From the NCBI GenBank assembly GCA_028285065.1, contig JANQQG010000086.1, positions 1-56,391 of the forward strand: 56,391 nucleotides of DNA, read 5' to 3'. The notes under the pieces are model-generated. The model had not been told where the DNA came from and ran no database searches. It was given only the letters and a program-made list of their open reading frames with translations. The DNA comes from Phycisphaerales bacterium. GTDB lineage: Bacteria; Planctomycetota; Phycisphaerae; Phycisphaerales; UBA1924. Below, one piece after another: positions 1 through 56,391 of this stretch. The position numbers and the translations under genes were made by a program. How positions within the stretch are numbered: position 1 is the first letter of the stretch; each line of letters opens with the position of its first letter.

Positions 1-95
1 GGGGACCGGAAGGCAAACGCGCCGGGCGCATGGGCCCCCGGGCACCGGGGAAGCGTGGTGGAGGGGCGTGGTGGGGTGGTCGCGGGGGGTGGGGG

Positions 96-674
96 TTAGT
101 TGAAGGAGACCTTGGGTGCCTCGCGCTTGGCGGGGTCCTCGAGCTCGAAGTAGTCGCGCTTCTCGAAGTTGAACGCACCGGCGATCACCGAGGCCGGGAA
201 GACCTGGCGCGCCTGCTCGTAGGTCGCGACCTTGTCGTTGTAGTTCTGACGCGCGTACCCGATCTTGTCTTCCGTCGAGACCAACTCGCCCTGGAGCTGA
301 AGGAAGTTCTCGTTTGCCTTCAGGTCCGGGTATGCCTCGGCGACCGCGAAGAGGCGCCCGAGTGCCTGCGTCAGCATGTTCTCGGCGCCGGCCTTCTGGG
401 CCGCGTGCTGGGCGTCCGACGGGACCGCGACGGCCTGGGTCCTGGCGGCGATGACGGCCTCGAGCGTCTCGCTCTCGTGGCTGGCGTAGCCCTTGACGGT
501 CTCGACCAGGTTGGGGATCAGGTCGTAGCGTCGCGTCAGTTGGACATCGATCTGCGCCCATCCCTCGTCGCAGTCGATCCGCTTGCGGACGAGCGTGTTG
601 TACACGCTGATCGCCCAGAAGATGATCACGACGAAGAAAAGCAGCACGGCCGCTGTGATTCCAATCCCGAGCAT
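96..674 (-). CDS. lemA: LemA family membrane protein
   Basis: Part of ORF 96..983(-). LemA-like sequence starts at the internal ATG at 674 (MLGIGITAAVLLFFVVIIFWAISVYNTLV, one N-terminal TM). It continues with RRYDLIPNLVETVKGYASHE and AEAYPDLKANENF. The 103 upstream codons are Arg/Gly/Pro-rich shadow sequence. Confidence 0.85.
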   Translation of the reverse strand: MLGIGITAAVLLFFVVIIFWAISVYNTLVRKRIDCDEGWAQIDVQLTRRYDLIPNLVETVKGYASHESETLEAVIAARTQAVAVPSDAQHAAQKAGAENMLTQALGRLFAVAEAYPDLKANENFLQLQGELVSTEDKIGYARQNYNDKVATYEQARQVFPASVIAGAFNFEKRDYFELEDPAKREAPKVSFN

Positions 675-822
675 GGACGCTCCTTTCGGCGCAGGAAACC
701 CATCATAAAGGGATCCTGCGTCAGGTTCTTGGGAATCCGTCCCCCCGCGTTCCGGCGGGCGGTTCTTCGCACGTCCGGCGCGCGCGGGTCCCCTCGTCTG
801 GTAGCATCGGGCCCGGGACCGG

Positions 823-2205
823 ATGTCGGGCGCCAACCCGGCCCGCGATCCCGCGGAGCCACCTATGGAACCTGAGCGTTCGACGGCCTCCACCGCCCGC
901 CCCCTCGTGCTCCTCTCGGACATCACCGATGGGCTTGTCTGGCCCAGGCTCCTGCGCGCCGGGGCGCTCGCTTTCAACCCCACCCGACTCGGGCTCGCGT
1001 TCTTCGCGGTCCTGCTGCTCCACGGGCTGACCAGTCTTGGCGACTACTTCACGACGCTCTTCACGAGCGACAGCGCGGGCGCATTCACGGATTGCGCGCG
1101 GGCGTACGGCGAGGTCATCGAGACCACCATCGAGGATCCGTCGCGCACACCGTTGGTCGCGGCCTTCTACGAGATCCCGATTCGTCTCTTCGGTGAGTAC
1201 TCCGTGCTCTCCAACATCGCGTTCGTCGTGTTCGGGCTGCTTTGGCTCGTCGTGTTTGCGATCGCGGGCGTGGCGATCTGCCGCAGCGCGTGTGCTCAGT
1301 ACAGCCAGGGCGTGACGACGACCTGGCCCGAGGCGCTGGGCTTCAGTCTCAAGCATGCCGTCGCGGGCGTTGCGTCGTTGACGGTGCCGATGGCGAGCAT
1401 CGCCGGGATCGCACTGCTGCTGAGCGTGAGCGGGATGGTGCTGCTGAGCATCCCCGGCTTGAACGTCCTTGGCGGCCTGCTCTTCGGGCTCGGGCTGGTC
1501 TTCGCGTTCCTTGGGGTCTTGGCGATGGTTGGGCTCTTGCTCGGCTGGCCGCTGTTGCTCCCCGCGGTCGCGTGCGAGGCAACGGATGCGGCGGACTCGA
1601 TCCAGCGTGCGTACTCCTACGTGCTCGGGCGTCCGCTGCGGCTGGTCCTCTACAGCGCCATCCTCGTGGTCCAGGGGATCGTCCTGATCGCCATCGTCAC
1701 GCTCATCGCAGGATCGACACTCGACTTCGCATCGTCGGCGGCCGGGCAGTGGACGACGGATCGCGGCGAGCGATCAGTGTCCCCTTCGGGGTTCGGCTCG
1801 TGGCGCGAGCTTGACGAGATCAAGGCCGACATCGAGCGCGTCGAGGCGATCAATACGGAGTCGATGGACGACGAGAGCAGGCAGCGCGTCAAGGACGAAC
1901 TCGCCGACCTGCGCCGCGAACGGCGCATCGCCGATCCCGGCATGACCTACGAGGCGGCGCACGGGCTCTTCGAGACGTGGGTGCGGATCCTGCGCTGGCT
2001 GGTCAGTGCGATCGGGCTCAGCTTCCTCTTCTGCGCGTCGACGCTCTTGTATCTCGGGATCCGGCGGATCCACGACGGGCAGGATGAGAGTGAGGTCTGG
2101 TTCCCCGGCATGATCGAGGGCTCGCTGGCCCCGATCGGACCGATCGCTCCCGAGCGTGTCCCCGATGCCGATGAGCCGGATCAGACCCCCAGCAGCGAGA
2201 GTTGA
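823..2205 (+). CDS. polytopic membrane protein, family not recognised
   Basis: 460-aa ORF with several long hydrophobic segments (IAFVVFGLLWLVVFAIAGVAI, LLFGLGLVFAFLGVLAMVGLLLGWPLLL, LVLYSAILVVQGIVLIAIVTLIAG, LVSAIGLSFLFCASTLLYLGI). It has an acidic, charged loop and tail. The start could also be the ATG at 865. Confidence 0.6.
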   Translation: MSGANPARDPAEPPMEPERSTASTARPLVLLSDITDGLVWPRLLRAGALAFNPTRLGLAFFAVLLLHGLTSLGDYFTTLFTSDSAGAFTDCARAYGEVIETTIEDPSRTPLVAAFYEIPIRLFGEYSVLSNIAFVVFGLLWLVVFAIAGVAICRSACAQYSQGVTTTWPEALGFSLKHAVAGVASLTVPMASIAGIALLLSVSGMVLLSIPGLNVLGGLLFGLGLVFAFLGVLAMVGLLLGWPLLLPAVACEATDAADSIQRAYSYVLGRPLRLVLYSAILVVQGIVLIAIVTLIAGSTLDFASSAAGQWTTDRGERSVSPSGFGSWRELDEIKADIERVEAINTESMDDESRQRVKDELADLRRERRIADPGMTYEAAHGLFETWVRILRWLVSAIGLSFLFCASTLLYLGIRRIHDGQDESEVWFPGMIEGSLAPIGPIAPERVPDADEPDQTPSSES

Positions 2206-2206
2206 T

Positions 2207-2929
2207 CTAGAGCGTCGCGTCGAGCAGGTCGGCCTGTGTGAGCTCATCCGGCAGTTCGTCGACCGTGACGCACCGATCGATCGTGAACGGGGCGACCTCG
2301 GTGCGCCGGAGGCCTGTCAGGCAGCCGCCGGTCCCGAGCGCCTCACCGATGTCTCGCGCGAGCGAGCGCAGGTACGTGCCCTTGCCGCAACGGACGTCGA
2401 TCGTCAGCGTCGGCCAGAGGTAGTCGATCACATCGATCGAGTCGATGCGGACGCCCCGCGGCTCCATGGGCGGCGGCTCGCCGGTCCGCGCAAGCTGGTA
2501 GGCGCGGGTCCCATCGATCTTGAGCGCGCTGAATGCCGGGGGGACCTGGTCGATCGCGCCGATGAATCGCGCGCACGCCGCGTCGATGTCATCGAGGCTC
2601 GGGCGCTTCTCGACCTCGACGAGCGTGGGCGGCGTCTCGAGGTCGTTCGAGGGCGTGACGTGCGCGAGGTCGATCTCGGCCGTGTAGCGTTTGGCGCCGT
2701 CCATGACCCGCTCGACGAGCCTGGTCGCCTTGCCGACGAGGACCACGACGACGCCCGTAGCCAGCGGATCGAGCGTGCCCCCGTGCCCGACCTTGACGCG
2801 CTTGGGGGCACCCGCCCGGACGAGCCGCGCACGTACGTCGCGGCACACGTCCATCGACGTCCGACCGATCGCCTTGTCGATCAGCAGGATGCCGATCGGG
2901 CCCGGGGGCGGCTGATTGGGATCTGTCAC
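2207..2929 (-). CDS. truB: tRNA pseudouridine(55) synthase TruB
   Basis: Contains GILLIDKAIGRTSMDV and the catalytic-Asp motif KVGHGGTLDPLATGVVVVLVGKATRL. GTG start at 2929 overlaps the upstream stop (GTGA). Confidence 0.9.
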   Translation of the reverse strand: MTDPNQPPPGPIGILLIDKAIGRTSMDVCRDVRARLVRAGAPKRVKVGHGGTLDPLATGVVVVLVGKATRLVERVMDGAKRYTAEIDLAHVTPSNDLETPPTLVEVEKRPSLDDIDAACARFIGAIDQVPPAFSALKIDGTRAYQLARTGEPPPMEPRGVRIDSIDVIDYLWPTLTIDVRCGKGTYLRSLARDIGEALGTGGCLTGLRRTEVAPFTIDRCVTVDELPDELTQADLLDATL

Positions 2930-4767
2930 GGCGTCGCCCCCGCGTCCACCTCACCCGCCTGGAAGATCCCGATCCGCATCCACGATCCGTTCGAGTAGTT
3001 GAAGCCCCAGTCGCGCTCGGCGAGTAGTTCGAGTTCGTGCGCATGGTCGTTGAACCACCCGAAGGCCTCGCCCGAGTCGGGTGTGTCGTGCGCGCCGCGT
3101 GTGCGTCGCATTGCGACGACGAGCAATGCGTCGGGGTGCTCGGCGAGCCACGCCATGGCGTCGCCGTCTCCGAGGCGCACTGCTCGTCCGCGCGTCAGGA
3201 AAACGAGGCTGTCCTCGTGGTAGCCGACGAGGCCGACCGGGCGCTCGTGCGACGGATCGAGCTCTTCGAGCGCCCGTGTCGCCCAGGGGGATAAGAACAG
3301 GTTTCGTGCGCGCGGAAGGGCGACCTGCAGGAGCGTGATGGCGAGGATGCACGCCGCGGCGATGGAGAGCCAGGTCGTGCGCACGAACTGTCCGTCGCGC
3401 GTGCGTCGCCACGCGAGCAGAACGAGCGCGCCAGCGCCGAGGCCGGTGATCGTAAGGAGGATCAGCGGCATCGTGCGCCCGGTCTCAGGGGTTGCCGCCA
3501 TGAACGTGATGCCGACCGGCGCGAGCACGACCAGCGCGGCGCCGAGGACACCCCAGACGAGGAAGCCGATGCGTGAGAGCGTGTTGCGGACCTGCGGGAG
3601 CGAGCCGGTGGTAGCAGCGAGTACCGCGCGCCCGGTCAGGAGCGCGATCGGCGGGTAGAGGGGGAGCGTGTAGTGGGGGAGCTTGGTGGAGCTGAGTTCG
3701 AAGATGAGCCAGCTCGGCACGATCCAGCAGAGGCAGAACGCCTCGGGCGTGCGGGCCGCGCGGAGCCCCTTCTTCCAGAGCCCGCGCCGGATCGCGCGCT
3801 CGATCGCGATCCCGACGAGGAGCGAGCCGGGCCAGAAGAGCACGACCAGCGCGATCAGGTGGTACCCCGGTGGGCCCCAGTGTCCCTCCTTCGCGCTCGC
3901 GGCTCGCTCGAAGACCTCTTCCCGGAGGATCTGCGTCAAGCGTTCCCACCCGACATCCGGGTGTGCGCCCAGCATCATGACCCACGGCGCGAACACGAGC
4001 GCGCCGATCACGATGCCCAAGAGGGCAACCAACACCGGGCGCCACGTACGCACGACGGATGCAAATGTCGCGCCCGTTAGCAGGACGACCATCGGGGTGA
4101 TCGGCCCCTTCGTTAGAGCACCCATGCCGACGCACAACCCGAGCGGAATCGTCCACGCCAACCGACCCCGGCTCGCGCACCACAGGCATGCCATCGCGCC
4201 GGTCGTGCACGCGAGCAGGACCATGTCGGCGCGGGCCTGGTTGGCCTCCCAGACGATGATCGGGCTGACCGCGAGCAGGGCCGCGCCGATGAACGCGGCA
4301 CGCGGATCGAACATGCGCCGGCCAACGAGGAACGTCACCAGCACCGCGAGCATCCCGGCAAGCGCCGAGGGCACGCGGTACATCCAGATCGCATCGCTCG
4401 GAGGATGCCCGCCCGTGAAGATCCAGGCGGAGTCCGTCTGCACCCAGTAGATCAGGGGCGGCTTGTTGAGCCTCTGCCGGTCCTGCACCTGCGGGATCGT
4501 CAGTCCGCCCCCGTGCAGCGCCGCGTCCTGCTGGTCCTCGGGCAGGGCGACGCTCTCGAACATCTGGCGGGACGCTTGGGCAAAGCGGCTCTCGTCTCGG
4601 TCAACCGGTGGGACGGAGAACAGGCCCGGGAGGAAGACGACGAGGCAGAGCCCCACGAGGAGTGTGACCCCGGACCACGGGCCCGCGCGGAATCTTCCCG
4701 CTCTCGCTGGTGGTGGGGGGGTGCGGGGGGCCGAACAATGGGTGGTCATGGATCCTCGTTGGCACAC
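2926..4767 (-). CDS. GT-C fold glycosyltransferase (ArnT / PMT_2, family 39-like)
   Basis: 613-aa ORF with more than 10 hydrophobic helices. First extracytoplasmic loop reads VDRDESRFAQASRQM, the DE motif typical of ArnT/PMT-like enzymes. C-terminal soluble domain. The start may be the ATG at 4749 (MTTHC). Confidence 0.75.
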   Translation of the reverse strand: MCQRGSMTTHCSAPRTPPPPARAGRFRAGPWSGVTLLVGLCLVVFLPGLFSVPPVDRDESRFAQASRQMFESVALPEDQQDAALHGGGLTIPQVQDRQRLNKPPLIYWVQTDSAWIFTGGHPPSDAIWMYRVPSALAGMLAVLVTFLVGRRMFDPRAAFIGAALLAVSPIIVWEANQARADMVLLACTTGAMACLWCASRGRLAWTIPLGLCVGMGALTKGPITPMVVLLTGATFASVVRTWRPVLVALLGIVIGALVFAPWVMMLGAHPDVGWERLTQILREEVFERAASAKEGHWGPPGYHLIALVVLFWPGSLLVGIAIERAIRRGLWKKGLRAARTPEAFCLCWIVPSWLIFELSSTKLPHYTLPLYPPIALLTGRAVLAATTGSLPQVRNTLSRIGFLVWGVLGAALVVLAPVGITFMAATPETGRTMPLILLTITGLGAGALVLLAWRRTRDGQFVRTTWLSIAAACILAITLLQVALPRARNLFLSPWATRALEELDPSHERPVGLVGYHEDSLVFLTRGRAVRLGDGDAMAWLAEHPDALLVVAMRRTRGAHDTPDSGEAFGWFNDHAHELELLAERDWGFNYSNGSWMRIGIFQAGEVDAGATP

Positions 4768-5608
4768 GCTTCCGGACTATAACCGCGGGCTCTGGCTGCC
4801 CCTTCGGTGGCTGTCGCGCGCATGGGTCGGGCTGTGCCTGATCCTCGAGCCGCTGACGATCTGGGTGAACGCCCCGAAGCGTCGCGACTGGGCGCGGCCG
4901 GTTGTCGTTGGTGGCCTGATCGCCTTCCTCCTTCTGTGGCTGGGCCTCGATCGGGTCCTGGCCCCGAGTGAAGACTGGGCGGGGCTCGGCGGGGACATCA
5001 AGCGCGAATGGAACGCCTGGCAGCAGTACGGGGCCCTGACGTCGGTGGTCGTGATCGCGATCGTGATCTGGCTACTGGACCGGGCCAAGCGGACGACTTT
5101 GGCAGACCTCGGGCTCGCTTGGCTCCTGGTCGGCGGGGCGGCGAGCCTCCTCAAGCCCCTGATCGGGCGGGCTCGCCCCAAGTACGCGGATCCGGAGGCG
5201 TTCGTCGGTCCGTTCGGGGCGTTCCCGGTGACGCGTCATGGGGAGGGGCAGGTGATGAGCTCGTGGGAGGCGGGGTATGAGCTGGCCTCGATGCCCTCGA
5301 GCCACACGGCCGCAGCCGTGGCGCTCAGCGTCTACCTGGCAATGACCTACCCACGTCTCCGTCTGCTGGCGATCTTCCTGGCGGGGATGGTGGCGCTCGG
5401 AAGGGTCTGGTCCGGTGCCCACTGGCCGGCGGATGTCGTCGTGGGTGCGAGCCTTGCGATGGCGATCGCGGTGCCTGCGGTGCGGGGCCGCTGGGGGCGG
5501 CGTTTGCTCCGCATGGAGCAACCGGCTGCGGCCGAGGGTGGGGCCGGCAAGCCCGGGGAGCTCGCGGTCCGCGAAGGTGCTGCCCGGCCCGAGCCGGTGG
5601 CGGGGTAG
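4748..5608 (+). CDS. PAP2 superfamily phosphatase
   Basis: All three PAP2 motifs are present: KPLIGRARP (K-x6-RP), PSSH, and R-x5-H-x3-D in GRVWSGAHWPAD. It is a membrane protein. The internal ATG at 4748 is chosen because upstream codons lie on the divergent gene and look like shadow sequence. Confidence 0.8.
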   Translation: MDPRWHTLPDYNRGLWLPLRWLSRAWVGLCLILEPLTIWVNAPKRRDWARPVVVGGLIAFLLLWLGLDRVLAPSEDWAGLGGDIKREWNAWQQYGALTSVVVIAIVIWLLDRAKRTTLADLGLAWLLVGGAASLLKPLIGRARPKYADPEAFVGPFGAFPVTRHGEGQVMSSWEAGYELASMPSSHTAAAVALSVYLAMTYPRLRLLAIFLAGMVALGRVWSGAHWPADVVVGASLAMAIAVPAVRGRWGRRLLRMEQPAAAEGGAGKPGELAVREGAARPEPVAG

Positions 5609-5704
5609 CGGCGGGGGCTTGGCCTCGTTGCGCGTCCTCGGGCTTGAGCGGCCGGGCCGGCATGACGATGGGGGCTTTCGGCGTCTACACTGACGCCCCC
5701 AGTC

Positions 5705-5792
<88 letters not shown>

Positions 5793-6047
5793 TTCTTCTC
5801 GACTGCATCTCCTCCCCCCCAGGGGATGAGAACCCCGCGGCGGCGCCAGCCGACGCATCGGGGGTGCGACGCCGAAGGCGCCGCGAGCGCAGCGAGCGAG
5901 TCCTTCCCTCTGCTCTCTGATCAGAAGCTGTGGCCAAGGCCACCCGAGATTTCCGGCCTGAGCCCTCGGAGCGCGAGATTCTCCGCCTGGCCCGGACGCC
6001 GGAATGCCCAGGCGCTGCTTCCCAAACAAACGGTGTGGAGGAAGCTG

Positions 6048-6401
6048 ATGCGGGCTCTTCGGATTGTGCTCATTGTCATGCTGACAGGTGCGCTGCTCCT
6101 GGCAGTCTGGGAGATGGTCTGTCGTTCCTCCAATCCGATCGCATACATGAGCCGGGCCGAGGCGATTGCGTTCGCGGAGCAAGAGCTAGACGTTGGCCGA
6201 TCGACCCTTGCTGACGTTGAGCAGTTCTGCTTGAAACACGAGCTCGCGCAAGACCTGAGAGCGCCAGACATTGGCGAGTACCGCCCGGCGCTTGCTCGAC
6301 GATCGTGTTCGCTGCTGTTTCCGGCTTCTCTGCAGTTTCGTTTCTACTTCGATGATGAAGCAGTCCTTGAGGAGATTGATGCCAGAGTCTTCTTTCCCTA
6401 G
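6048..6401 (+). CDS. small membrane-anchored hypothetical protein
   Basis: ATG at 6048 is preceded by GGAGG with a 6-nt spacer. N-terminal TM (MRALRIVLIVMLTGALLLAVW). By eye the region is less GC-rich than its neighbours. The upstream part of ORF 5748..6401 overlaps the tRNA and is rejected. Confidence 0.55.
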   Translation: MRALRIVLIVMLTGALLLAVWEMVCRSSNPIAYMSRAEAIAFAEQELDVGRSTLADVEQFCLKHELAQDLRAPDIGEYRPALARRSCSLLFPASLQFRFYFDDEAVLEEIDARVFFP

Positions 6402-6671
6402 CGTGCCAGTCCTTCGGAACATGGTTGCCGGCCTGGTGTAGACCACGAAGTGGCCCGCGCAAGCGCGCCCACGGCTGTCGACGGGGCGACTGGCCGCAGG
6501 ATCGTGCGACAGCGCAAATCATGGCAGGTGCTGCGCTTGAGTCACAAGATGCTGCAGCTGCGGCACTTGCGAAGACTGCAGTGAGAGAATCCCCCCGCCC
6601 CTCCGCACTCGGTCGCTGCGCTCACCCGAATCACAGGTGAGCGCGCGAGCGGCCCGCGCCGGACTCGGCGT

Positions 6672-7433
6672 TCAAGTGCATCCGCCCAGAATGAACTTCG
6701 TGACGAGCTCGGCCATCTCTGGCTGCTCGGGATCCTCGATCACCAGGCCGAACACCGAGTGCTCGAAGTCGGACACCGGCCCGAGTGCGATCAAGGGGCG
6801 GTTGAACCCACGAGCCCGGATCAACTGGATCGTCTCGTCGTCCATGTCGAAAGCGGTTGTGACCACCGCATCGAACTCCGCCTCCGCGAGGCGCGCTTCG
6901 AGGTCCTTGACGGAGGCTGCCTCAGCGATCACGAGGCCGCCGTTCCGCAGGGCACCGGACACCTGCTCGACGAGACTCTCATCCTCGGTGTAGACGGCGA
7001 CCCTGACCGGCTCGAGCAGGCTCGCCATCGACCCAAGGTCCGCGCTCTCTTGGAACCTGACCCCGACGAGATGGACCATCGACTCGAGGTACTGACAGTG
7101 AACGACTTCTCCGGCGACGTCCTGCCGCATTCCGCTCGAAGCGGACAAGTGGGCTGTGCACCTGGATCCCTTGTGCACATACCCCTGGTACAGGAATGCG
7201 AACCCGTTGACCGAGATGTTCTGGGTCGGAACAACATAGACCACCGGACTCGAGGCGCCTGGCTGCTTGATCGAGACGAGGCAGTTCTTCAGGCGCAGTT
7301 GAAACCGCCGCTCCGCTCGAATGTTGGCCTTGCCCGACCCAGAGTCGCGCTCCAGGCGATCGAGGATCTCATCGATGAGCTGCTGGTTGCAACTAAGCGA
7401 CTGCTGAACCTGTGCTCTCGAGTTGACCGGCAT
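6672..7433 (-). CDS. PilZ domain protein with C-terminal receiver-like domain
   Basis: PilZ signatures RAERR (RxxxR) and NISVNG (D/N-x-S-x-x-G). The C-terminal flavodoxin-like region (VRVAVYTEDES...FDAVVTTAFDMDD...RPLIALG) has Thr where the phospho-acceptor Asp is expected. It is divergent from cheA. Start is at the internal ATG at 7433. Confidence 0.7.
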   Translation of the reverse strand: MPVNSRAQVQQSLSCNQQLIDEILDRLERDSGSGKANIRAERRFQLRLKNCLVSIKQPGASSPVVYVVPTQNISVNGFAFLYQGYVHKGSRCTAHLSASSGMRQDVAGEVVHCQYLESMVHLVGVRFQESADLGSMASLLEPVRVAVYTEDESLVEQVSGALRNGGLVIAEAASVKDLEARLAEAEFDAVVTTAFDMDDETIQLIRARGFNRPLIALGPVSDFEHSVFGLVIEDPEQPEMAELVTKFILGGCT

Positions 7434-7771
7434 CTTCACTCCAGACCGCGGGGCTCCCACACCACGATGTGGGTACTCGACACCCTGATTCGGTCGTAGG
7501 TGGATGCGCCTAGAGCACAATGTCGGGGTTCTTGCGCGCTCCTCAGCTTGGCTCAACCTGACGCCCATCCAGCGAGACGTCCCGCGAAATCCGCAGAACC
7601 GTCTCAACCGATCCCGCAACGGGCCCGGCGGCCCGTGGGTCGATGCATCCCCTGATGAGGTGAAGGAATGAGGTTGGCCGAGTGATGGCCACATTTCTGT
7701 GCCACGGCGGATGGAGCAACCAGGTAGGGCGTCCGATCACTGCGGGACCCACGGAGTGAACGGCTCTACCT

Positions 7772-10228
7772 ATGGATCTCGAGAACCTGATTGACGAGGC
7801 CGCACGCGCTGTCATCGGCGTGGCACCGAACGACCGCGAGTCGCTGGCGCGCGTCCGGGCGGCGTTCATGGAGTTGGAACGCGCAGGGCCGCTCCAAGAT
7901 GCACCGGTGCCGCAGTCGCTCCTGACGTCGGTCCGGGCGCGCTTGGATGAGGCCGCAGCGAGTGAAGTTGACGAAGACCTCTGCACGACCCTGAGGGACG
8001 CGATCGAGGAGATCCAGGGCTGGGTGGACGAGGCCGGCACAGCACCGCCAACGAGCCGGGAGGAGTCGGCCCACCCGCCGAGCCCGAACGATGACTCGCT
8101 GATCCAGGCCTGGATCGCGTCCGCGCTCGATACCGCAGGGGACATCGAAGCCATCCTGCTCCTTGAAGGCGAGATGGAAGCGAGCAGCATCGCCGAGCTT
8201 CGGCGGCTGCTGCACAACCTGAAGGGAGAGTGCGGCGTCGTTGGAATCTCCGGAGCGCAATCGCTCTTCCACGAGGCCGAATCGACGATCGATCGGGTGA
8301 CAGATGCTGGTGAGACCCTTGTCCGAGATTGGCTCTTCGAGTTGGTCGATTGGACCCGCGACTTCGCCGCGGGCCTGCAGCAGGGCGCTCGTGGGGTGTC
8401 CGACACCGATGATCGCTTGCTCTCCAGCATGAGATCGATGCCGAGCTGCGGGGATCGTCCGACCGATTCGGAGCGCAGCAGCGACGGAGATAGCGGAAGC
8501 GAACTCGTCGTCACAGCGCTTGCCGAGACCGACGAAACGGTGACGGAGTTCTTGAGCGAAGCGCGCGAGCACCTGTCCGAGTCGGAGGGCGCGCTGCTCG
8601 AACTCGATCGAACGCCCGACGATCTCGAACTGGTCAACACGGTCTTCCGCGCGTTCCACACGATCAAGGGCGTCGCCGGCTTCCTGGACCTGGAAGCGAT
8701 CGTGCGACTCTCGCATACGACCGAGTTCGCGCTCGACCAGGTCCGAAACGGGGAACGGAGCGTCGATGCGCCGCTCCTCGGCGCCGTGCTTCAATCGTCC
8801 GACCTCCTGGGACGCATGTTCGACGCCCTGGAGGGCGGCACGCCGGTCGCGCGCGACGAGCTCGACTCGGTCATCCGCGGGCTCGGTCTCGACGCGACCG
8901 GTGATGCGGATGCGCCACCGCCCGCGCCGGATACGGCCGCGCGAGGCGCGATCGAGGCCCCTCTCGAGCCAGCCCCGGACGAGAGCAAGCCAGCGCCCAC
9001 TCCCGCACCGTCCGTGAACACGAAGAAGGGCCCCAGCACCGACCACGGCATCAAGGTCAGCACGGGGCGCCTCGACTCGATCGTCGATCTGGTCGGCGAG
9101 TTGGTGATCGCCCAGCAGATGGTGGTCCAGGACCCCTCGGTCGTGCGACTCAACGACCAGCGCTCGCAGAGGAACCTCGCGCAGGTCGGCAAGATCATCC
9201 GCGATCTCCAAGAGGTCGCCATGTCCCTGCGCATGGTGACTATGCGCGCGACGTTCCAGAAGATGAACAGGCTTGTCCGTGACCTTTCTTCCAAGTCGGG
9301 CAAGCGCATCCGCCTCGAGATCGAGGGCGAGGATACGGAGCTGGACCGGACCGTCGTCGACGAGATCCGGGACCCGCTGGTGCACATGATCCGCAACGCA
9401 TGCGACCACGGCCTCGAAAGCCCCGAGGAGAGGCTGGCCGCGGGCAAAGCCGAGGAAGGCACGCTGAAGCTGCGCGCGTTCCACAAGGGTGGCTCGATCG
9501 TCGTGGCCATCGAGGATGACGGACGCGGCCTGCCCCGCGAGAAGATCCTCCGGAAAGCCATCGAACGCGGCGTGATCGCCCGAGACCGTGATCCGAACGA
9601 GCTGTCGGACGACGAGGTCTACGCGCTGATCTTCGCGCCCGGTTTCTCAACGGCCGACCAGGTGTCGGATGTCTCGGGGCGCGGCGTCGGGATGGACGTG
9701 GTCCGGCGCAACGTCGAGGCGCTCCGAGGAAAGGTCGAGATCTCCTCGGTCGAGGGTCACGGAACGACGTTCCACCTGAGCCTCCCGCTCACGATGGCGA
9801 TCATCGACGGGATGGTCGTGCGCGTCGGGGACCAGCGGTATGTGATCCCGACGCTCGCCATCGAGCAGAGCCTCCGACCCGCACCGAATCAGCTCGAGAC
9901 CGTGATGAACAGGGGCGAGGCGATCCTGCTGCACGGCGAGCTGCTCCCGGTCTACCGACTCTCGCATCTGTTCCGCATCGACGGGGCCAACGACTCGCTC
10001 TCCGAGACGCTGCTCGTCGTGCTCGAATCCAACTCAACACGCTGCTGCCTGCAGGTCGACGAGCTCCTGGGGCAGCAGCAAGTCGTCATCAAGTCGCTCG
10101 GAGACGCGCTCGGCCAGGTCCGCGGCGTCTCAGGTGGCGCAATCCTCGGCGACGGGCGTGTAGCGCCGATCCTCGACGTCGCCGCTCTCCTCGCGCAAGC
10201 CGAAGAACCCACCGGAGCCCTGCGATGA
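7772..10228 (+). CDS. cheA: chemotaxis histidine kinase CheA with two Hpt-like modules
   Basis: Hpt motifs LLHNLKGECGVVG (His codon near 8213) and FHTIKGVAGFL (His codon near 8657). Dimerisation region RLDSIVDLVGELV. HATPase motifs HMIRNACDHG, DDGRGL and GRGVGMDVV. C-terminal CheW-like domain. Confidence 0.93.
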   Translation: MDLENLIDEAARAVIGVAPNDRESLARVRAAFMELERAGPLQDAPVPQSLLTSVRARLDEAAASEVDEDLCTTLRDAIEEIQGWVDEAGTAPPTSREESAHPPSPNDDSLIQAWIASALDTAGDIEAILLLEGEMEASSIAELRRLLHNLKGECGVVGISGAQSLFHEAESTIDRVTDAGETLVRDWLFELVDWTRDFAAGLQQGARGVSDTDDRLLSSMRSMPSCGDRPTDSERSSDGDSGSELVVTALAETDETVTEFLSEAREHLSESEGALLELDRTPDDLELVNTVFRAFHTIKGVAGFLDLEAIVRLSHTTEFALDQVRNGERSVDAPLLGAVLQSSDLLGRMFDALEGGTPVARDELDSVIRGLGLDATGDADAPPPAPDTAARGAIEAPLEPAPDESKPAPTPAPSVNTKKGPSTDHGIKVSTGRLDSIVDLVGELVIAQQMVVQDPSVVRLNDQRSQRNLAQVGKIIRDLQEVAMSLRMVTMRATFQKMNRLVRDLSSKSGKRIRLEIEGEDTELDRTVVDEIRDPLVHMIRNACDHGLESPEERLAAGKAEEGTLKLRAFHKGGSIVVAIEDDGRGLPREKILRKAIERGVIARDRDPNELSDDEVYALIFAPGFSTADQVSDVSGRGVGMDVVRRNVEALRGKVEISSVEGHGTTFHLSLPLTMAIIDGMVVRVGDQRYVIPTLAIEQSLRPAPNQLETVMNRGEAILLHGELLPVYRLSHLFRIDGANDSLSETLLVVLESNSTRCCLQVDELLGQQQVVIKSLGDALGQVRGVSGGAILGDGRVAPILDVAALLAQAEEPTGALR

Positions 10229-10791
10229 ACAAGCCCGCACAAGCCGACGACCACCGAGTGGACCCGGAGAACGCCAGCAAGTACCTGACGTTCACGCTGG
10301 GCTCCGAGCACTACGGCGTCGAGATCCTGCGGATCCGCGAGATCATCGGCCTGCTCGACATCACCCCCATGCCGAACACGCCCGACTACATCAAGGGTGT
10401 GATCAACCTCCGCGGCAAGATCATCCCGGTGATCGACCTGCGCATGAAGTTCGCCCTCCATTGCACGGAGTTCACGGAGGAGACCTGCGTCATCGTTGTG
10501 GAGGTGACGAACAACGAGGCGGAGGAACGCTCGCTCATGGGCGTGATCGTTGACTCCGTGAGCGAGGTCGTCAGCATCGCCGAGACCTCGATCGAGCCCA
10601 CCCCGCGCTTCGGGGCGGCTGTCAGCGCGGACTTCATCCGTGGTCTCGGCAAGACCGAGATCTCCGGACAGGATCGCGTCCTCATCCTCCTCGACATCGA
10701 CCGCGCCGTCTCGGATCGCTCGGAGGACGTGCAGAACGACACCGGCCCGGCGTCGCTCAGCGTCGATGGCCTGGCATCCAAGGCCGCTTGA
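10225..10791 (+). CDS. cheW: chemotaxis coupling protein CheW
   Basis: Contains [24 protein letters not shown]...[22 protein letters not shown] overlap with the cheA stop. Confidence 0.92.
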
Positions 10792-10864
10792 ACCGAACAC
10801 CGCACCCGACACGCCGCCAAACCCGACACACACACGCCGCGGCCAAGCCGCAACGGAGCACGAC

Positions 10865-13800
10865 ATGACCGCCTCCAACAACACCGACAAGGCCACCGTC
10901 AAGGACCAGAACGCCGTGCTCGAGGCGATGAACCGGTCATTCGCGATGATCGAGTTCGATCTTGACGGCACGATCCTCGACGCCAACCAGAACTTCCTGG
11001 ACGTCATGGGCTACCGGCTTGACGAGATCAAGGGCAAGCACCACAGCATGTTCGTCGATCGCGACTACGGCACGAGCCCCGAGTATCAGACCTTCTGGTC
11101 CGTGCTCAAGCGAGGCGAGTTCCAGTCCGGCGAGTTCGAGCGCCGGAACGCCAAGGGTGAGGCGGTGTGGATCCAGGCGGCCTACAGCCCCATCTGTGAC
11201 GAGTCGGGCAAGCCGTACAAGATCGTCAAGTGCGCGTCGGACATCACTGAGGAGAAGCTCAAGGCAGCCGACATGCGAGGCCAGGTCGAGGCCATCCGCA
11301 AGTCGCAGGCCGTCATCGAGTTCGATCTCGACGGGACCATCCTCGACGCCAATGAGGGGTTCCTCGAGACGATGGGGTACACGCTGGACGAGGTCCGCGG
11401 CAACCACCACAGCATGTTCGTTGATCACTCCTACGCCTCGAGCCCGGAGTACCGAGCGTTCTGGGCCTCGCTCAAGCGCGGCGAGTTCCAGACCGGCGAG
11501 TTCTCGCGGCTCGGCCGGGACGGGCGCCAGGTCTTCATCCAAGCCGCCTACACGCCGATCTTCGATGACTCGGGCGCGCCCTACAAGGTCGTGAAGATCG
11601 CGTCCGACGTGACCGCGCAGAAGGTCAAGGCGTCGGAGTTCCAGAGCCAGATCGAGGCGGTCCGGCGCACCCAACTCGTGATCGAGTTCGACCTCGCGGG
11701 CAACATCCTGACCGCAAACGATGCGTTCCTCCAGGGGATGGGCTACGGACTCGATGAGGTCAAGGGCAAGCACCACTCGATCTTCGTGCGCGAGCAAGAG
11801 CGCGAGTCCGCCGAGTACAAGATCTTCTGGGATCGGCTCGCCCAGGGAGACCACCAGACCGGCGAGTTCTGCCGCGTCACCTCCCAGGGTGCCGAGGTCT
11901 GGATCCAGGCCAACTACACCCCGGTGCGCGATCCCAACGGCAAGCCCTACAAGATCGTCAAGTTCGCATCTGACATCACCCAGAGCAAGATGACGGCTAC
12001 GTCGCATGAGGGACAGGTCGACGGCATCCGGCGCTCCCAGGCCGTGATCGAGTTCGACCTCGACGGCAAGATCCTCGAGGCCAACGAGTTGTTCCTCAGC
12101 ACGATGGGCTACCGCTCCGACGAGGTCGTGGGGCGCCACCACAGCATGTTCGTCGAACCCGAGTACGCCAACAGCAACGAGTACCGCGACTTCTGGGACG
12201 CCCTCCGACGGGGCGAGCACCAAGGTGGTGAGTTCGACAGGCTCGGCAAGGGCGGGAAGCAAGTCTGGATCCAGGCGACGTACACCCCGATCCTCGATCC
12301 CAACGGCAAGCCCTACAAGATCGTCAAGTTCGCGAGGGATACGACGGCGTACACGATCGAGGCCGCCGACTACCGCGGGCAGATCGCGGGCATCGGACGC
12401 ACGCAGGCCATCATCGAGTTCGATCTCGACGGGAAGATCCTCAAGGCGAACGAGCTCTTCTGCAACGCCATGGGCTACAGCGAGAGCGAGATCGTCGGCA
12501 AGCATCACAGCATGTTCGTCGAGACGTCGTACGGCGAGTCCGGCGAGTACCAGGCGTTCTGGGCCGCGCTCCGGCGCGGCGAGGGCAAGGCCGGCGAGTT
12601 CGAGCGCGTCGGCAACAACGGCAAGCAGGTCTTCATCCAGGCGTGCTACGCCCCGATCCTGGATCCCAAGGGCAAGCCGTACAAGGTCGTGAAGTTCGCG
12701 TCGGACATCACCGCCGGGAAGCTGGCCGCCGCTGAGGCGCTGAAGGCTCAGGAGATGATGCGCCAGATGCCGCTCAACGTCATGCTCGCCGACCCGAACG
12801 GCAAGCTGGCGTTCATGAACGACACGTCGGTGCGCACGCTCAAGGGCTTCGAACACCGACTGAGCACCCGGATCGACGATCTGATGGGTCGTGATCTTGA
12901 ACTCTTTGACGACGAGCCCGGCATGCTCGCGGACCTCGTCGCCGATCCCAAGCGCAATCTCCCCTCGAGCCTCGAGACGAAGATCGGTGGCGAGGACGTC
13001 ACCGTCCAGTTCGACAGCGTCTTCGGTGAGGGCGGGCACCTGATCGGGTGCATGGCGACGTGGCGCGTCATCACCACCCAGAAGAACCTCGAGCGCGAGG
13101 CCGAGGTGGCGCGACAGCGCGATCGAGAGCAGGCGGCCCAGCTCAAGAACCTGCTCGAGGAGGTCGGCTCGGGCGCAACGCAGATCGACATGGGCTCGCA
13201 GCAGATCGCACGGGCGAGCCAGTCGCTCTCCAACGGAGCGTCACAGCAGGCCTCGAGCCTGGAGCAGATCAGCGCCTCGTTGGAAGAGATGTCGAGCATG
13301 ACCGACCGGAACGCGGAGCACTGCCGCGAGGCGGCGTCGCTTTCCGGCGAGTGCAAGACCGCGGCAGATCGGGGCCAGTCCGAAATGTCCGAGATGACGA
13401 CCGCCATGTCGGAGATCCAGCAGTCGAGCTCGGAGATCTCGAAGATCATCAAGGTCATCGACGAGATCGCTTTCCAGACCAACCTGCTCGCGCTGAACGC
13501 CGCCGTCGAAGCGGCCCGTGCCGGCGAGGCGGGCAAGGGCTTCGCCGTCGTCGCTGAGGAGGTCCGCAACCTTGCCCAGCGCAGCGCTGAGGCGGCGAAG
13601 GACACCTCCACGATGATCGAGGATTCCGCCAAGCGCGCCGAGCACGGCGCCCAGATCAGCGAACAGGTCGAGCGGGCCCTCGAGGAGATCGTCTCGAGCA
13701 CGCAGAAAGTCAACTCCCTGGTCACGGAGATCTCCGCGTCTTCTCAGGAGCAGGCCCAGGGGATCTCCCAGATCAACTCGGGTGTGACGCAGCTCGACCA

Positions 13801-14071
13801 GGTCACGCAGCAGAACGCCGCCAACTCCGAGGAACTCGCGGCGAACGCACAGCAGACCGCGTCACAGATCAGCTCGCTCCAGGAGCTCGTCACCCAGTTC
13901 ACCGGCGACGACGCTCGGGCCGAGGCTCCTGCCCGCGCCTCCGCCGTCCGACCCAGCGGCGGCGCGAGAGGGCAGGCGGCGCCGGCGCGTTCTGCGCCCA
14001 CGCCCGATGACGCCGAATCCCCCGAGTCTCTCATTCCGTTCGAGGCCGACAACTCGCTGGAGTCGTTCTGA
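10865..14071 (+). CDS. soluble methyl-accepting chemotaxis protein with six PAS domains
   Basis: Start is the ATG at 10865 (MTASNNTD). Five near-identical PAS units (IEFDLDG.IL.AN..F...MGY...E..G.HHSMFV) plus one divergent PAS. MCP signalling hairpin reads [42 protein letters not shown]. No TM segment seen. Confidence 0.9.
10900..12780 (+). repeat. five in-phase tandem 366-bp coding repeats (PAS units) inside the MCP gene
   Basis: The ATC-GAG-TTC-GA(T/C) anchor recurs at 10949, 11315, 11681, 12047 and 12413. The spacing is exactly 366 bp (122 codons) each time. Confidence 0.9.
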
Positions 14072-14103
14072 GGCGAGCTGATCGCTCCGAAGAGGATTCG
14101 TTC

Positions 14104-14928
14104 ATGCACGAGGGCCTGACTGCATCTCAGTTCGATGCCATCGCGCGCGTCGCGCGCGAGCACTGGGGTCTCCACCTCACGGAGCAGAAGCGGACGCTCG
14201 TTTCTGGGCGGCTCGGCAAGCACCTTGCTCGCTCGCCGCATGGATCGGCCGAGGAGTTCTGCCGCGCCATCTCCGACCAGCCGAGTGCCGAGCTGCTCCA
14301 AGAGCTCTTCGAACTGCTCTCGACGAACACGACGTCGTTCTTCCGGGAGGACCATCACTTCGACTTCCTCGCCGACCAGGTCTATCCGGCCTTGTGCCGA
14401 TCGGGATCGAAGCGATTGCGGATCTGGTCCGCTGCTTGTTCGAACGGGTCGGAGGCCTACACGGCGGTGATGCACGCGATGGAACACATCCCTGGCATCT
14501 CGACGTGGGACTTCCGTGTCCTGGCGACCGACCTCTCTCCGAACGCGCTCGCCCAGGCCAGGGCCGGGACCTACCCGGCCGAGGCGATGGAGTCCGTCCC
14601 ACCGCGGTACTCCAAGTACTTCGAAGCAGGGGCCGACGGTCAACAGCGCATCGCCCAACCGGTCCGGGACCGGGTCGCGGTGCATGAGCTGAACCTCATG
14701 GGCAGATGGCCCATGCGGGGGCCGTTCGACGTCATTCTCCTCCGCAACGTGATGATCTACTTCGACTCCGAGACGCGCGCCGAGCTCGTGACACGGGCCG
14801 GCAGGCTCCTCTCACCAACCGGGGTGCTCATCGTGGGCAGCTCGGAGACCCTCACCGGCTCGGCCGCTGGGATGCGTTCACTGGCGCCGGCGATCTACTC
14901 GCCACAGACGCGGAGAGCCGCCGCATGA
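14104..14928 (+). CDS. cheR: chemotaxis protein methyltransferase CheR
   Basis: Contains TNTTSFFRE, RIWSAACSNGSEAYT (SAM-binding region) and FDVILLRNVMIYFD. Confidence 0.9.
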   Translation: MHEGLTASQFDAIARVAREHWGLHLTEQKRTLVSGRLGKHLARSPHGSAEEFCRAISDQPSAELLQELFELLSTNTTSFFREDHHFDFLADQVYPALCRSGSKRLRIWSAACSNGSEAYTAVMHAMEHIPGISTWDFRVLATDLSPNALAQARAGTYPAEAMESVPPRYSKYFEAGADGQQRIAQPVRDRVAVHELNLMGRWPMRGPFDVILLRNVMIYFDSETRAELVTRAGRLLSPTGVLIVGSSETLTGSAAGMRSLAPAIYSPQTRRAAA

Positions 14929-15494
14929 CTCCCTCAGGAACGAGGTCGATCAGCCAAACAAGTTGCCAGCCCCAGCCGAGGGTCACGATCGGCGTCGGGG
15001 AGCTCGCGGTCGACGACCGTCCGGGCGCGACGCTCGTCACCCACGCACTCGGGTCGTGTATCGGTCTGACGATCTATGACCCCGTCGCGCAGGTGTCGGG
15101 GATGCTCCACTTCATGCTCCCGGACGCCCGCGGCAGGGAAGAGAAGGCAAGCGATCAACCGGCCATGTACGGGACGACAGGGATCCCGCTGCTCTTCCGG
15201 TCCGCGTACGAGCTCGGGGCGGTGAAGGAGCGTCTGATCATCTGTGCAGCCGGCGGCGCCGAGGTCGTCCAGGGCCTCGATCAGTTCCGCGTCGGCGCCA
15301 AGAACCGCACCATCCTCAGGAAGCTGCTCTGGAAAAACAGCCTGGTCCTCGACGCGGAGGATACCGGCGAGAACTGCAGCCGCACGATGACACTTCAGGG
15401 GCAGGACGGCACGGTCTCGGTCCGTCGTCCAGACGGAACCCGAGCGCTGTGGGCGCCCGATCCCGGGCCTGGTCCAGAAAGGAGCGGTCCATGA
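14925..15494 (+). CDS. cheD: chemoreceptor glutamine deamidase CheD
   Basis: Contains TIGVGELAVDDRPGATLVTHALGSCIGLTIYDP...GMLHFMLPD. The internal ATG at 14925 overlaps the cheR stop (ATGA). Confidence 0.88.
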   Translation: MTPSGTRSISQTSCQPQPRVTIGVGELAVDDRPGATLVTHALGSCIGLTIYDPVAQVSGMLHFMLPDARGREEKASDQPAMYGTTGIPLLFRSAYELGAVKERLIICAAGGAEVVQGLDQFRVGAKNRTILRKLLWKNSLVLDAEDTGENCSRTMTLQGQDGTVSVRRPDGTRALWAPDPGPGPERSGP

Positions 15495-15870
15495 ATGGCT
15501 CGATCCTCATCGTCGACGACTCTCCGATCATGAGGAAGCTCGTCAGGAAGTCCGTCGAGATCGCCGGCTTCCCCGCCGAGACCCTCCGGGAGGCAGAGCA
15601 TGGCCTCGCCGCACTCGCATGCCTCGCGGAGGAACCGGCGGCGCTGATCCTCCTCGACCTGAACATGCCGATCCTGGACGGCGAGGGCTTCGCCCGCCAG
15701 CTCCTCGCCCGTGACGACATCCCGAGCGCCCCCATCATCGTCGTGAGCACCGAGTCGAATCGCGACCGGCTCGACCGGATGCGCGCGCTCGGTGCGATCG
15801 GCGTACTGCAGAAGCCGTTCGAGCCGGAGGAACTGGTGGAACTGGTCTCGAGCTTGAAGGAGCAGCTGTC

Positions 15871-15874
<4 letters not shown>
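15491..15874 (+). CDS. cheY: CheY-like single-domain response regulator
   Basis: Contains ILIVDDSPIMRKL, ILLDLNMPILDG and a conserved K in LQKPF. ATGA overlap with the cheD stop. Confidence 0.88.
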
Positions 15875-17387
<1,513 letters not shown>

Positions 17388-17422
17388 CGGGGCAGGTCGC
17401 CCCGGAACGCAAGGAGCACCCA

Positions 17423-17800
17423 ATGAAGCTGCTTATCGTCGACGACAGCAAGACCATGCGCCTCATCGTGATGCGCACGATCCGGCAGGCGGGACTCGGA
17501 GAGATCGAGATCGCGGAAGCCGAGAACGGGCAGGCGGGGCTCGAGAAGGCACGCGAGTGGCAGCCCGATCTCGTGCTGTGCGACTGGAACATGCCTGTCA
17601 TGAACGGCCCCGAGTTGCTCAAGGCGCTCCGCGCAGAGGGCTGCCCGGTCACCTTCGGGTTCGTTACATCGGAGTCGTCCCCCGAGTTCGCCAAGCAGGC
17701 CCGCGAGTCTGGCGCTCGCTTCCTGATCACCAAACCGTTCACCCCCGAGACGTTCAAGAAGACGCTCGAGCCCTTCTTCGAGCAGCGAGGTGCAGCATGA
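17423..17800 (+). CDS. cheY: CheY-like single-domain response regulator (second copy)
   Basis: AAGGAG lies 6 nt upstream of the ATG at 17423. Contains KLLIVDDSKTMR, VLCDWNMPVMNG and ITKPF. Confidence 0.9.
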   Translation: MKLLIVDDSKTMRLIVMRTIRQAGLGEIEIAEAENGQAGLEKAREWQPDLVLCDWNMPVMNGPELLKALRAEGCPVTFGFVTSESSPEFAKQARESGARFLITKPFTPETFKKTLEPFFEQRGAA

Positions 17801-18285
17801 GTACGACCTGGGACATGCCCACACCGGAGGCGTTCGAGGGGATGATGGCCGCACTGATCGGTGGCGAGGTCCAGATCAGCGCGTCGCGCCCGTTCCGCCC
17901 CGCCAAGGGGCAGAATGTCGTGGTCGCACACTTCGTCAAGCAGGACGACACCATCGGCGCGATCTGGTTCTGCGACCTCGCGTTCATCGCCATGTCCAGC
18001 GGCCGGATGCTGGGCCTGTCGAAGGACCAGGTCGCCACCGAGGCAGAGTGTGGCGAGTTGAGCGAACTGACCCGTGAATGCGGGCACGAGATCGCCAACG
18101 TCGGATCCCGCCTTTTCAACGACAGCGGCTCACCCCACCTCCGCCTGTCCAAGTTCGCGTGCGTTCCAATGGACGATCTTGGAACGCTCGAGAAGGGCTT
18201 GCTGCGTATGCCCAAGAAGCGTGCTGACTACACCATCAGCATCGCGGACTACGGAGAAGGCCACGTGTCGTTCCTCGCGGCCTGA
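17797..18285 (+). CDS. CheC/CheX-like protein (hypothetical)
   Basis: 162-aa ORF whose ATG overlaps the stop of the second cheY (ATGA). Contains HEIAN followed by exactly 22 residues then P (E-x2-N-x22-P). Confidence 0.55.
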   Translation: MSTTWDMPTPEAFEGMMAALIGGEVQISASRPFRPAKGQNVVVAHFVKQDDTIGAIWFCDLAFIAMSSGRMLGLSKDQVATEAECGELSELTRECGHEIANVGSRLFNDSGSPHLRLSKFACVPMDDLGTLEKGLLRMPKKRADYTISIADYGEGHVSFLAA

Positions 18286-18433
18286 CGAAGAAGAAGGAGG
18301 AGGAATGGGCTCGCGGGCAGGCTCTCCACGCTGAACGTCGGTCGTTTGCGGACCGAAGTCTGGGTAGCCCGCACTTTCGCCCGCGCGAGCGCAGCGAGAA
18401 CCTCCCGTCCCAGTTCTCAACCTCGGTTGCGGC

Positions 18434-19117
18434 TTACTCGTCTGCCCCAGCGATCGAACGGGCGACGCCGAAGAAGTCGTCTTGGAGCCGATCCGCAGCC
18501 GTGGGACCCGAGATCGTGGCGCGGACAAACCAGGTCTGATCGAGCGCCTCGTCGAACACGCCCGCGGCCAGCATGACGCCCGCGTCCGAGTCGATCCTGA
18601 CCTGGTACCCCTCGAAGCCCGGCGCTGAGAACTCGTCGAGCGTTGAACCCAGCTCACCATCGGTGATGGGCGCGAGTCCCATCTGGCCGCGCCAGCGGTT
18701 GACGTTCGCGAGCCGGCCTCCGACCTGACCGGGGAACCGTGTCATCGCGACCTCGACCTGCCCGCCTGGGTCCTCGACAAGGTAGGTCGCGAGCCGCATC
18801 CGTCTCGGCTCGGGATCAAACTGCCATCCCGCAGGGACCGTCCACGGCCACGAGTCGTCCTGCTCGGGCGCCTCTGAATCCGAGCCTGCATCGACCTTTG
18901 CGGTTGGTTGCTCCGCGGCGTCCGAGTCGGGCGTGTCGGGTACCGCCACCTGTCCTGCGTCCTCCGAGACGGCGGGTCCTTCCTCAGCTCCGCGCTCGCA
19001 TCCCGATTGACCCACGCACAGGGCGGCCAGGCCAAGCACGATGATGAGGTGCCGCGGTGCGCCGAGCAGCGACGTGCGACGTGCAGTGATGGGAGAATCA
19101 GCAGGTATCCTGGTCAT
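18434..19117 (-). CDS. secreted protein, possible lipoprotein; unknown function
   Basis: N-terminal signal-like segment HLIIVLGLAALCVGQSGC. This is followed by an acidic low-complexity linker and a globular C-terminal domain. Confidence 0.6.
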   Translation of the reverse strand: MTRIPADSPITARRTSLLGAPRHLIIVLGLAALCVGQSGCERGAEEGPAVSEDAGQVAVPDTPDSDAAEQPTAKVDAGSDSEAPEQDDSWPWTVPAGWQFDPEPRRMRLATYLVEDPGGQVEVAMTRFPGQVGGRLANVNRWRGQMGLAPITDGELGSTLDEFSAPGFEGYQVRIDSDAGVMLAAGVFDEALDQTWFVRATISGPTAADRLQDDFFGVARSIAGADE

Positions 19118-19220
19118 GTGGGTTCCTCGCGGCCATCGTACGCCGCATGCGACCGATGGTGTGTTTGCGGTGGTCGAGGAGGAGGGTCCCCCTCTTCCGC
19201 CTTCGCGCTCGAGTATTCAA

Positions 19221-19544
19221 GTGGCCAACGTCCTCTTCATCTGCGGCAAGAACAAGTGGCGGAGCCCGACGGCCGAGGAGACCTTCGCCGATCACCCCGG
19301 TGTCGAGTGCCTGTCGGCTGGTTTGAGCAACGACTCGGACACGCAGGTATCCGTCGAACTCGTGGAGTGGGCCGACCTCATCTTCGTGATGGAGGACGTG
19401 CACAAGACCAAGCTGACGGCGCGCTTCCGTGAGCACCTGCGTCAGCAACGCGTCGTCTGTCTTGGGATCCCGGATAGCTACAGGTTCATGGATCCGGAGT
19501 TGGTCGAGCTGCTTCGCAGACGTGTCACGCCGCACCTGGGCTGA
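19221..19544 (+). CDS. low-molecular-weight phosphotyrosine phosphatase-like protein (short form)
   Basis: C-x5-R-S P-loop in CGKNKWRS within VLFICGKNKWRSPTAE, plus WADLIFVME. The start is uncertain: GTG at 19221 sits just before the P-loop, while the ATG at 19116 would add 35 aa overlapping the neighbouring gene. Confidence 0.6.
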   Translation: MANVLFICGKNKWRSPTAEETFADHPGVECLSAGLSNDSDTQVSVELVEWADLIFVMEDVHKTKLTARFREHLRQQRVVCLGIPDSYRFMDPELVELLRRRVTPHLG

Positions 19545-19562
19545 TCGGGTGCGCGCCCGCCG

Positions 19563-20093
19563 TCAGCGCGGCGGCACCTCATCGGCGTACGACTCCAGGT
19601 GGATCGTTGGTTGTTCGCCCTGGCTGGCGAGACCGTAGCGATCGATGATTCTCGCGCAGGTGTTCCAGCGCAGCTCCGCGTCCTGGTTGTCACTGTCGAA
19701 GATCCGCTCGGCGCCCTCGTACGCCTCCATCGCCGCCACGAGGAAGTCGTGGACTGTGGTGCGGTCCCACTTGGCGGCGAGCAGGCCCTTGGCCCAGCGC
19801 TCGAGCATCACGCCCTTGTAGTAGAGCTGTGAGTACTCGTCGGGGAAGCGGGTGAGGAGTTGCTCGACTTCGTCCTTGCGCTCGCGGAGGCCGCTGGGGT
19901 CGCCGGCCATCGTGAACTGATCGGTGATGGCGAGGATGAGGGTCTTGATCGCCTCGGCGTCGTCGGGCCTGACCTCGAGCACGTCGCGGCAGATGCTCTC
20001 GGCGCACCGAGGCTCCTTGAGCAGCCGGTAGCGCTCCGCCTTCTGCAGCGCCCTGGGGATCGACTGGGCCTTGATCTTCTTCAGTTCGTGCAT
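19563..20093 (-). CDS. hypothetical helical protein
   Basis: 176 aa from the internal ATG at 20093 (MHELKKIKAQSIPRALQKAERYRLL). It lies 29 bp downstream of sdhB on the same strand. The upstream part of ORF 19563..20720 is out of frame over sdhB. Confidence 0.55.
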   Translation of the reverse strand: MHELKKIKAQSIPRALQKAERYRLLKEPRCAESICRDVLEVRPDDAEAIKTLILAITDQFTMAGDPSGLRERKDEVEQLLTRFPDEYSQLYYKGVMLERWAKGLLAAKWDRTTVHDFLVAAMEAYEGAERIFDSDNQDAELRWNTCARIIDRYGLASQGEQPTIHLESYADEVPPR

Positions 20094-20122
20094 GGTGGTC
20101 TCTCCCAGTGTGGGCGTGGCGA

Positions 20123-20896
20123 CTAGACGCGGCGCTTGGCCTTCGGCTTGGCGCGGAAGATCTTGAAGAGCTTCGTGAGCGGGTCGTAGAACTCGTCGTT
20201 GACCCGCTCCTTGAGCGGGATGATCGCGTTGTCGGTGATCGTGATGTGCTCCGGGCACACCTTTGTGCAGCACTTGGTGATGTTGCAGTACCCGATTGCG
20301 TTGTCGTCCTTGACCTGGCCGAGGCGTTCCTCGACGTCGAGCGGGTGCATATCGAGGGCCGCCTGGTAGACGAAGTGTCGTGGACCGGCGAACTCGTCGT
20401 GCTTGTGGTGCTCGCGGAGGACGTGGCAGACGTCCTGGCAGAGGAAGCACTCGATGCACTTGCGGAACTCCTGGACGCGCTCGACATCGGCCTGGTGCAT
20501 CCGCCAGGTGCCGTCCTCCGCGTCGGGTTTGCGGGGCTTGAACGGCTTGATCTTGCTCTTGACGCGGTAGTTCCAGGAGACGTCGGTTACGAGGTCGCGG
20601 ATCGAGGGGAAGGAGCGCATCGGTTCGACGGTGACGGGCCGGGTCATGTCGATGGTGTCGAGGCGGGTCATGCACATGAGTTTGGGTTTGCCGTTGATCT
20701 CGGCGGAGCATGAGCCGCACTTGCCGGCCTTGCAGTTCCAGCGGCAGGCGAGGTCGGAGGCGGACTCGGCCTGGATCTGATGGATCGCGTCGAGGACGAC
20801 CATGCCCTCAGTGACGGTGGTCGTGTAGTCCACGAACTTGCCCGTCTGGTGGTCGCCTCTGAAGACACGGAATGTCGCCTGGCGGCCCTCACCCAT
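20123..20896 (-). CDS. sdhB: succinate dehydrogenase / fumarate reductase iron-sulfur subunit
   Basis: Fe-S cluster motifs CRWNCKAGKCGSC, CIECFLCQDVC and CNITKCCTKVCP. The ATG at 20896 overlaps the sdhA stop (TGATG). Confidence 0.92.
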   Translation of the reverse strand: MGEGRQATFRVFRGDHQTGKFVDYTTTVTEGMVVLDAIHQIQAESASDLACRWNCKAGKCGSCSAEINGKPKLMCMTRLDTIDMTRPVTVEPMRSFPSIRDLVTDVSWNYRVKSKIKPFKPRKPDAEDGTWRMHQADVERVQEFRKCIECFLCQDVCHVLREHHKHDEFAGPRHFVYQAALDMHPLDVEERLGQVKDDNAIGYCNITKCCTKVCPEHITITDNAIIPLKERVNDEFYDPLTKLFKIFRAKPKAKRRV

Positions 20897-22713
20897 CAGC
20901 CCATCTCCTTGATGATGTCGCTCAGTTCGGTCGGCATGGTCGGGATCTCGCGGCGCTCGACGGTCATCTCGCCGTCGGGACCGCGCTTGGTGATGGTGTT
21001 GTGGTTGGCGTGGGCCTCGTCCTTGGCGGGGAAGTCCTCTCGGAAGTGGGCGCCGCGGCTCTCCTTGCGGTCCATGCCACTCCGGGCGACAGCTTCCGAG
21101 ACGACCATCAGGTTGTGCAGGTCGACCGAGGTGTGCCACCCGGGGTTGTACTCACGGTTCCCGGGCACTGCGGTGTTCTGTGCTTTGGTGCGCAGGGCCG
21201 CGATCGACTCGACCGCTTCGCCCATCTCGTTCTGCGTGCGCACGATGCCGACCTTGTCCTGCATCATCTCTTGCAGCGAGGCCTGCACCTCGTACGGGCT
21301 CTCGCCGTGCTCGCGCTCCATCGGCTCGAGCGCGGCGCGGCAGGCGGCCTGCACCTGCCCCTCGTCCACCGTCGGCGACGGGTTCTGCTTCGCCCACTTG
21401 ACGGCGTGCTCGCCGGCGAGCTTGCCGAACACGACGAGGTCCGAAAGCGAGTTGCCGCCGAGCCGATTGGCGCCGTGCAGTCCGGCGGCGACCTCGCCGC
21501 AGGCGAACAGGCCGTTGACGGTGGACATCTGCGTCTCGCCATCGACGTTGACGCCGCCCATGGCGTAGTGGGTCGTTGGTCCGACTTCCATGGGGTCCTT
21601 GGTGATGTCGACGCCGGCGAGCTGCTTGAACTGGTGGTACATGCTCGGCAGCTTCTTGCGGATGTGGGCGTCGGCCTTGGACATCTTCTCCTTGATCCAG
21701 GCGATGTCGAGGAAGACGCCGCCGTGCGGGCTGCCGCGCCCTTCGCGGATCTCTCGCACGATGCAGCGTGCGACGTGGTCGCGTGTGAGCAGTTCGGGTG
21801 GGCGCTGCGCGTCCTTGTCGCCGGTGACGTAGCGCCAGCCCTCCTCGGGGTCGGAGGCAGTCTGGTTCTTGTAGAGGTCGGGGATGTCGTCGAACATGAA
21901 GCGGCGGCCTTCGCTGTTGCGCAGCACGCCGCCCTCGCCACGAACACCCTCGGTCACCAGGATCCCTCGCACGGAGGGTGGCCAGACCATGCCGGTCGGA
22001 TGGAACTGGACGAACTCCATGTCCTTGAGCTCGGCGCCGGCACGGTATGCGAGCGCGTGCCCGTCGCCGGTGTACTCCCAGGAGTTGGACGTGATCTTGA
22101 ACGCTCGCCCGATGCCTCCGGTTGCCAGCACGACCGCGGGTGCCTTCCAGACGTGGAAGCGGCCCTTCTCTCGCTCGTACCCGACGGCTCCGGCGACTCG
22201 GTCGCCGTCCATCAGGATCTCGAGCACCGTGTACTCCATGTAGAACTCGATGCCCTGATGGATGCCGTGGTCCTGGAGGGTTCGGATCATCTCCAGCCCG
22301 GTGCGGTCCCCGACGTGGGCGAGGCGCGGGTACTTGTGCCCCCCGAAGTTGCGCTGGAGGATCTTGCCGTCGCGCGTGCGATCAAAGATTGCGCCCCAGG
22401 CTTCGAGCTCGCGGACGCGATCGGCCGCTTGCTGGGCGTGGACCTGGGCCATGCGCCAGTTGTTGAGGTACTGCCCGCCGCGCATGGTGTCGGAGAAGTG
22501 GACGCGCCAGTTGTCGCGGTCGTCGACGTTGCCCATCGAGGCGGCCATCCCGCCCTCGGCCATGACGGTGTGGGCCTTTCCGAGCAGCGACTTGCAGACC
22601 ACGCCGACGTTGACGCCCGTGGACGCGGCCTCGATCGCGGCACGGAGCCCCGCGCCGCCGGCGCCGATGAGGAGCACCTCGTGTTCATGGGTGACGCATT
22701 CGGGGGTGCCCAT
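20896..22713 (-). CDS. sdhA: succinate dehydrogenase / fumarate reductase flavoprotein subunit
   Basis: Contains VLLIGAGGAGLRAAIEA (FAD-binding GxGxxG), FVQFHPTG and GLFACGEVA..LHGANRLGGNSL. Confidence 0.95.
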   Translation of the reverse strand: MGTPECVTHEHEVLLIGAGGAGLRAAIEAASTGVNVGVVCKSLLGKAHTVMAEGGMAASMGNVDDRDNWRVHFSDTMRGGQYLNNWRMAQVHAQQAADRVRELEAWGAIFDRTRDGKILQRNFGGHKYPRLAHVGDRTGLEMIRTLQDHGIHQGIEFYMEYTVLEILMDGDRVAGAVGYEREKGRFHVWKAPAVVLATGGIGRAFKITSNSWEYTGDGHALAYRAGAELKDMEFVQFHPTGMVWPPSVRGILVTEGVRGEGGVLRNSEGRRFMFDDIPDLYKNQTASDPEEGWRYVTGDKDAQRPPELLTRDHVARCIVREIREGRGSPHGGVFLDIAWIKEKMSKADAHIRKKLPSMYHQFKQLAGVDITKDPMEVGPTTHYAMGGVNVDGETQMSTVNGLFACGEVAAGLHGANRLGGNSLSDLVVFGKLAGEHAVKWAKQNPSPTVDEGQVQAACRAALEPMEREHGESPYEVQASLQEMMQDKVGIVRTQNEMGEAVESIAALRTKAQNTAVPGNREYNPGWHTSVDLHNLMVVSEAVARSGMDRKESRGAHFREDFPAKDEAHANHNTITKRGPDGEMTVERREIPTMPTELSDIIKEMG

Positions 22714-23534
22714 CAGAAGATGATCCTCAGGTCAGTGATGTAGCCCATCGAGAGCAGGCGGACGTAGACGTCGGTGAGCGCGACCCAGATCAGGCTGACC
22801 CATGCCCAGTACATGTGGCGCTTGTTCAGCGCGCTCACACACCCGTAGCACTTGGCGCGGATCGGGCGCTTGGCAAGCGAGTTCAGGAACCCGCCGATCT
22901 GGTGGCGTGCGCAGTGGCAGCCGAACGTGTACCCGCCGAGCAGCAGCGCGTTCATGATCAGGATCACCGAGCCGACACCGATCCCGAACTCGGTCGAGCC
23001 ATCCGCGGCGGTAAACCAGAGTGCCTTGTACCCGTCGTACAGCAGGACCAGGACGAACGCTGCCGCCGGGTAGAAGACGTAGCGGTGGATGTTCTGCATG
23101 ATGAGCGGGAAGGAGTTCTCGCCGCGATAGCCCTTGCGGGGCTCACCGACCCCGCAGGCGAGCGGGTCGGCCCAGAATGACTTGTAGTAGGCGCCGCGGT
23201 AGTAGTAGCAGGTGAAACGCATCAGCCCGGGCCCGACAAGGATCAGCATCGCGGGCGAGAACGGGATGAACGACGGCCACCAACTCGGGATGCCCTGGGC
23301 GATCCAGTACGGCTCGTGCGCGGCCCCATAGAGCAGTGGCGAGTAGAAGGGCGAGAGGTAGTGCTCACCGTTGGCGTGCGCGAAGTAGTGCTCGCCCTGC
23401 AGGGCCGCCCACGTCGTGTACACGACGAAGGCGCTGAGCACGAGGAAGACGACCAGCGGCTGGAGCCACCACTTGTCCGTCCGGGCGGTGCTCCCCATCC
23501 CCCGCTGCGGCAGATGCAGGTCTTCTCGCGACAT
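22713..23534 (-). CDS. sdhC: succinate dehydrogenase / fumarate reductase membrane anchor (single large cytochrome-b-type subunit)
   Basis: 273 aa from the ATG at 23534 (MSREDLHLPQ). Several TM helices with conserved His residues. Its stop overlaps the sdhA start (TGATG). The upstream part of ORF 22713..24272 is shadow sequence over pdxH. Confidence 0.7.
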   Translation of the reverse strand: MSREDLHLPQRGMGSTARTDKWWLQPLVVFLVLSAFVVYTTWAALQGEHYFAHANGEHYLSPFYSPLLYGAAHEPYWIAQGIPSWWPSFIPFSPAMLILVGPGLMRFTCYYYRGAYYKSFWADPLACGVGEPRKGYRGENSFPLIMQNIHRYVFYPAAAFVLVLLYDGYKALWFTAADGSTEFGIGVGSVILIMNALLLGGYTFGCHCARHQIGGFLNSLAKRPIRAKCYGCVSALNKRHMYWAWVSLIWVALTDVYVRLLSMGYITDLRIIF

Positions 23535-23653
23535 CCGATCCTCCGATGGGTGTGATCGGGCGTCGAGAGTGTACAGAAACACGCATCGGGATCGAAGAGG
23601 CGTGTTGAGACACGGTGTGACGACGCCCCGCAGTCCCTCCCCTCGGGGGGGCG

Positions 23654-24316
23654 TCAAGGCGCGAGTCGACTCACGCTCCAGGCGCTCGCGTCCTGGTCGC
23701 GCGTCCATCGGGCGCGGTCGTGTAAGCGACCCGATCGTGCGGACCACAACTCGACCGAGTTGATCAGGATCCGGTAGCCGCCCCAGTGGGGAGGGCGCTC
23801 GAGTTCGCCACAGAGTGCGCTGCGTGTGCCCAGCTTGATGGCGTCGGAGACGAGGCGCTGTCTCGAGGTGATCTCCCGGCTCTGTGGGCTGACGGCAGCG
23901 CCGATGCGCGACAGCAGCGGTCTCGTTCGGAAGTAGGCGTCGCTCTCTTCCGGCGTCGATCGTACGACGGTGCCCTCGATGCGAGCCTGGCGCTTCTCGT
24001 GAGCCCAGTGGAACACGCCCGCCGCGTGCGGGTTCGCCTCGAGCTCTCGCCCCTTGCGGCTCTCGTAGCTGGTGTAGAACACGAGCGCCGCGGGTGAGGT
24101 CTCGATCTCTTTGCAGAGCACGATCCTCGCGGACGGCACCCCGTCGGGTGTCGCCGTGGCGAGCGCCATGGCATTGGGGTCGTCGTAGCGCTCGTTGCGC
24201 CGTGCCTGCTCGAACCAATCGACGAGCAGCGCCATGGGGCCGGGCGGGAGTGCCTCGGGCAAGTCGTCGCAAGTGACGAGCCCGGTCAGCGAGTCAATCA
24301 AGGATCGGTGCGCCAT
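23654..24316 (-). CDS. pdxH: pyridoxamine 5'-phosphate oxidase
   Basis: Contains NAMALATATPDGVPSARIVLCK, YTSYESRKGRELEANP, RIEG, YFRTRP and WGGYRI...ELW. Confidence 0.9.
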   Translation of the reverse strand: MAHRSLIDSLTGLVTCDDLPEALPPGPMALLVDWFEQARRNERYDDPNAMALATATPDGVPSARIVLCKEIETSPAALVFYTSYESRKGRELEANPHAAGVFHWAHEKRQARIEGTVVRSTPEESDAYFRTRPLLSRIGAAVSPQSREITSRQRLVSDAIKLGTRSALCGELERPPHWGGYRILINSVELWSARSGRLHDRARWTRDQDASAWSVSRLAP

Positions 24317-24325
24317 CGCGGTGGT

Positions 24326-26260
24326 TCAGTCGCACCCCGCCGGCTGGGCGAAGAAGCAGTTGACGAAGTCGAACCAGTCCTGGGGATTCTCGAAGCCGTC
24401 CTCGTTGAAGTCGGACTGACCTTGCGGTCCGGCCTGCGAGAAAAAGTCGTTGACGAAGTCGAAGAAGTCAGTGTCGTTCATGAAGCCGTCGTCGTTCCAG
24501 TCGCAGGGGCAGACCGGTCCCGGGACGGTGAACTCGATCATCTCCTTGAGATGGCCGAAGTGGGGGGGCGCGATGTCGGCGAGTGGGCGCCCGTGCCCGT
24601 CCTCGGTCCAACCCTTCAGGTCCACCAGTGCGCGGAAGGCGCGCCGGTAGATCAACCGGGCGCGAACGTGAACGTCGCCGGTCCCTTGCGGCACCGCGAA
24701 CTCGTACGTGCTCCGATCAACCGCGAACGCGGGCAAGCGTGTGTCGAAGACCAGCTCGGCTGCGTCGGTGAAGAACGTCGGCCCGTTGCCGTGCGCATCA
24801 CGGATGAACTTGGCGAAGAGGCGTCCCGGGAGTCCGGCGTAGTAGCCCTGCTCCGGGTCGCCGACGCCGCCGAGCGCGTGGACCGTTGGCCCGGTGACGA
24901 ACTGGAGGGGCTCACCGTCGGACTCACGCCATGCTTCGACCAGCAGGATCATGTTGCGGACGGTGACGCCCGTGGGGACGTGGTGCCCGGTGTGCGCGTT
25001 GTCGACCTCGACCTGGATCTTCAGCGCACCCGACTCCAGCACGTAGTCGGCCGAGAGTTCGACGGCGTTCTCGAGGAACTCGGGCGTCGTCCCTCGGATG
25101 TCATGCGACCGGATCGTCTGCGGGTCGCGCTCGACCGGGGCGAGCGCACAGGCGGTCGTTGCGCCGGTGGGCGGCATGTGGCAGTCGACGCACGTCTTGT
25201 AGTGGATGGACTCGGGGTTGCCGTAGGGCGACTCGACCCATTCGGTGTAGGTCGGTTCCGAGGTGATCCCGCTGTAGGTGTGGTCCTCGTGGGGATCGTT
25301 CTTGTCCTGGTGGCATGCGCCGCATGCCTCGGCGAGCAGCTGCGGCTGGTAGGAGGGTTCCATCACGCCCTGCGCGTGGTACGAGGAATCACCCCACACG
25401 CCGTACATGACCTGCTCGCCCGGGGCCGGACGGACGAAGTCAACGGCGCCCGGGAAGATCCCGGGGAAGTCGATCTTCTCGACGTCGACCGACGCCATCT
25501 TGTGGCACGTCTCGCACGAGATGCCGTGCAGCACCGCCGTCGACGGGTAGCCTGGGTCGTTCGGCGTGAGCATGGCGCTGAACGGCTGTTCGATCCAGAC
25601 CTCGGGCTGGTGGCACGCGGCGCACTCCGAGGCGAGGTTCGTGTCGGCGAACTCGGAGTCGCGCGTGTAGACGAAGCCGCCCATGCCACCGGGCGTGCCA
25701 TCCCCGTCGTAGAGGTCGTGCAGCCAGGTGTTGATCCCGCCCCGCGCCATCGGCGAGTTGGTCCACTGGTTGACCTGTTCCTGGTGGCAGGTCGTGCATG
25801 CGAGTGGATCGAGGAACTGGTACGACGGATGGTCGACGGAGGGCGTCGAACTGAGGGTGAAGTCCATCACAGCGTTGCCGACGAACGTCTGGCCCGAGTT
25901 GAGGTGCCCGACGGCCGCTGCCACGATCATCGAGCCCTGGTCGCCCGGGATGGTCAGCGAGTAGCTTCCGTCCGGCGCCGTGACTGCCCGCATGCGGCTG
26001 GCCTGGAGCGTGACGATCGCGCCCTCGAGTGGGGTGCCGTCGTCCGCCCGGACGATGCCTGTGATCTCGACGCTCGGCCCGCGCATGTCTGGCGCCGCGC
26101 CGAGCCCGTGTGCCCACGCGAGTGAAAACAGGCCCGAGAGCACCCCGAGCGCCACGAGGGCGAGCACAGCCGATGGGATCGCGGCGCCCCTTCCAGTGCG
26201 ACTCGCTGTTCGAGTCGGGAGGTCGAGAGACTCGGCCATCTCGCGGGGGGCGGGTTGCAT
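24326..26260 (-). CDS. secreted pentaheme c-type cytochrome with N-terminal CarboxypepD_reg-like domain and C-terminal dockerin-like tail
   Basis: GGAG lies 7 nt upstream of the ATG at 26260. Signal peptide AVLALVALGVLSGLFSLAWA. Five CxxCH motifs: CTTCH, CAACH, CETCH, CGACH, CVDCH. The tail has two D-x-N-x-D-G...D.F.F repeats and ends in AGCD. Confidence 0.85.
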   Translation of the reverse strand: MQPAPREMAESLDLPTRTASRTGRGAAIPSAVLALVALGVLSGLFSLAWAHGLGAAPDMRGPSVEITGIVRADDGTPLEGAIVTLQASRMRAVTAPDGSYSLTIPGDQGSMIVAAAVGHLNSGQTFVGNAVMDFTLSSTPSVDHPSYQFLDPLACTTCHQEQVNQWTNSPMARGGINTWLHDLYDGDGTPGGMGGFVYTRDSEFADTNLASECAACHQPEVWIEQPFSAMLTPNDPGYPSTAVLHGISCETCHKMASVDVEKIDFPGIFPGAVDFVRPAPGEQVMYGVWGDSSYHAQGVMEPSYQPQLLAEACGACHQDKNDPHEDHTYSGITSEPTYTEWVESPYGNPESIHYKTCVDCHMPPTGATTACALAPVERDPQTIRSHDIRGTTPEFLENAVELSADYVLESGALKIQVEVDNAHTGHHVPTGVTVRNMILLVEAWRESDGEPLQFVTGPTVHALGGVGDPEQGYYAGLPGRLFAKFIRDAHGNGPTFFTDAAELVFDTRLPAFAVDRSTYEFAVPQGTGDVHVRARLIYRRAFRALVDLKGWTEDGHGRPLADIAPPHFGHLKEMIEFTVPGPVCPCDWNDDGFMNDTDFFDFVNDFFSQAGPQGQSDFNEDGFENPQDWFDFVNCFFAQPAGCD

Positions 26261-26507
26261 GATCAGGCTCCGTTCTGCCCGGGCGTAACCGAACAAATCG
26301 ATCCAGAACTCCACTACTACCACCACCTGGCCTGAGGGACAAGAAAAAATCCTGTTCTACAGGAACATCCCCGGCGAGGCGATGAGCCCTTGAGATGCGA
26401 AGGGTGGGGGGGCTCATCCACGGAAGGGTGGGTGTCCGGATCCCAACAAGTGTCGAGCGCGAGGCGAAGCAGCCGACCCAGAACACATCTCGGAGTGACT
26501 CGAACAG

Positions 26508-27116
26508 ATGGAAACCGCCATCGGCATCATGATCGCGGTGGGCCTGGCGGCCGCCTGCGGGTTCCGCATCTTCGTGCCCCCGCTCGTCGTCGGGGTCGCG
26601 CACATGCTGGGCTGGGTCGAGCTCGCGTCGGGTATGGAGTGGATCGGCTCGCCGGTCGCCGTGACGTGCTTCGCGGTCGCGACCTGCGTCGAGGTGGCGG
26701 CGTATCTGATCCCGGTCGTCAACAACGCGCTCGATGTTGTGACCACACCAGCCGCAGTCGTTGCGGGAACGGTCGTCGCGAGCAGCACGCTCGTCGAGCT
26801 CTCGCCGTTCATCCAGTGGACGCTCGCTGCGATCGCGGCCGCGACGGTGACGGGTTCGATTCAGGTTGCGTCGGCGTCTGGTCGTGCCGCGACAACGACC
26901 ACGACGGCGGGCGCCGGGAGCCCGGTGTTCTCGTTCATCGAGACGATCGGCTCGGTGATCACGGCGGTCCTCGCCGTGCTGCTTCCGATCGTGGCGGCGA
27001 TCCTGGTCCTGCTGCTGCTCGGCGCGGCCACCTGGATCCTCCTGAAGGTGCGCCGCTGGCGTCGCGCTCGGGTGAAAGCGGCGGAGGGGACCAGTTCCCC
27101 TGAACCGTCGGATTGA
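26508..27116 (+). CDS. DUF4126-like integral membrane protein
   Basis: Contains METAIGIMIAVGLAAACGFRIFVPPLVVG and several further TM segments. Basic C-terminal tail. Confidence 0.65.
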   Translation: METAIGIMIAVGLAAACGFRIFVPPLVVGVAHMLGWVELASGMEWIGSPVAVTCFAVATCVEVAAYLIPVVNNALDVVTTPAAVVAGTVVASSTLVELSPFIQWTLAAIAAATVTGSIQVASASGRAATTTTTAGAGSPVFSFIETIGSVITAVLAVLLPIVAAILVLLLLGAATWILLKVRRWRRARVKAAEGTSSPEPSD

Positions 27117-27136
27117 GTCCCGCGAATCGTCCTGTG

Positions 27137-27403
27137 ATGGGTGATCTCAAGAGCGCGAAGCTGATGTACCTCAAGGGAGCATTGCTGCTCCTGGCGGCGC
27201 TGCTCGCTTCGGCGCTCTTGATCGCAGAGAAGCCGACGCTGCGTGTCGTCGTGCTGTTGTGCATCGCGGTGTGGGGGTTCTGCCGTGCGTACTACTTCGC
27301 GTTCTACGTGATCGAGCATTGGATCGATCCGTCGCGTCGGTACGCGGGTCTGTGGGACTTCGCAACACGTGGGTTGGAGCGGCGCCGCGCAGAGCGCGAG
27401 TGA
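27137..27403 (+). CDS. small two-TM membrane protein, unknown function
   Basis: Contains MGDLKSAKLMYLKGALLLLAALLASALLI and VVVLLCIAVWGFCRAYYFAFYVIEHWIDP. An alternative TTG start at 27113 overlaps the previous stop. Confidence 0.55.
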   Translation: MGDLKSAKLMYLKGALLLLAALLASALLIAEKPTLRVVVLLCIAVWGFCRAYYFAFYVIEHWIDPSRRYAGLWDFATRGLERRRAERE

Positions 27404-27585
27404 GAATCGGTTGCACCGGCGGGCGCTGATCGAGCGCCGGGCCCGCTTATCGGCTCCGAAACTCGCCTGAGTCGAGCACCGCTATGTGGGGGGGCGATGG
27501 CGCACCTCTAGGACCGCATCGGGCGGATCGGTAGACTCCTCTTCACTGCCCTGATTGGGCCCGGGGCGCGTGGAGCGAGGCCGCG

Positions 27586-28995
27586 ATGCTGTTCAACAGT
27601 GTGTTGTTCCTGGGGTTCTTCGCGGCCGTGTACCTGCTGTACGTGGTCCTGCAGCGCCGGCTGACGCTCCAGAACCTGATGCTGCTTGGCGCGAGCTACG
27701 CGTTCTACGCGGCGTGGGACTACCGCTTCCTGGCGTTGATCATCGGGTCGACGGTTGTGGACTTCACGGTCGCGCGCCTGATCCACGCGAGCGAGTCGCA
27801 GCGCAAGCGCAAGGCGCTGCTGATGGTCAGCCTGACGTACGACCTCGGCGTGCTCGCCTTCTTCAAGTACGCGGACTTCGGGATTCAGTCGTTCGCGGCA
27901 TTGATGGAGTCGCTCGGCTTCGAGGCGCACGTCAGCACGCTGCGGATCATCCTGCCGGTCGGGATCTCGTTCTACACCTTCCAGGCGATCAGCTACACGG
28001 TAGACGTGTACCGGCGCGACAAGGAGCCGGTGAAGAAGCTGCGCGACTTCGCGCTGTATGTGGCGTTCTTCCCGCAGCTTGTCGCGGGCCCGATCGAGCG
28101 GGCGACGCACCTGCTTCCGCAGGTCGAGCGGGCGCGTCGGATCCGGATGGATGACATCCGCGTCGGGATCGCGTGGATCTGCCTCGGGTACTTCAAGAAG
28201 GTCGTGATCGCCGACTCGGTCGCGCCGATGGTCGACAGCGCGTTCGACAACCCCAACGAGGTGACCGGCCTGGTCGCGTTCCTCGCGCTGGTGGGGTTTG
28301 CCGTGCAGATCTACGGGGATTTCTCGGGGTACTCGCTGATCGCGCGTGGTTTGGCCCGGCTGATGGGCTTTGACATCATGCAGAACTTCAAGCGCCCGTA
28401 CCTTGCGCGCAACCCGCGTGAGTTCTGGCGCCGGTGGCATCTGAGCCTCTCGTTCTGGCTCCGCGACTACCTGTACAAGCCGCTCGGTGGGAACAGGAAG
28501 GGACGCGTGCGCACCGAGGTCAACCTGATGATCACGATGTTCCTCGGCGGGCTGTGGCATGGCGCGGCCTGGAACTTCGTCATCTGGGGCGTCTACCACG
28601 GGGCGCTGCTGGTCGCATGCAACCTGCTGGGCATGAAGGGCAAGCCGCCGAAGCGATCGCTCCCGATCGTCGTGCTCCAGATCAGCGTGACGTTCATCTT
28701 CACGCTGATCGGGTGGTTGCTCTTCCGCGTGAGCGACATGGGCCAGGCGTGGGACATCTTCGTCAACATCCTCACGAACTTCGTCTGGAGCGATGAGGCG
28801 TGGAGCTACCTCGTGCCGACGCTGGCGGCGCTCGGCGCGCTCCAGGCGTACCACATCTGGCAGGAGGCCGCCGACGACGAGTTGGTGATCATGCGGGCGC
28901 CGCGCGTGGTGCGCTGGGCGATCCTGCTGTTCTGCGTGCTCTGCATCGTCGGCGTGGGCTTCCGGCCGGCGCCGTTCGTGTACTTCCAGTTCTAG
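27586..28995 (+). CDS. MBOAT family O-acyltransferase (AlgI/DltB-like)
   Basis: Contains MLFNSVLFLGFF, GISFYTFQAISYTVDVYR, FFPQLVAGPIER and RRWHLSLSFWLRDYLY.PLGG....N.....LGGLWHG (conserved His). Confidence 0.9.
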   Translation: MLFNSVLFLGFFAAVYLLYVVLQRRLTLQNLMLLGASYAFYAAWDYRFLALIIGSTVVDFTVARLIHASESQRKRKALLMVSLTYDLGVLAFFKYADFGIQSFAALMESLGFEAHVSTLRIILPVGISFYTFQAISYTVDVYRRDKEPVKKLRDFALYVAFFPQLVAGPIERATHLLPQVERARRIRMDDIRVGIAWICLGYFKKVVIADSVAPMVDSAFDNPNEVTGLVAFLALVGFAVQIYGDFSGYSLIARGLARLMGFDIMQNFKRPYLARNPREFWRRWHLSLSFWLRDYLYKPLGGNRKGRVRTEVNLMITMFLGGLWHGAAWNFVIWGVYHGALLVACNLLGMKGKPPKRSLPIVVLQISVTFIFTLIGWLLFRVSDMGQAWDIFVNILTNFVWSDEAWSYLVPTLAALGALQAYHIWQEAADDELVIMRAPRVVRWAILLFCVLCIVGVGFRPAPFVYFQF

Positions 28996-29007
28996 GGGGA
29001 TTGAACC

Positions 29008-30066
29008 GTGCTTGCGAAGAACATCGGCGCGTTCGCCCTGGCCCTGATCATCGCGGTGATCGGCGCGGAGATCTTCCTCCGTCTGCTCGTGCCCGTCGAG
29101 ATCTTCCAGGCCACGTGGTTCAGCCGGGGTGTGCACACGCCCAACGACAAGTACGGGTACGTCTTCACGCCTGACTACGAGGGCATGATGCGCCATGCGG
29201 ACGGCGTGTGGTATGAGCCGATCACGCTCGACGGCCGTGGTATGCGCACCGCTGCGGGCACCGACAACCCCACCAACGTTCTGCTGCTTGGTGGACGATC
29301 GATGATGTTCTGCTACGGGGTCGCGGACGAAGACACGGTGCATCACGTCGTTGAGCGCGAGACCCAGTCCGACGTTCGGGTGGATGCCGTTGCGTGGCCC
29401 GGGTTCAACCTCAATCAGTCGTTCCACCTGTACCGCGACCTGGTTGAGCCGGAGTTTCCGCCGGATCTCGTGGTCATCTGCTGGTACCTGCCGGCCGCGC
29501 CGGTCGGGTGGGCCGATGCGCACACGGATCTGACCGAGCCGCAGGAGCCGCCGGATGCAGCGGAGATCTTCCACTTCATGGACGACCTGGTCGTCTCGTC
29601 GGACCGGCTGGGATTCGTCGGGCGGGCCATCGGCGCGCCCGTGTTTCGCAGCCGTGTGCTGTACGGCACGGTGCGCCAGGCAGGTCTTGCGGAGTCCAAC
29701 ATCGACCTCGTGACGGGCGCGATCCGCAAGCGAACGTCCGGGCGCCAGGACCAGCGGGCGAGGGCCGAGGAGGGGACCGAGCGGTTCCGGACCACCCTGA
29801 CCGGTCTGCGGGACTACTTCTTGGAGCGGGACGCCGAGGTACTCGTTGTCGTGATCCCCAACGGGGCGCGCTCGGCCCAGTGGTACGACCCGATGATGTG
29901 GATCGTTCCGGAGGGGATCGAGGTCTGGAACCTCCACAAGGAGCTGGCAGACAGCCTGGATTCGCGCGAGGACTTCTTGGCGAACCTGCACTACGCCCCC
30001 TCCGCGACGGAACTGATCGGCAAGCGGCTGGCGAAGCGGATCGACCAGATGCTCGGGTCCCGCTGA
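29008..30066 (+). CDS. membrane-anchored partner protein of the MBOAT (AlgJ/AlgX/DltD-position, SGNH-like?)
   Basis: GTG start lies 12 bp after the MBOAT stop. N-terminal TM (FALALIIAVIGAEIFL). The function is assigned from position only; I did not read catalytic motifs with confidence. Confidence 0.5.
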   Translation: MLAKNIGAFALALIIAVIGAEIFLRLLVPVEIFQATWFSRGVHTPNDKYGYVFTPDYEGMMRHADGVWYEPITLDGRGMRTAAGTDNPTNVLLLGGRSMMFCYGVADEDTVHHVVERETQSDVRVDAVAWPGFNLNQSFHLYRDLVEPEFPPDLVVICWYLPAAPVGWADAHTDLTEPQEPPDAAEIFHFMDDLVVSSDRLGFVGRAIGAPVFRSRVLYGTVRQAGLAESNIDLVTGAIRKRTSGRQDQRARAEEGTERFRTTLTGLRDYFLERDAEVLVVVIPNGARSAQWYDPMMWIVPEGIEVWNLHKELADSLDSREDFLANLHYAPSATELIGKRLAKRIDQMLGSR

Positions 30067-30502
30067 CCGGACCACCGTCCCGCACGACGACTTCAGTCGG
30101 TCGGGCTCTCGGTGCAGGATGCACGTGTTGTCGCGCTGGCGCGAGACGCTTGCCGCAGCTTCTACTCCGCGAGCCTGACTGTCTGGCGGGGCGTGCCCAG
30201 CGCGGCTCGGGATTCCGCTCGGCTCTGAACGGAGTCCGTAGGGACTTGGTGTGATGAACGATCCTGGAGCCGAACCTCCGCCCCGGTTTGAGCGGAGAGG
30301 AAGTGCCGCGTTGGCAGCCGTGGCGGGCGTTTCTGAGCCGTCGAGGTCGATACCTTATTCTTGTGACGCGGTTTGGCGGTCGGACCCGGAACTCGGAGTA
30401 CCCGGTCCGGTAGGACCCCACGACCCTTCCCTTGTCTTCGCCCCCTCCCGCTCGACCCGCTTCTCCTCCCCCCGATCCTCGTGACTGATCAGGAGACTGG
30501 CG

Positions 30503-31642
30503 ATGCTCGGAACCCGCTCGTGGATCATGTTCGCAGGTTTGGCCGCCGTCCTCGTCGCGCCCCACGCGGCCGCCCAGGACTCGTTCCCCGAGGACTTTTT
30601 CTTCGGGAACCGCCCTGCAACACTGGTCGAGCTCGAGGGCAAGAAGGCCCCGGCGCTCGAGATCGAGACTTGGGAGGGTGAGGAGCTCGACGCTGACGAG
30701 GACAACGTCCTCGAATCGCTGCGAGGCAAGGTCGTTGTCGTCGACTTCTGGGCGACGTGGTGCGGCCCGTGCGTTGCCGCGATCCCGAAGAACATCGAGA
30801 TGGTCGAGGCCTACAGGGACGAGCCGTTCGCGTTCATCGGCGTCCACGATTCGAACAGCGGCTGGGACCGCGCCCCCGGGATGATCCAGGACAAGGACAT
30901 CAACTACCCGGTTGGCAAGGACAAGGACGGGAGCGTTTCGGCGAAGGCGTACAAGGTCGCCTTCTGGCCGACGTACCTCGTCATCGACAAGTACGGGAAG
31001 GTCCGCGGCGCGGGCCTGCGTCCGGACAAGGTCAAGGATGCCGTGGAGATGCTCCTTCAAGAGGAGGGCCCCGCGATTGCATCGTCGTCTGGCGAGGGCG
31101 CGAGCGAGTTCCCCGATGAGTGGTACTACGGCGGCGAGAAGCGTCAGTCGTCGTTGCGCGCGGTCGAAGGCACGTCCGCCACGCCGATCGAAGGTGAGGA
31201 CTGGATCGGCGAGCCGGTCGACCCCGTCGTCCCGGAGCGGCGCGTCGGTGTGCTGCTGTTCGTCTCGGACGATCCGATCTCGAAGCGCATGCTCCGTCGG
31301 GTTCACGCGATGGGCGATCAACTCAAGGCGAACGGGGCCGTGGTTGTCGCGGTGGGCGCGCACGACGCGTCGATCGAGAAGCTCCGCTCGCTGTTCGAAG
31401 CGGGCAAGCTTGAGATGCCGCTCGTGGTCGATTCGAAGGCGGAGGGCGAGGGTGGGATCGGAAAGGCGTTCGGTTCGTACGGCGTCGGCTTTGCGCCGGC
31501 TGCGGTTGTCGTTGATCGGACCGGTCAGGTCCGTGCGGCGGGCCTGAAGGTCGAGCGGCTGCCCGAGGTGGCGCGCAAGCTGATGGCCGAACGGATCACT
31601 GTGACGACGGACGGTGGGGCGACTCCCGAGGGGGGCTCTTGA
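30503..31642 (+). CDS. secreted TlpA/thioredoxin-like protein with two thioredoxin-fold halves
   Basis: AGGAG lies 7 nt upstream of the ATG. Signal peptide WIMFAGLAAVLVAPHAAA. First half has VVVDFWATWCGPCV (CxxC). The second half (VGVLLFVSDDP...) lacks CxxC. Confidence 0.8.
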   Translation: MLGTRSWIMFAGLAAVLVAPHAAAQDSFPEDFFFGNRPATLVELEGKKAPALEIETWEGEELDADEDNVLESLRGKVVVVDFWATWCGPCVAAIPKNIEMVEAYRDEPFAFIGVHDSNSGWDRAPGMIQDKDINYPVGKDKDGSVSAKAYKVAFWPTYLVIDKYGKVRGAGLRPDKVKDAVEMLLQEEGPAIASSSGEGASEFPDEWYYGGEKRQSSLRAVEGTSATPIEGEDWIGEPVDPVVPERRVGVLLFVSDDPISKRMLRRVHAMGDQLKANGAVVVAVGAHDASIEKLRSLFEAGKLEMPLVVDSKAEGEGGIGKAFGSYGVGFAPAAVVVDRTGQVRAAGLKVERLPEVARKLMAERITVTTDGGATPEGGS

Positions 31643-31644
31643 GC

Positions 31645-32655
31645 ATGGCGACGATGACACAGCATTCCAACGGCGTTCCGGTGCTCCCGGACGAGATCGC
31701 TCCCTTCGCCCGTTCGGTCCGCGACCAGGTGTCGCGGACGGTGGTCGGCCAGCAGCGCGTGGTCGAGCGCGTGCTGATCGCGCTCTTGACGGGCGGGCAC
31801 CTGCTGCTGGAGGGGGTCCCCGGGATCGCCAAGACGCTGCTGGTCCAATCGGTGGGGCGCGCGATCGACCTGTCCTTCAACCGCGTGCAGTTCACGATCG
31901 ACCTGCTCCCGTCGGACATCGTCGGGTCGGAGATCCTGGACCAGCGCACCGGTGAGTTCCGGGTGCACAAGGGCCCGATCTTCACGAACCTTCTGCTGGC
32001 CGACGAGATCAACCGCGCGTCCCCGAAGGTGCAGTCGGCGCTGCTGGAGGCGATGCAGGAGCGTCGCGTCTCGATCGGCGAGACGACGCACGACCTGCCG
32101 GCGCCGTTCCTGGTCATCGCGACGCAGAACCCGGTCGAGCAGGCGGGAACGTTCGAACTCCCCGAAGCACAGCTCGACCGCTTCATGCTCCGGCACCGTC
32201 TGAGCTACCCGACGCGCGAGGAGGAAACCGAGGTCGTGCGCAGGAGCCTCGACCTGCGCCTCAAGCGCCGCGGCGATGGCGCGATGCCGATGACTGCATT
32301 CGACGCGATCGGTGACGAGCACCAGCTCGACGTCGCCGATCTGACCAAGGCCATGGAGCAGGTCCAGCAGGTGCACGTCAGCGAGGTCTTCATGCGCGAC
32401 TGCGTCGAGCTCGTCGCCCTGACCCGCTCGCACCCGGACCTCGAGCTTGGGTGCAGCCCGCGTGCGGCCCTCGCGCTCGTGCAGGCCTCGCGCGCCCGTG
32501 CGTTCATCCACGGACGCGACTTCGCGATCCCCGAGGACCTGTTCGCCCTTGCCGAGGACACGATCCTGCACCGTGTGCGTCTGACCTATGACGCGTTGGC
32601 CGAGGGGCGCACGCCCGACGACATCCTGGCGGAGCTGCTCGAGCAGTTGGCCTGA
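31645..32655 (+). CDS. MoxR-type AAA+ ATPase
   Basis: Contains HLLLEGVPGIAKT (Walker A), NLLLADEINRASPKVQSALLEAMQE (Walker B/sensor) and IATQNP.E..GT..LPEAQLDRF. It starts 3 nt after the thioredoxin-like stop; a TTG at 31639 would overlap it. Confidence 0.92.
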   Translation: MATMTQHSNGVPVLPDEIAPFARSVRDQVSRTVVGQQRVVERVLIALLTGGHLLLEGVPGIAKTLLVQSVGRAIDLSFNRVQFTIDLLPSDIVGSEILDQRTGEFRVHKGPIFTNLLLADEINRASPKVQSALLEAMQERRVSIGETTHDLPAPFLVIATQNPVEQAGTFELPEAQLDRFMLRHRLSYPTREEETEVVRRSLDLRLKRRGDGAMPMTAFDAIGDEHQLDVADLTKAMEQVQQVHVSEVFMRDCVELVALTRSHPDLELGCSPRAALALVQASRARAFIHGRDFAIPEDLFALAEDTILHRVRLTYDALAEGRTPDDILAELLEQLA

Positions 32656-32675
32656 TCCGAGGCTGATCACGACCG

Positions 32676-33545
32676 ATGCACGGCGCTACAGCACAGCTCG
32701 GGTCTCCGGAAGAGCTCTCGCACGCGAAGTTCGAGCTTGTCGTGCGCCGTTTGGCCGACGATCTGGCGTACGGTGCGGACACCTCGCTCTTCGTCGGTTC
32801 GGGCCTCGAGTACGCCCAGTCGAGACCGTACGAGCCGGGCGACCCGGTGCGTCAGATCGACTGGCGCGTCAGCGCGCGCGTCGGCAAGGCGTACATCAAG
32901 CAGCACGAGACGCTCAAGCGGACGACCATCAACCTTGTGGTCGATACCTCCGCGTCGATGAGCGTCTCGTCGGGTCCGCTCTCCAAGCACGAGATGGCGA
33001 TCTGGATCGCGAGCGCGATCGGCCTTGTCGGCCAGCGTCGGCTCAGCCCGGTTGCCGTCCTCGGGGCCGGTGAGCGTGAGACGCGGGTCGAAGCGAGCCT
33101 CGCGCGTGCGGACCTGTGGCACGCGATCGAGCCGCTGCGGACGCATTCGTTCACGGAGCGGACGCGCCTGGCGGAGTGTCTCGATCGCCTGTCGGCACGC
33201 ACATCGCGGATGTCGATGGTCGTCGTCATCAGCGACCTGCACGAGCCGGAGTGCATCGGTGCCCTCAAGCGGATCGCCCAGAACCACGACTGCGCCGTTC
33301 TTCACGTTCAGGACCGGGCCGAGCACGGCGCGCTTCGCGCCGGCTTCGTCCGAGTGCGGGAATCCGAGTCCGCCGGCTCGTTCCTCGCCACCGGGCGTAC
33401 CCGCTGGGTCGACCTGGACGCGACGGCTCGTGAGCTGCGCCGCGCCGGCATCGCACACCTCCCGCTTGTGACCGACCGCCCGTTCATCGGTCCGATCCGT
33501 CACTTCTTGAGCACGCGCACCTCTTCGAACAGGCGTCGCGCATGA
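32676..33545 (+). CDS. DUF58 domain protein (MoxR-operon partner)
   Basis: Contains YAQSRPYEPGDPVRQIDWRVSAR.GK.YIKQHE, the typical DUF58 core. Followed by a VWA-like fold region (LVVDTSASM). Confidence 0.85.
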   Translation: MHGATAQLGSPEELSHAKFELVVRRLADDLAYGADTSLFVGSGLEYAQSRPYEPGDPVRQIDWRVSARVGKAYIKQHETLKRTTINLVVDTSASMSVSSGPLSKHEMAIWIASAIGLVGQRRLSPVAVLGAGERETRVEASLARADLWHAIEPLRTHSFTERTRLAECLDRLSARTSRMSMVVVISDLHEPECIGALKRIAQNHDCAVLHVQDRAEHGALRAGFVRVRESESAGSFLATGRTRWVDLDATARELRRAGIAHLPLVTDRPFIGPIRHFLSTRTSSNRRRA

Positions 33546-34378
33546 GTTCAGTCCTCGTCCTGGTCATGGCGACGTTCGCGACCGTCTTGGGTGCGCCCCA
33601 GGATGTGCAGGATGAAGGCGCTGCCGATCGCGGCATCTCGGGGCGCGTGACGTTCACGTCGTCACACGAGGACCTGGACGCTCGGCCCGATCAGGACCTG
33701 TCGTCCCCGCTGCTCGTGCGCGTGCGGCGCACCGGGGGCGAGGGCGACATGATCCGCTACGAGGCGACGTACATCGGCTCGGTCGAGGGGACGTTCGATG
33801 TCGCCGATTTCCTCGTCAGGCGCGGGGGCGGGCCGATCGAGGACGTGCCGCCGTTGGTGGTCAGCATCGCCTCGAACCTCCCCGTCGGTCACGGGACGGA
33901 TGTGTTCGAGGCGCCGGTCGGCATCGAGCCGATCGGGGGCGGGAACCGTCGTCTGCTGATCGCGGCAATCGCGTTGTGGGTCGCTTTCCCGTTCGTGCGC
34001 CTTGGCGTGCGTCTGCTGCGCCGGACTGAAGAGCCGGAGGAGGCGGTCGAGGCCCCGGCCCCGACATTGGCGGATCAGCTCCGTCCGCTCGTCGAGGGCG
34101 CGGCATCGGGGACGCTGAGTGTTGACGAGCGCGCGCGCCTGGAGCTGCTCCTGTTCCGTGCGTGGCGCGAGCGGCTTGAGCTCAGCGACGCCGACCAGGC
34201 GTCGGTGTTGTCCGTCCTGCGCCGCCACCCTGAGTCCAGCCCGTTGGTGACAGCACTCGAGGGTTGGCTTCACGCGCCCGCGCCATCGGTTGACGAGGCG
34301 GAGATCGGCGCGTTGCTGGAGCCGTACCGCTCGCTCGAGACGGTCAGTGCGTCATCGTCGGAAGGGGGCGTCCCATGA
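33542..34378 (+). CDS. signal-peptide plus single-TM hypothetical protein of the MoxR operon
   Basis: ATGA overlap with DUF58. Signal peptide MSSVLVLVMATFATVLGA and a central TM (LLIAAIALWVAFPFVRLGV). Confidence 0.6.
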   Translation: MSSVLVLVMATFATVLGAPQDVQDEGAADRGISGRVTFTSSHEDLDARPDQDLSSPLLVRVRRTGGEGDMIRYEATYIGSVEGTFDVADFLVRRGGGPIEDVPPLVVSIASNLPVGHGTDVFEAPVGIEPIGGGNRRLLIAAIALWVAFPFVRLGVRLLRRTEEPEEAVEAPAPTLADQLRPLVEGAASGTLSVDERARLELLLFRAWRERLELSDADQASVLSVLRRHPESSPLVTALEGWLHAPAPSVDEAEIGALLEPYRSLETVSASSSEGGVP

Positions 34379-35283
34379 CGTTCGCCCATCCGTGGGTGCT
34401 CCTGCTGCTGGTCATCCCGGTGCTGCTGCTCGTCTGGGGCGTGCAGCGCCGTGATCCCGGCGTCGCCGTACCGATCGACCACGGCACGCACGGGAGCAAA
34501 CGCCTCCTCTTCCTGCTGTTGGGGCTCTTCGAGTGCATGCCGGCGCTGGTGCTCGCGGGCGCGCTTGTGCTGCTCGCTGGGCCGCAGTCGCTGCGCCAGT
34601 CGTCGAACGAACGCGTGCTGACGAACATCCAGATCTGCATGGATGTGTCGGGCAGTATGGGCTCCGACGGACGCTACAAGATGGCGAAGGAGGCGATCGA
34701 GGCCTTCACGCTCGAGCGTGAAGGCGACGCCTTCGGGCTCACGCTCTTCGGGTCGCATCAGATCCGCTGGGTCCCGCTCACGACGGATCTCAAGGTGATC
34801 CGCGGAGCGCTCCCGTTCGCCAACCCGCGCTACCAGCCGATCCACATGGTCGGGACACGGATCGGGGCGGCCTTGCTGTTCTGCCGCGACAACATGCTCC
34901 ACGAGGCGGAGGAGGGCGATCGCCTGATCATCCTGGTCTCGGACGGGTTCAGTTCGGACCTGGGCGACGGGTTCGCCGAGCACGACATCGCCGACGAGCT
35001 CAAGGAAGCGGACATCAAGCTGTACCACATCCACGTCGGCACGGATGAGGTGCCGCCGGAAGTGGTCGACATCGCCGATCGCACGGGCGGGGACGCGTTC
35101 GTGGCGCGTGACGAGGCCGGGCTGGCGCAGATCTTCAGGCACATCGACAAGATGCGCCCGGCGAAGTTCAAGCCCGGCGGGACGATGCCGATGGACCACT
35201 TCGCGCCGTTCGCGCTCGCGGCCCTGCTGGCGTTGGGTCTGCACACGCTCGGGCTGCTCGGGATCCGGAGCACACCATGGTGA
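34375..35283 (+). CDS. VWA domain membrane protein (BatA-like)
   Basis: N-terminal TM, MIDAS motif MDVSGSMGS, and a C-terminal TM. ATGA overlap upstream. Confidence 0.85.
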   Translation: MTFAHPWVLLLLVIPVLLLVWGVQRRDPGVAVPIDHGTHGSKRLLFLLLGLFECMPALVLAGALVLLAGPQSLRQSSNERVLTNIQICMDVSGSMGSDGRYKMAKEAIEAFTLEREGDAFGLTLFGSHQIRWVPLTTDLKVIRGALPFANPRYQPIHMVGTRIGAALLFCRDNMLHEAEEGDRLIILVSDGFSSDLGDGFAEHDIADELKEADIKLYHIHVGTDEVPPEVVDIADRTGGDAFVARDEAGLAQIFRHIDKMRPAKFKPGGTMPMDHFAPFALAALLALGLHTLGLLGIRSTPW

Positions 35284-36275
35284 TGCCGCTGGTGATCGGC
35301 CTGATTGCGCTGTTCGTCGCGTTGATCGCCGAGTTGGTGCACGCCCGTCGTGTGTCGCGTGTGCGCCACCTTGCGTTCGGGCCGTCGGGTCGTCCGCGGA
35401 TGTGGGCCAGCACGGCCCCGCTGGCGCGTGTGGTCGGTGTGGGGCTGGCGGCGTGGGGACTGACCGTGCTGCTCCAGCACGAGCCGCGCGAGGTGCAGCA
35501 GCGTCCGACGCGCGAGGCGTCGAAGCACCTGCTGATCTGCCTCGACGTCTCGCCGAGCATGCTCATCGAAGACTCCGGGCCCGGGAGCACGAAGACCACG
35601 CGCGCCGAGTGGGCCGGCGAGGTCATGCAGACCATCCTCGACCGACTCGACATGGAGACGACGCGCGTCACCCTCTTCGCGATCTACACCGACGCGCTGC
35701 CCGTCATGGAAGAGACGTTCGACAAGGACGTGATCTCCAACACGCTCGACGGCCTGCGCATGTACCCCGCGTTCACGCCCGGCTCGACCGATCTCCAGGG
35801 CGGCATCGAGAAGGCCCTGGAGCGCGCACGCCCCTGGCCCAAGAACTCCGCGACGCTCGTCGTCATCTCCGACGGTGACTCATCCGTACGCCCGGCGAAC
35901 CTCGTGATGCCCGTCTCGATCGCCGATACAATCGTGATCGGCGTCGGCGACCCGCATCGGAGCACCATGATCGCCGGTCACAGCTCGAGGCAGGACCCGG
36001 GCTCGCTCAAGCGGCTGGCTGCCCGCATGGACGGAGTCTTCCACGATGCGAACACCAAGCACCTCCCGAGCAAGGTGCTCGACGGATTGACGATGATCCA
36101 GCCACGCCTCGCCGAGTCGCTCGGATTGCGCGAACTCGCGTTGATCGCCAGCGGCCTAGGAGGCATGCTTCTTGCGGGGGTGGGGCCGGCGTTGGTGCTG
36201 GCCGGTTCGCCGCGCCGCCATCGGGTGGGTGGGCCTCGTTCGAACAAGGTCTCACTGATAGGGAGCACATCATGA
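35277..36275 (+). CDS. VWA domain membrane protein (BatB-like)
   Basis: N-terminal TM MVMPLVIGLIALFVALIAEL, MIDAS-like LDVSPSM, and a C-terminal TM. 7-nt overlap with the previous gene. Confidence 0.8.
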   Translation: MVMPLVIGLIALFVALIAELVHARRVSRVRHLAFGPSGRPRMWASTAPLARVVGVGLAAWGLTVLLQHEPREVQQRPTREASKHLLICLDVSPSMLIEDSGPGSTKTTRAEWAGEVMQTILDRLDMETTRVTLFAIYTDALPVMEETFDKDVISNTLDGLRMYPAFTPGSTDLQGGIEKALERARPWPKNSATLVVISDGDSSVRPANLVMPVSIADTIVIGVGDPHRSTMIAGHSSRQDPGSLKRLAARMDGVFHDANTKHLPSKVLDGLTMIQPRLAESLGLRELALIASGLGGMLLAGVGPALVLAGSPRRHRVGGPRSNKVSLIGSTS

Positions 36276-37120
36276 TGAATCGGATTTCATGGGCGGTCTG
36301 GGCAATCGCGCCGGTGTTCTTGCTCGCGTACCACTTCGGTCCGGGCCAGCAGGCGGCGGAACTGGATCAGGCCCACCGGATGCACCAGGCGGCCCTCGAG
36401 CTCGAGCGCGGAGCGCTCGACGTGCAGGCCGACGCGCACCGCACGCACCTCGAAGCGCTCGAAGCGCGCCGGCGTGCGTTCCTCTCCGATAGCGAGGCCG
36501 ACCATGCAGCCGCCGAGGCGGCGTCCGAGGCGGAGCAGGCTGCCTACGCCCTCGCCGCCGACGCGTGGCGCGATGCAGCCGACGCGTACGAGGTGATGGA
36601 GCCGCTGGTCGAAGAGACCGACCATGCCGCCGATGTGGCGTGGGCCAAGGCCAGGGCGCTCGTCCGTGCTGGACAGATCTTCAACGGCATCGACGAGCTG
36701 GAGATCCTGCTCGAGGAGGCGCCCGAGGGCTCGGAGCTTGCGCTCCGCACCCGCCAGGAACTCGCGGCAGCCCACTACTACGGCGCCCGCATCCTCCGCC
36801 TGGAGGGCGAGCCCGCGGAGACGTGGCGTGCGGTGTCCGGCAAGGCGCGTCAGCACTACCGCTTCCTGGCCGAGCAGGCTGAGGAGCAAGGCGAGGGCGC
36901 GTTCGCCCTGGACATGCAGCGCAACGTCGAGCTCGTCCTCGACCTTGAGCAGCAGGACAACTCCGAGGTCCTGGCTCGGGCGCTGCCCAAGCAGTCGCCG
37001 TCGGGCCAGTGCTCGGGTGACCGGCCCTGCAACGCCAAGAGGAAGAACAAGCGTCCGCCGCAGCGTCGTGACGACGGGCGCGGAGCCGGCGGCGCCGGTG
37101 AGATCGGCGCGGGCCACTAA
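36272..37120 (+). CDS. N-terminally anchored helical (TPR-like?) protein of the MoxR/VWA operon
   Basis: ATGA overlap upstream. N-terminal TM (ISWAVWAIAPVFLLAY), Ala/Glu-rich helical body and a basic tail. Confidence 0.6.
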   Translation: MMNRISWAVWAIAPVFLLAYHFGPGQQAAELDQAHRMHQAALELERGALDVQADAHRTHLEALEARRRAFLSDSEADHAAAEAASEAEQAAYALAADAWRDAADAYEVMEPLVEETDHAADVAWAKARALVRAGQIFNGIDELEILLEEAPEGSELALRTRQELAAAHYYGARILRLEGEPAETWRAVSGKARQHYRFLAEQAEEQGEGAFALDMQRNVELVLDLEQQDNSEVLARALPKQSPSGQCSGDRPCNAKRKNKRPPQRRDDGRGAGGAGEIGAGH

Positions 37121-37160
37121 GGGCGCGCTCCATGTCGCAATTCTCGGTTGGAGTCAGGAT

Positions 37161-40100
37161 TTGATTCGCTCAACACCACTGCTTCTCGCGATCGTTGGTG
37201 CGACCCAGACTGTCGCCTTGCCGCTCGCTTCGGCTCAGGTGCGCGCCGCCACGGTGGTGCGCGCCGCCGAGCCCGAGGAGATCGAACTCTCCGACGAGGA
37301 GGTCGCCGAGCTCAAGGAGATGTTCGATCAGCTCCCCGAGGCGGCCCAGGCCGAGATGCGGGCGGTGTACCTGGACATGGGCATCGACATCGATGAGTTG
37401 TTCGCTCGTCTCGAGGGTGGTGCACCAGCCGAGGCCGCACCCGGAGCTCCCGGTAGCCCCCCGGCTCAGTCCCTGCTCCAGTCGGTATCGCAGATGAACT
37501 TCGCGCGCACCCCTGAGTCCGTCCTCGCGGCCCGTGCGCGGCTTGGCCTCGAGCGCACCGAGCTGCCCGCAGCCGATGCCGAGGCGGCGGACCTGGCCGA
37601 GTGGTTGCACCTGCACGTGCTGGCCGGGGAGTGGGAGTCCTTCGAGACCTTCATGCGCGAGCGCGCTGGCGATGATGCCGACGGGATCTACTCGCATGTC
37701 TTGCAGTCGACGAACCAGGGCGAGCCCGCGATCCTGCCCGAGGAAGTGCTCGCGATGGGCGATGCCGCTCCGGAGCTGACCGAGTGGCAGCTTGACGTGC
37801 TGTCGCAGCTTCTCAAGACGGCGGCCAAGAGCTCGAGCACCGGTCCGCTGCTCGAGCAGATCGCCGGTGGAACGAAGATGTTCGGGCCATCGCCGGAGAA
37901 TCGGTCGCGGACCGCCGCGTTCCTTGCTCGCGCCGGGATGATCATCGAGGCCTACGACTACCTCACGCCGCTGGAAGAAGCTCGGGCAGAGCAGAACGCT
38001 CAGGTCATGCTCGACCACGCGGCCTACCACGCCGCCCGGGCCCGCTCGCTGAGCGGTCCGGAGGGCGATCGCGCTCTAACGACGTCGTGGCGCATCTTCT
38101 GTGATACGGCTCTGCTCTCCGACGCACCGTTCGAGAAGCGCCAGGAGGGGATGCGCAGCGCGATCTCGATGCTCTCCGAGATCCCGCCGGCCGTCGGCAC
38201 CGAGTGGCTGACCCGTGTGTTCGAGAACGAGGCACTGGCGCCGGTCGCGCTCCAGGTGATCGCGCTCGAAGGGCTGTCGGCGCGCGACGCGCAGGCGATG
38301 CTGACCATGAAGGAGGCCGTGGACACGCTCCTGACGAACCCGGAGATCGACGTCCAGGTGCTCCGCGTCCCCCTCCGGATGCTCACGATCGGTCTGATCA
38401 ACCAGGCCGAGTCGACGATCAAGGACTACGACAAGGCGCTTGGCTCGGGTCGAGGTGTCAACGGGGGGACGCGTCGCAAGGTGGAGCTGCTCCTGCGGGC
38501 GCTCCCGGACGAACAGTGGTTCTCTGTGATCGACGCGAGCCTCGCCACACGCGCGTACAGGGCGTCCGTCGAGATCGCGCTCCTCGCCGATGAGCCCGAC
38601 GTGGCGCTCGACTTGCTCGAGCAGGCGATCACGCGCTTCCCGGGCGAGAGCGAAGTGCTCGCCGGTGCGTTCCTCGACCGCTGGTCCAGGCAGCTCTCGC
38701 CGGCCGCCAGCCCGGCGATGAACCAGGGCTTCTTCTTCGGCCCGAGCATGCGTGCGCCGTCGGCCCCGCTGACGCGCGGGCGCCAGCGGCGAAACCTCGA
38801 TCGGTTGGTCCGCCTGGTCGACACGCTCGACGAGATCGGCATCGATGCGCGACGCTTCGACAGCATCGTCGTTGCCTTCAAGGCGTGCCACGGGCGCTCC
38901 GAGGCGTTCACCCGCGAGCGCCTCGTCGAGATCCTCGGGCCCGTCGAGGAGCTTGGCCCGAGTGTCGCGGCCTCGATCGCCGGGAACATGCGCTCCTCAC
39001 TCAATGGCGATTGGCGCAACCGACAGGTCCATCAGCAGGCCGGCATGCGTCGGTCGGCTGACGAGATCACGGCCATCGTGTCAGAGGGATACGACCTCGC
39101 CATCGAGCTGATCGATTCGGCGATCCGCCAGGAGCCCGACTCGTGGCGTCACGCCATGATGAAGGCCGCCCTGGCGCATGATCGGTTGCAGTACGCCAGC
39201 CAGCAGCAGCAGGAGTTCGCCGCCTTCAACGAGCACCGGCGGCAGGCGTTCGAGGCCTTCGCCGATGCCGCGGCCCAGTACGGGCGTGCCCTCGAGGAGG
39301 GTCGCGAGCGAGCGAGCTCGGGCGTGTACCCGGTCTGGTTCAATGCTGCGCTCGGCTCGAGCGAGCTGAACTACCTGACGCGTGACGACGTGCTGCTCGA
39401 GGGCAGCGATCGGGACGACCAGATCGACCTGATCCGTCGCTCGATCATGTCGCTCCCGCGCGACGCGGCCGATGAGCACATCGCGGAGTTCGCGCGTGGG
39501 ATCGTCGGATCGCTCGGGCGTTTGGATCCCGAGGTCAAGCCACGCGTGATCAAGCACGCGCGCCGGGTCATCGGGGACCACCCGGCCGGTGCGCCGCTGC
39601 GCCGCCTGGACGAGCTGTACCAGGACCTGGTCAAGGACGAGGTCAAGCTGCGCTTGACGCTGGACGGGAGCGCGAACGTCGGCGACGAGCCGTTCGGTGC
39701 CGTGCTGACGCTCCGGTACACCAACGCCGTCGACCGTGAGACGGGTGGTTTCGCTCGCTACCTCCAGAACAACGTCTGGGCGATGCGCGGCAACCGCGGG
39801 ACGATCGTCAACTACCGCGACCGGCTCCAGGAGTCGCTCGAGACGTCGCTCGGCGACTCGTTCGTCGTCGAGTCCATCGGTTTCTTCGAGTCGATGAACC
39901 CGCCCCGGTCCATCCAGGAGGACGGCGAGCGTGGCTGGCTCGAGAAGCCCGTCGCCTACCTCGTGCTCCGCGCGGTCGATCCCAGCGTGGACCACGTCCC
40001 GCCGCTTCAGATGGACCTGAGCTTCACGGACACCGCCGGACCGGTGACGCTGCCCGTGGTTTCCAACACGCCGCTGATCGACGCGTCTGGCGATGCGGAC

Positions 40101-40907
40101 CCGCGTCCGATGTTCGACGCCGAGGTGATGCAGACCGTCGACGTCCGCTCGATGCACGACGCCGAGCAAGATCGCGCCATCACGCTCGAGATCAGCGTCA
40201 AGGCGCGCGGGCTCGTGCCGGACCTCGACACCCTGCTCGCCGGCGTGCACGACGCGCTCCCCGGGTACCGCGTCCGCGTCGACGACGGCATCGACGCACG
40301 CCCCATCAACGCCATCATGGCGGATCAGTCCGTACAGGACATCTGGGGGTTCGGCCAGCAGGTGGATGAGGACATCGAGTACGCCGTGGCGGACTCCGAC
40401 GGCATCTTCCGCATCACGACCGAGCGGAGCTGGCTGGTCACCTACGAGCCGTCGAATGACGCCCTTGGGAGCGAGTTCGCGCTCCCGAGCGTGAACGGGG
40501 ACGTCGAAGCGACCATCACCTCGATGCAATACGCGGATGCGGACATCGTGCCGGTCACGGCCTCGACCGTCCCCGTCGTGCCGCGAGGCTTCTCGATGCT
40601 GAGCGCAATGATGCTGGCCGTCGGCGCACTGCTCGTCGGCGCGCTGGTGATCGCCCTCGCGTATGTCGTCCGTCGCGGTCGTCTCGCGCCGAACGAGGGC
40701 ACACTGGCGATCCCCGATGACCTGACGCCGACGGGTGCGATCACGATGCTCCAGCGCCTCGAGCCGCGACTCGGTGGCGCGGAGGCCGAGTCGATCCAGC
40801 GTGACATCGAGGAACTCGAGCTGCGCTACTTCGGCCCGAACGCTTCGGAGGAAGCGTCCGACCTCGTGCCGATCGTCCAGCGCTGGGCGAAGGCGGCGAA
40901 TGCGTGA
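37161..40907 (+). CDS. 1248-aa secreted, C-terminally membrane-anchored protein (BatD position)
   Basis: In-frame TTG at 37161 is preceded by GGAG with a 7-nt spacer. It gives the signal peptide MIRSTPLLLAIVGATQTVALPLASAQ. C-terminal TM is MLSAMMLAVGALLVGALVIALAYVV. The upstream 179 codons of ORF 36624..40907 overlap the previous gene out of frame. Confidence 0.7.
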   Translation: MIRSTPLLLAIVGATQTVALPLASAQVRAATVVRAAEPEEIELSDEEVAELKEMFDQLPEAAQAEMRAVYLDMGIDIDELFARLEGGAPAEAAPGAPGSPPAQSLLQSVSQMNFARTPESVLAARARLGLERTELPAADAEAADLAEWLHLHVLAGEWESFETFMRERAGDDADGIYSHVLQSTNQGEPAILPEEVLAMGDAAPELTEWQLDVLSQLLKTAAKSSSTGPLLEQIAGGTKMFGPSPENRSRTAAFLARAGMIIEAYDYLTPLEEARAEQNAQVMLDHAAYHAARARSLSGPEGDRALTTSWRIFCDTALLSDAPFEKRQEGMRSAISMLSEIPPAVGTEWLTRVFENEALAPVALQVIALEGLSARDAQAMLTMKEAVDTLLTNPEIDVQVLRVPLRMLTIGLINQAESTIKDYDKALGSGRGVNGGTRRKVELLLRALPDEQWFSVIDASLATRAYRASVEIALLADEPDVALDLLEQAITRFPGESEVLAGAFLDRWSRQLSPAASPAMNQGFFFGPSMRAPSAPLTRGRQRRNLDRLVRLVDTLDEIGIDARRFDSIVVAFKACHGRSEAFTRERLVEILGPVEELGPSVAASIAGNMRSSLNGDWRNRQVHQQAGMRRSADEITAIVSEGYDLAIELIDSAIRQEPDSWRHAMMKAALAHDRLQYASQQQQEFAAFNEHRRQAFEAFADAAAQYGRALEEGRERASSGVYPVWFNAALGSSELNYLTRDDVLLEGSDRDDQIDLIRRSIMSLPRDAADEHIAEFARGIVGSLGRLDPEVKPRVIKHARRVIGDHPAGAPLRRLDELYQDLVKDEVKLRLTLDGSANVGDEPFGAVLTLRYTNAVDRETGGFARYLQNNVWAMRGNRGTIVNYRDRLQESLETSLGDSFVVESIGFFESMNPPRSIQEDGERGWLEKPVAYLVLRAVDPSVDHVPPLQMDLSFTDTAGPVTLPVVSNTPLIDASGDADPRPMFDAEVMQTVDVRSMHDAEQDRAITLEISVKARGLVPDLDTLLAGVHDALPGYRVRVDDGIDARPINAIMADQSVQDIWGFGQQVDEDIEYAVADSDGIFRITTERSWLVTYEPSNDALGSEFALPSVNGDVEATITSMQYADADIVPVTASTVPVVPRGFSMLSAMMLAVGALLVGALVIALAYVVRRGRLAPNEGTLAIPDDLTPTGAITMLQRLEPRLGGAEAESIQRDIEELELRYFGPNASEEASDLVPIVQRWAKAANA

Positions 40908-40911
40908 GGGA

Positions 40912-43900
40912 CTAGGTCGGCTCGTCGTCCGCGGTGATCGAGACCCCGTACTCGGCGGCCACGGCGACGACCCTCTGGAGCGACTCCTCTTTCGACTCGC
41001 CGAGATCGACGAGGAGTGCGCGGTAGTTGGCCAACGCGGCTAGGAGCCTCGGATGCTGGTGCCCCGTCGAGCGTGTGAACTCTAGGAAGATGTTGATCAT
41101 CCGTCGCATGGGCGGCTCGGCTTCGGCTATCCGGTCCGTGGCGATGAGCAATGCAGCAAGGTTGTTGAGGTCGATGGCGACTTGGGGATGTTCGGCGCCG
41201 TAGCTCACCTTGTCGACCTCAAGCGCTCGTCGCATGAGCGGCTCGGCTTCGTCGAGTCGGTCGGCGGTGTTGAGCATTTGGGCGAGGTTGTTCAGGCGGA
41301 GGGCGACTGAAGGGTGCTCGGGGCCGAACGCCTGCTCATCGATCTCAAGCGCTCGTCGCATGAGTGACTCGGCTTCGTCGAGTCGGTTGGTACTGTGGAG
41401 TAACACAGCGAGGTTGCTCAGGCGGGTAGCTACGTTGGGATGTTCGGGACCGAAGCTCTGCTCATCGATCTCGAGCGCTCGTCGCATCGGCGGTTCGGCC
41501 TCGTCGAGTCGGTTGGTGGACTGGAGTAATTGGGCGAGGTTGTTCAGGCGGATGGACACCTTCGGGTGCTTGGGACCATAGGTCTGCTCGTCGATCTCGA
41601 GTGCCCGTCGGATGAGGGGCTCTGCCTCCTGGAGTCGGTTGGTGGCTTGGAGCAATGCAGCGAGATTGCTCAGGTCGCCGGCGACGTTGGGGTGCTCCGG
41701 GCCGAAGGTCTCCGCGTCGATGTCGAGTGCTCGTCGCAAGAGCGGCTCGGCTTCAGCGAGTCGGTTGGTCTCCTCGAGCAAGAGGGCGAGGTTGTTGAGG
41801 TCCCTCGAGACGCTGTGGTGTTGGGGACCGAAGTGCGTCTCATCGATGTCGAGTGCTCGTCGCATGAGCGGCTCAGCCTCGGCGAATCGACCGGTCGCTT
41901 TGAGCACCTGACTGAGGTTGCTCAACTTCGTGGCGATCCGTGGGTCCTGAGAATCGCCGCACTGCTCGTCGATCTCGATCGCTCGTCGCAGGAGTGGCTC
42001 GGCCTCGTCGAGTCGGTTGGTGTCTTGGAGCAACTGGGCGAGGTTGTTGAGGCTGATGGCCACGGCCGTGTGCTGAGGACCGAAGGCCTGCTCAGACAAT
42101 CCCAGTGCCCGGCGCATGAGAGGCTCGGCTTCCTCAAGGCGGTTGGTCGTGTGGAGCAACTGGGCGAGGTTGTTTGCCTCGGTGATGACCCTGGGGTGCT
42201 CAGGGCCGAACGCATCCTCGTCAATCTCGAGCGCGCGTCGCATGAGCGGCTCGGCTGCGGCCAAGCGCACTTGGAAGTGCAGATAGTGACCGACCTTGGC
42301 AAGGAGCCAGCCGCTCCGAAGGCCATCCCCGTGACGCCAAAGGTGCTCCGCAAGGGCCGGTCCGTGTGGTGAGAGGAGCTCCCAGATTGGCCAACTCTCG
42401 ACGTGCGTGTTCGTGTCGCCGTCGGGCGCATATCCACGTAGCGCCGTGACCGCCTCGTTCGCCGCCGCCTTGTGCTCTTTATCATCGAGCTGCGACGCCA
42501 CGACCGCCTGGATCAGTCGGTGCACGGTCACGGACTCACCGTCCTCGCTCCGCTTGGCGAGGCTGAAGAGCAGGAGCGGCATCAGGGCCTCGTCGAGGTC
42601 CTCCGTTGCTTCCTCGAGCAGCCCGACCGGGATCGGCGCGGGGGCCAGCAGCGAGCAGATCCGCAGCAGCCTGACCGACTCCTCGGGGAGCTGCTCGAGC
42701 GATGATTCGTAGGTTGTCGCCACGCTGCGCGGGTACTTCATCAGGCGCTCGTCGTGCCAGCCGCGGACCTTCTCGTCGAAGGATGCCCAACGCTCGCGGT
42801 AGGCGCTGATGGTGGTGCCGGTGGCTCGGATGTAGGCCGCGCTCTGTTCGAGGGCGAGGGCAAGCCCGTCGACGTCTTGGGCGAGCAGGCGTGCGTCCTG
42901 CTCGTCGTTCTCTGTGATCGCACGCCCGACCGTGCCCCGCCGCTCCGTGGCCTCCAGCAGGAACTCCGTCGAAGCGTCCTCGTCAAGGACGTTCAGCTCC
43001 AGCGGCGTCACGGCGTTCGACCATTGGCTGATGCGGCTTGTGATCACGACATGCCCCGCACGTAGGTGCGCGAGCTTCGCCTCGACCGCCGCGGCGGCCT
43101 CCTCCGTGTCTACGTTGTCGAGGATCAGGAACCAGCCGGAGTGGTGGTCCAACCAGCGCAGCACTTCCGCGAGCTTCACTTCGGCGTTCGCCTCGGGCGG
43201 CAGGCCGAGGTCGAGCACCAGCGGGCCGGCGAGCGCGCCCAGGTTCGCCATCAGCGCGTCGGGTGAGTCGGCCTGGACGAACAGGAGCGCGGAGTAGTCG
43301 GCTCTGTTGGCCAGGCCGAACTCGAGTGCGAGGCGGGTCTTGCCGACGCCGCCCTCGCCGTGGATCGACTGGCGCGCGACGATGGCCGTGGCGTGGGTGG
43401 ACTCAGCGCGGAGCGACTCGCGCAAGATGCTCATGGACTCCTCACGCCCCTTGAAGAGCGTGCCGAGGCTCGTGAACTCCTGGCTGAACGGGACCGTGAC
43501 CGGTGTCGTCGATGGCGCACCCGCACGCGGCGGATCCGCAAGCACCCGCTCGTGGCGCTCGATGATGTGGCGCACGATCTGGTCGATGGGGACGACGTTG
43601 CCGTCGATGTAGTGGGCCGTGTCCGGGATCGGGCGGACCCGCGCCTTGTCGAACCGGAGCAGGACGACGCGTGAGTCCTCTTGGTTGAGCATCAGGTCCT
43701 TGATGGCCTTGCCCTCGGCGTTGGTCCAGTTCTTGCGTGCGTAGTCCTCGCTGATGCAGACCACGACCAGCTCGGCCTGCTCGCGGTACAGGTCGTAGAG
43801 CGTCGCGTCGAGGTCGATGCCCGCCAGCTCCGCCTCGTGTCGACGGTCGTAGAAGACGCGCTCGGTGGGGAACTGCTTGCGCAGTTCGGCATCGAGGCGC

Positions 43901-43998
43901 AGCACGTGCTCGCGCTGCTCGCCCGCGTAACTGAATGCGATGTCGAACCGCCTCGGTGAGGCGGCCGCATCCTGAGATTGATGAGTTGCGTCAGCCAT
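40912..43998 (-). CDS. TIR - NB-ARC (STAND P-loop NTPase) - TPR repeat protein
   Basis: Start at the internal ATG at 43998 (MADATHQ). TIR region: FDIAFSYAGEQREHV...VVVCISEDYARKNWTNAEGKAI. P-loop HGEGGVGKTRLALEF. Walker B WFLILDNVD. Then ten 42-aa TPR units (NNLAQLL..TNRL.EAEPLMRRALEIDE..FGPEHP). Confidence 0.85.
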   Translation of the reverse strand: MADATHQSQDAAASPRRFDIAFSYAGEQREHVLRLDAELRKQFPTERVFYDRRHEAELAGIDLDATLYDLYREQAELVVVCISEDYARKNWTNAEGKAIKDLMLNQEDSRVVLLRFDKARVRPIPDTAHYIDGNVVPIDQIVRHIIERHERVLADPPRAGAPSTTPVTVPFSQEFTSLGTLFKGREESMSILRESLRAESTHATAIVARQSIHGEGGVGKTRLALEFGLANRADYSALLFVQADSPDALMANLGALAGPLVLDLGLPPEANAEVKLAEVLRWLDHHSGWFLILDNVDTEEAAAAVEAKLAHLRAGHVVITSRISQWSNAVTPLELNVLDEDASTEFLLEATERRGTVGRAITENDEQDARLLAQDVDGLALALEQSAAYIRATGTTISAYRERWASFDEKVRGWHDERLMKYPRSVATTYESSLEQLPEESVRLLRICSLLAPAPIPVGLLEEATEDLDEALMPLLLFSLAKRSEDGESVTVHRLIQAVVASQLDDKEHKAAANEAVTALRGYAPDGDTNTHVESWPIWELLSPHGPALAEHLWRHGDGLRSGWLLAKVGHYLHFQVRLAAAEPLMRRALEIDEDAFGPEHPRVITEANNLAQLLHTTNRLEEAEPLMRRALGLSEQAFGPQHTAVAISLNNLAQLLQDTNRLDEAEPLLRRAIEIDEQCGDSQDPRIATKLSNLSQVLKATGRFAEAEPLMRRALDIDETHFGPQHHSVSRDLNNLALLLEETNRLAEAEPLLRRALDIDAETFGPEHPNVAGDLSNLAALLQATNRLQEAEPLIRRALEIDEQTYGPKHPKVSIRLNNLAQLLQSTNRLDEAEPPMRRALEIDEQSFGPEHPNVATRLSNLAVLLHSTNRLDEAESLMRRALEIDEQAFGPEHPSVALRLNNLAQMLNTADRLDEAEPLMRRALEVDKVSYGAEHPQVAIDLNNLAALLIATDRIAEAEPPMRRMINIFLEFTRSTGHQHPRLLAALANYRALLVDLGESKEESLQRVVAVAAEYGVSITADDEPT
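41050..42300 (-). repeat. in-phase 126-bp coding repeats (about 10 TPR units)
   Basis: The anchor GCGCTCGTCGCAT recurs at 41223, 41349 and 41475 on the + strand, exactly 126 bp apart. At protein level there are 10 occurrences of AE(P/S)(L/P)(M/L/I)RR. Confidence 0.85.
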
Positions 43999-44184
43999 CG
44001 TCGGCCCTTCGCCACCCCCTCCTGCGGCCAATGGTAAGAGGCGTCGGTGGCTTCGAGGCCGGAAGCGCACCCCACGCATCCCCGTCCCGCCCACTATCAT
44101 CCCGTCTCCGGTCAAGAACCCGATCGGAGCACGAACCCATCGCCACCTTGTTGGGTGGTTAGCGAGCATTGAGGAAGCGGGCGG

Positions 44185-45732
44185 ATGAACAGGGCGAGGC
44201 GGACCGGGATCACGAGCGGTCGGTTGGTGCGCTGGGTGCTCTTGCTGGCGCTGACGGGCATCGCGGCTCCCGCCTGCGCAGCGGGCCCGGAGTCGGAGCC
44301 GCTCTCCAAGACAGAACGTGAGATCCTCGACGAGGTCTATGAGGTTGATCGGCGGCCGCGCCTGCTCATCGATCTCGTGCACGAGGGTGGGGACGCGGCC
44401 GAGCGAGTGATGACGGCGTGTCGCACCGGTGTCGAGCGCGAGCTCGCGCTCGCGGGCGTGCGGATCCTGGGCGTGCCGGACGACCCGTCGGACCGGGTTG
44501 CCAAGGTGCTCAATGCAACCGAGGGCGAGCGCCTGGTGGGCGACGACATGTTCGAGCTCATGTCGCTGGACCGAGTCGATTTGATCCTGCGCCTCAGCGC
44601 CCGCGAGCGTGGGAGCAGGATTCGCTACGAGGGCCAGTTCATCGACCTGCGCAGTGGAGAGGTCTTCGGTGGGCCGCGACTCTCACCGGGTCGGGTCGAC
44701 GAGATCGACGACGTCTACGGGCGCGCCCTCGGGAACAACCTGGCCCGCCAGTTCGCCGACGCGTTCGTCCGCGCGGGTGAGCGGCGCGCCGGCCGGCACA
44801 TGATCGCCCTGAGTGTCGGCGGCGTCGGTGAGCAGGCCGAGCACCACTCCCTTGTCAACGCGATCCGGCGCCTCGTCGGGGCCGCACCAGAGTCCGGGTG
44901 GCAACGCCGTCCGGCGCGCGGGTCCATCTCGCGTTTCAAGATCATGACGACGATGGACGCAGAGGCGCTCGGCGCGGAGCTCGAGTCAACCTTCGACGGC
45001 AAGTCCGGTCCGCTTCGTCTGCGTGTGCTGAGCATCGCGGGCTGGACGATCGCCGCGGAGCTCTTCCTCGCGGACCAGCCGCGTTGGCTCCAGGCGCGAG
45101 CCGTCGCGGATTCGCGCCGTCGCGTTTCGCGTGCGCGAGGTGAGACGATTGGGGTGGTGCTGCAGGGTGGCGGGCGCGCGACCGATCGGGTCATCGGCGA
45201 GTTGCGAGAGGTTGGTCTGCACGCCCAGCGTGGAGAAGAGTCGGTGCCGTTCGTAATTCGCGGTCGCGTGGGGACCAGGTCTGCCGAGCTGGTGATCGAG
45301 GACGTGGGCCAAGAGCGGATCATCGCCTTTGCGAGCTGGCCCTCGGAGGAGTTCGGCGATGGGCACGGGCTCGATCCGCTCGATGAGGCCGACAGGCTGC
45401 GCTACCTCATCGGGACACTCGCGGAGCAACTCGACCAGGGCATCACCGAGGACATCCGCCAACTCGATGTGCGCCTGAGCATCCCGGGGCGTGCCGAGGA
45501 GGCCCGAGCCGACGCGGAGGCGAGCCTGGGCACGCTGATCGGGGTCCGCAGGATCGTGCCGATCTCGGGCGACGATGATGCATGCCGCTTCCGGATCGAG
45601 TTTGCGCGGCGCTCGCACGAGAAGATGACGCGTGCCGTCCAGAACGCCTTGGAGTTCCTGTCGCCATCGTTGGAGCTGAAGCGCACGGAGCAAGGGACCC
45701 TGGTGTTCGAGCGCGCGGGCGGGGCTGAGTAG
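44185..45732 (+). CDS. secreted hypothetical protein, no family recognised
   Basis: GAGGAAG lies upstream of the ATG. Signal-like N-terminus LVRWVLLLALTGIAAPACAAG. 515 aa, divergent from the TIR-STAND gene with a 186-bp spacer. Confidence 0.6.
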   Translation: MNRARRTGITSGRLVRWVLLLALTGIAAPACAAGPESEPLSKTEREILDEVYEVDRRPRLLIDLVHEGGDAAERVMTACRTGVERELALAGVRILGVPDDPSDRVAKVLNATEGERLVGDDMFELMSLDRVDLILRLSARERGSRIRYEGQFIDLRSGEVFGGPRLSPGRVDEIDDVYGRALGNNLARQFADAFVRAGERRAGRHMIALSVGGVGEQAEHHSLVNAIRRLVGAAPESGWQRRPARGSISRFKIMTTMDAEALGAELESTFDGKSGPLRLRVLSIAGWTIAAELFLADQPRWLQARAVADSRRRVSRARGETIGVVLQGGGRATDRVIGELREVGLHAQRGEESVPFVIRGRVGTRSAELVIEDVGQERIIAFASWPSEEFGDGHGLDPLDEADRLRYLIGTLAEQLDQGITEDIRQLDVRLSIPGRAEEARADAEASLGTLIGVRRIVPISGDDDACRFRIEFARRSHEKMTRAVQNALEFLSPSLELKRTEQGTLVFERAGGAE

Positions 45733-45828
45733 GCGGGTCTTGCCGGCGAACCGTTGAGTGTTCGGTCGCCCGGACCGTCGAGTATGTCGTGGTATGCTCC
45801 CGGCTCCTCGCGCTGAGCGCCACGACCG

Positions 45829-47643
45829 ATGAAGAGCGAATCAAAGAAGATCGAACGTCCGCGTCCTGTCCTCCGCATCGGAGTGCTCTGGTTCGGCGAC
45901 GAGGCGGCCGGCGTTCCACCGAGTGCTCAGGTCGAGGCGATCGGCGGTCTGCTCGATGGCGCAAGGGCAGAGGCGGAGGGGGTCCTCGGGCAGTCACTCG
46001 CCGATGGCAGCGGGCGCACGCTCGCGGATCTGTTCGAGGGCCAGGACCTCGTGGTCAGACTCATCACCGGTGTTGCGACCGGGTTCGAGCGGTCGGCGAT
46101 CGATGCCGGAGCCCGGCGGGGCATCCTGTTGCGCTTGGTCAGCCGAGCCTCGTGGGCTACGGCGCGCGCAACCGGGGGAGAGTCGATCGGCACGATGGAG
46201 ACAATCGAGCGCTCCGAGGATCCGATCTGGGTCGAGTTGACGGGCGAGACGGAGGAGCGTCGAGAGCTCTTCGTTCGCGAGCAGTCCGACTTGATCATCG
46301 CGGGAGTCGATGGGTCCGAGCCATCGCGCCACCGGTTCGAGGCCTTCGCAGCGGCCGCTCGCATGCCGGTCCTCCCTGTTGGCCCGGCTGGGCTCGAGTC
46401 CGACACAGACCTCGCGGCGTTGGTCAGGATCGTGCTTGTTCCGACTGACTCGAGACACGACGTCGACAAGGACGTTGCGCAAGGAGTGCTCGATGATCTC
46501 TATGCCACGTTCGATCGATCTGGGACCGGGCTTTGGCGCGCGCTTCTCAGTGTGCTCTCGGTCCCGTGGAAGTCGCTCTATGGGCTGGCCAAGCTCAGGA
46601 CCGGGCATTCCGGTCCGGCCTCCGATGGTGATCAAGCGGACGTGAAGACCGAGCGCTTCGATGCGCACGTCAAGCGTCTGGCATCGACCCAGGAGGAGTT
46701 GGATGATCGCATCGCGATCCCCTTCATGAACGGGTACCGCGGCCTCGTCATCTGGTGTTACCTGCTCGGCTTCGTCGTCGTCGGTTTCGGCCTGGTGCAC
46801 GGCACCGTCAAGGCGCTCGAATCAGCCACGTGGCCCGCGGTGGTGGAGTTGGCATTGCTCCTCGTGATCCTGTCCCTCGTCTTCATCTCGGAACGCAAGC
46901 TCTCGCTGCGTCAGCGCGCTGCACGGGTGCGCCACATCGTCGAGCAACTGCGACACCTTCAGGCGCTCGCGGCGCTCGGGCGTGCGGCGAGTGCCGCGCC
47001 GCCGCCGCCGGGGTACTCGACGGTCGTGCCCTCCGACGGTGCATCTGGGTGGTACGCCCGTTCGATGTTCCGAGACGTCGGCACACCGGCGCCGTGCGAG
47101 GCGGCTCGCTCACGCTCCGAAGGCGAAGCCCCAACGATCGTGCGCTTTGATGACTCGTACTACACCGAGGTGCTCGCGGCCGCACGCGCCTGGGTGCGTG
47201 GCCAGCGGGACTACCACGAGGCAACGGCCCACCGGCACGAGTGGCTGGAGGAGCTTGCGGTCGACGTCATGTGGAGCCTGTTCGCACTCGTCATCATCGT
47301 CGTTGGGCTGAAGGTGGCGCACTGGATGCCGGGAACCGAGACGAGCAAGACAGTCGCGTTGTTCGTGATCGTGCTGGGACCGGCGCTGCTCGGAGCGGTG
47401 CACGCGATCGGCGTGCAGATCGAGTTCCTCCGCCTCGCCACCCGTTCCAAGGACCTCGCCGAGATGCTCTCTCTGCGGCTCGAGAAACGCCTGGGGGCGT
47501 CGGCAGAGCCCAACGAGGCCGGGTGGTCGGTCGCACAGCGCGGCGACCTGGAGTCGACACTCAGCGATCTCTCTACACTGATGCTCGCTGAGGTACTCGA
47601 GTGGCGAGCGATCTACCTGCTCAGAGAGTTGTTGCCACCATGA
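45829..47643 (+). CDS. SLOG-like (LOG/DprA-type Rossmannoid) domain fused to two SLATT/DUF4231-like 2TM modules
   Basis: N-terminus has LRIGVLWFG, LITGVATGFERSAIDAGARRG, RELFVREQSDLIIAGVDGSEPS and ARMPVLPV, a LOG/DprA-like strand-helix pattern. First TM pair: GLVIWCYLLGFVVVGFGLV / WPAVVELALLLVILSLVFI. Second TM pair: VMWSLFALVIIVVGLKVA / VALFVIVLGPALLGAVHAIGV, preceded by QRDYHEATAHRHEW. Domain naming rests on pattern memory. Confidence 0.55.
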   Translation: MKSESKKIERPRPVLRIGVLWFGDEAAGVPPSAQVEAIGGLLDGARAEAEGVLGQSLADGSGRTLADLFEGQDLVVRLITGVATGFERSAIDAGARRGILLRLVSRASWATARATGGESIGTMETIERSEDPIWVELTGETEERRELFVREQSDLIIAGVDGSEPSRHRFEAFAAAARMPVLPVGPAGLESDTDLAALVRIVLVPTDSRHDVDKDVAQGVLDDLYATFDRSGTGLWRALLSVLSVPWKSLYGLAKLRTGHSGPASDGDQADVKTERFDAHVKRLASTQEELDDRIAIPFMNGYRGLVIWCYLLGFVVVGFGLVHGTVKALESATWPAVVELALLLVILSLVFISERKLSLRQRAARVRHIVEQLRHLQALAALGRAASAAPPPPGYSTVVPSDGASGWYARSMFRDVGTPAPCEAARSRSEGEAPTIVRFDDSYYTEVLAAARAWVRGQRDYHEATAHRHEWLEELAVDVMWSLFALVIIVVGLKVAHWMPGTETSKTVALFVIVLGPALLGAVHAIGVQIEFLRLATRSKDLAEMLSLRLEKRLGASAEPNEAGWSVAQRGDLESTLSDLSTLMLAEVLEWRAIYLLRELLPP

Positions 47644-47951
47644 CAGCGCCGGATCCCAGCCCGTACACGCCGCGTCCGATCGATACATCGGGCATCTCGG
47701 TGCCGCCCGAACTCGACGCGCTCGTCGAGCGATTGGCGGAGCACACACACGACGTTTGGGCGCAGCAGCGCATGGCGGATGGGTGGACCCACGGCCCGGC
47801 GCGCGACGACGCGACACGGCGCCACCCCTGCCTCGTCCCGTACGCCGACCTGCCCGAGTCGGAGAAGACGTACGACCGGGAGGTTGCACGCGGTCTTCTG
47901 GCGGCACTGTTGGCGCTCGGGTGGAGCGTGGGGCGTGCGGGCAGCACGTAG
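47640..47951 (+). CDS. stand-alone RyR (ryanodine-receptor repeat) domain protein
   Basis: Contains LAEHTHDVWAQQRMADGWTHGPARDDATRRHPCLVPYADLPESEKTYDREVARGLLAALLALGW, which matches the RyR-domain consensus as I remember it. The ATG at 47640 overlaps the stop of the SLOG-SLATT gene (ATGA). Confidence 0.75.
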   Translation: MTAPDPSPYTPRPIDTSGISVPPELDALVERLAEHTHDVWAQQRMADGWTHGPARDDATRRHPCLVPYADLPESEKTYDREVARGLLAALLALGWSVGRAGST

Positions 47952-48019
47952 GGGGTCGGCTCGCGATGATCGCGACGTCCGGGTCGGGCCCGTCATGGCC
48001 CTCCCTCGGGTCGGTTGCG

Positions 48020-49030
48020 CTATGCCGCGGTCTTGAGTTCGGCAACGTCCTCGCCGGTCCCGGCGACGACCAGGACCTCACCGAGGGCTAGGGTGTGGGC
48101 GGGCTCGGGGTGGGTCGTCACATCGCCGGACGCATCGCGGATCGCGACGATCGCGAGGCGAGGATGGCGCTTCCCGAGTTGGATGATCGCTTCGCCCAGA
48201 TGAGGCGACTGCGGGCTGATCGCGATCTGCGCGAAGCTGAGCGCATCGGTCCCGCCTTGCAGCCCGGGGAGCAGGCGAGCAACCTCCGGGCGGAGCATGT
48301 TCTCTGCGATCCCGTCGCCTCCGTAGCTCGACGGACTGATCACGTTCGTCGCACCTGCTCGCCGCAGCTTGCAGATCGACGGCTCGTCCTCGGCGCGGGC
48401 GATGATCGGCACCTTGGGCGCCAGGGCGCGCGCGGTCAGACAGATCAGCGCATTGACGGCATCGGCCGAGGTCACGGCCGCTACGGCAGACGCGCGCTCG
48501 ATGCCGGCATCCTGAAGCGCCTGATCGGAGGTGGCATCGCCCTCGAAAGCGACGATGCCGCGCGTCTGCGCCTCGGCGACTCGGTGAGGATCGGAGTCGA
48601 TCGCGACGACCGCGGCGCCATCCTCGAGGAGCTTCGTGATGACACGTTCACCGGTGCGCCCGAGACCGCAGATGATGTGATGGTCTTGCAGCTTGCGTGC
48701 TTTCTCGATCATGCGTCGCTCCGGGTGTGTGGCGCGTGCCATGATGTTCTGGAGGATGAGGCCTGCGGTGTACGAGACGGTGCCGATGCCGCCGATCATG
48801 AGGACGGCGGTGAAGCGTTCGCCGTTCTCGGTCAGCCCGTAGTCGCCGTAGCCGACCGTGGTGAGCGTGACAAGCGTGAAGAAGAGCGATCGCCAAGGCG
48901 ACCAGCCCTCGATCCAGGTGTAGCCGGCCGTTCCGAATACGACGACCGCGCACAGCAGGAGAAGAGACCGGCGCACGACAGGGTCCCATTCCCCAGGGAG
49001 GATCCGCTTTGCGACACCCTGCGGGATCAT
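48020..49030 (-). CDS. 2TM potassium channel with RCK (TrkA-N/TrkA-C) gating domains (MthK/Kch-like)
   Basis: Selectivity filter TLTTVGYGDYG. Rossmann motif HHIICGLGRTGERV. C-terminal TrkA-C-like region (HLGEAIIQL...LAIVAIRD...GEVLVVAG). Confidence 0.9.
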   Translation of the reverse strand: MIPQGVAKRILPGEWDPVVRRSLLLLCAVVVFGTAGYTWIEGWSPWRSLFFTLVTLTTVGYGDYGLTENGERFTAVLMIGGIGTVSYTAGLILQNIMARATHPERRMIEKARKLQDHHIICGLGRTGERVITKLLEDGAAVVAIDSDPHRVAEAQTRGIVAFEGDATSDQALQDAGIERASAVAAVTSADAVNALICLTARALAPKVPIIARAEDEPSICKLRRAGATNVISPSSYGGDGIAENMLRPEVARLLPGLQGGTDALSFAQIAISPQSPHLGEAIIQLGKRHPRLAIVAIRDASGDVTTHPEPAHTLALGEVLVVAGTGEDVAELKTAA

Positions 49031-49122
49031 GGGGGTGATATCGGAGCGTGGGGGGCGGGGGCTGAGTGACGCCTGGTCGTGGGATGGACCAGGAAGTGGG
49101 GGGGACGTGCGACAACCCGTCC

Positions 49123-50025
49123 CTAGGCGAGCGAGAGTGCCATCTTGCTGACCATGCCGGCCTCGAGGAGGACCGCGGTCTCAGTGCCGCCGTCGACGAG
49201 TGTCCCGCTCTCCATGCGCTTCCCGACCACGATGATCCGCCAGACCCCGGGCTGGAGGCCGGCGAAAGCGACCGAGGTCCCTTCCCTCTCGATCGGCGGC
49301 TCGCCGTGACGCTCCAGCGTGACGGTTGCACTCTCCGCATTCGTGACACTCACGTCCAGGCCTGTGTCGAGAGAGCGCTGGACCTGCTCGGCCGCTCTCT
49401 GGCTTGCTTCAATCCGGGCCTTGACCATCCCATCGAGTTGCTTGAGCGAGCTGCGGAACTCTTCCATCCATTGGTCGGATTCTTCACGGATGAGCGCGTG
49501 GATCTCTGCATTGAGCTCGCGCATCACATGAAGTGCGTGCGTGGCCTGATCGTCGGTGGGTGTCTGGTCCCACGACTGCTGGAGTCGGAGCCACTGCAGG
49601 TTCGCGCGGTCGAGCAGTTCGGCTGTCCTCAACCCCGTACTCATGTAGCGCAGCCAACCGGACGTCGCTCCCAGGAAACGATCCACCCAGATGAGCCCCG
49701 CACCGATCAGGAGCGCCACGGCCGCCCACGTCGCTGGGATCATGGGCATTCCGTCGTCCTTCTTGATCAGCGAGGAGACAACGGGGATCAGCACTCCGAT
49801 GCCGGCCGCAAGGATCGCCAAGATCCGGATCGTGAGCCCGATGCTCCGCTTGCGGCCGCGTTTGCGGAAGTACCAGTCAATCGTCTCCCTGATCGGCTTG
49901 TGGACGAAGAGTTCGAACAGCGACTGAAGGCTGGCGCGCGGGTTGGCATCGTCCCAGACCGTCGCCTTGTCCAGAGACGGCCGGGTCAGGTCGGTTGCTT
50001 CGTTTCGCTTCCAGAACTTCCACAT
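49123..50025 (-). CDS. SLATT-like 2TM protein with coiled-coil and C-terminal beta-sandwich-like domain
   Basis: Contains IRETIDWYFRKRGRKRSIGLTIRILAILAAGIGVLIPVV, then TWAAVALLIGAGLIWVDRFLGATSGWLRY (2TM hairpin followed by a W..Y helix). The C-terminus reads VSVTNAESATVTLERHGEP...GVWRIIVVGKR. The start is either the ATG at 50025 or the GTG at 50061. Confidence 0.55.
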   Translation of the reverse strand: MWKFWKRNEATDLTRPSLDKATVWDDANPRASLQSLFELFVHKPIRETIDWYFRKRGRKRSIGLTIRILAILAAGIGVLIPVVSSLIKKDDGMPMIPATWAAVALLIGAGLIWVDRFLGATSGWLRYMSTGLRTAELLDRANLQWLRLQQSWDQTPTDDQATHALHVMRELNAEIHALIREESDQWMEEFRSSLKQLDGMVKARIEASQRAAEQVQRSLDTGLDVSVTNAESATVTLERHGEPPIEREGTSVAFAGLQPGVWRIIVVGKRMESGTLVDGGTETAVLLEAGMVSKMALSLA

Positions 50026-50234
50026 CGTGGCAACGCCCTCATCAATGTGCTGCACATCCACGCAGGCGGCGTGCGCGGGATGGACGCGCCGAGTCTATGG
50101 GTCGGTCGCTGTGTCTCATCATGAGACGGGGCAGTGCGGGCGTGTTTCACCTGATCGGGTGATCGACCCACCTTGCTAGGTAAGCCTCGGCGGGGTGTGC
50201 GGGAAGTACGGGGCAACGGCGTTAGCATTGGGTG

Positions 50235-51833
50235 ATGAGAGGCTTCACAGATCGCGCACGGAAGGTCATGGCACTGGCCAACCAAGAGGCCCAGCGCTTC
50301 AACCACGAGTACATCGGGACCGAGCACATCCTCCTCGGCCTCGTCAAGGAAGGCTCCGGGGTCGGCGCGAACGTGCTGAAGAACCTGGACGTTGACATCC
50401 GCAAGGTGCGCCTCGAGGTCGAGAAGCTCGTCAAGTCGGGACCGGACATAGTCACGATGGGCAAGCTCCCTCAGGCCCCGCGAGCCAAGAACGTCATCGA
50501 GTACGCCATCGAGGAGGCGCGCAATCTCAACCACCGCTACGTCGGCACGGAGCACCTCTTGCTCGGATTGCTCGATGAGCGGGATGGCGTTGCCGCGCTG
50601 GTCCTCATGAACCTGGGCCTGCGGCTTGAGGAGGTCCGGGAGGAGGTCCTCAACCTCCTCGGCGTGGGTGCGGAGCCAGACGAGGTAGAGGTGTTGCTCG
50701 CGGAGGGATTCACGTCACATCAGCTAGTCGAACTTGAGACTGAGATTCTCAGGATCTCGCGCCTTGAGGCGAGGGCAGTCGCTGAGCGAGCCTTCGACGA
50801 GGTCTCCGCATTTCGAGAGCGAGCAGAGCAGCTCCGGCGGCGGCGCGATGAACTCCGCAGGGCACTGCGCACGATCCCCGCCGGCGTGCCCCGCCTGCCC
50901 GAGCCATTGAAGGGGCTCGCGCTTGCCGTCGCGGCCCCGGATGCTCCGTTTGTCGAGCGTGCCGGGCTGGAGGAGATCGTCACGCACCTCAAGGAGCGCA
51001 CGCCGCTGCTCGTCGTAGGACCGTGCGGGAGCGGACGTTCTGCACTGGTTCGGGCGGCGGCCGAGCACATGCAGCGATCCGGCCAAGCTCGGTTGCTGAT
51101 GCAGCCGGACCACGAGGGACTGAGTGAGGACGGTGTTCCAGAAACCGATCGTCTGGAGCGGCTCGTCGATGCGTTCCGGAGGGATCCGTCGTACACGCTC
51201 GTGCTCGAGGACCTCGAGCAATACCTGCCCTCGCCGGCTGCGTCCGGGGCGTTCAGCGACGCGTGGCAAGTGTGGGTGATGGATGCGATCGGCCAGAGCG
51301 TAGCGCTCATGGCGACGACGACTCCGGACGGCCTTGGTGCGCTGCGCGACGCATGGCCCGGGTTCGTTGGGGGTGCCAGCGTGGTCGAGGTGCCGCCTAT
51401 CGATGATGCAGCGCTCGCCGAGATCCTGCGCCAGCGTTTGGCGACGATCGAGCGGACACATCCGGTCCGTTTCGACAATGGCGTTGTCGAGCAAGTGCTC
51501 CGCTTGGCCGCGGCGTGGGGAGCGGGCGCCGGGTTCGCCGAGCCGGGTCGCTCGCTGCGACTGATCGAGGACGCCGTCGCGCACGCTGGCGCGGCTCGGG
51601 TGGCCGAGCCGGTTGATTTGGGCGCGGGTGGTAAGGGCGTCGGGAGTGAGCAAGAGCTGAGCGATGCGGCGAGCGGGCGTCGTGTGGGATCGCTCGTCGA
51701 TAGCGGCAACTACGACGATGCGATCGCGATGATCGAGGAGCTACGCGCCCGCGAACGTGGGGCTCGGGGAGAGGTGAAGGCTGTGACATTCGGGGTGGCC
51801 GAGTTGAGGGCGTTCGTCGAGGAGGACAGTTGA
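50235..51833 (+). CDS. ClpC-like N-domain (2 x Clp_N) + UVR-like helix + single degenerate AAA-like P-loop module
   Basis: Clp_N repeats at EYIGTEHILLGLVKEG and RYVGTEHLLLGLLDE. UVR-like AVAERAFDEVSAFRERAEQLRRRRDEL. Walker-A-like VVGPCGSGRSALV has Arg in place of Lys. Walker-B-like LVLEDLE. Only about 533 aa, with no second ATPase module. Confidence 0.75.
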   Translation: MRGFTDRARKVMALANQEAQRFNHEYIGTEHILLGLVKEGSGVGANVLKNLDVDIRKVRLEVEKLVKSGPDIVTMGKLPQAPRAKNVIEYAIEEARNLNHRYVGTEHLLLGLLDERDGVAALVLMNLGLRLEEVREEVLNLLGVGAEPDEVEVLLAEGFTSHQLVELETEILRISRLEARAVAERAFDEVSAFRERAEQLRRRRDELRRALRTIPAGVPRLPEPLKGLALAVAAPDAPFVERAGLEEIVTHLKERTPLLVVGPCGSGRSALVRAAAEHMQRSGQARLLMQPDHEGLSEDGVPETDRLERLVDAFRRDPSYTLVLEDLEQYLPSPAASGAFSDAWQVWVMDAIGQSVALMATTTPDGLGALRDAWPGFVGGASVVEVPPIDDAALAEILRQRLATIERTHPVRFDNGVVEQVLRLAAAWGAGAGFAEPGRSLRLIEDAVAHAGAARVAEPVDLGAGGKGVGSEQELSDAASGRRVGSLVDSGNYDDAIAMIEELRARERGARGEVKAVTFGVAELRAFVEEDS

Positions 51834-52822
51834 TGCTGGAGAACACGGTCCTGTTCCAACGTCTCGAGGCGTGCTGCGGGAAGTGCGAAGCGGGCGGTCT
51901 CGACCTCACACGCCTGCCCACGATGGTCAAGGACAGCACGGACGAACTCGGGAACGTCCTGGATCGCGCCGTCAAGACATTCGACGACTACACGCTGCAC
52001 GACCGGGCGCACGCGGTGCGCGTCGTCAAGCTGATGTCGAACCTACTCGGTCCGGATCGGCTCGATGCACTTACGCCTGTTGACCTCGCTGTCCTGATCC
52101 TCGCGGCCTACGCCCATGACACGGGCATGGCCGCCTCGAAGGAGCGCCGGGATGAGTTGAAGGCATCGCCCGAGTACGCCGAGTTCATGCTCCGTCACGA
52201 GAGCGAATGGGTGGAGGTCGAGCGTGTGCGGGCCGGTGACGATCCCGCCCGAGCCGCGTTCCTCGAATCGCGCCTGTTTCAGGAGTTCCTGCGCTCGCGC
52301 CACCACCTACTCTCGGCCGAATTGGTCCGCAAGCACTTTGCGTCTGGGATGACGGTGCAGGAGAAGTCGTTTGCGCCGATGGTTGCGGACTTGTGTCGGA
52401 GCCACGGCGAGTCGGTCGCGTGGGTTGCGAGGGAGCTGCAGAGTGTCCCGTTCGCCATGGACTACAACGTGGACCTCCCATTCCTCGCGTGCGTGTTGCG
52501 ACTCGCGGACTTTCTGGATCTCGACGCAACGCGTGCGCCCGAGAGCCTGATGACACTGATCAAGCGTGGTAATGAGAGGAGCCATCGTGAGTGGCGGAAG
52601 CACCAGGCGTCACTCTTCTCGGTCTCCGACACGGCCATTCGGTTCAACGCGACATTTGAAGATTTCTTTGAAGAGAAGGTACTCCGCGACACGCTGGACG
52701 CCATCGAAGTCGAGCGTAAGGAGATCATGGGTTTTCTTGGGGCAGGGGTGGGGGAGGGGGCCGCCTGGGGTTGGATCTGCCTGTCGAGCGTCAAATCGAG
52801 TCCGTTGGCTACCTCTACGTGA
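51833..52822 (+). CDS. HD-superfamily metal-dependent phosphohydrolase-like protein
   Basis: The ATG at 51833 overlaps the preceding stop (TGATG). Contains LHDRAHAVRV, LILAAYAHDTGMA, LCRSHGES and LRLADFLDLDATR. The reading frame ends at the TGA at 52820-52822, just after a G-run region. Confidence 0.7.
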   Translation: MLENTVLFQRLEACCGKCEAGGLDLTRLPTMVKDSTDELGNVLDRAVKTFDDYTLHDRAHAVRVVKLMSNLLGPDRLDALTPVDLAVLILAAYAHDTGMAASKERRDELKASPEYAEFMLRHESEWVEVERVRAGDDPARAAFLESRLFQEFLRSRHHLLSAELVRKHFASGMTVQEKSFAPMVADLCRSHGESVAWVARELQSVPFAMDYNVDLPFLACVLRLADFLDLDATRAPESLMTLIKRGNERSHREWRKHQASLFSVSDTAIRFNATFEDFFEEKVLRDTLDAIEVERKEIMGFLGAGVGEGAAWGWICLSSVKSSPLATST

Positions 52823-52865
52823 GTTCAAGTTCCAACTCGAGTACCGCGAGATCATCACACTGCTC

Positions 52866-54371
52866 ATGGGAGTCCAGCTGTACCGAGACCAGAGAGTCTT
52901 CGTGCGAGAACTGCTCCAGAACGCGCTCGATGCGTGCCGCGTGAGCCAGATCACGGCCGAGAAGCGAGGAGGCAACTACACAGGCTCGATCCACTGCGCG
53001 CTGCGCAATACGGCGGACGGTGAGCAGATTCTCGAAGTCTCCGACAGGGGGTCGGGCATGACCAAGGCGATCATCGGTGACTTCTTCATGCGAGTGGGCC
53101 GGTCCTACTACCATTCTTTCGCGTTCCGACGCCGTCAGCTTGGCTTCGAGCCGATCAGCCAGTTTGGAATTGGCATCCTCTCTTGCTTCATGAATGCGGA
53201 TCGGATCGAGGTCGAGACTCGACCCGATCCGCTCGTCCACGAGACACTCGACGATGACGAGCGTGCGGGCCTGCACCTCGAGATCAGTGGCCCGCACGAG
53301 TACTTCGTTGTCCGACGTCTCAACCGTGATCTGGTCGGCGACGGGTTCCCGCAGGGCACGACGGTCCGTGTCTACCTCGAGCGCCCCTTGGGTCCGAGCT
53401 TGCGGCGCGTCGTGCAGGAGTTTCTTGCACGGACGCCGTACAATGTGAGCGTCGAAGAGTCGGACCACTCGCGGACGGAGGTGGTGAGCCGTGAGTTCGG
53501 GTTCGAGGATGACGCGTTCCTGGGCGTGTTCGAGGCTGCGCCGGGGGCGTTCGGGTACGCGCACCGGGACGTTGAGTTCAACGGCGCGCTGGGCTTTGAT
53601 CTTAGAGGGACCGTCCGCCTGTTCATGCTCGATCGTGACGCGCGTCGTTACTTGTCGTTGCGAGACGCCGGACAGTACTCCGTCGTGGGTTTTTCCGAGA
53701 TGGGTGAGACGCTGGTCAATGTTGCGCGCATGTCGGATGAGGTGGCCGGGACGCTCCGCAGCCATGTCGCGGAGCTCCGTTCGACCGGAGCCGAAGTGTC
53801 CCGCGACGCACGAGGCGATATCGAGCAGGTTGCTCGAGTGGTCGAGCGTCTGCTCGAGGCGCTTGCTCACCGTCATGATTCCGACGAGGTCAACGCACAG
53901 TGGGTATCACTGGATGCGCAGATTGACGCGATCCGCACGTCGCAGGCGTTTCGGACCTCGCCCCGCCATCCGGTCGTGGCGGGCACCCTTCGGCGGATTC
54001 GCACCGGTCTCGAGTCCTTCGTCACCGGCAACGTGTCGCTTGCCGCACCCACCGGGTTGCTGACACAGGACGGGATCGATCTCTCCAATGCGTTCTATCT
54101 CTCACGCCACCTTCGGCTCGGCATCGCTCATATGTTCAACCTGGACCTCTGCGGCAAACATCGCGTCACCCTCACCGCTTCCAGAAACGACATCGTTGCT
54201 GACCATCGGCTCGACGCGCTCGTTGCGCATTTCCATGAGCGCATCGGGCTGGAGCTTGGCAGGTGGTTCACCGAGGAAGAGGTTCCGCCGGAGCAGATCG
54301 ATGCCTACTTGCGTGTTGCGCCCAAGGCGCTTGGCGCGGCAGTCCGGCGTGGACTCGATTCGCCGAGCTAG
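52866..54371 (+). CDS. Hsp90-like GHKL (Bergerat fold) ATPase with uncharacterised C-terminal region
   Basis: Motif I RELLQNALDA, motif II SDRGSGM, motif III ISQFGIGILSCF. The first ATG in frame is at 52866. Protein-like sequence in this frame already begins at 52821 (EFKFQLEYREIITLL), so the true 5' end is unresolved (see findings). Confidence 0.7.
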   Translation: MGVQLYRDQRVFVRELLQNALDACRVSQITAEKRGGNYTGSIHCALRNTADGEQILEVSDRGSGMTKAIIGDFFMRVGRSYYHSFAFRRRQLGFEPISQFGIGILSCFMNADRIEVETRPDPLVHETLDDDERAGLHLEISGPHEYFVVRRLNRDLVGDGFPQGTTVRVYLERPLGPSLRRVVQEFLARTPYNVSVEESDHSRTEVVSREFGFEDDAFLGVFEAAPGAFGYAHRDVEFNGALGFDLRGTVRLFMLDRDARRYLSLRDAGQYSVVGFSEMGETLVNVARMSDEVAGTLRSHVAELRSTGAEVSRDARGDIEQVARVVERLLEALAHRHDSDEVNAQWVSLDAQIDAIRTSQAFRTSPRHPVVAGTLRRIRTGLESFVTGNVSLAAPTGLLTQDGIDLSNAFYLSRHLRLGIAHMFNLDLCGKHRVTLTASRNDIVADHRLDALVAHFHERIGLELGRWFTEEEVPPEQIDAYLRVAPKALGAAVRRGLDSPS

Positions 54372-54410
54372 ACGTTGGATCCTCGCTCGCAGTCGCGGGC
54401 CCGTTACCCC

Positions 54411-56391
54411 TCACCCCACCGGCGTCAACTTCGCATACTCCAGGACCAACGTCTTCACCCCAACCTGCTGGAAGTCGATCGTCGCGCGCGCATCGCGGCC
54501 CGTCGTCAGCTTGACGATCACGCCGATGCCGAACTGCGGGTGGCGGACCTTCGCGCCCTCGCGGATGCCCGAGTTGAACCCGGCCGAGAGCGGGGCGCGA
54601 CCGCGCGGGATGCCCGTCGGGATCCGGTCGGAACGGCCTGAGCCCGGGCCGGGGCCGGGGTGGGGTGGGTCGAAGCCGTAGAGGTCGCTCTCGTCGCTGA
54701 TGCGGATGTCGTCCTGCGGGAGTTCGCTGAGGAAGCGGCTGGGGATCGTGCGGTCCGGGATGCCGCGGGTCGTGCGCTCCTTGGCGCTGGTCATCAGCAG
54801 GCGGTCCATCGCGCGGGTGATGCCGACGAAGCAGAGGCGGCGTTCTTCCTCGAGTTCCGCCTCGGACTCGAACGCGCGCGAGTGGGGGAGCGTGCCCTCC
54901 TCCAAGCCGATCATCGCGACGGCCGGGAACTCAAGCCCCTTGGCGGCATGCAGCGTCATCAGCGTGATCGCACCCTGCGCGGGGTCGACCTTGTCGGCGT
55001 CCGCGACGAGCGCGATGCGCTCGAGGTACGCGCGGAGCAGTGCGAGCAGTGGGGGCGTCTCCGCGCTGATGCGCTCGGCGTTCCACACGCCGTCGGGGGC
55101 GTCTGCTTCGCCGTCTCCTGGCTCGGATGCCTCAGGGAGGTCATCGATCAGGTCATCGCCGAACGGCCCAACGTCCAGGTCGTTCGCCGGGTCGTTGGTC
55201 GGGTCGTACGACTCCTCGAAGTCCGCGGCCGACGAGATCAACTCCGCGAGGTTTGCCACGCGGTCCGCGTCCGGCTCGCCCGACTCGCGCGTGCGGTACA
55301 GCTTCTCCAGGCCAGACTCGCTGACGACGCGGTCCACCAGGTCGTGCAGGCTGGCCGAGACACTCGCGCCCATGAACGAGCCCGCGCCCGTCCAGTCGTC
55401 GAGCGTGCGCAGGAACTCGCCCATCGCGTTCGTCGCACGGCTCGAGATGTCGGGCACCTGCCCTTTGGCGGCCATCCGCATCGCATCGATCAGCGGGACA
55501 TCGTGCTGAGCCGCGGCGTTCTGGACGCGCGCCAGCGAGGTCTTGCCGATCCCGCGTGCCGGGACGTTGACGATCCGGTCCAGGCTGACGTCGTCCGCGG
55601 GGTTGGCGACGACCTTGAGGTACGCGATCGCGTTCTTGACCTCCTCGCGCTCGTAGAAGGCGGTGCCGCGCGCCACGACGTATGGGATTCCCTCGTCGCG
55701 AAGCTCGTCCTCGATGACGCGGGAGAGCGCGTTGGTGCGGTAGAAGATCGCCATGTTCTTCCAGGCGATCTTGTCCTCGTTCTTGCGCAGGCGCAGCCAG
55801 TCGACGGCCAGCTTCGCCTCGTGGTGCTCGTCGCGGCAGAGCGTGACCTGCGGCGGCTTGCCCTGCTCGCGGGCCGCGGTCAGGTCCTTGTGCTTGCGTC
55901 GCTGGTTGTTCTGGATCAGCGCATCGGCGATTCGGATGATGGTCTTGGTCGAGCGGAAGTTCTCGCCGAGCGCGATCGTGCGCGCGCTGGGGTAGTTGGT
56001 CTCGAACTCGAGGATGTTGGCGATGTCCGCGCCGCGCCAGCCGTAGATCGACTGGTCCGGGTCACCGACGACGCAGATGTTCGGGCCGGTCGGCGCGCTC
56101 GGGCCGGGCTCGGCGTCGGTCTCCGCCAGCACGCCGAGCGCATCGGAGGGGGCCGCGCGCCCGCTCCCGTCGCCGGCTAGCAGCGACGCCAGAACGAACT
56201 GCGCGTGGTTCGTGTCCTGGTACTCGTCGATGAGCGTGTACTGCCAGCGCGACTGGCACGCCTCGCGCACCTCCGGGCAGTGACGCAGCATGCGGGCCGT
56301 CAGCAGGAGCAGGTCGTCGAAGTCCACTGCGTTGGCCTTGCGCAACGCCGCCTGGTAGCCCTCGTAGAGACGCGCAAGGTGCTTGGCGTAG
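54411..56391 (-). CDS. uvrD: UvrD/PcrA-type superfamily 1 DNA helicase (N-terminus beyond the window edge)
   Basis: Contains ANAVDFDDLLL, YTLIDEYQDTN, VVGDPDQSIYGWRGA, ENFRS, TLHAAKGLEF and VGITRA. C-terminal Tudor-like GAKVRHPQFGIGVIV. The frame stays open to position 56391. Confidence 0.92.
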   Translation of the reverse strand, partial: YAKHLARLYEGYQAALRKANAVDFDDLLLLTARMLRHCPEVREACQSRWQYTLIDEYQDTNHAQFVLASLLAGDGSGRAAPSDALGVLAETDAEPGPSAPTGPNICVVGDPDQSIYGWRGADIANILEFETNYPSARTIALGENFRSTKTIIRIADALIQNNQRRKHKDLTAAREQGKPPQVTLCRDEHHEAKLAVDWLRLRKNEDKIAWKNMAIFYRTNALSRVIEDELRDEGIPYVVARGTAFYEREEVKNAIAYLKVVANPADDVSLDRIVNVPARGIGKTSLARVQNAAAQHDVPLIDAMRMAAKGQVPDISSRATNAMGEFLRTLDDWTGAGSFMGASVSASLHDLVDRVVSESGLEKLYRTRESGEPDADRVANLAELISSAADFEESYDPTNDPANDLDVGPFGDDLIDDLPEASEPGDGEADAPDGVWNAERISAETPPLLALLRAYLERIALVADADKVDPAQGAITLMTLHAAKGLEFPAVAMIGLEEGTLPHSRAFESEAELEEERRLCFVGITRAMDRLLMTSAKERTTRGIPDRTIPSRFLSELPQDDIRISDESDLYGFDPPHPGPGPGSGRSDRIPTGIPRGRAPLSAGFNSGIREGAKVRHPQFGIGVIVKLTTGRDARATIDFQQVGVKTLVLEYAKLTPVG

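Follow-up and report, generated by a model that had tools for sequence, protein, structure and literature searches.

Why a bacterium should encode a single ryanodine receptor (RyR) repeat as a protein of its own, in a gene that overlaps that of a membrane protein, is the question raised by the locus described here. It lies in a stretch of 56,391 nucleotides from a Phycisphaerales bacterium, the whole of which is referred to as the window (Table 1). The answer that we prefer, advanced tentatively and rated at somewhat less than an even chance, is that approximately 40.9-48 kb of the window form a Thoeris-like TIR abortive-infection module, in which the RyR protein would be the signal-binding regulatory partner of a SLOG–SLATT effector.

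Table 1. Features of the locus, with positions in the window, strand and basis of the assignment
Feature	Position	Strand	Basis
TIR–NB-ARC(STAND)–TPR protein	40912..43998	-	Pfam TIR_2 5.6e-10, NB-ARC/AAA_16, DUF7779, many TPR
Orphan 515-aa protein, N-terminal hydrophobic signal-like segment	44185..45732	+	GC3 0.84
604-aa putative effector: SLOG-fold N-domain, DUF4231-like 2TM, linker, SLATT_1-like 2TM and C-terminal helices	45829..47643	+	
SLOG-fold N-domain, aa ~13-205 (family signature motifs lost)	45865..46443	+	AF2, Foldseek
First 2TM hairpin module, aa ~275-381, DUF4231-like	46651..46971	+	Hydropathy, AF2, homologue matches
Second 2TM hairpin and C-terminal cytoplasmic helices, aa ~442-598, SLATT_1-like	47152..47622	+	
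ATGA stop/start overlap of the effector and RyR genes	47640..47643	+	Direct sequence reading
Stand-alone single-repeat RyR protein, 103 aa	47640..47951	+	Pfam RyR PF02026
RCK-gated 2TM K+ channel, TVGYGD filter	48020..49030	-	Pfam Ion_trans_2, TrkA_N, TrkA_C

An overlapping gene pair and its RyR product

The 604-aa ORF is considered a genuine gene, since its GC3 of 0.80 against a GC2 of 0.49 is the pattern expected at the 67% GC of the window. Its TGA stop codon (47641-47643) overlaps the ATG of the RyR gene at 47640, as the preliminary description had stated and as can be read directly from the sequence; the resulting ATGA is an arrangement indicating translational coupling of the two genes, and it also argues against a recent insertion of the RyR gene. 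That this ATG is the start of the RyR gene is supported by the N-terminus of its product, which aligns in register with the N-termini of stand-alone bacterial homologues. The product itself is one RyR repeat, as had been proposed, matching Pfam RyR (PF02026) over positions 1-90 of the 91 in the profile with E=8.5e-35 and 119.3 bits, the cut-off being 27.4. Its phmmer matches in the PDB comprise the repeats of RyR1-3 and the bacterial structures 3NRT and 6UAG, and roughly half of its residues are identical to those of repeat 1 of mammalian RyR2 in the printed alignment.

The same preliminary description held that bacterial RyR repeats have no assigned function, a statement that, as far as the fold is concerned, has become outdated. 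In phages, proteins with a RyR domain bind the TIR-made cADPR isomers 2'/3'cADPR or hydrolyse them (PMC13232231; bioRxiv 10.64898/2026.06.04.730250), with nanomolar affinity for 2'/3'cADPR and cADPR (2026 preprints), and the RY12 domain of RyR1 is a sensor of ADP and nucleotides (2026 paper). Residues H37, W40, H62 and D79 of the window protein correspond to H75, W78, H100 and D117 of RyDEP and to H129, W132, H154 and D171 of RyR Tad, with identical spacing in all three (+3, +25, +42), and in the same comparison of the ligand pocket K147 is replaced by R55 and K170 by Y78. On these grounds, the window RyR is predicted to bind, as a homodimer, ligands that are adenine nucleotides or derive from ADPR. 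It shares with RyDEP and RyR Tad the single-repeat fold, a similar size and a predicted dimeric habit, but those proteins, a glycosidase and sponges, respectively, are phage-encoded inhibitors of Thoeris, whereas the window gene belongs to no phage-encoded anti-defence locus: it is chromosomal, it is coupled to an effector gene by the overlap, and its linkage with TIR genes is cross-phylum. With the animal RY12 it shares an adenine-nucleotide (ADP/ATP) pocket formed by the same residues, and in some bacterial fusions a channel-like protein likewise bears a tandem pair of repeats; unlike RY12, the window RyR is a soluble single repeat and belongs to no Ca2+ release channel.

Fold and membrane modules of the 604-aa protein

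The preliminary description had read the larger protein as a SLOG-like sensor fused to two SLATT-like modules, and this stood the analysis through homologues and the structural model, while a direct profile match to the window protein was absent: at E<=1, neither SLOG nor SLATT profiles of Pfam, NCBIfam or PADLOC matched it. In the MSA-based AlphaFold model (AF2; pLDDT 88.5, pTM 0.89), the N-domain has six beta strands (14-22, 75-80, 100-104, 133-137, 155-160 and 181-185) alternating with helices, which together with the Foldseek matches makes it a Rossmannoid domain of the SLOG type. These matches include ShosA (probability 1.00), MCP (0.99, TMt 0.51) and DprA (0.94), besides the LOG-like 1wek and TRPM2/4/5/8, none of them with a full-length E-value <=1e-3. 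TRPM structures head the Foldseek list for the effector with weak full-length E-values of at least 0.013; in TRPM2-type channels, which are gated by ADPR, a cytoplasmic SLOG fold (MHR1-2 in TRPM2) also stands N-terminal to a membrane permeability module, but the window effector lacks their 6TM pore domain.

Hydropathy reveals four hydrophobic helices grouped in two hairpins (~305-327/335-358 and 478-499/507-531), with which the helices of the model agree, so that the two separate hairpins described before are upheld. The module of the first hairpin consists of helices 275-327, 335-358 and 360-381, and hydropathy and model together yield two units of the organization expected of SLATT, a two-TM hairpin flanked by cytoplasmic helices. 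When the two hairpins were compared with each other by hhalign, the probability was 7.8%. Homologues supply the names of the parts. In the N-domain, P0124 matches YpsA, a SLOG model, with 28.9 bits (cut-off 27.7), and other homologues match Nuc_deoxyrib_tr and DprA; on the equivalent of the first hairpin, P0156 matches DUF4231 with its residues 324-388 and 29.7 bits (cut-off 24.7), and P0155, P0160 and P0135 match it there too; and SLATT_1 is matched by P0156, P0147 and P0151 on the equivalent of the second hairpin and the C-terminal helices, the coordinates keeping the two hairpins apart. Among the members scanned, DUF4231 was matched in 28/80 (best 2.6e-7) and SLATT_1 in 13/80 (best 1.5e-6, under the cut-off). 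The family consensus matches YpsA (0.003), SLATT_1 (1e-4) and, weakly, SLATT_3, SLATT_4, SLATT_5, SLATT_6 and S_4TM, all under the gathering scores. The SLOG/SLATT assignment of the window protein is thus supported transitively, by way of its homologues and the predicted fold.

An exhaustive sequence search recovered at least 278 representatives of the family, in which conservation runs across the 4TM module. This module is fused to a SLOG-fold domain family-wide, in line with the typical association of SLATT, by fusion or in the genome, with SLOG, SMODS or TIR components. The motifs quoted in the preliminary description are present in the 604-aa protein and align to the SLOG motif positions of the family, where GHR, LAEGAD and WDG..GGT are near-universal in 70 loci; at these same positions the window protein has WFG, VATGFE and GVDG..-RHR, and has therefore lost all three. 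The segment QRDYHEATAHRHEW was found before the second hairpin, as reported, and Q459 of this region is invariant in an alignment of 80 family sequences. In a larger alignment of 150 sequences, Q459 and H463 are conserved in >=90%, and P518, A519, E532, S540, E588 and W592 are, like them, invariant or near-invariant in the region of the second hairpin; it is in this hairpin and the C-terminal part that conservation across the family is highest. Despite the loss of its SLOG motifs, the window effector retains those residues that are invariant in the 4TM module.

Genomic company of the effector family

We surveyed 70 genome loci from different species, each with a member of the effector family, over 8 kb. 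The absence of RyR genes beside the effector in other genomes had been set beforehand as a refuting test, and RyR-domain ORFs were in fact present in 22 of the 70 loci, within 300 bp in 15 of them, a frequency that, with species-distinct loci, exceeds chance. No RyR gene lies within 8 kb in the remaining 48, which makes RyR an accessory and not an essential partner. Near the family it occurs alone or fused in 2TM–TrkA_N–RyR×2, RelA/SpoT–SLOG–RyR and AAA–RyR proteins, and in L043, L072 and L084 a RelA_SpoT–LSDAT_prok–RyR protein carries SLOG and RyR on a single polypeptide. Gene orders include effector>RyR>TIR-NB-ARC (L013), RyR>TIR>x>effector (L056), effector>TIR>2TM-TrkA_N-RyR (L023) and abutting RyR>effector genes (L018, L045, L050 and L060). 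The adjacency, in both orders and as fusions, spans Acidobacteriota, Planctomycetota, Alpha-, Beta-, Gamma- and Deltaproteobacteria and others. Wherever else a stand-alone RyR accompanies the family, the SLOG motifs are intact, and for this reason replacement of SLOG by RyR is not a general rule.

TIR ORFs are even more frequent, being found within 8 kb in 40/70 loci and within 300 bp in 16; six of six TIR calls cross-checked by Pfam were confirmed. Homologues of the TIR–STAND protein of the window adjoin family genes in L014, L027, L024, L008 and L013; L008 has one TIR–NB-ARC gene, and L001 has two TIR genes beside the family member, an arrangement reminiscent of type III Thoeris. In the window, the TIR gene lies one gene away from the effector and is divergent from it, an arrangement in keeping with the Thoeris plan of a TIR gene beside an effector with a signal-binding domain. 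Its start is probably ATG 43998 (MADATH...) and not GTG 44382, and in PADLOC the protein matches generic TPR and PDC-S66 models only. Both this gene and the TIR context of the family had been overlooked in the preliminary description.

Between the TIR and effector genes sits an unrelated orphan, the first gene of the + strand, which had been thought possibly to share the transcript of the pair. It is coding-like and the gap of 96 bp to the effector ORF is as given, but its membership in the system is doubtful, given that no related locus contains a homologue; its product has no match in Pfam, NCBIfam or PADLOC.

On the other side, coordinates and Pfam agree with the earlier placement of an RCK-gated K+ channel 68 bp from the RyR stop codon, on the opposite strand and convergent. 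This gene, which is co-directional with a SLATT_2 gene, is a possible, unproven third component of the system, and its relevance appears greater than was assumed, in view of the 2TM–TrkA_N–RyR fusions of related loci. Such fusions are confirmed by Pfam in nine of these (eight of the 70 genome loci and L007) and called by local HMMs in two further genome loci. The version with two repeats, found in L007, L010, L015, L023, L025, L044, L058, L064, L066 and L070, is the commonest RyR architecture near the effector family. The window does not encode a single 2TM–RCK–tandem RyR polypeptide; its RyR and channel are separate convergent genes.

Among known systems, the closest points of comparison are Thoeris types. 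Type VII combines the TIR protein ThsB with the SLATT effector ThsH and signals by canonical cADPR (bioRxiv 10.64898/2025.12.03.692087). The window has in common with it a TIR protein and a SLATT-class membrane effector, with a predicted disruption of the membrane by an ADPR-derived signal, and differs from it in the N-terminal SLOG fold, in the two unlike SLATT-type hairpins (DUF4231-like and SLATT_1-like), in having its TIR domain within a STAND–TPR protein, and in the coupled RyR gene; RyR or PF02026 is not mentioned in the portions of that report and its supplements available as text. Type I (ThsA, SIR2–SLOG) and, as a possible parallel, type III (several TIRs and the SLOG-containing effector ThsD) share the use of SLOG as the receiver of TIR-made cADPR isomers, but the output module in the window is a 4TM SLATT-type one and not SIR2, and its SLOG has lost the family motifs. 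An earlier paper on bacterial RyR proteins presents, in the passages accessible to us, the same stand-alone and 2TM–TrkA_N–RyR×2 architectures as observed here, with nucleotide sensing proposed from structure prediction only; those passages contain no neighbourhood link to TIR, SLOG or SLATT. The literature searched yielded no paper pairing RyR with SLATT, in agreement with the previous opinion that the coupling had not been described.

Candidate roles for the RyR protein

Starting from the domain identities, the linkage of the family with TIR and RyR genes and the residue conservation established here, the preferred reading would proceed as follows. The TIR–NB-ARC–TPR protein, likely both the infection sensor and the signal-generating enzyme, would sense infection and turn NAD+ into an ADPR-derived signal, probably a cADPR isomer. 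The effector, with two SLATT-type hairpins in the inner membrane and with the SLOG-fold domain, the linker between the hairpins and the C-terminal helices predicted on the cytoplasmic side, would upon activation perturb membrane integrity or ion permeability, as suggested by SLATT homology. The RyR protein, co-made with the effector, would form an RY12-like homodimer, bind the nucleotide signal and regulate its partner. We infer the nature of the ligand, the formation of a complex, the sense in which RyR regulates the effector, and what the effector does to the membrane. The role of co-sensor was chosen because the window SLOG has lost its three motifs and the RyR ligand residues are intact, and also because RyR is elsewhere a C-terminal regulatory domain on SLOG-containing, AAA and RCK-channel-like proteins. 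Moreover, the recurrence of the pairing across phyla points to a native role of the RyR domain in immune signalling. Weighing against the preferred reading are the many family loci that lack RyR, the intact SLOG motifs beside stand-alone RyR genes elsewhere, the inhibitory action of all stand-alone RyR proteins characterised by experiment, the unrelated orphan that parts the TIR gene of the window from the effector, and close RyR homologues found away from this effector, for example beside sigma54-type AAA and NUDIX genes or an IS21 element.

The same TIR/SLOG–SLATT system could instead employ RyR as a negative regulator, a host buffer (sponge) or cADPR glycosidase that would set the activation threshold, curb autoimmunity from basal TIR activity or reset the system, and that may be likened to the ring nucleases known from type III CRISPR. 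We consider this rather unlikely, although analogy favours it, as all characterised stand-alone RyR proteins are inhibitors that sequester or hydrolyse 2'/3'cADPR. Equivalents of the catalytic dyad, H37 and D79, are present together with W40 and H62, but these residues are also kept in the non-catalytic sponges and in animal RyRs and hence do not discriminate between the roles. Tight co-translation, by the ATGA in the window or by abutting genes in L018, L045, L050 and L060, would fix the buffer:effector ratio that titration needs, and most family members lack RyR, as a modulator predicts; however, the C-terminal fusions of RyR to executors (2TM–TrkA_N, AAA and RelA_SpoT–SLOG) have the appearance of a sensor rather than of an off-switch, and a negative regulator would leave the window effector, with its degenerate SLOG, without an obvious sensor.

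That RyR partners the RCK channel, the two being a split form of 2TM–TrkA_N–RyR×2 that would act as a nucleotide-gated K+ flux effector while the overlap would mean co-expression alone, is in our view quite improbable. The prevalence of the tandem fusion near the family speaks for it, as do L086 and L087, where a TrkA_N protein of this kind comes after a stand-alone RyR and a TIR–STAND gene is close by, and the validation of type X Thoeris (TIR and ion channel) as defensive. Nevertheless, the window channel combines TrkA_C with the canonical K+ filter TVGYGD, whereas in the fusions the pore-like segment is non-canonical (LQLFTLESG) and the middle region is long; the channel gene is on the opposite strand, in the direction of the SLATT_2 gene; RCK channels are common housekeeping genes; and the other loci where a stand-alone RyR abuts the effector (L013, L018, L045, L050 and L060) have no TrkA_N gene. 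It is very improbable that the adjacency has nothing to do with immunity, the pair serving membrane or nucleotide homeostasis as housekeeping genes or RyR being an anti-defence gene borne by a mobile element. Consistent with that possibility, PADLOC gave no match for the 604-aa protein, the RyR protein or the family members, RyR genes are present in 234 phage records, and an IS21 element adjoins one close RyR homologue; yet the adjacency is conserved across phyla and classes, in both orders and in fusions, and co-occurs strongly with TIR, STAND, NUDIX and RelA_SpoT–SLOG genes.

With RyR as the signal-binding partner of the effector, as we prefer, the locus and its relatives place a host RyR inside TIR/SLOG–SLATT defence operons and give the bacterial domain, whose thousands of genes have so far been unexplained, a concrete role open to testing, in which it would sense or regulate immune signals derived from ADPR. 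They also bring forward a widespread Thoeris-type effector family, made of SLOG and two SLATT-type hairpins, that is unmodelled and missing from PADLOC, make a host origin plausible for the RyR counter-defence proteins of phages, and offer a bacterial setting for studying the debated link between cADPR and the ryanodine receptor. A bolder proposition, which we hold to be doubtful, is that the RyR repeat is the native receptor for TIR-made cADPR-type signals, supplants, in this window, a degenerate SLOG to gate the tandem-SLATT effector, and is the source of phage and animal RyR domains. If true, these bacterial systems, which in sister loci carry two RyR repeats on RCK channel-like proteins within the same TIR operons, would be the evolutionary source of phage RyDEP and RyR Tad as well as of animal RY12 with its nucleotide sensing, and the long debated cADPR–RyR link would be traced to an ancient immune pathway.

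Architecture of the putative effector and its overlapping RyR gene

The preliminary description had reported a 604-aa protein, here called the effector, with two transmembrane (TM) hairpins whose stop codon overlaps the start of an ORF encoding a RyR domain, and this observation was confirmed by ORF calling, hydropathy, the sequence itself and Pfam, every sequence string quoted at that time being found in the window. The effector ORF has a GC3 of 0.80 and a GC2 of 0.49, values usual for real genes of this 67% GC window, and a Kyte-Doolittle scan gave four hydrophobic helices forming the two hairpins (approximately residues 305-327/335-358 and 478-499/507-531). Its TGA (47641-47643) and the RyR ATG at 47640 share an ATGA. 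The RyR protein matches PF02026 with E=8.5e-35 (119 bits, for a cut-off of 27.4), has around half of its residues in common with repeat 1 of mammalian RyR2 in the printed alignment, and also matches 3NRT and 6UAG, two solved bacterial single-repeat proteins.

Alone, the effector had no match at E<=1 in Pfam, NCBIfam or PADLOC, nothing relevant among the PDB sequences, and zero similarity by BLASTP to the SLATT_2 protein of the window. A word-indexed homology search returned only the query, and one extra protein when an 80-sequence alignment was used, while an exhaustive HMMER search retrieved 278 representatives at E<=1e-3, a family for which PADLOC has no model. Conservation across the family lies in the C-terminal ~310 residues, including both hairpins, and the N-domain is also common to the members of 550-750 aa, which are the majority. 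Among 80 members scanned with Pfam, DUF4231 was found in 28 (best 2.6e-7), SLATT_1 in 13, YpsA-SLOG in three, SLATT_fungal and Nuc_deoxyrib_tr in two each, and DprA in one. The first hairpin corresponds to DUF4231 (e.g., residues 324-388 of family member P0156, with 29.7 bits for a cut-off of 24.7), the second hairpin, along with the C-terminal helices, to SLATT_1 (P0156, 450-573; P0147, 614-736), and the N-domain to YpsA (P0124, 75-188, 28.9 bits vs 27.7). The family consensus ranked the profiles in agreement with these scans, with every score under the gathering score: YpsA, Nuc_deoxyrib_tr and DprA for the N-domain; DUF4231, S_4TM and SLATT_3 for hairpin 1; SLATT_1, 4, 5 and 6 for hairpin 2. 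Comparison of the two hairpins by hhalign gave a probability of 7.8%, which does not demonstrate an internal duplication.

An AlphaFold model based on a 150-sequence alignment was confident (pLDDT 88.5, pTM 0.89; the single-sequence model, with a pLDDT of 41.7, was of no use) and has an N-domain of Rossmannoid beta-alpha-beta type together with two long hairpins of helices and with helices on the cytoplasmic side. A Foldseek search of the PDB produced no match at E<=1e-3 over the full length. TRPM2/4/5/8, which have SLOG folds as their N-terminal domains, nevertheless headed the list, and at the level of domains it had high-probability matches to ShosA (1.00), DprA (0.94), the MoCo carrier protein (0.99, TMt 0.51) and a LOG-like protein. 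The earlier reading of the effector, as a SLOG-like sensor carrying two 2TM modules of SLATT-like type, is therefore supported, though transitively and by fold only.

The window copy departs from its family in the N-domain. The motifs G-x-x-G-H-R, L-A-E-G-A-D and W-D-G…G-G-T, near-universal in the 70 genome loci analyzed below, are all gone, being replaced by WFG, VATGFE and GVDG…RHR with a deletion at the GGT position. Retained are the membrane-module residues R304, R368, E372, R375, R415, Q459, H463, P518, E532, E588 and W592, which are invariant or nearly so in the family. The SLOG fold is predicted to be preserved; canonical ligand binding by this domain seems doubtful. A general rule by which a RyR domain always replaces a dead SLOG was ruled out, since other RyR-linked members have intact SLOG motifs.

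Recurrence of TIR and RyR genes around the family

A pattern scan built on a 10-sequence alignment of the family, taking one genome per species, gave 70 loci (1.02 Mb in total), all with a full-length family member, from Acidobacteriota, Planctomycetota, Gemmatimonadota, Alpha-, Beta-, Gamma- and Deltaproteobacteria and other groups; retrieval relied on two family motifs, and the sample is therefore biased to canonical members. Six-frame ORFs, called by simple rules and with distances measured from stop to stop, were searched with locally built HMMs, the TIR search requiring several seeds because the window TIR alone yielded no match. A TIR-domain ORF lies within 8 kb in 40 of the 70 loci (within 300 bp in 16 of these), both TIR and RyR occur in 12, and neither in 20. 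The adjacency of RyR and SLOG–SLATT genes thus recurs in other genomes, with a RyR-domain ORF within 8 kb in 22/70 loci, the syntenic Acidobacteriota loci L018, L045, L050 and L060 counting as one event. Pfam found TIR_2 in six of six local TIR calls checked, several being TIR–NB-ARC/NACHT–TPR/WD40 proteins, and RyR in all 14 of the larger RyR-domain ORFs that were checked. PF02026 is rare in bacteria, at a rough, uncomputed estimate of less than one chance RyR gene per ~1,000 flanking genes. Independently of this estimate, 15 of the 22 RyR ORFs abut the effector (within 300 bp), a clustering that random placement in the flanks would not produce.

Among the closest homologues, three had informative neighbourhoods: P0122, adjoined by two TIR genes (L001), P0126, followed by a TIR–NB-ARC gene (L008), and P0124, adjoined by a convergent gene for a 589-aa TrkA_N + RyR protein (L007). 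Homologues of the TIR–STAND protein of the window flank family members in L014, L027, L024, L008 and L013. In L063, two full-length paralogues of the effector (6888-8792, +; 11459-13420, -) have a TIR ORF in between. The stop-to-stop frames holding the effector in L065, L069 and L075 are much longer (822-1480 aa), that of L065 with a TIR-like segment in its C-terminal part, which hints at fusions or frame artefacts.

The RyR partners take several forms. Stand-alone repeats of ~100-135 aa are directly upstream of the effector, on the same strand, in the syntenic Acidobacteriota loci, downstream in L013 and in the window, and more distant in L056. Three large proteins, whose architecture is to our knowledge undescribed, join RelA_SpoT (a nucleotide pyrophosphokinase) to LSDAT_prok, a prokaryotic SLOG of TRPM type, and to RyR at the C-terminus, and their genes adjoin TIR, DUF4062 or NUDIX genes; AAA–RyR proteins occur in L026 and L064. 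Channel-like proteins of ~590-800 aa begin with a pore-like 2TM module, in which a segment such as LQLFTLESG separates TM1 from TM2, continue with TrkA_N (RCK) and a middle region, carry two RyR repeats in tandem, and were found in L007, L010, L015 (weak), L023, L025, L044, L058, L064, L066 and L070; PMC13642953 mentions such 2TM–TrkA_N–RyR×2 proteins as 'putative tetrameric cation channels'.

The close stand-alone homologues of the window RyR (60-70% identity) have contexts related, not identical, to that of the window (table), and none was evident for L006 and L088; scanning metagenomes for the RyR protein yielded three loci only. RyR is thus an accessory module that recurs in conflict systems of the NAD+/ADPR type and is not exclusive to the effector family. 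The closest homologue (70% identity) lies 20 bp downstream of a gene for a ~510-aa AAA protein of the Sigma54_activat type (L002/L003:4440-6288); a NUDIX gene is near, and a similar AAA protein starts the cluster at L084:1-1394; such pairs may be a separate RyR-containing system.

Features of the window locus and of related loci (L, retrieved relatives)
Feature	Position	Strand	Remarks
MoxR (AAA_3)–DUF58–unknown–VWA–VWA operon, then 1427-aa ORF (36624..40907)	31639..40907	+	1427-aa ORF: no Pfam match, no homologue in related loci
TIR_2–NB-ARC–TPR protein (TIR–STAND)	40912..~43998	-	Divergent from orphan > effector > RyR (+)
Orphan ORF	44185..45732	+	First of + strand series; ORF call
Effector ORF, 604 aa	45829..47643	+	ORF call
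RyR-domain ORF, 103 aa	47640..47951	+	Pfam PF02026, full-length domain
Canonical RCK K+ channel	48020..49030	-	TVGYGD filter, TrkA_C domain; convergent with RyR gene
SLATT_2 protein, 312 aa, bona fide	49123..50061	-	Pfam 1e-20, NCBIfam 3e-34
Three consecutive ORFs	50232..54371	+	Clp_N protein, weak STAND-like P-loop, 533 aa; HD-CE protein (51830..52822, E=2.4e-51); 601-aa protein, weak HATPase_c match
UvrD/PcrA helicase	54411..56345	-	After HATPase_c ORF
RelA_SpoT–LSDAT_prok(SLOG)–RyR	L043:3513-6056	-	~840-865 aa
RelA_SpoT–LSDAT_prok(SLOG)–RyR	L072:3323-5830	+	~840-865 aa
RelA_SpoT–LSDAT_prok(SLOG)–RyR	L084:2374-4971	+	~840-865 aa
Effector > RyR > TIR-NB-ARC	L013		Operon-like
RyR > TIR > x > effector	L056		Operon-like
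Effector > TIR > channel-like RyR	L023		Operon-like
Channel-like RyR > TIR > effector	L044		Operon-like
Effector > channel-like RyR > TIR-NACHT-TPR	L064		Operon-like
RyR protein > effector > TIR > TIR	L039		Operon-like
RyR homologue	L002/3		Sigma54-type AAA + NUDIX genes
RyR homologue	L084/85		DUF4062 + NUDIX + RelA_SpoT–SLOG–RyR
RyR homologue	L086/87		NUDIX-TIR-NB-ARC-TPR, distant effector relative, stand-alone RyR, 2TM–TrkA_N–RyR protein
RyR homologue	L081		RyR then TIR

Other genes of the window locus

The longest TIR–STAND ORF has a GTG start at 44382, and with the added stretch 43999..44382 it would run into the divergent orphan gene. The TIR domain begins ~20 aa past an internal ATG at 43998 (MADATH...). 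A start at this ATG is more likely and makes the divergent intergenic region 186 bp long. The orphan, which the preliminary description had tentatively placed in the same transcript, is without a homologue in all related loci; its membership is therefore not supported, and it was rejected as a component. The SLATT_2 protein, which has a ~100-aa C-terminal extension, likewise lacks homologues there. Its gene lies 92 bp upstream of that of the RCK channel and is co-directional with it, and the two could be a second membrane-effector pair of the island. A scan for promoters and terminators, and one for inverted repeats in the gap between the convergent RyR and channel genes, gave nothing informative in this GC-rich DNA. 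The three ORFs beyond the SLATT_2 gene look like another adjoining conflict/defence module.

Possible role of the RyR protein

Two phage RyR-fold dimers, RyDEP (PMC13232231) and RyR Tad (bioRxiv 10.64898/2026.06.04.730250), block Thoeris, the TIR-signalling anti-phage defence, by hydrolysis of 2'/3'cADPR or by nanomolar binding of 2'/3'cADPR and cADPR. We aligned RyR Tad (gp68 from NC_048653) with the window protein, in which its ligand residues H129, W132, K147, H154, K170 and D171 correspond to H37, W40, R55, H62, Y78 and D79; the RyDEP equivalents H75, W78, H100 and D117 have identical spacing. Every aligned homologue, whether stand-alone or channel-fused, keeps the histidine and the tryptophan; the acidic position holds D, apart from N in one fusion, and several fusions vary at the second histidine. 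The window protein is therefore very likely a binder of adenine nucleotides or ADPR derivatives. The RY12 domain of RyR1 binds ADP, and the Repeat12 domain binds ADP or AMP-PCP. The same residues are kept by non-catalytic sponges and so do not separate hydrolysis from plain binding. In phages, tblastn with the window RyR protein matched 234 records (Salmonella 68, Pseudomonas 41, Arthrobacter 26, Erwinia 14, Pectobacterium 10, and others), one annotated as 'Anti-CRISPR protein' and some as 'membrane protein', and RyR-domain genes are far more widely spread among phages than in the sample of the two preprints.

We tentatively propose a Thoeris-like module, in which the TIR–STAND–TPR protein would make a signal derived from ADPR and the SLOG–tandem-SLATT protein would act on the membrane as effector, while the co-translated RyR dimer would bind the signal and, in complex with the effector, regulate it. 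The domain identities and the genomic linkages are results of the analysis; which ligand is bound, the complex, the direction of regulation and the effect on the membrane are inferences. Known related systems are type VII Thoeris (TIR + SLATT), whose signal is canonical cADPR (10.64898/2025.12.03.692087), and type X, a defensive system of TIR and an ion channel. In the window locus RyR is most likely a co-sensor, because its SLOG has degenerate motifs, because other loci have SLOG and RyR fused in a single polypeptide, and because executor proteins repeatedly carry RyR as a C-terminal domain. All experimental knowledge of stand-alone RyR proteins favours instead a host-encoded buffer or glycosidase that would set the threshold of the system or reset it, the main alternative, which we hold to be somewhat less likely here. 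It is improbable that the RyR protein serves the K+ channel: in view of the 2TM–TrkA_N–RyR fusions, an RCK channel with a stand-alone RyR next to it may be their split counterpart, but the window channel differs from them in having a TVGYGD filter and TrkA_C, and any TrkA_N gene is missing from most loci with a stand-alone RyR. An adjacency devoid of immune function is likewise improbable.

Associations of SLOG with SLATT are reportedly known from the 2015 paper of Burroughs et al. that named these domains. Systems of TIR and SLATT are likewise known, as type VII Thoeris (10.64898/2025.12.03.692087). Undescribed in the searchable literature are the widespread and mostly TIR-linked family of SLOG + DUF4231-like + SLATT_1-like effectors, host RyR-domain genes as conserved parts of TIR/SLOG–SLATT operons, the presence of 2TM–RCK–RyR×2 proteins inside such operons, and a family member with a degenerate SLOG but an intact RyR partner. 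The window locus and its relatives make the function of bacterial RyR domains, and its link to cADPR signalling, directly testable.

Follow-up and report, generated by a model that had tools for sequence, protein, structure and literature searches.

The window analysed here, 56,391 nucleotides of a Phycisphaerales contig, holds three consecutive + strand open reading frames (gene 1, 50235-51833; gene 2, 51833-52822; gene 3, 52566-54371), which raises the question of whether they form one system, and of how many parts. A sequence-only reading had proposed a candidate undescribed three-component system composed of a ClpC-N-domain/degenerate-AAA protein, an HD phosphohydrolase and an Hsp90-like GHKL ATPase. 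The three frames and the TGATG at 51831-51835, in which the gene 1 stop and the gene 2 start overlap, were present on checking the sequence. All the motifs cited for genes 1-3 lay at the expected places, and profile searches confirmed Clp_N (5e-34), HD-CE (2e-51) and the HSP90 N-domain (8e-25). As judged by comparison with homologues, the locus is a two-gene cassette made of a ClpC-derived partner (gene A) and an HD-CE–Hsp90 gene (gene B), the translation of gene B being coupled to that of gene A. We consider this identity and architecture very probably correct. The ClpC mimic is the point of interest in the cassette.

Gene A (50235..51833, 532 aa) encodes two ClpN repeats, then a UVR-like coil, a D1 AAA+ module predicted to be inactive and finally a helical tail. 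The two Clp_N repeats (Pfam, 5e-34) make up a ClpC-type N-terminal domain (aa 3-147; 50241..50675), with EYIGTEHILLGL at aa 25-36 and RYVGTEHLLLGL at aa 101-112, and the GTEH motif is found in both. This domain matched ClpC/ClpC1 N-domains of the PDB at 5e-40 in sequence searches, and its predicted fold superposed on theirs with TM 0.78-0.85 at ~3 Å. It is 86-90.5% identical to Phycisphaerae ClpC N-domains. The UVR-like coiled coil (aa 163-212; 50721..50870), recovered as a second BLASTP segment to ClpC residues 438-497, resembles the UVR motif of the ClpC M-domain but lies N-terminal to D1. Pfam UVR was matched in gene 1 orthologues, and the predicted structure contains helices at 163-183 and 187-212.

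The D1-like module (aa 245-456; 50967..51602) carries the P-loop GPCGSGRS (aa 262-269; 51018-51041), the Walker-B remnant LVLEDLE (aa 322-328; 51198-51218) and an AEPGRSL lid motif (51537-51557). Its AAA/STAND matches all fell below the family cut-offs. The module is colinear with ClpC D1 at ~20% identity, and the best fold matches of the predicted structure were ClpC and ClpC 1-485, in agreement with the earlier description of a ClpC-type N-domain joined to one degenerate AAA module. None of the 14 family representatives has the Walker-A Lys (11 have Arg there), and the Walker-B acidic pair is not conserved in the family. Gene A is a conserved ClpC derivative with a near-native ClpC N-domain and an AAA+ ring module that is inactivated, to judge from its motifs.

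The HD-CE phosphohydrolase domain (51833..52747) constitutes the 5′ part of gene B. It was assigned to Pfam PF24391 at 2.3e-51 (175 bits; cut-off, 27), contains HDRAH (51998-52012), AHDTG (52112-52126) and LRLADFLDLD (52496-52525), and aligned by tblastn with residues 5-305 of fused homologues; alignment with the homologues showed that its catalytic columns are retained. A structure search found no sequence-related solved structure for HD-CE. The 3′ part, the Hsp90-like ATPase body (52821..54371), has an N-domain of the NCBIfam HSP90 family (8e-25) and the motifs ELLQNALDA (52908-52934), DRGSGM (53043-53060) and QFGIGILS (53160-53183). A profile of gene B homologues matched HtpG of the PDB at 2.5e-20, and the AlphaFold2 model of homologue P0122 (pLDDT 90.8) aligned over ~550 columns with full-length Hsp90/TRAP1/HtpG. 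The about 370 residues of gene 3 that had been left unassigned are, by this comparison, the rest of the Hsp90-like body. The earlier assignment of gene 3 to an Hsp90-like GHKL ATPase holds: the ATPase is of the Hsp90 type, neither STAND nor MORC.

All 19 of the closest homologues are single proteins of 835-856 aa in which HD-CE precedes the Hsp90-like ATPase, most of ~100 more distant homologues are likewise fused, and the pieces of the window, taken together, match the fused proteins over their whole length with 40-50% identity. In the relatives the catalytic His/Asp of HD-CE and the ATP-binding motifs of the Hsp90-like body are intact. Three-frame translation against the linker of the 19 homologues showed that the interdomain linker (52736..52820) has lost a single nucleotide at each of two places, the first in a G-rich run at ~52736-52762, the second at 52819-52820 (tac g-t gag), outside any homopolymer. 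The conserved linker RLGLDLPVERQIESVGYLY is encoded in the third frame between gene 2 and gene 3. Hsp90 homology starts at nt 52821, one base past the gene 2 stop; gene 3 has no in-frame start codon from 52740 up to the ATG at 52866, and a start there would remove conserved N-terminal residues. Genes 2 and 3 together make up a single gene, and gene 3, devoid of a usable start, does not stand as a gene of its own. The system is not three-component because HD and Hsp90 form one polypeptide, the split in the window resulting from the two frameshifts.

Disruption of the fusion gene may leave the cassette without function in this genome. Both deletions could be real, in which case gene B would not be made and the locus would have no present function, a matter of the state of the locus and not of the identity of the system. 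Two independent losses of one nucleotide in a stretch of 85 nt, the second of them away from any homopolymer, point that way, and defence genes are commonly lost through such mutations. We nevertheless regard decay as a doubtful explanation: the damage stops there, the repaired protein retaining 121/122 invariant columns and neither piece of gene B containing an in-frame stop, and the first deletion falls in a low-complexity run prone to assembly error, on a contig from a single metagenome-type assembly, seen once.

The co-occurrence of the genes across genomes, which the earlier reading had proposed to test, was borne out. In 10/10 clade loci (the window, the P0135, P0127 and P0132 loci, L007, L008, L009, L168, L169 and L170), a gene 1 homologue lies directly upstream of the HD-CE–Hsp90 gene, the two overlapping by 1-4 nt or standing 2 nt apart. 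The genes around the cassette are unrelated between loci, and some neighbourhoods consist of plain metabolic genes. The linkage is real, and it occurs in unrelated neighbourhoods. A ClpN partner was found in 0/158 more distant HD-CE–Hsp90 loci, many of which have ABC-type ATPase partners instead; the neighbouring genes there encode ATPases (AAA_13, OLD, PHP-ABC) or belong to T4SS. The clade with the ClpN-type partner is represented by 2 members in a set of 185,579 species genomes, and the wider family comprises 440 loci scattered across many phyla and archaea. A search for the partner C-terminal module gave 11 matches at E<=1e-10 among 1.84 billion representatives; module and clade are similarly rare. 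No relatives were found on viral contigs. Apparent gene 1 homologues that at first seemed to count against the sequence-only reading proved to be tandem ClpN arrays, not orthologues.

A gene for SLATT_2, a two-TM pore-type effector (49123..50061, − strand; Pfam 1.1e-20, 74.8 bits with the cut-off at 25), is divergent from gene 1 across a 173-nt spacer. SLATT_2 is adjacent in 4/10 clade loci, the window included, and in 2/158 distant loci (Fisher p = 9e-5), and it is a possible optional third component. In L170 the partner head is TIR in place of ClpN, and HicAB adjoins the cassette. Other predicted conflict systems are also described as containing ClpN repeats (PMC7159879). Together with the patchy distribution, the SLATT_2 neighbour, the TIR-headed partner and HicAB make a conflict-system context plausible, as had been suggested from the surrounding block; PADLOC had no model for either protein and gave only a domain-level match of HD-CE to RT_UG24.

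Taking architecture and general logic jointly, we lean toward a conflict system that belongs to the HD-CE–HSP90 class and is probably directed at phage or mobile elements, with the neighbouring SLATT_2 membrane protein as a possible helper. Much as a STAND NTPase does, the Hsp90-like clamp would serve as a conformational switch driven by ATP, keeping HD-CE inactive until a trigger is sensed; released HD-CE would hydrolyse nucleotides, leading to replication arrest or aborted infection, and in loci that have it SLATT_2 would additionally permeabilise the membrane. The ClpC mimic could give specificity: it would offer the surfaces with which ClpC binds adaptors and substrates, but would not act as an unfoldase. 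It may capture the usual ligands of ClpC, be they phospho-arginine-marked proteins, adaptor proteins or ClpC-targeting invader factors, and relay this event to the clamp. The sensor role earlier given to the ClpN-AAA gene is one of two live options, and we assign the ClpC mimic to the input of the cassette only tentatively.

The mimic might, less probably, be an output: a dominant-negative effector, released or activated by the Hsp90 switch, that co-assembles with host ClpC–ClpP or sequesters its adaptors, so that regulated proteolysis would be shut down alongside nucleotide depletion by HD-CE. The head is exchangeable with TIR in an otherwise orthologous cassette, and TIR is a classic effector domain; the swap suits an output head no less than a sensor head. 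All the elements for ClpC self-assembly and adaptor contact (N-domain, UVR/M-like coil and D1 fold) appear to be kept, with ATP hydrolysis predicted lost, and the N-domain has stayed 88-90% identical to that of host ClpC. It is a proposed theme of conflict systems that inactive copies of host modules serve as dominant-negative regulators (PMC7159879). However, co-assembly into ClpC hexamers is not assured because the UVR coil precedes D1 instead of being inserted in it, unlike in ClpC, and the D1 identity is low.

It is very improbable that the window encodes three separate proteins, with the HD effector and the Hsp90-like GHKL clamp each free alongside a ClpN-AAA sensor. HD and Hsp90 do lie in different frames, gene callers give two products for gene B (P0121 being a 501-aa call), and a naturally split version is conceivable; yet the homologues are fused, the split requires two frameshifts, the linker persists in the intermediate frame, and gene 3 has no start codon ahead of the conserved N-terminal strand. 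Least credible is a housekeeping or stress proteostasis module, in which an HD-bearing Hsp90 paralogue and a ClpC-like co-chaperone would act independently of invaders: both parts derive from core chaperones and some neighbours are metabolic, but the distribution is extremely sparse and patchy, neighbourhoods differ, the partner ATPase is apparently dead, a TIR-headed variant exists, SLATT_2 and HicAB adjoin some loci, and distant members lie beside OLD, AAA_13 and T4SS genes.

The partner shares with ClpC/ClpC1, the class I Hsp100 AAA+ unfoldase of the ClpCP protease, a highly similar N-domain, the order from N-domain to D1, an M-domain-like UVR segment and the fold of ClpC 1-485. It differs in the Walker-A and Walker-B changes, the shifted coil, the divergent D1 and the absence of a D2 ring and a ClpP-docking loop. 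Mycobacterial ClpC2 and plant ClpT also have a ClpC-N-like domain separated from the unfoldase, and PDB entries 8ad9, 9p2p and 4y0b for such domains were among the sequence matches of the partner N-domain. ClpC2, which takes up the ClpC1 ligands cyclomarin A and phospho-arginine, acts as a sponge or sensor and offers a precedent for the favoured reading (PMC10030653, PMC13345244). ClpC2 and ClpT are far less similar to ClpC than the partner N-domain, lack the dead D1 module and UVR coil, and are uncoupled from any Hsp90–HD effector. STAND/NLR-type immune proteins (Avs, bNACHT) and MORC/GHKL conflict ATPases likewise couple an NTPase switch to an N-terminal effector, and the partner has weak, sub-threshold nSTAND/AAA_16 matches; in contrast, the switch here is of the Hsp90 type, and the P-loop matches of the partner all lie under family cut-offs.

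HD-CE–HSP90 systems, HSP90-coupled nucleotide-degrading effectors reportedly predicted by computation by Nicastro et al. in 2023, share with gene B the domain pair and its order, N-terminal HD-CE followed by the Hsp90-like ATPase, and the predicted logic, in which Hsp90 switches a nucleotide-degrading effector in STAND-like fashion. HD-CE (PF24391), iHD-CE (PF24401) and wHTH-Hsp90_Na-assoc (PF24410) are curated Pfam families, which we take to derive from Nicastro, Burroughs, Iyer & Aravind (Nucleic Acids Res 2023, 51:11479). The system is thus not wholly undescribed, and as these families are curated and predicted, genes 2 and 3 do match a named system, in part: one whose function is predicted, not known by experiment. 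Compared with those systems, the fusion is broken by two frameshifts in the window, and the clade adds a coupled ClpC-derived pseudo-ATPase, or its TIR-headed equivalent, absent from the 158 distant loci. It is this ClpC-derived partner that sets the clade apart within an already named family.

The locus carries three consecutive + strand reading frames (gene 1, 50235-51833; gene 2, 51833-52822; gene 3, 52566-54371), and the stop codon of gene 1 and the ATG of gene 2 share one base (TGATG, 51831-51835). A reading of the sequence alone had placed the frames, their overlap and all quoted motifs correctly, and had proposed a three-component system. The latter proposal was abandoned, as genes 2 and 3 represent a single gene. 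Each of the 19 closest relatives of gene 3, which are 38-49% identical to it over 96-98% of the query, is a single protein of 835-856 aa in which an N-terminal HD-CE domain precedes the Hsp90-like region. Among about 100 more distant relatives, the majority are built in the same way. The fused homologues match the window in two separate pieces, with residues ~5-305 at 51836-52744 in the frame of gene 2 and residues ~333-847 at 52821-54365 in that of gene 3, such that the Hsp90 homology begins one base past the stop codon of gene 2. Moreover, the gene 3 frame has no start codon from 52740 up to an ATG at 52866, and initiation there would remove the conserved EFKFQLEYREIITLL segment; gene 3 does not stand as a gene of its own.

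The window encodes the linker of the homologues (consensus L.L..PV...IES.GY.YEEFRFQLEY) in its third frame, where it reads RLGLDLPVERQIESVGYLY. The split is explained by two putative single-base deletions, one within a G-rich run (~52736-52762) and one at 52819-52820 (tac g-t gag, where the relatives read Y-E/D-E-F). The repaired product has 842 aa, is 40-50% identical to its homologues and keeps 121 of the 122 columns invariant among the 19, the one lost column lying outside the HD domain. This argues that the damage is very recent, or else an assembly artefact. The copy of the HD-CE–Hsp90 gene in the window may be broken. Assembly quality was probed by checking pcrA at the window end for frameshifts, but the gene merely runs off the end, with no bearing either way. 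Programmed frameshifting at the gene 2/3 junction was rejected, as it would take two separate -1 events, of which the second would fall on a non-slippery sequence, and split homologues were not found.

The assignment of gene 2 to the HD proteins was confirmed by a match to the Pfam HD-CE profile (PF24391) well above the gathering threshold (175.4 bits for a cut-off of 27, E = 2.3e-51), spanning positions 1-258 of 263. HDRAH and AHDTG are both present and the catalytic His/Asp residues are kept, judged by the alignment columns in which His/Asp is invariant or nearly so across the HD-CE–Hsp90 family; this is indicative of the HD-CE rather than the iHD-CE type, and the domain looks active. Gene 3 matched the N-domain of the HSP90 family model PRK14083 (NCBIfam, 8e-25), the HtpG profile (2e-17) and HtpG in the PDB (2.5e-20). 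Bergerat ATPase motifs I-III were located in this half, and its ATP-binding motifs are intact. Fold comparison was run on the closest homologue, P0122, instead of the window protein. Its AlphaFold2 model (64-sequence alignment; pLDDT 90.8, pTM 0.81) matched full-length HtpG, TRAP1 and Hsp90 chains over ~540-570 alignment columns (E ~1e-11), so that the ~370 residues initially left unassigned correspond to the rest of an Hsp90-like body. Of the MORC/Hsp90-like GHKL ATPase first proposed, profiles, PDB and fold support the Hsp90 type, and the MORC type was discarded, since the top sequence and fold matches were all Hsp90, HtpG, TRAP1 or Grp94.

The 532-aa product of gene 1 begins like ClpC, as the sequence-only reading had recognized. 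It has two Clp_N repeats (Pfam, 5e-34; PDB ClpC N-domains, 5e-40), and a helix at aa 163-212 matches the UVR motif of the ClpC M-domain. These are followed by a single degenerate P-loop module (Walker A GPCGSGRS, Walker B LVLEDLE) with no D2 ring; in profile searches this region scored only with AAA_16/nSTAND, below threshold. BLASTP revealed that gene 1 is colinear with Phycisphaerae ClpC, first through a nearly identical N-domain and then, at low identity, through D1, where the paired motifs of ClpC and gene 1 are GEAGVGKT and GPCGSGRS, ILFIDELH and TLVLEDLE, and QPDKSIDVIDEA and EPGRSLRLIEDA. The UVR helix is placed ahead of D1 in gene 1, whereas it lies inside D1 in ClpC. The alignment stops at about residue 439 of the 870-aa ClpC, and gene 1 has a helical tail instead. 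The best structural matches to its AlphaFold2 model (pLDDT 77) were with ClpC, specifically the ClpC 1-485/MecA complex.

Inactivation of D1 is a property of the partner family as a whole, sampled as five orthologues from the loci and 13 sequences from an exhaustive HMMER scan. The Walker-A Lys is absent from 14/14 representatives and replaced by Arg in 11, which indicates that the loss is old and conserved and does not reflect decay in this genome. The Walker-B acidic pair shows no conservation. In the family alignment a deviant P-loop, G-x-x-G-S-G-R (51018-51041 in the window), is conserved along with W344, WPG and AEPGR, suggesting that the dead AAA+ module is selected for something besides ATP hydrolysis. 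Gene 1 is thus predicted to encode a conserved, catalytically dead derivative of ClpC and not a ClpC. Its N-domain is 86-90.5% identical to housekeeping Phycisphaerae ClpC, and the remainder only ~20%; none of the partner N-domains is as close to another of its kind as it is to ClpC. Gene conversion from the host clpC was considered as the origin of the ~90% identity, but the matrix of identities is close to additive, with a star-like shape, and slow evolution under constraint explains it equally well.

The top database matches to full-length gene 1 (P0002-P0004) lie in unrelated housekeeping neighbourhoods, which at first appeared to speak against the linkage. tblastn showed them to be arrays of three to four tandem ClpN modules, which rank first because the scores of the modules add up, and they were rejected as orthologues. 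Planctomycetota encode such arrays of ClpC-type N-domains as well as fusions of ClpN with a four-helix bundle (PF05635), as seen at six loci (L001-L006; e.g., L001 8001-10007, L004 2292-4157, L006 8001-10603) and in P0002-P0013. In all of these, each module is 62-83% identical to the ClpN of the window, and the neighbourhoods are unrelated. On L006, a planctomycete metagenome contig, an MmeI/Eco57I-type restriction-modification fusion gene (2416-5556) is located near two adjacent multi-ClpN genes. It seems that the ClpC N-domain has been copied and reused on a wide scale in Planctomycetota.

When the C-terminal 377 aa of gene 1 served as the query of a word-indexed search, nothing but the query came back, and relatives of this part required the exhaustive scan. 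Among 1.84 billion representatives, the non-ClpN part had 51 matches, only 11 of them at E<=1e-10. Several have ClpN and UVR heads, and one, P0241, has TIR and UVR instead. Partner orthologues of 515-596 aa are encoded directly upstream of HD-CE–Hsp90 at the loci of P0127, P0132 and P0135 and at L007, L008, L009, L168 and L169. The five junctions examined show either overlaps of 1-4 nt or a gap of 2 nt, and the wider neighbourhood differs at every locus. At L170 (867-5690), the gene for P0241 (TIR–UVR–inactive AAA, 572 aa) overlaps by 1 nt that of an 843-aa HD-CE–Hsp90 protein 48% identical to that of the window, followed by HicA/HicB. This cassette is otherwise orthologous, TIR replacing ClpN. 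The partner head domain is, as deduced from these sequences, modular, consisting of ClpN or TIR.

Altogether, the partner accompanies HD-CE–Hsp90 at 10/10 loci of the clade, i.e., the close relatives of the window gene, but of the 158 distant HD-CE–Hsp90 loci, drawn from both genomes and metagenomes, none has a ClpN gene nearby. Conserved coupling of the ClpN gene, as first proposed, was therefore borne out with one HD-CE–Hsp90 gene and not as a set of three genes. The broad HD-CE–Hsp90 family is sparse and patchy across phyla, with 440 loci in 185,579 species genomes, two of them clade members. No relatives were found on viral contigs, and plasmids showed similarity at the level of the Hsp90 N-domain only.

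The SLATT protein and the TIR-STAND NTPase previously noticed in the same block were both recovered. A SLATT_2 gene (49123-50061, − strand; Pfam 1e-20) is divergent from gene 1. SLATT_2 adjoins the cassette at 4/10 clade loci and the HD-CE–Hsp90 gene at 2/158 distant loci (Fisher p = 9e-5); this pore-type protein is an optional neighbour. Further upstream are a gene for a TrkA-type K+ channel (48020-49030, − strand) and, within 44185-47951, two large products of 515 and 604 aa that match nothing in Pfam or PADLOC, the longer one having hydrophobic helices. They are followed by a 116-aa RyR-domain protein; its start and the end of the 604-aa ORF overlap. Some 6 kb upstream of the cassette, a 1156-aa protein (40912-44382, − strand) combines TIR_2 and an NB-ARC/AAA_16-like NTPase region with DUF7779 and a long array of TPRs, and is a candidate immune protein of the STAND type. 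PcrA/UvrD is encoded downstream. A promoter and terminator scan was uninformative in this 65% GC DNA. These surroundings are compatible with a defence island, which is weak evidence if taken alone.

At L168 (8740-12292, − strand), a second HD-CE protein of 883 aa, with SLATT_2 directly downstream, is convergent to the ClpN/HD-CE–Hsp90 cassette. In L053 and L075 (Actinomycetota), a distant HD-CE–Hsp90 gene is closely followed by SLATT_2. The three loci suggest a separate HD-CE–Hsp90 + SLATT_2 subtype. The distant loci (L010-L167; e.g., L048 4180-6534, L038 4075-6804, L163 2320-4098) often have an ABC-type ATPase gene on the same strand within 150 nt: AAA_13 upstream in 12, OLD-family AAA_15–TOPRIM upstream in nine, and a PHP–SMC-like ATPase upstream in seven and downstream in five. 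Genes for T4SS coupling proteins are nearby in eight, pointing to mobile elements.

An immune or conflict function of the cassette is predicted, with support from gene context. Nicastro et al. 2023 reportedly view the Hsp90 clamp as an ATP-dependent switch for HSP90-coupled effectors. In the window, the clamp would similarly gate the HD-CE effector, and the ClpC mimic would make this switch respond to what happens at the ClpC interface. The mimic may tentatively be regarded as a decoy or sensor; mycobacterial ClpC2, a ClpC-N paralogue that binds ClpC ligands, offers a precedent (PMC10030653, PMC13345244). As its N-domain is near-identical to that of host ClpC, such a decoy would also catch invader factors that target ClpC and likewise capture stress marks aimed at it, e.g., phospho-arginine. 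The full scheme, in which the decoy of the essential ClpC loads onto the Hsp90-type clamp and thereby unleashes a nucleotide-degrading HD effector, is improbable. That the mimic might instead be a dominant-negative output blocking ClpC–ClpP appears improbable; it is favoured by the TIR swap in the partner head and by the idea that inactive host modules can act as dominant-negative regulators (PMC7159879). A housekeeping role in proteostasis is unlikely because of the distribution and context of the cassette.

As it stands, the finding adds detail to an already predicted family and does not reveal a new one; what merits further work is the ClpC-mimic partner, whose N-domain is near-native. To our knowledge, Hsp90-coupled effectors have been predicted as a class of prokaryotic immune proteins but never studied experimentally, with no known trigger for any. 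The clade gives a concrete handle, i.e., a dedicated, translationally coupled and dead ClpC look-alike whose ligand-binding head is close to that of host ClpC. Much is known of the ligands of the ClpC N-domain (adaptors, phospho-arginine, cyclic peptides), which makes the trigger hypothesis directly testable. If the mimic is a decoy or a dominant-negative poison of ClpC, core proteostasis would be linked to immunity, and housekeeping modules would be seen to be recycled as immune sensors or effectors.

The module had been put forward as a candidate undescribed system. HD-CE, iHD-CE and wHTH-Hsp90_Na-assoc are already in Pfam, but PADLOC has no defence-system model for it. Searches of PADLOC-DB v2 with the three products gave partial matches and no full-length or system-level match. 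HD-CE (51833-52744) resembles the C-terminal region (~697-883) of the RT_UG24 model PDLC03762 (3e-13), suggesting that the HD-CE effector domain is reused in a DRT-class system; mad8 and TmtA matched weakly, over ~50 residues. A literature search for HD-CE, iHD-CE, HSP90-coupled conflict or effector systems, and SLATT with HSP90 yielded nothing relevant, nor experimental work on any member. By its domains, the HD-CE–Hsp90 protein of the window belongs to a named family, possibly as a damaged copy: as sequenced, its domains lie in different frames and do not form the single polypeptide of HD-CE–HSP90 fusions. In SMODS/SLOG + SLATT systems, SLATT lies beside SMODS or SLOG, whereas here SLATT_2 lies beside the ClpN/HD-CE–Hsp90 cassette, and none of the seven neighbouring products scanned matched SMODS or SLOG. 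Gene 1 shares the double Clp_N N-domain with ClpC/Hsp100. It departs from them in both Walker motifs (GPCGSGRS for GxxxxGK[ST], LVLEDLE for hhhhDE) and in having neither the second ring, D2, nor its ClpP-docking loop. If the decoy reading holds, the system would correspond to the integrated decoy of plant NLRs, in a bacterial version built from two chaperone families.
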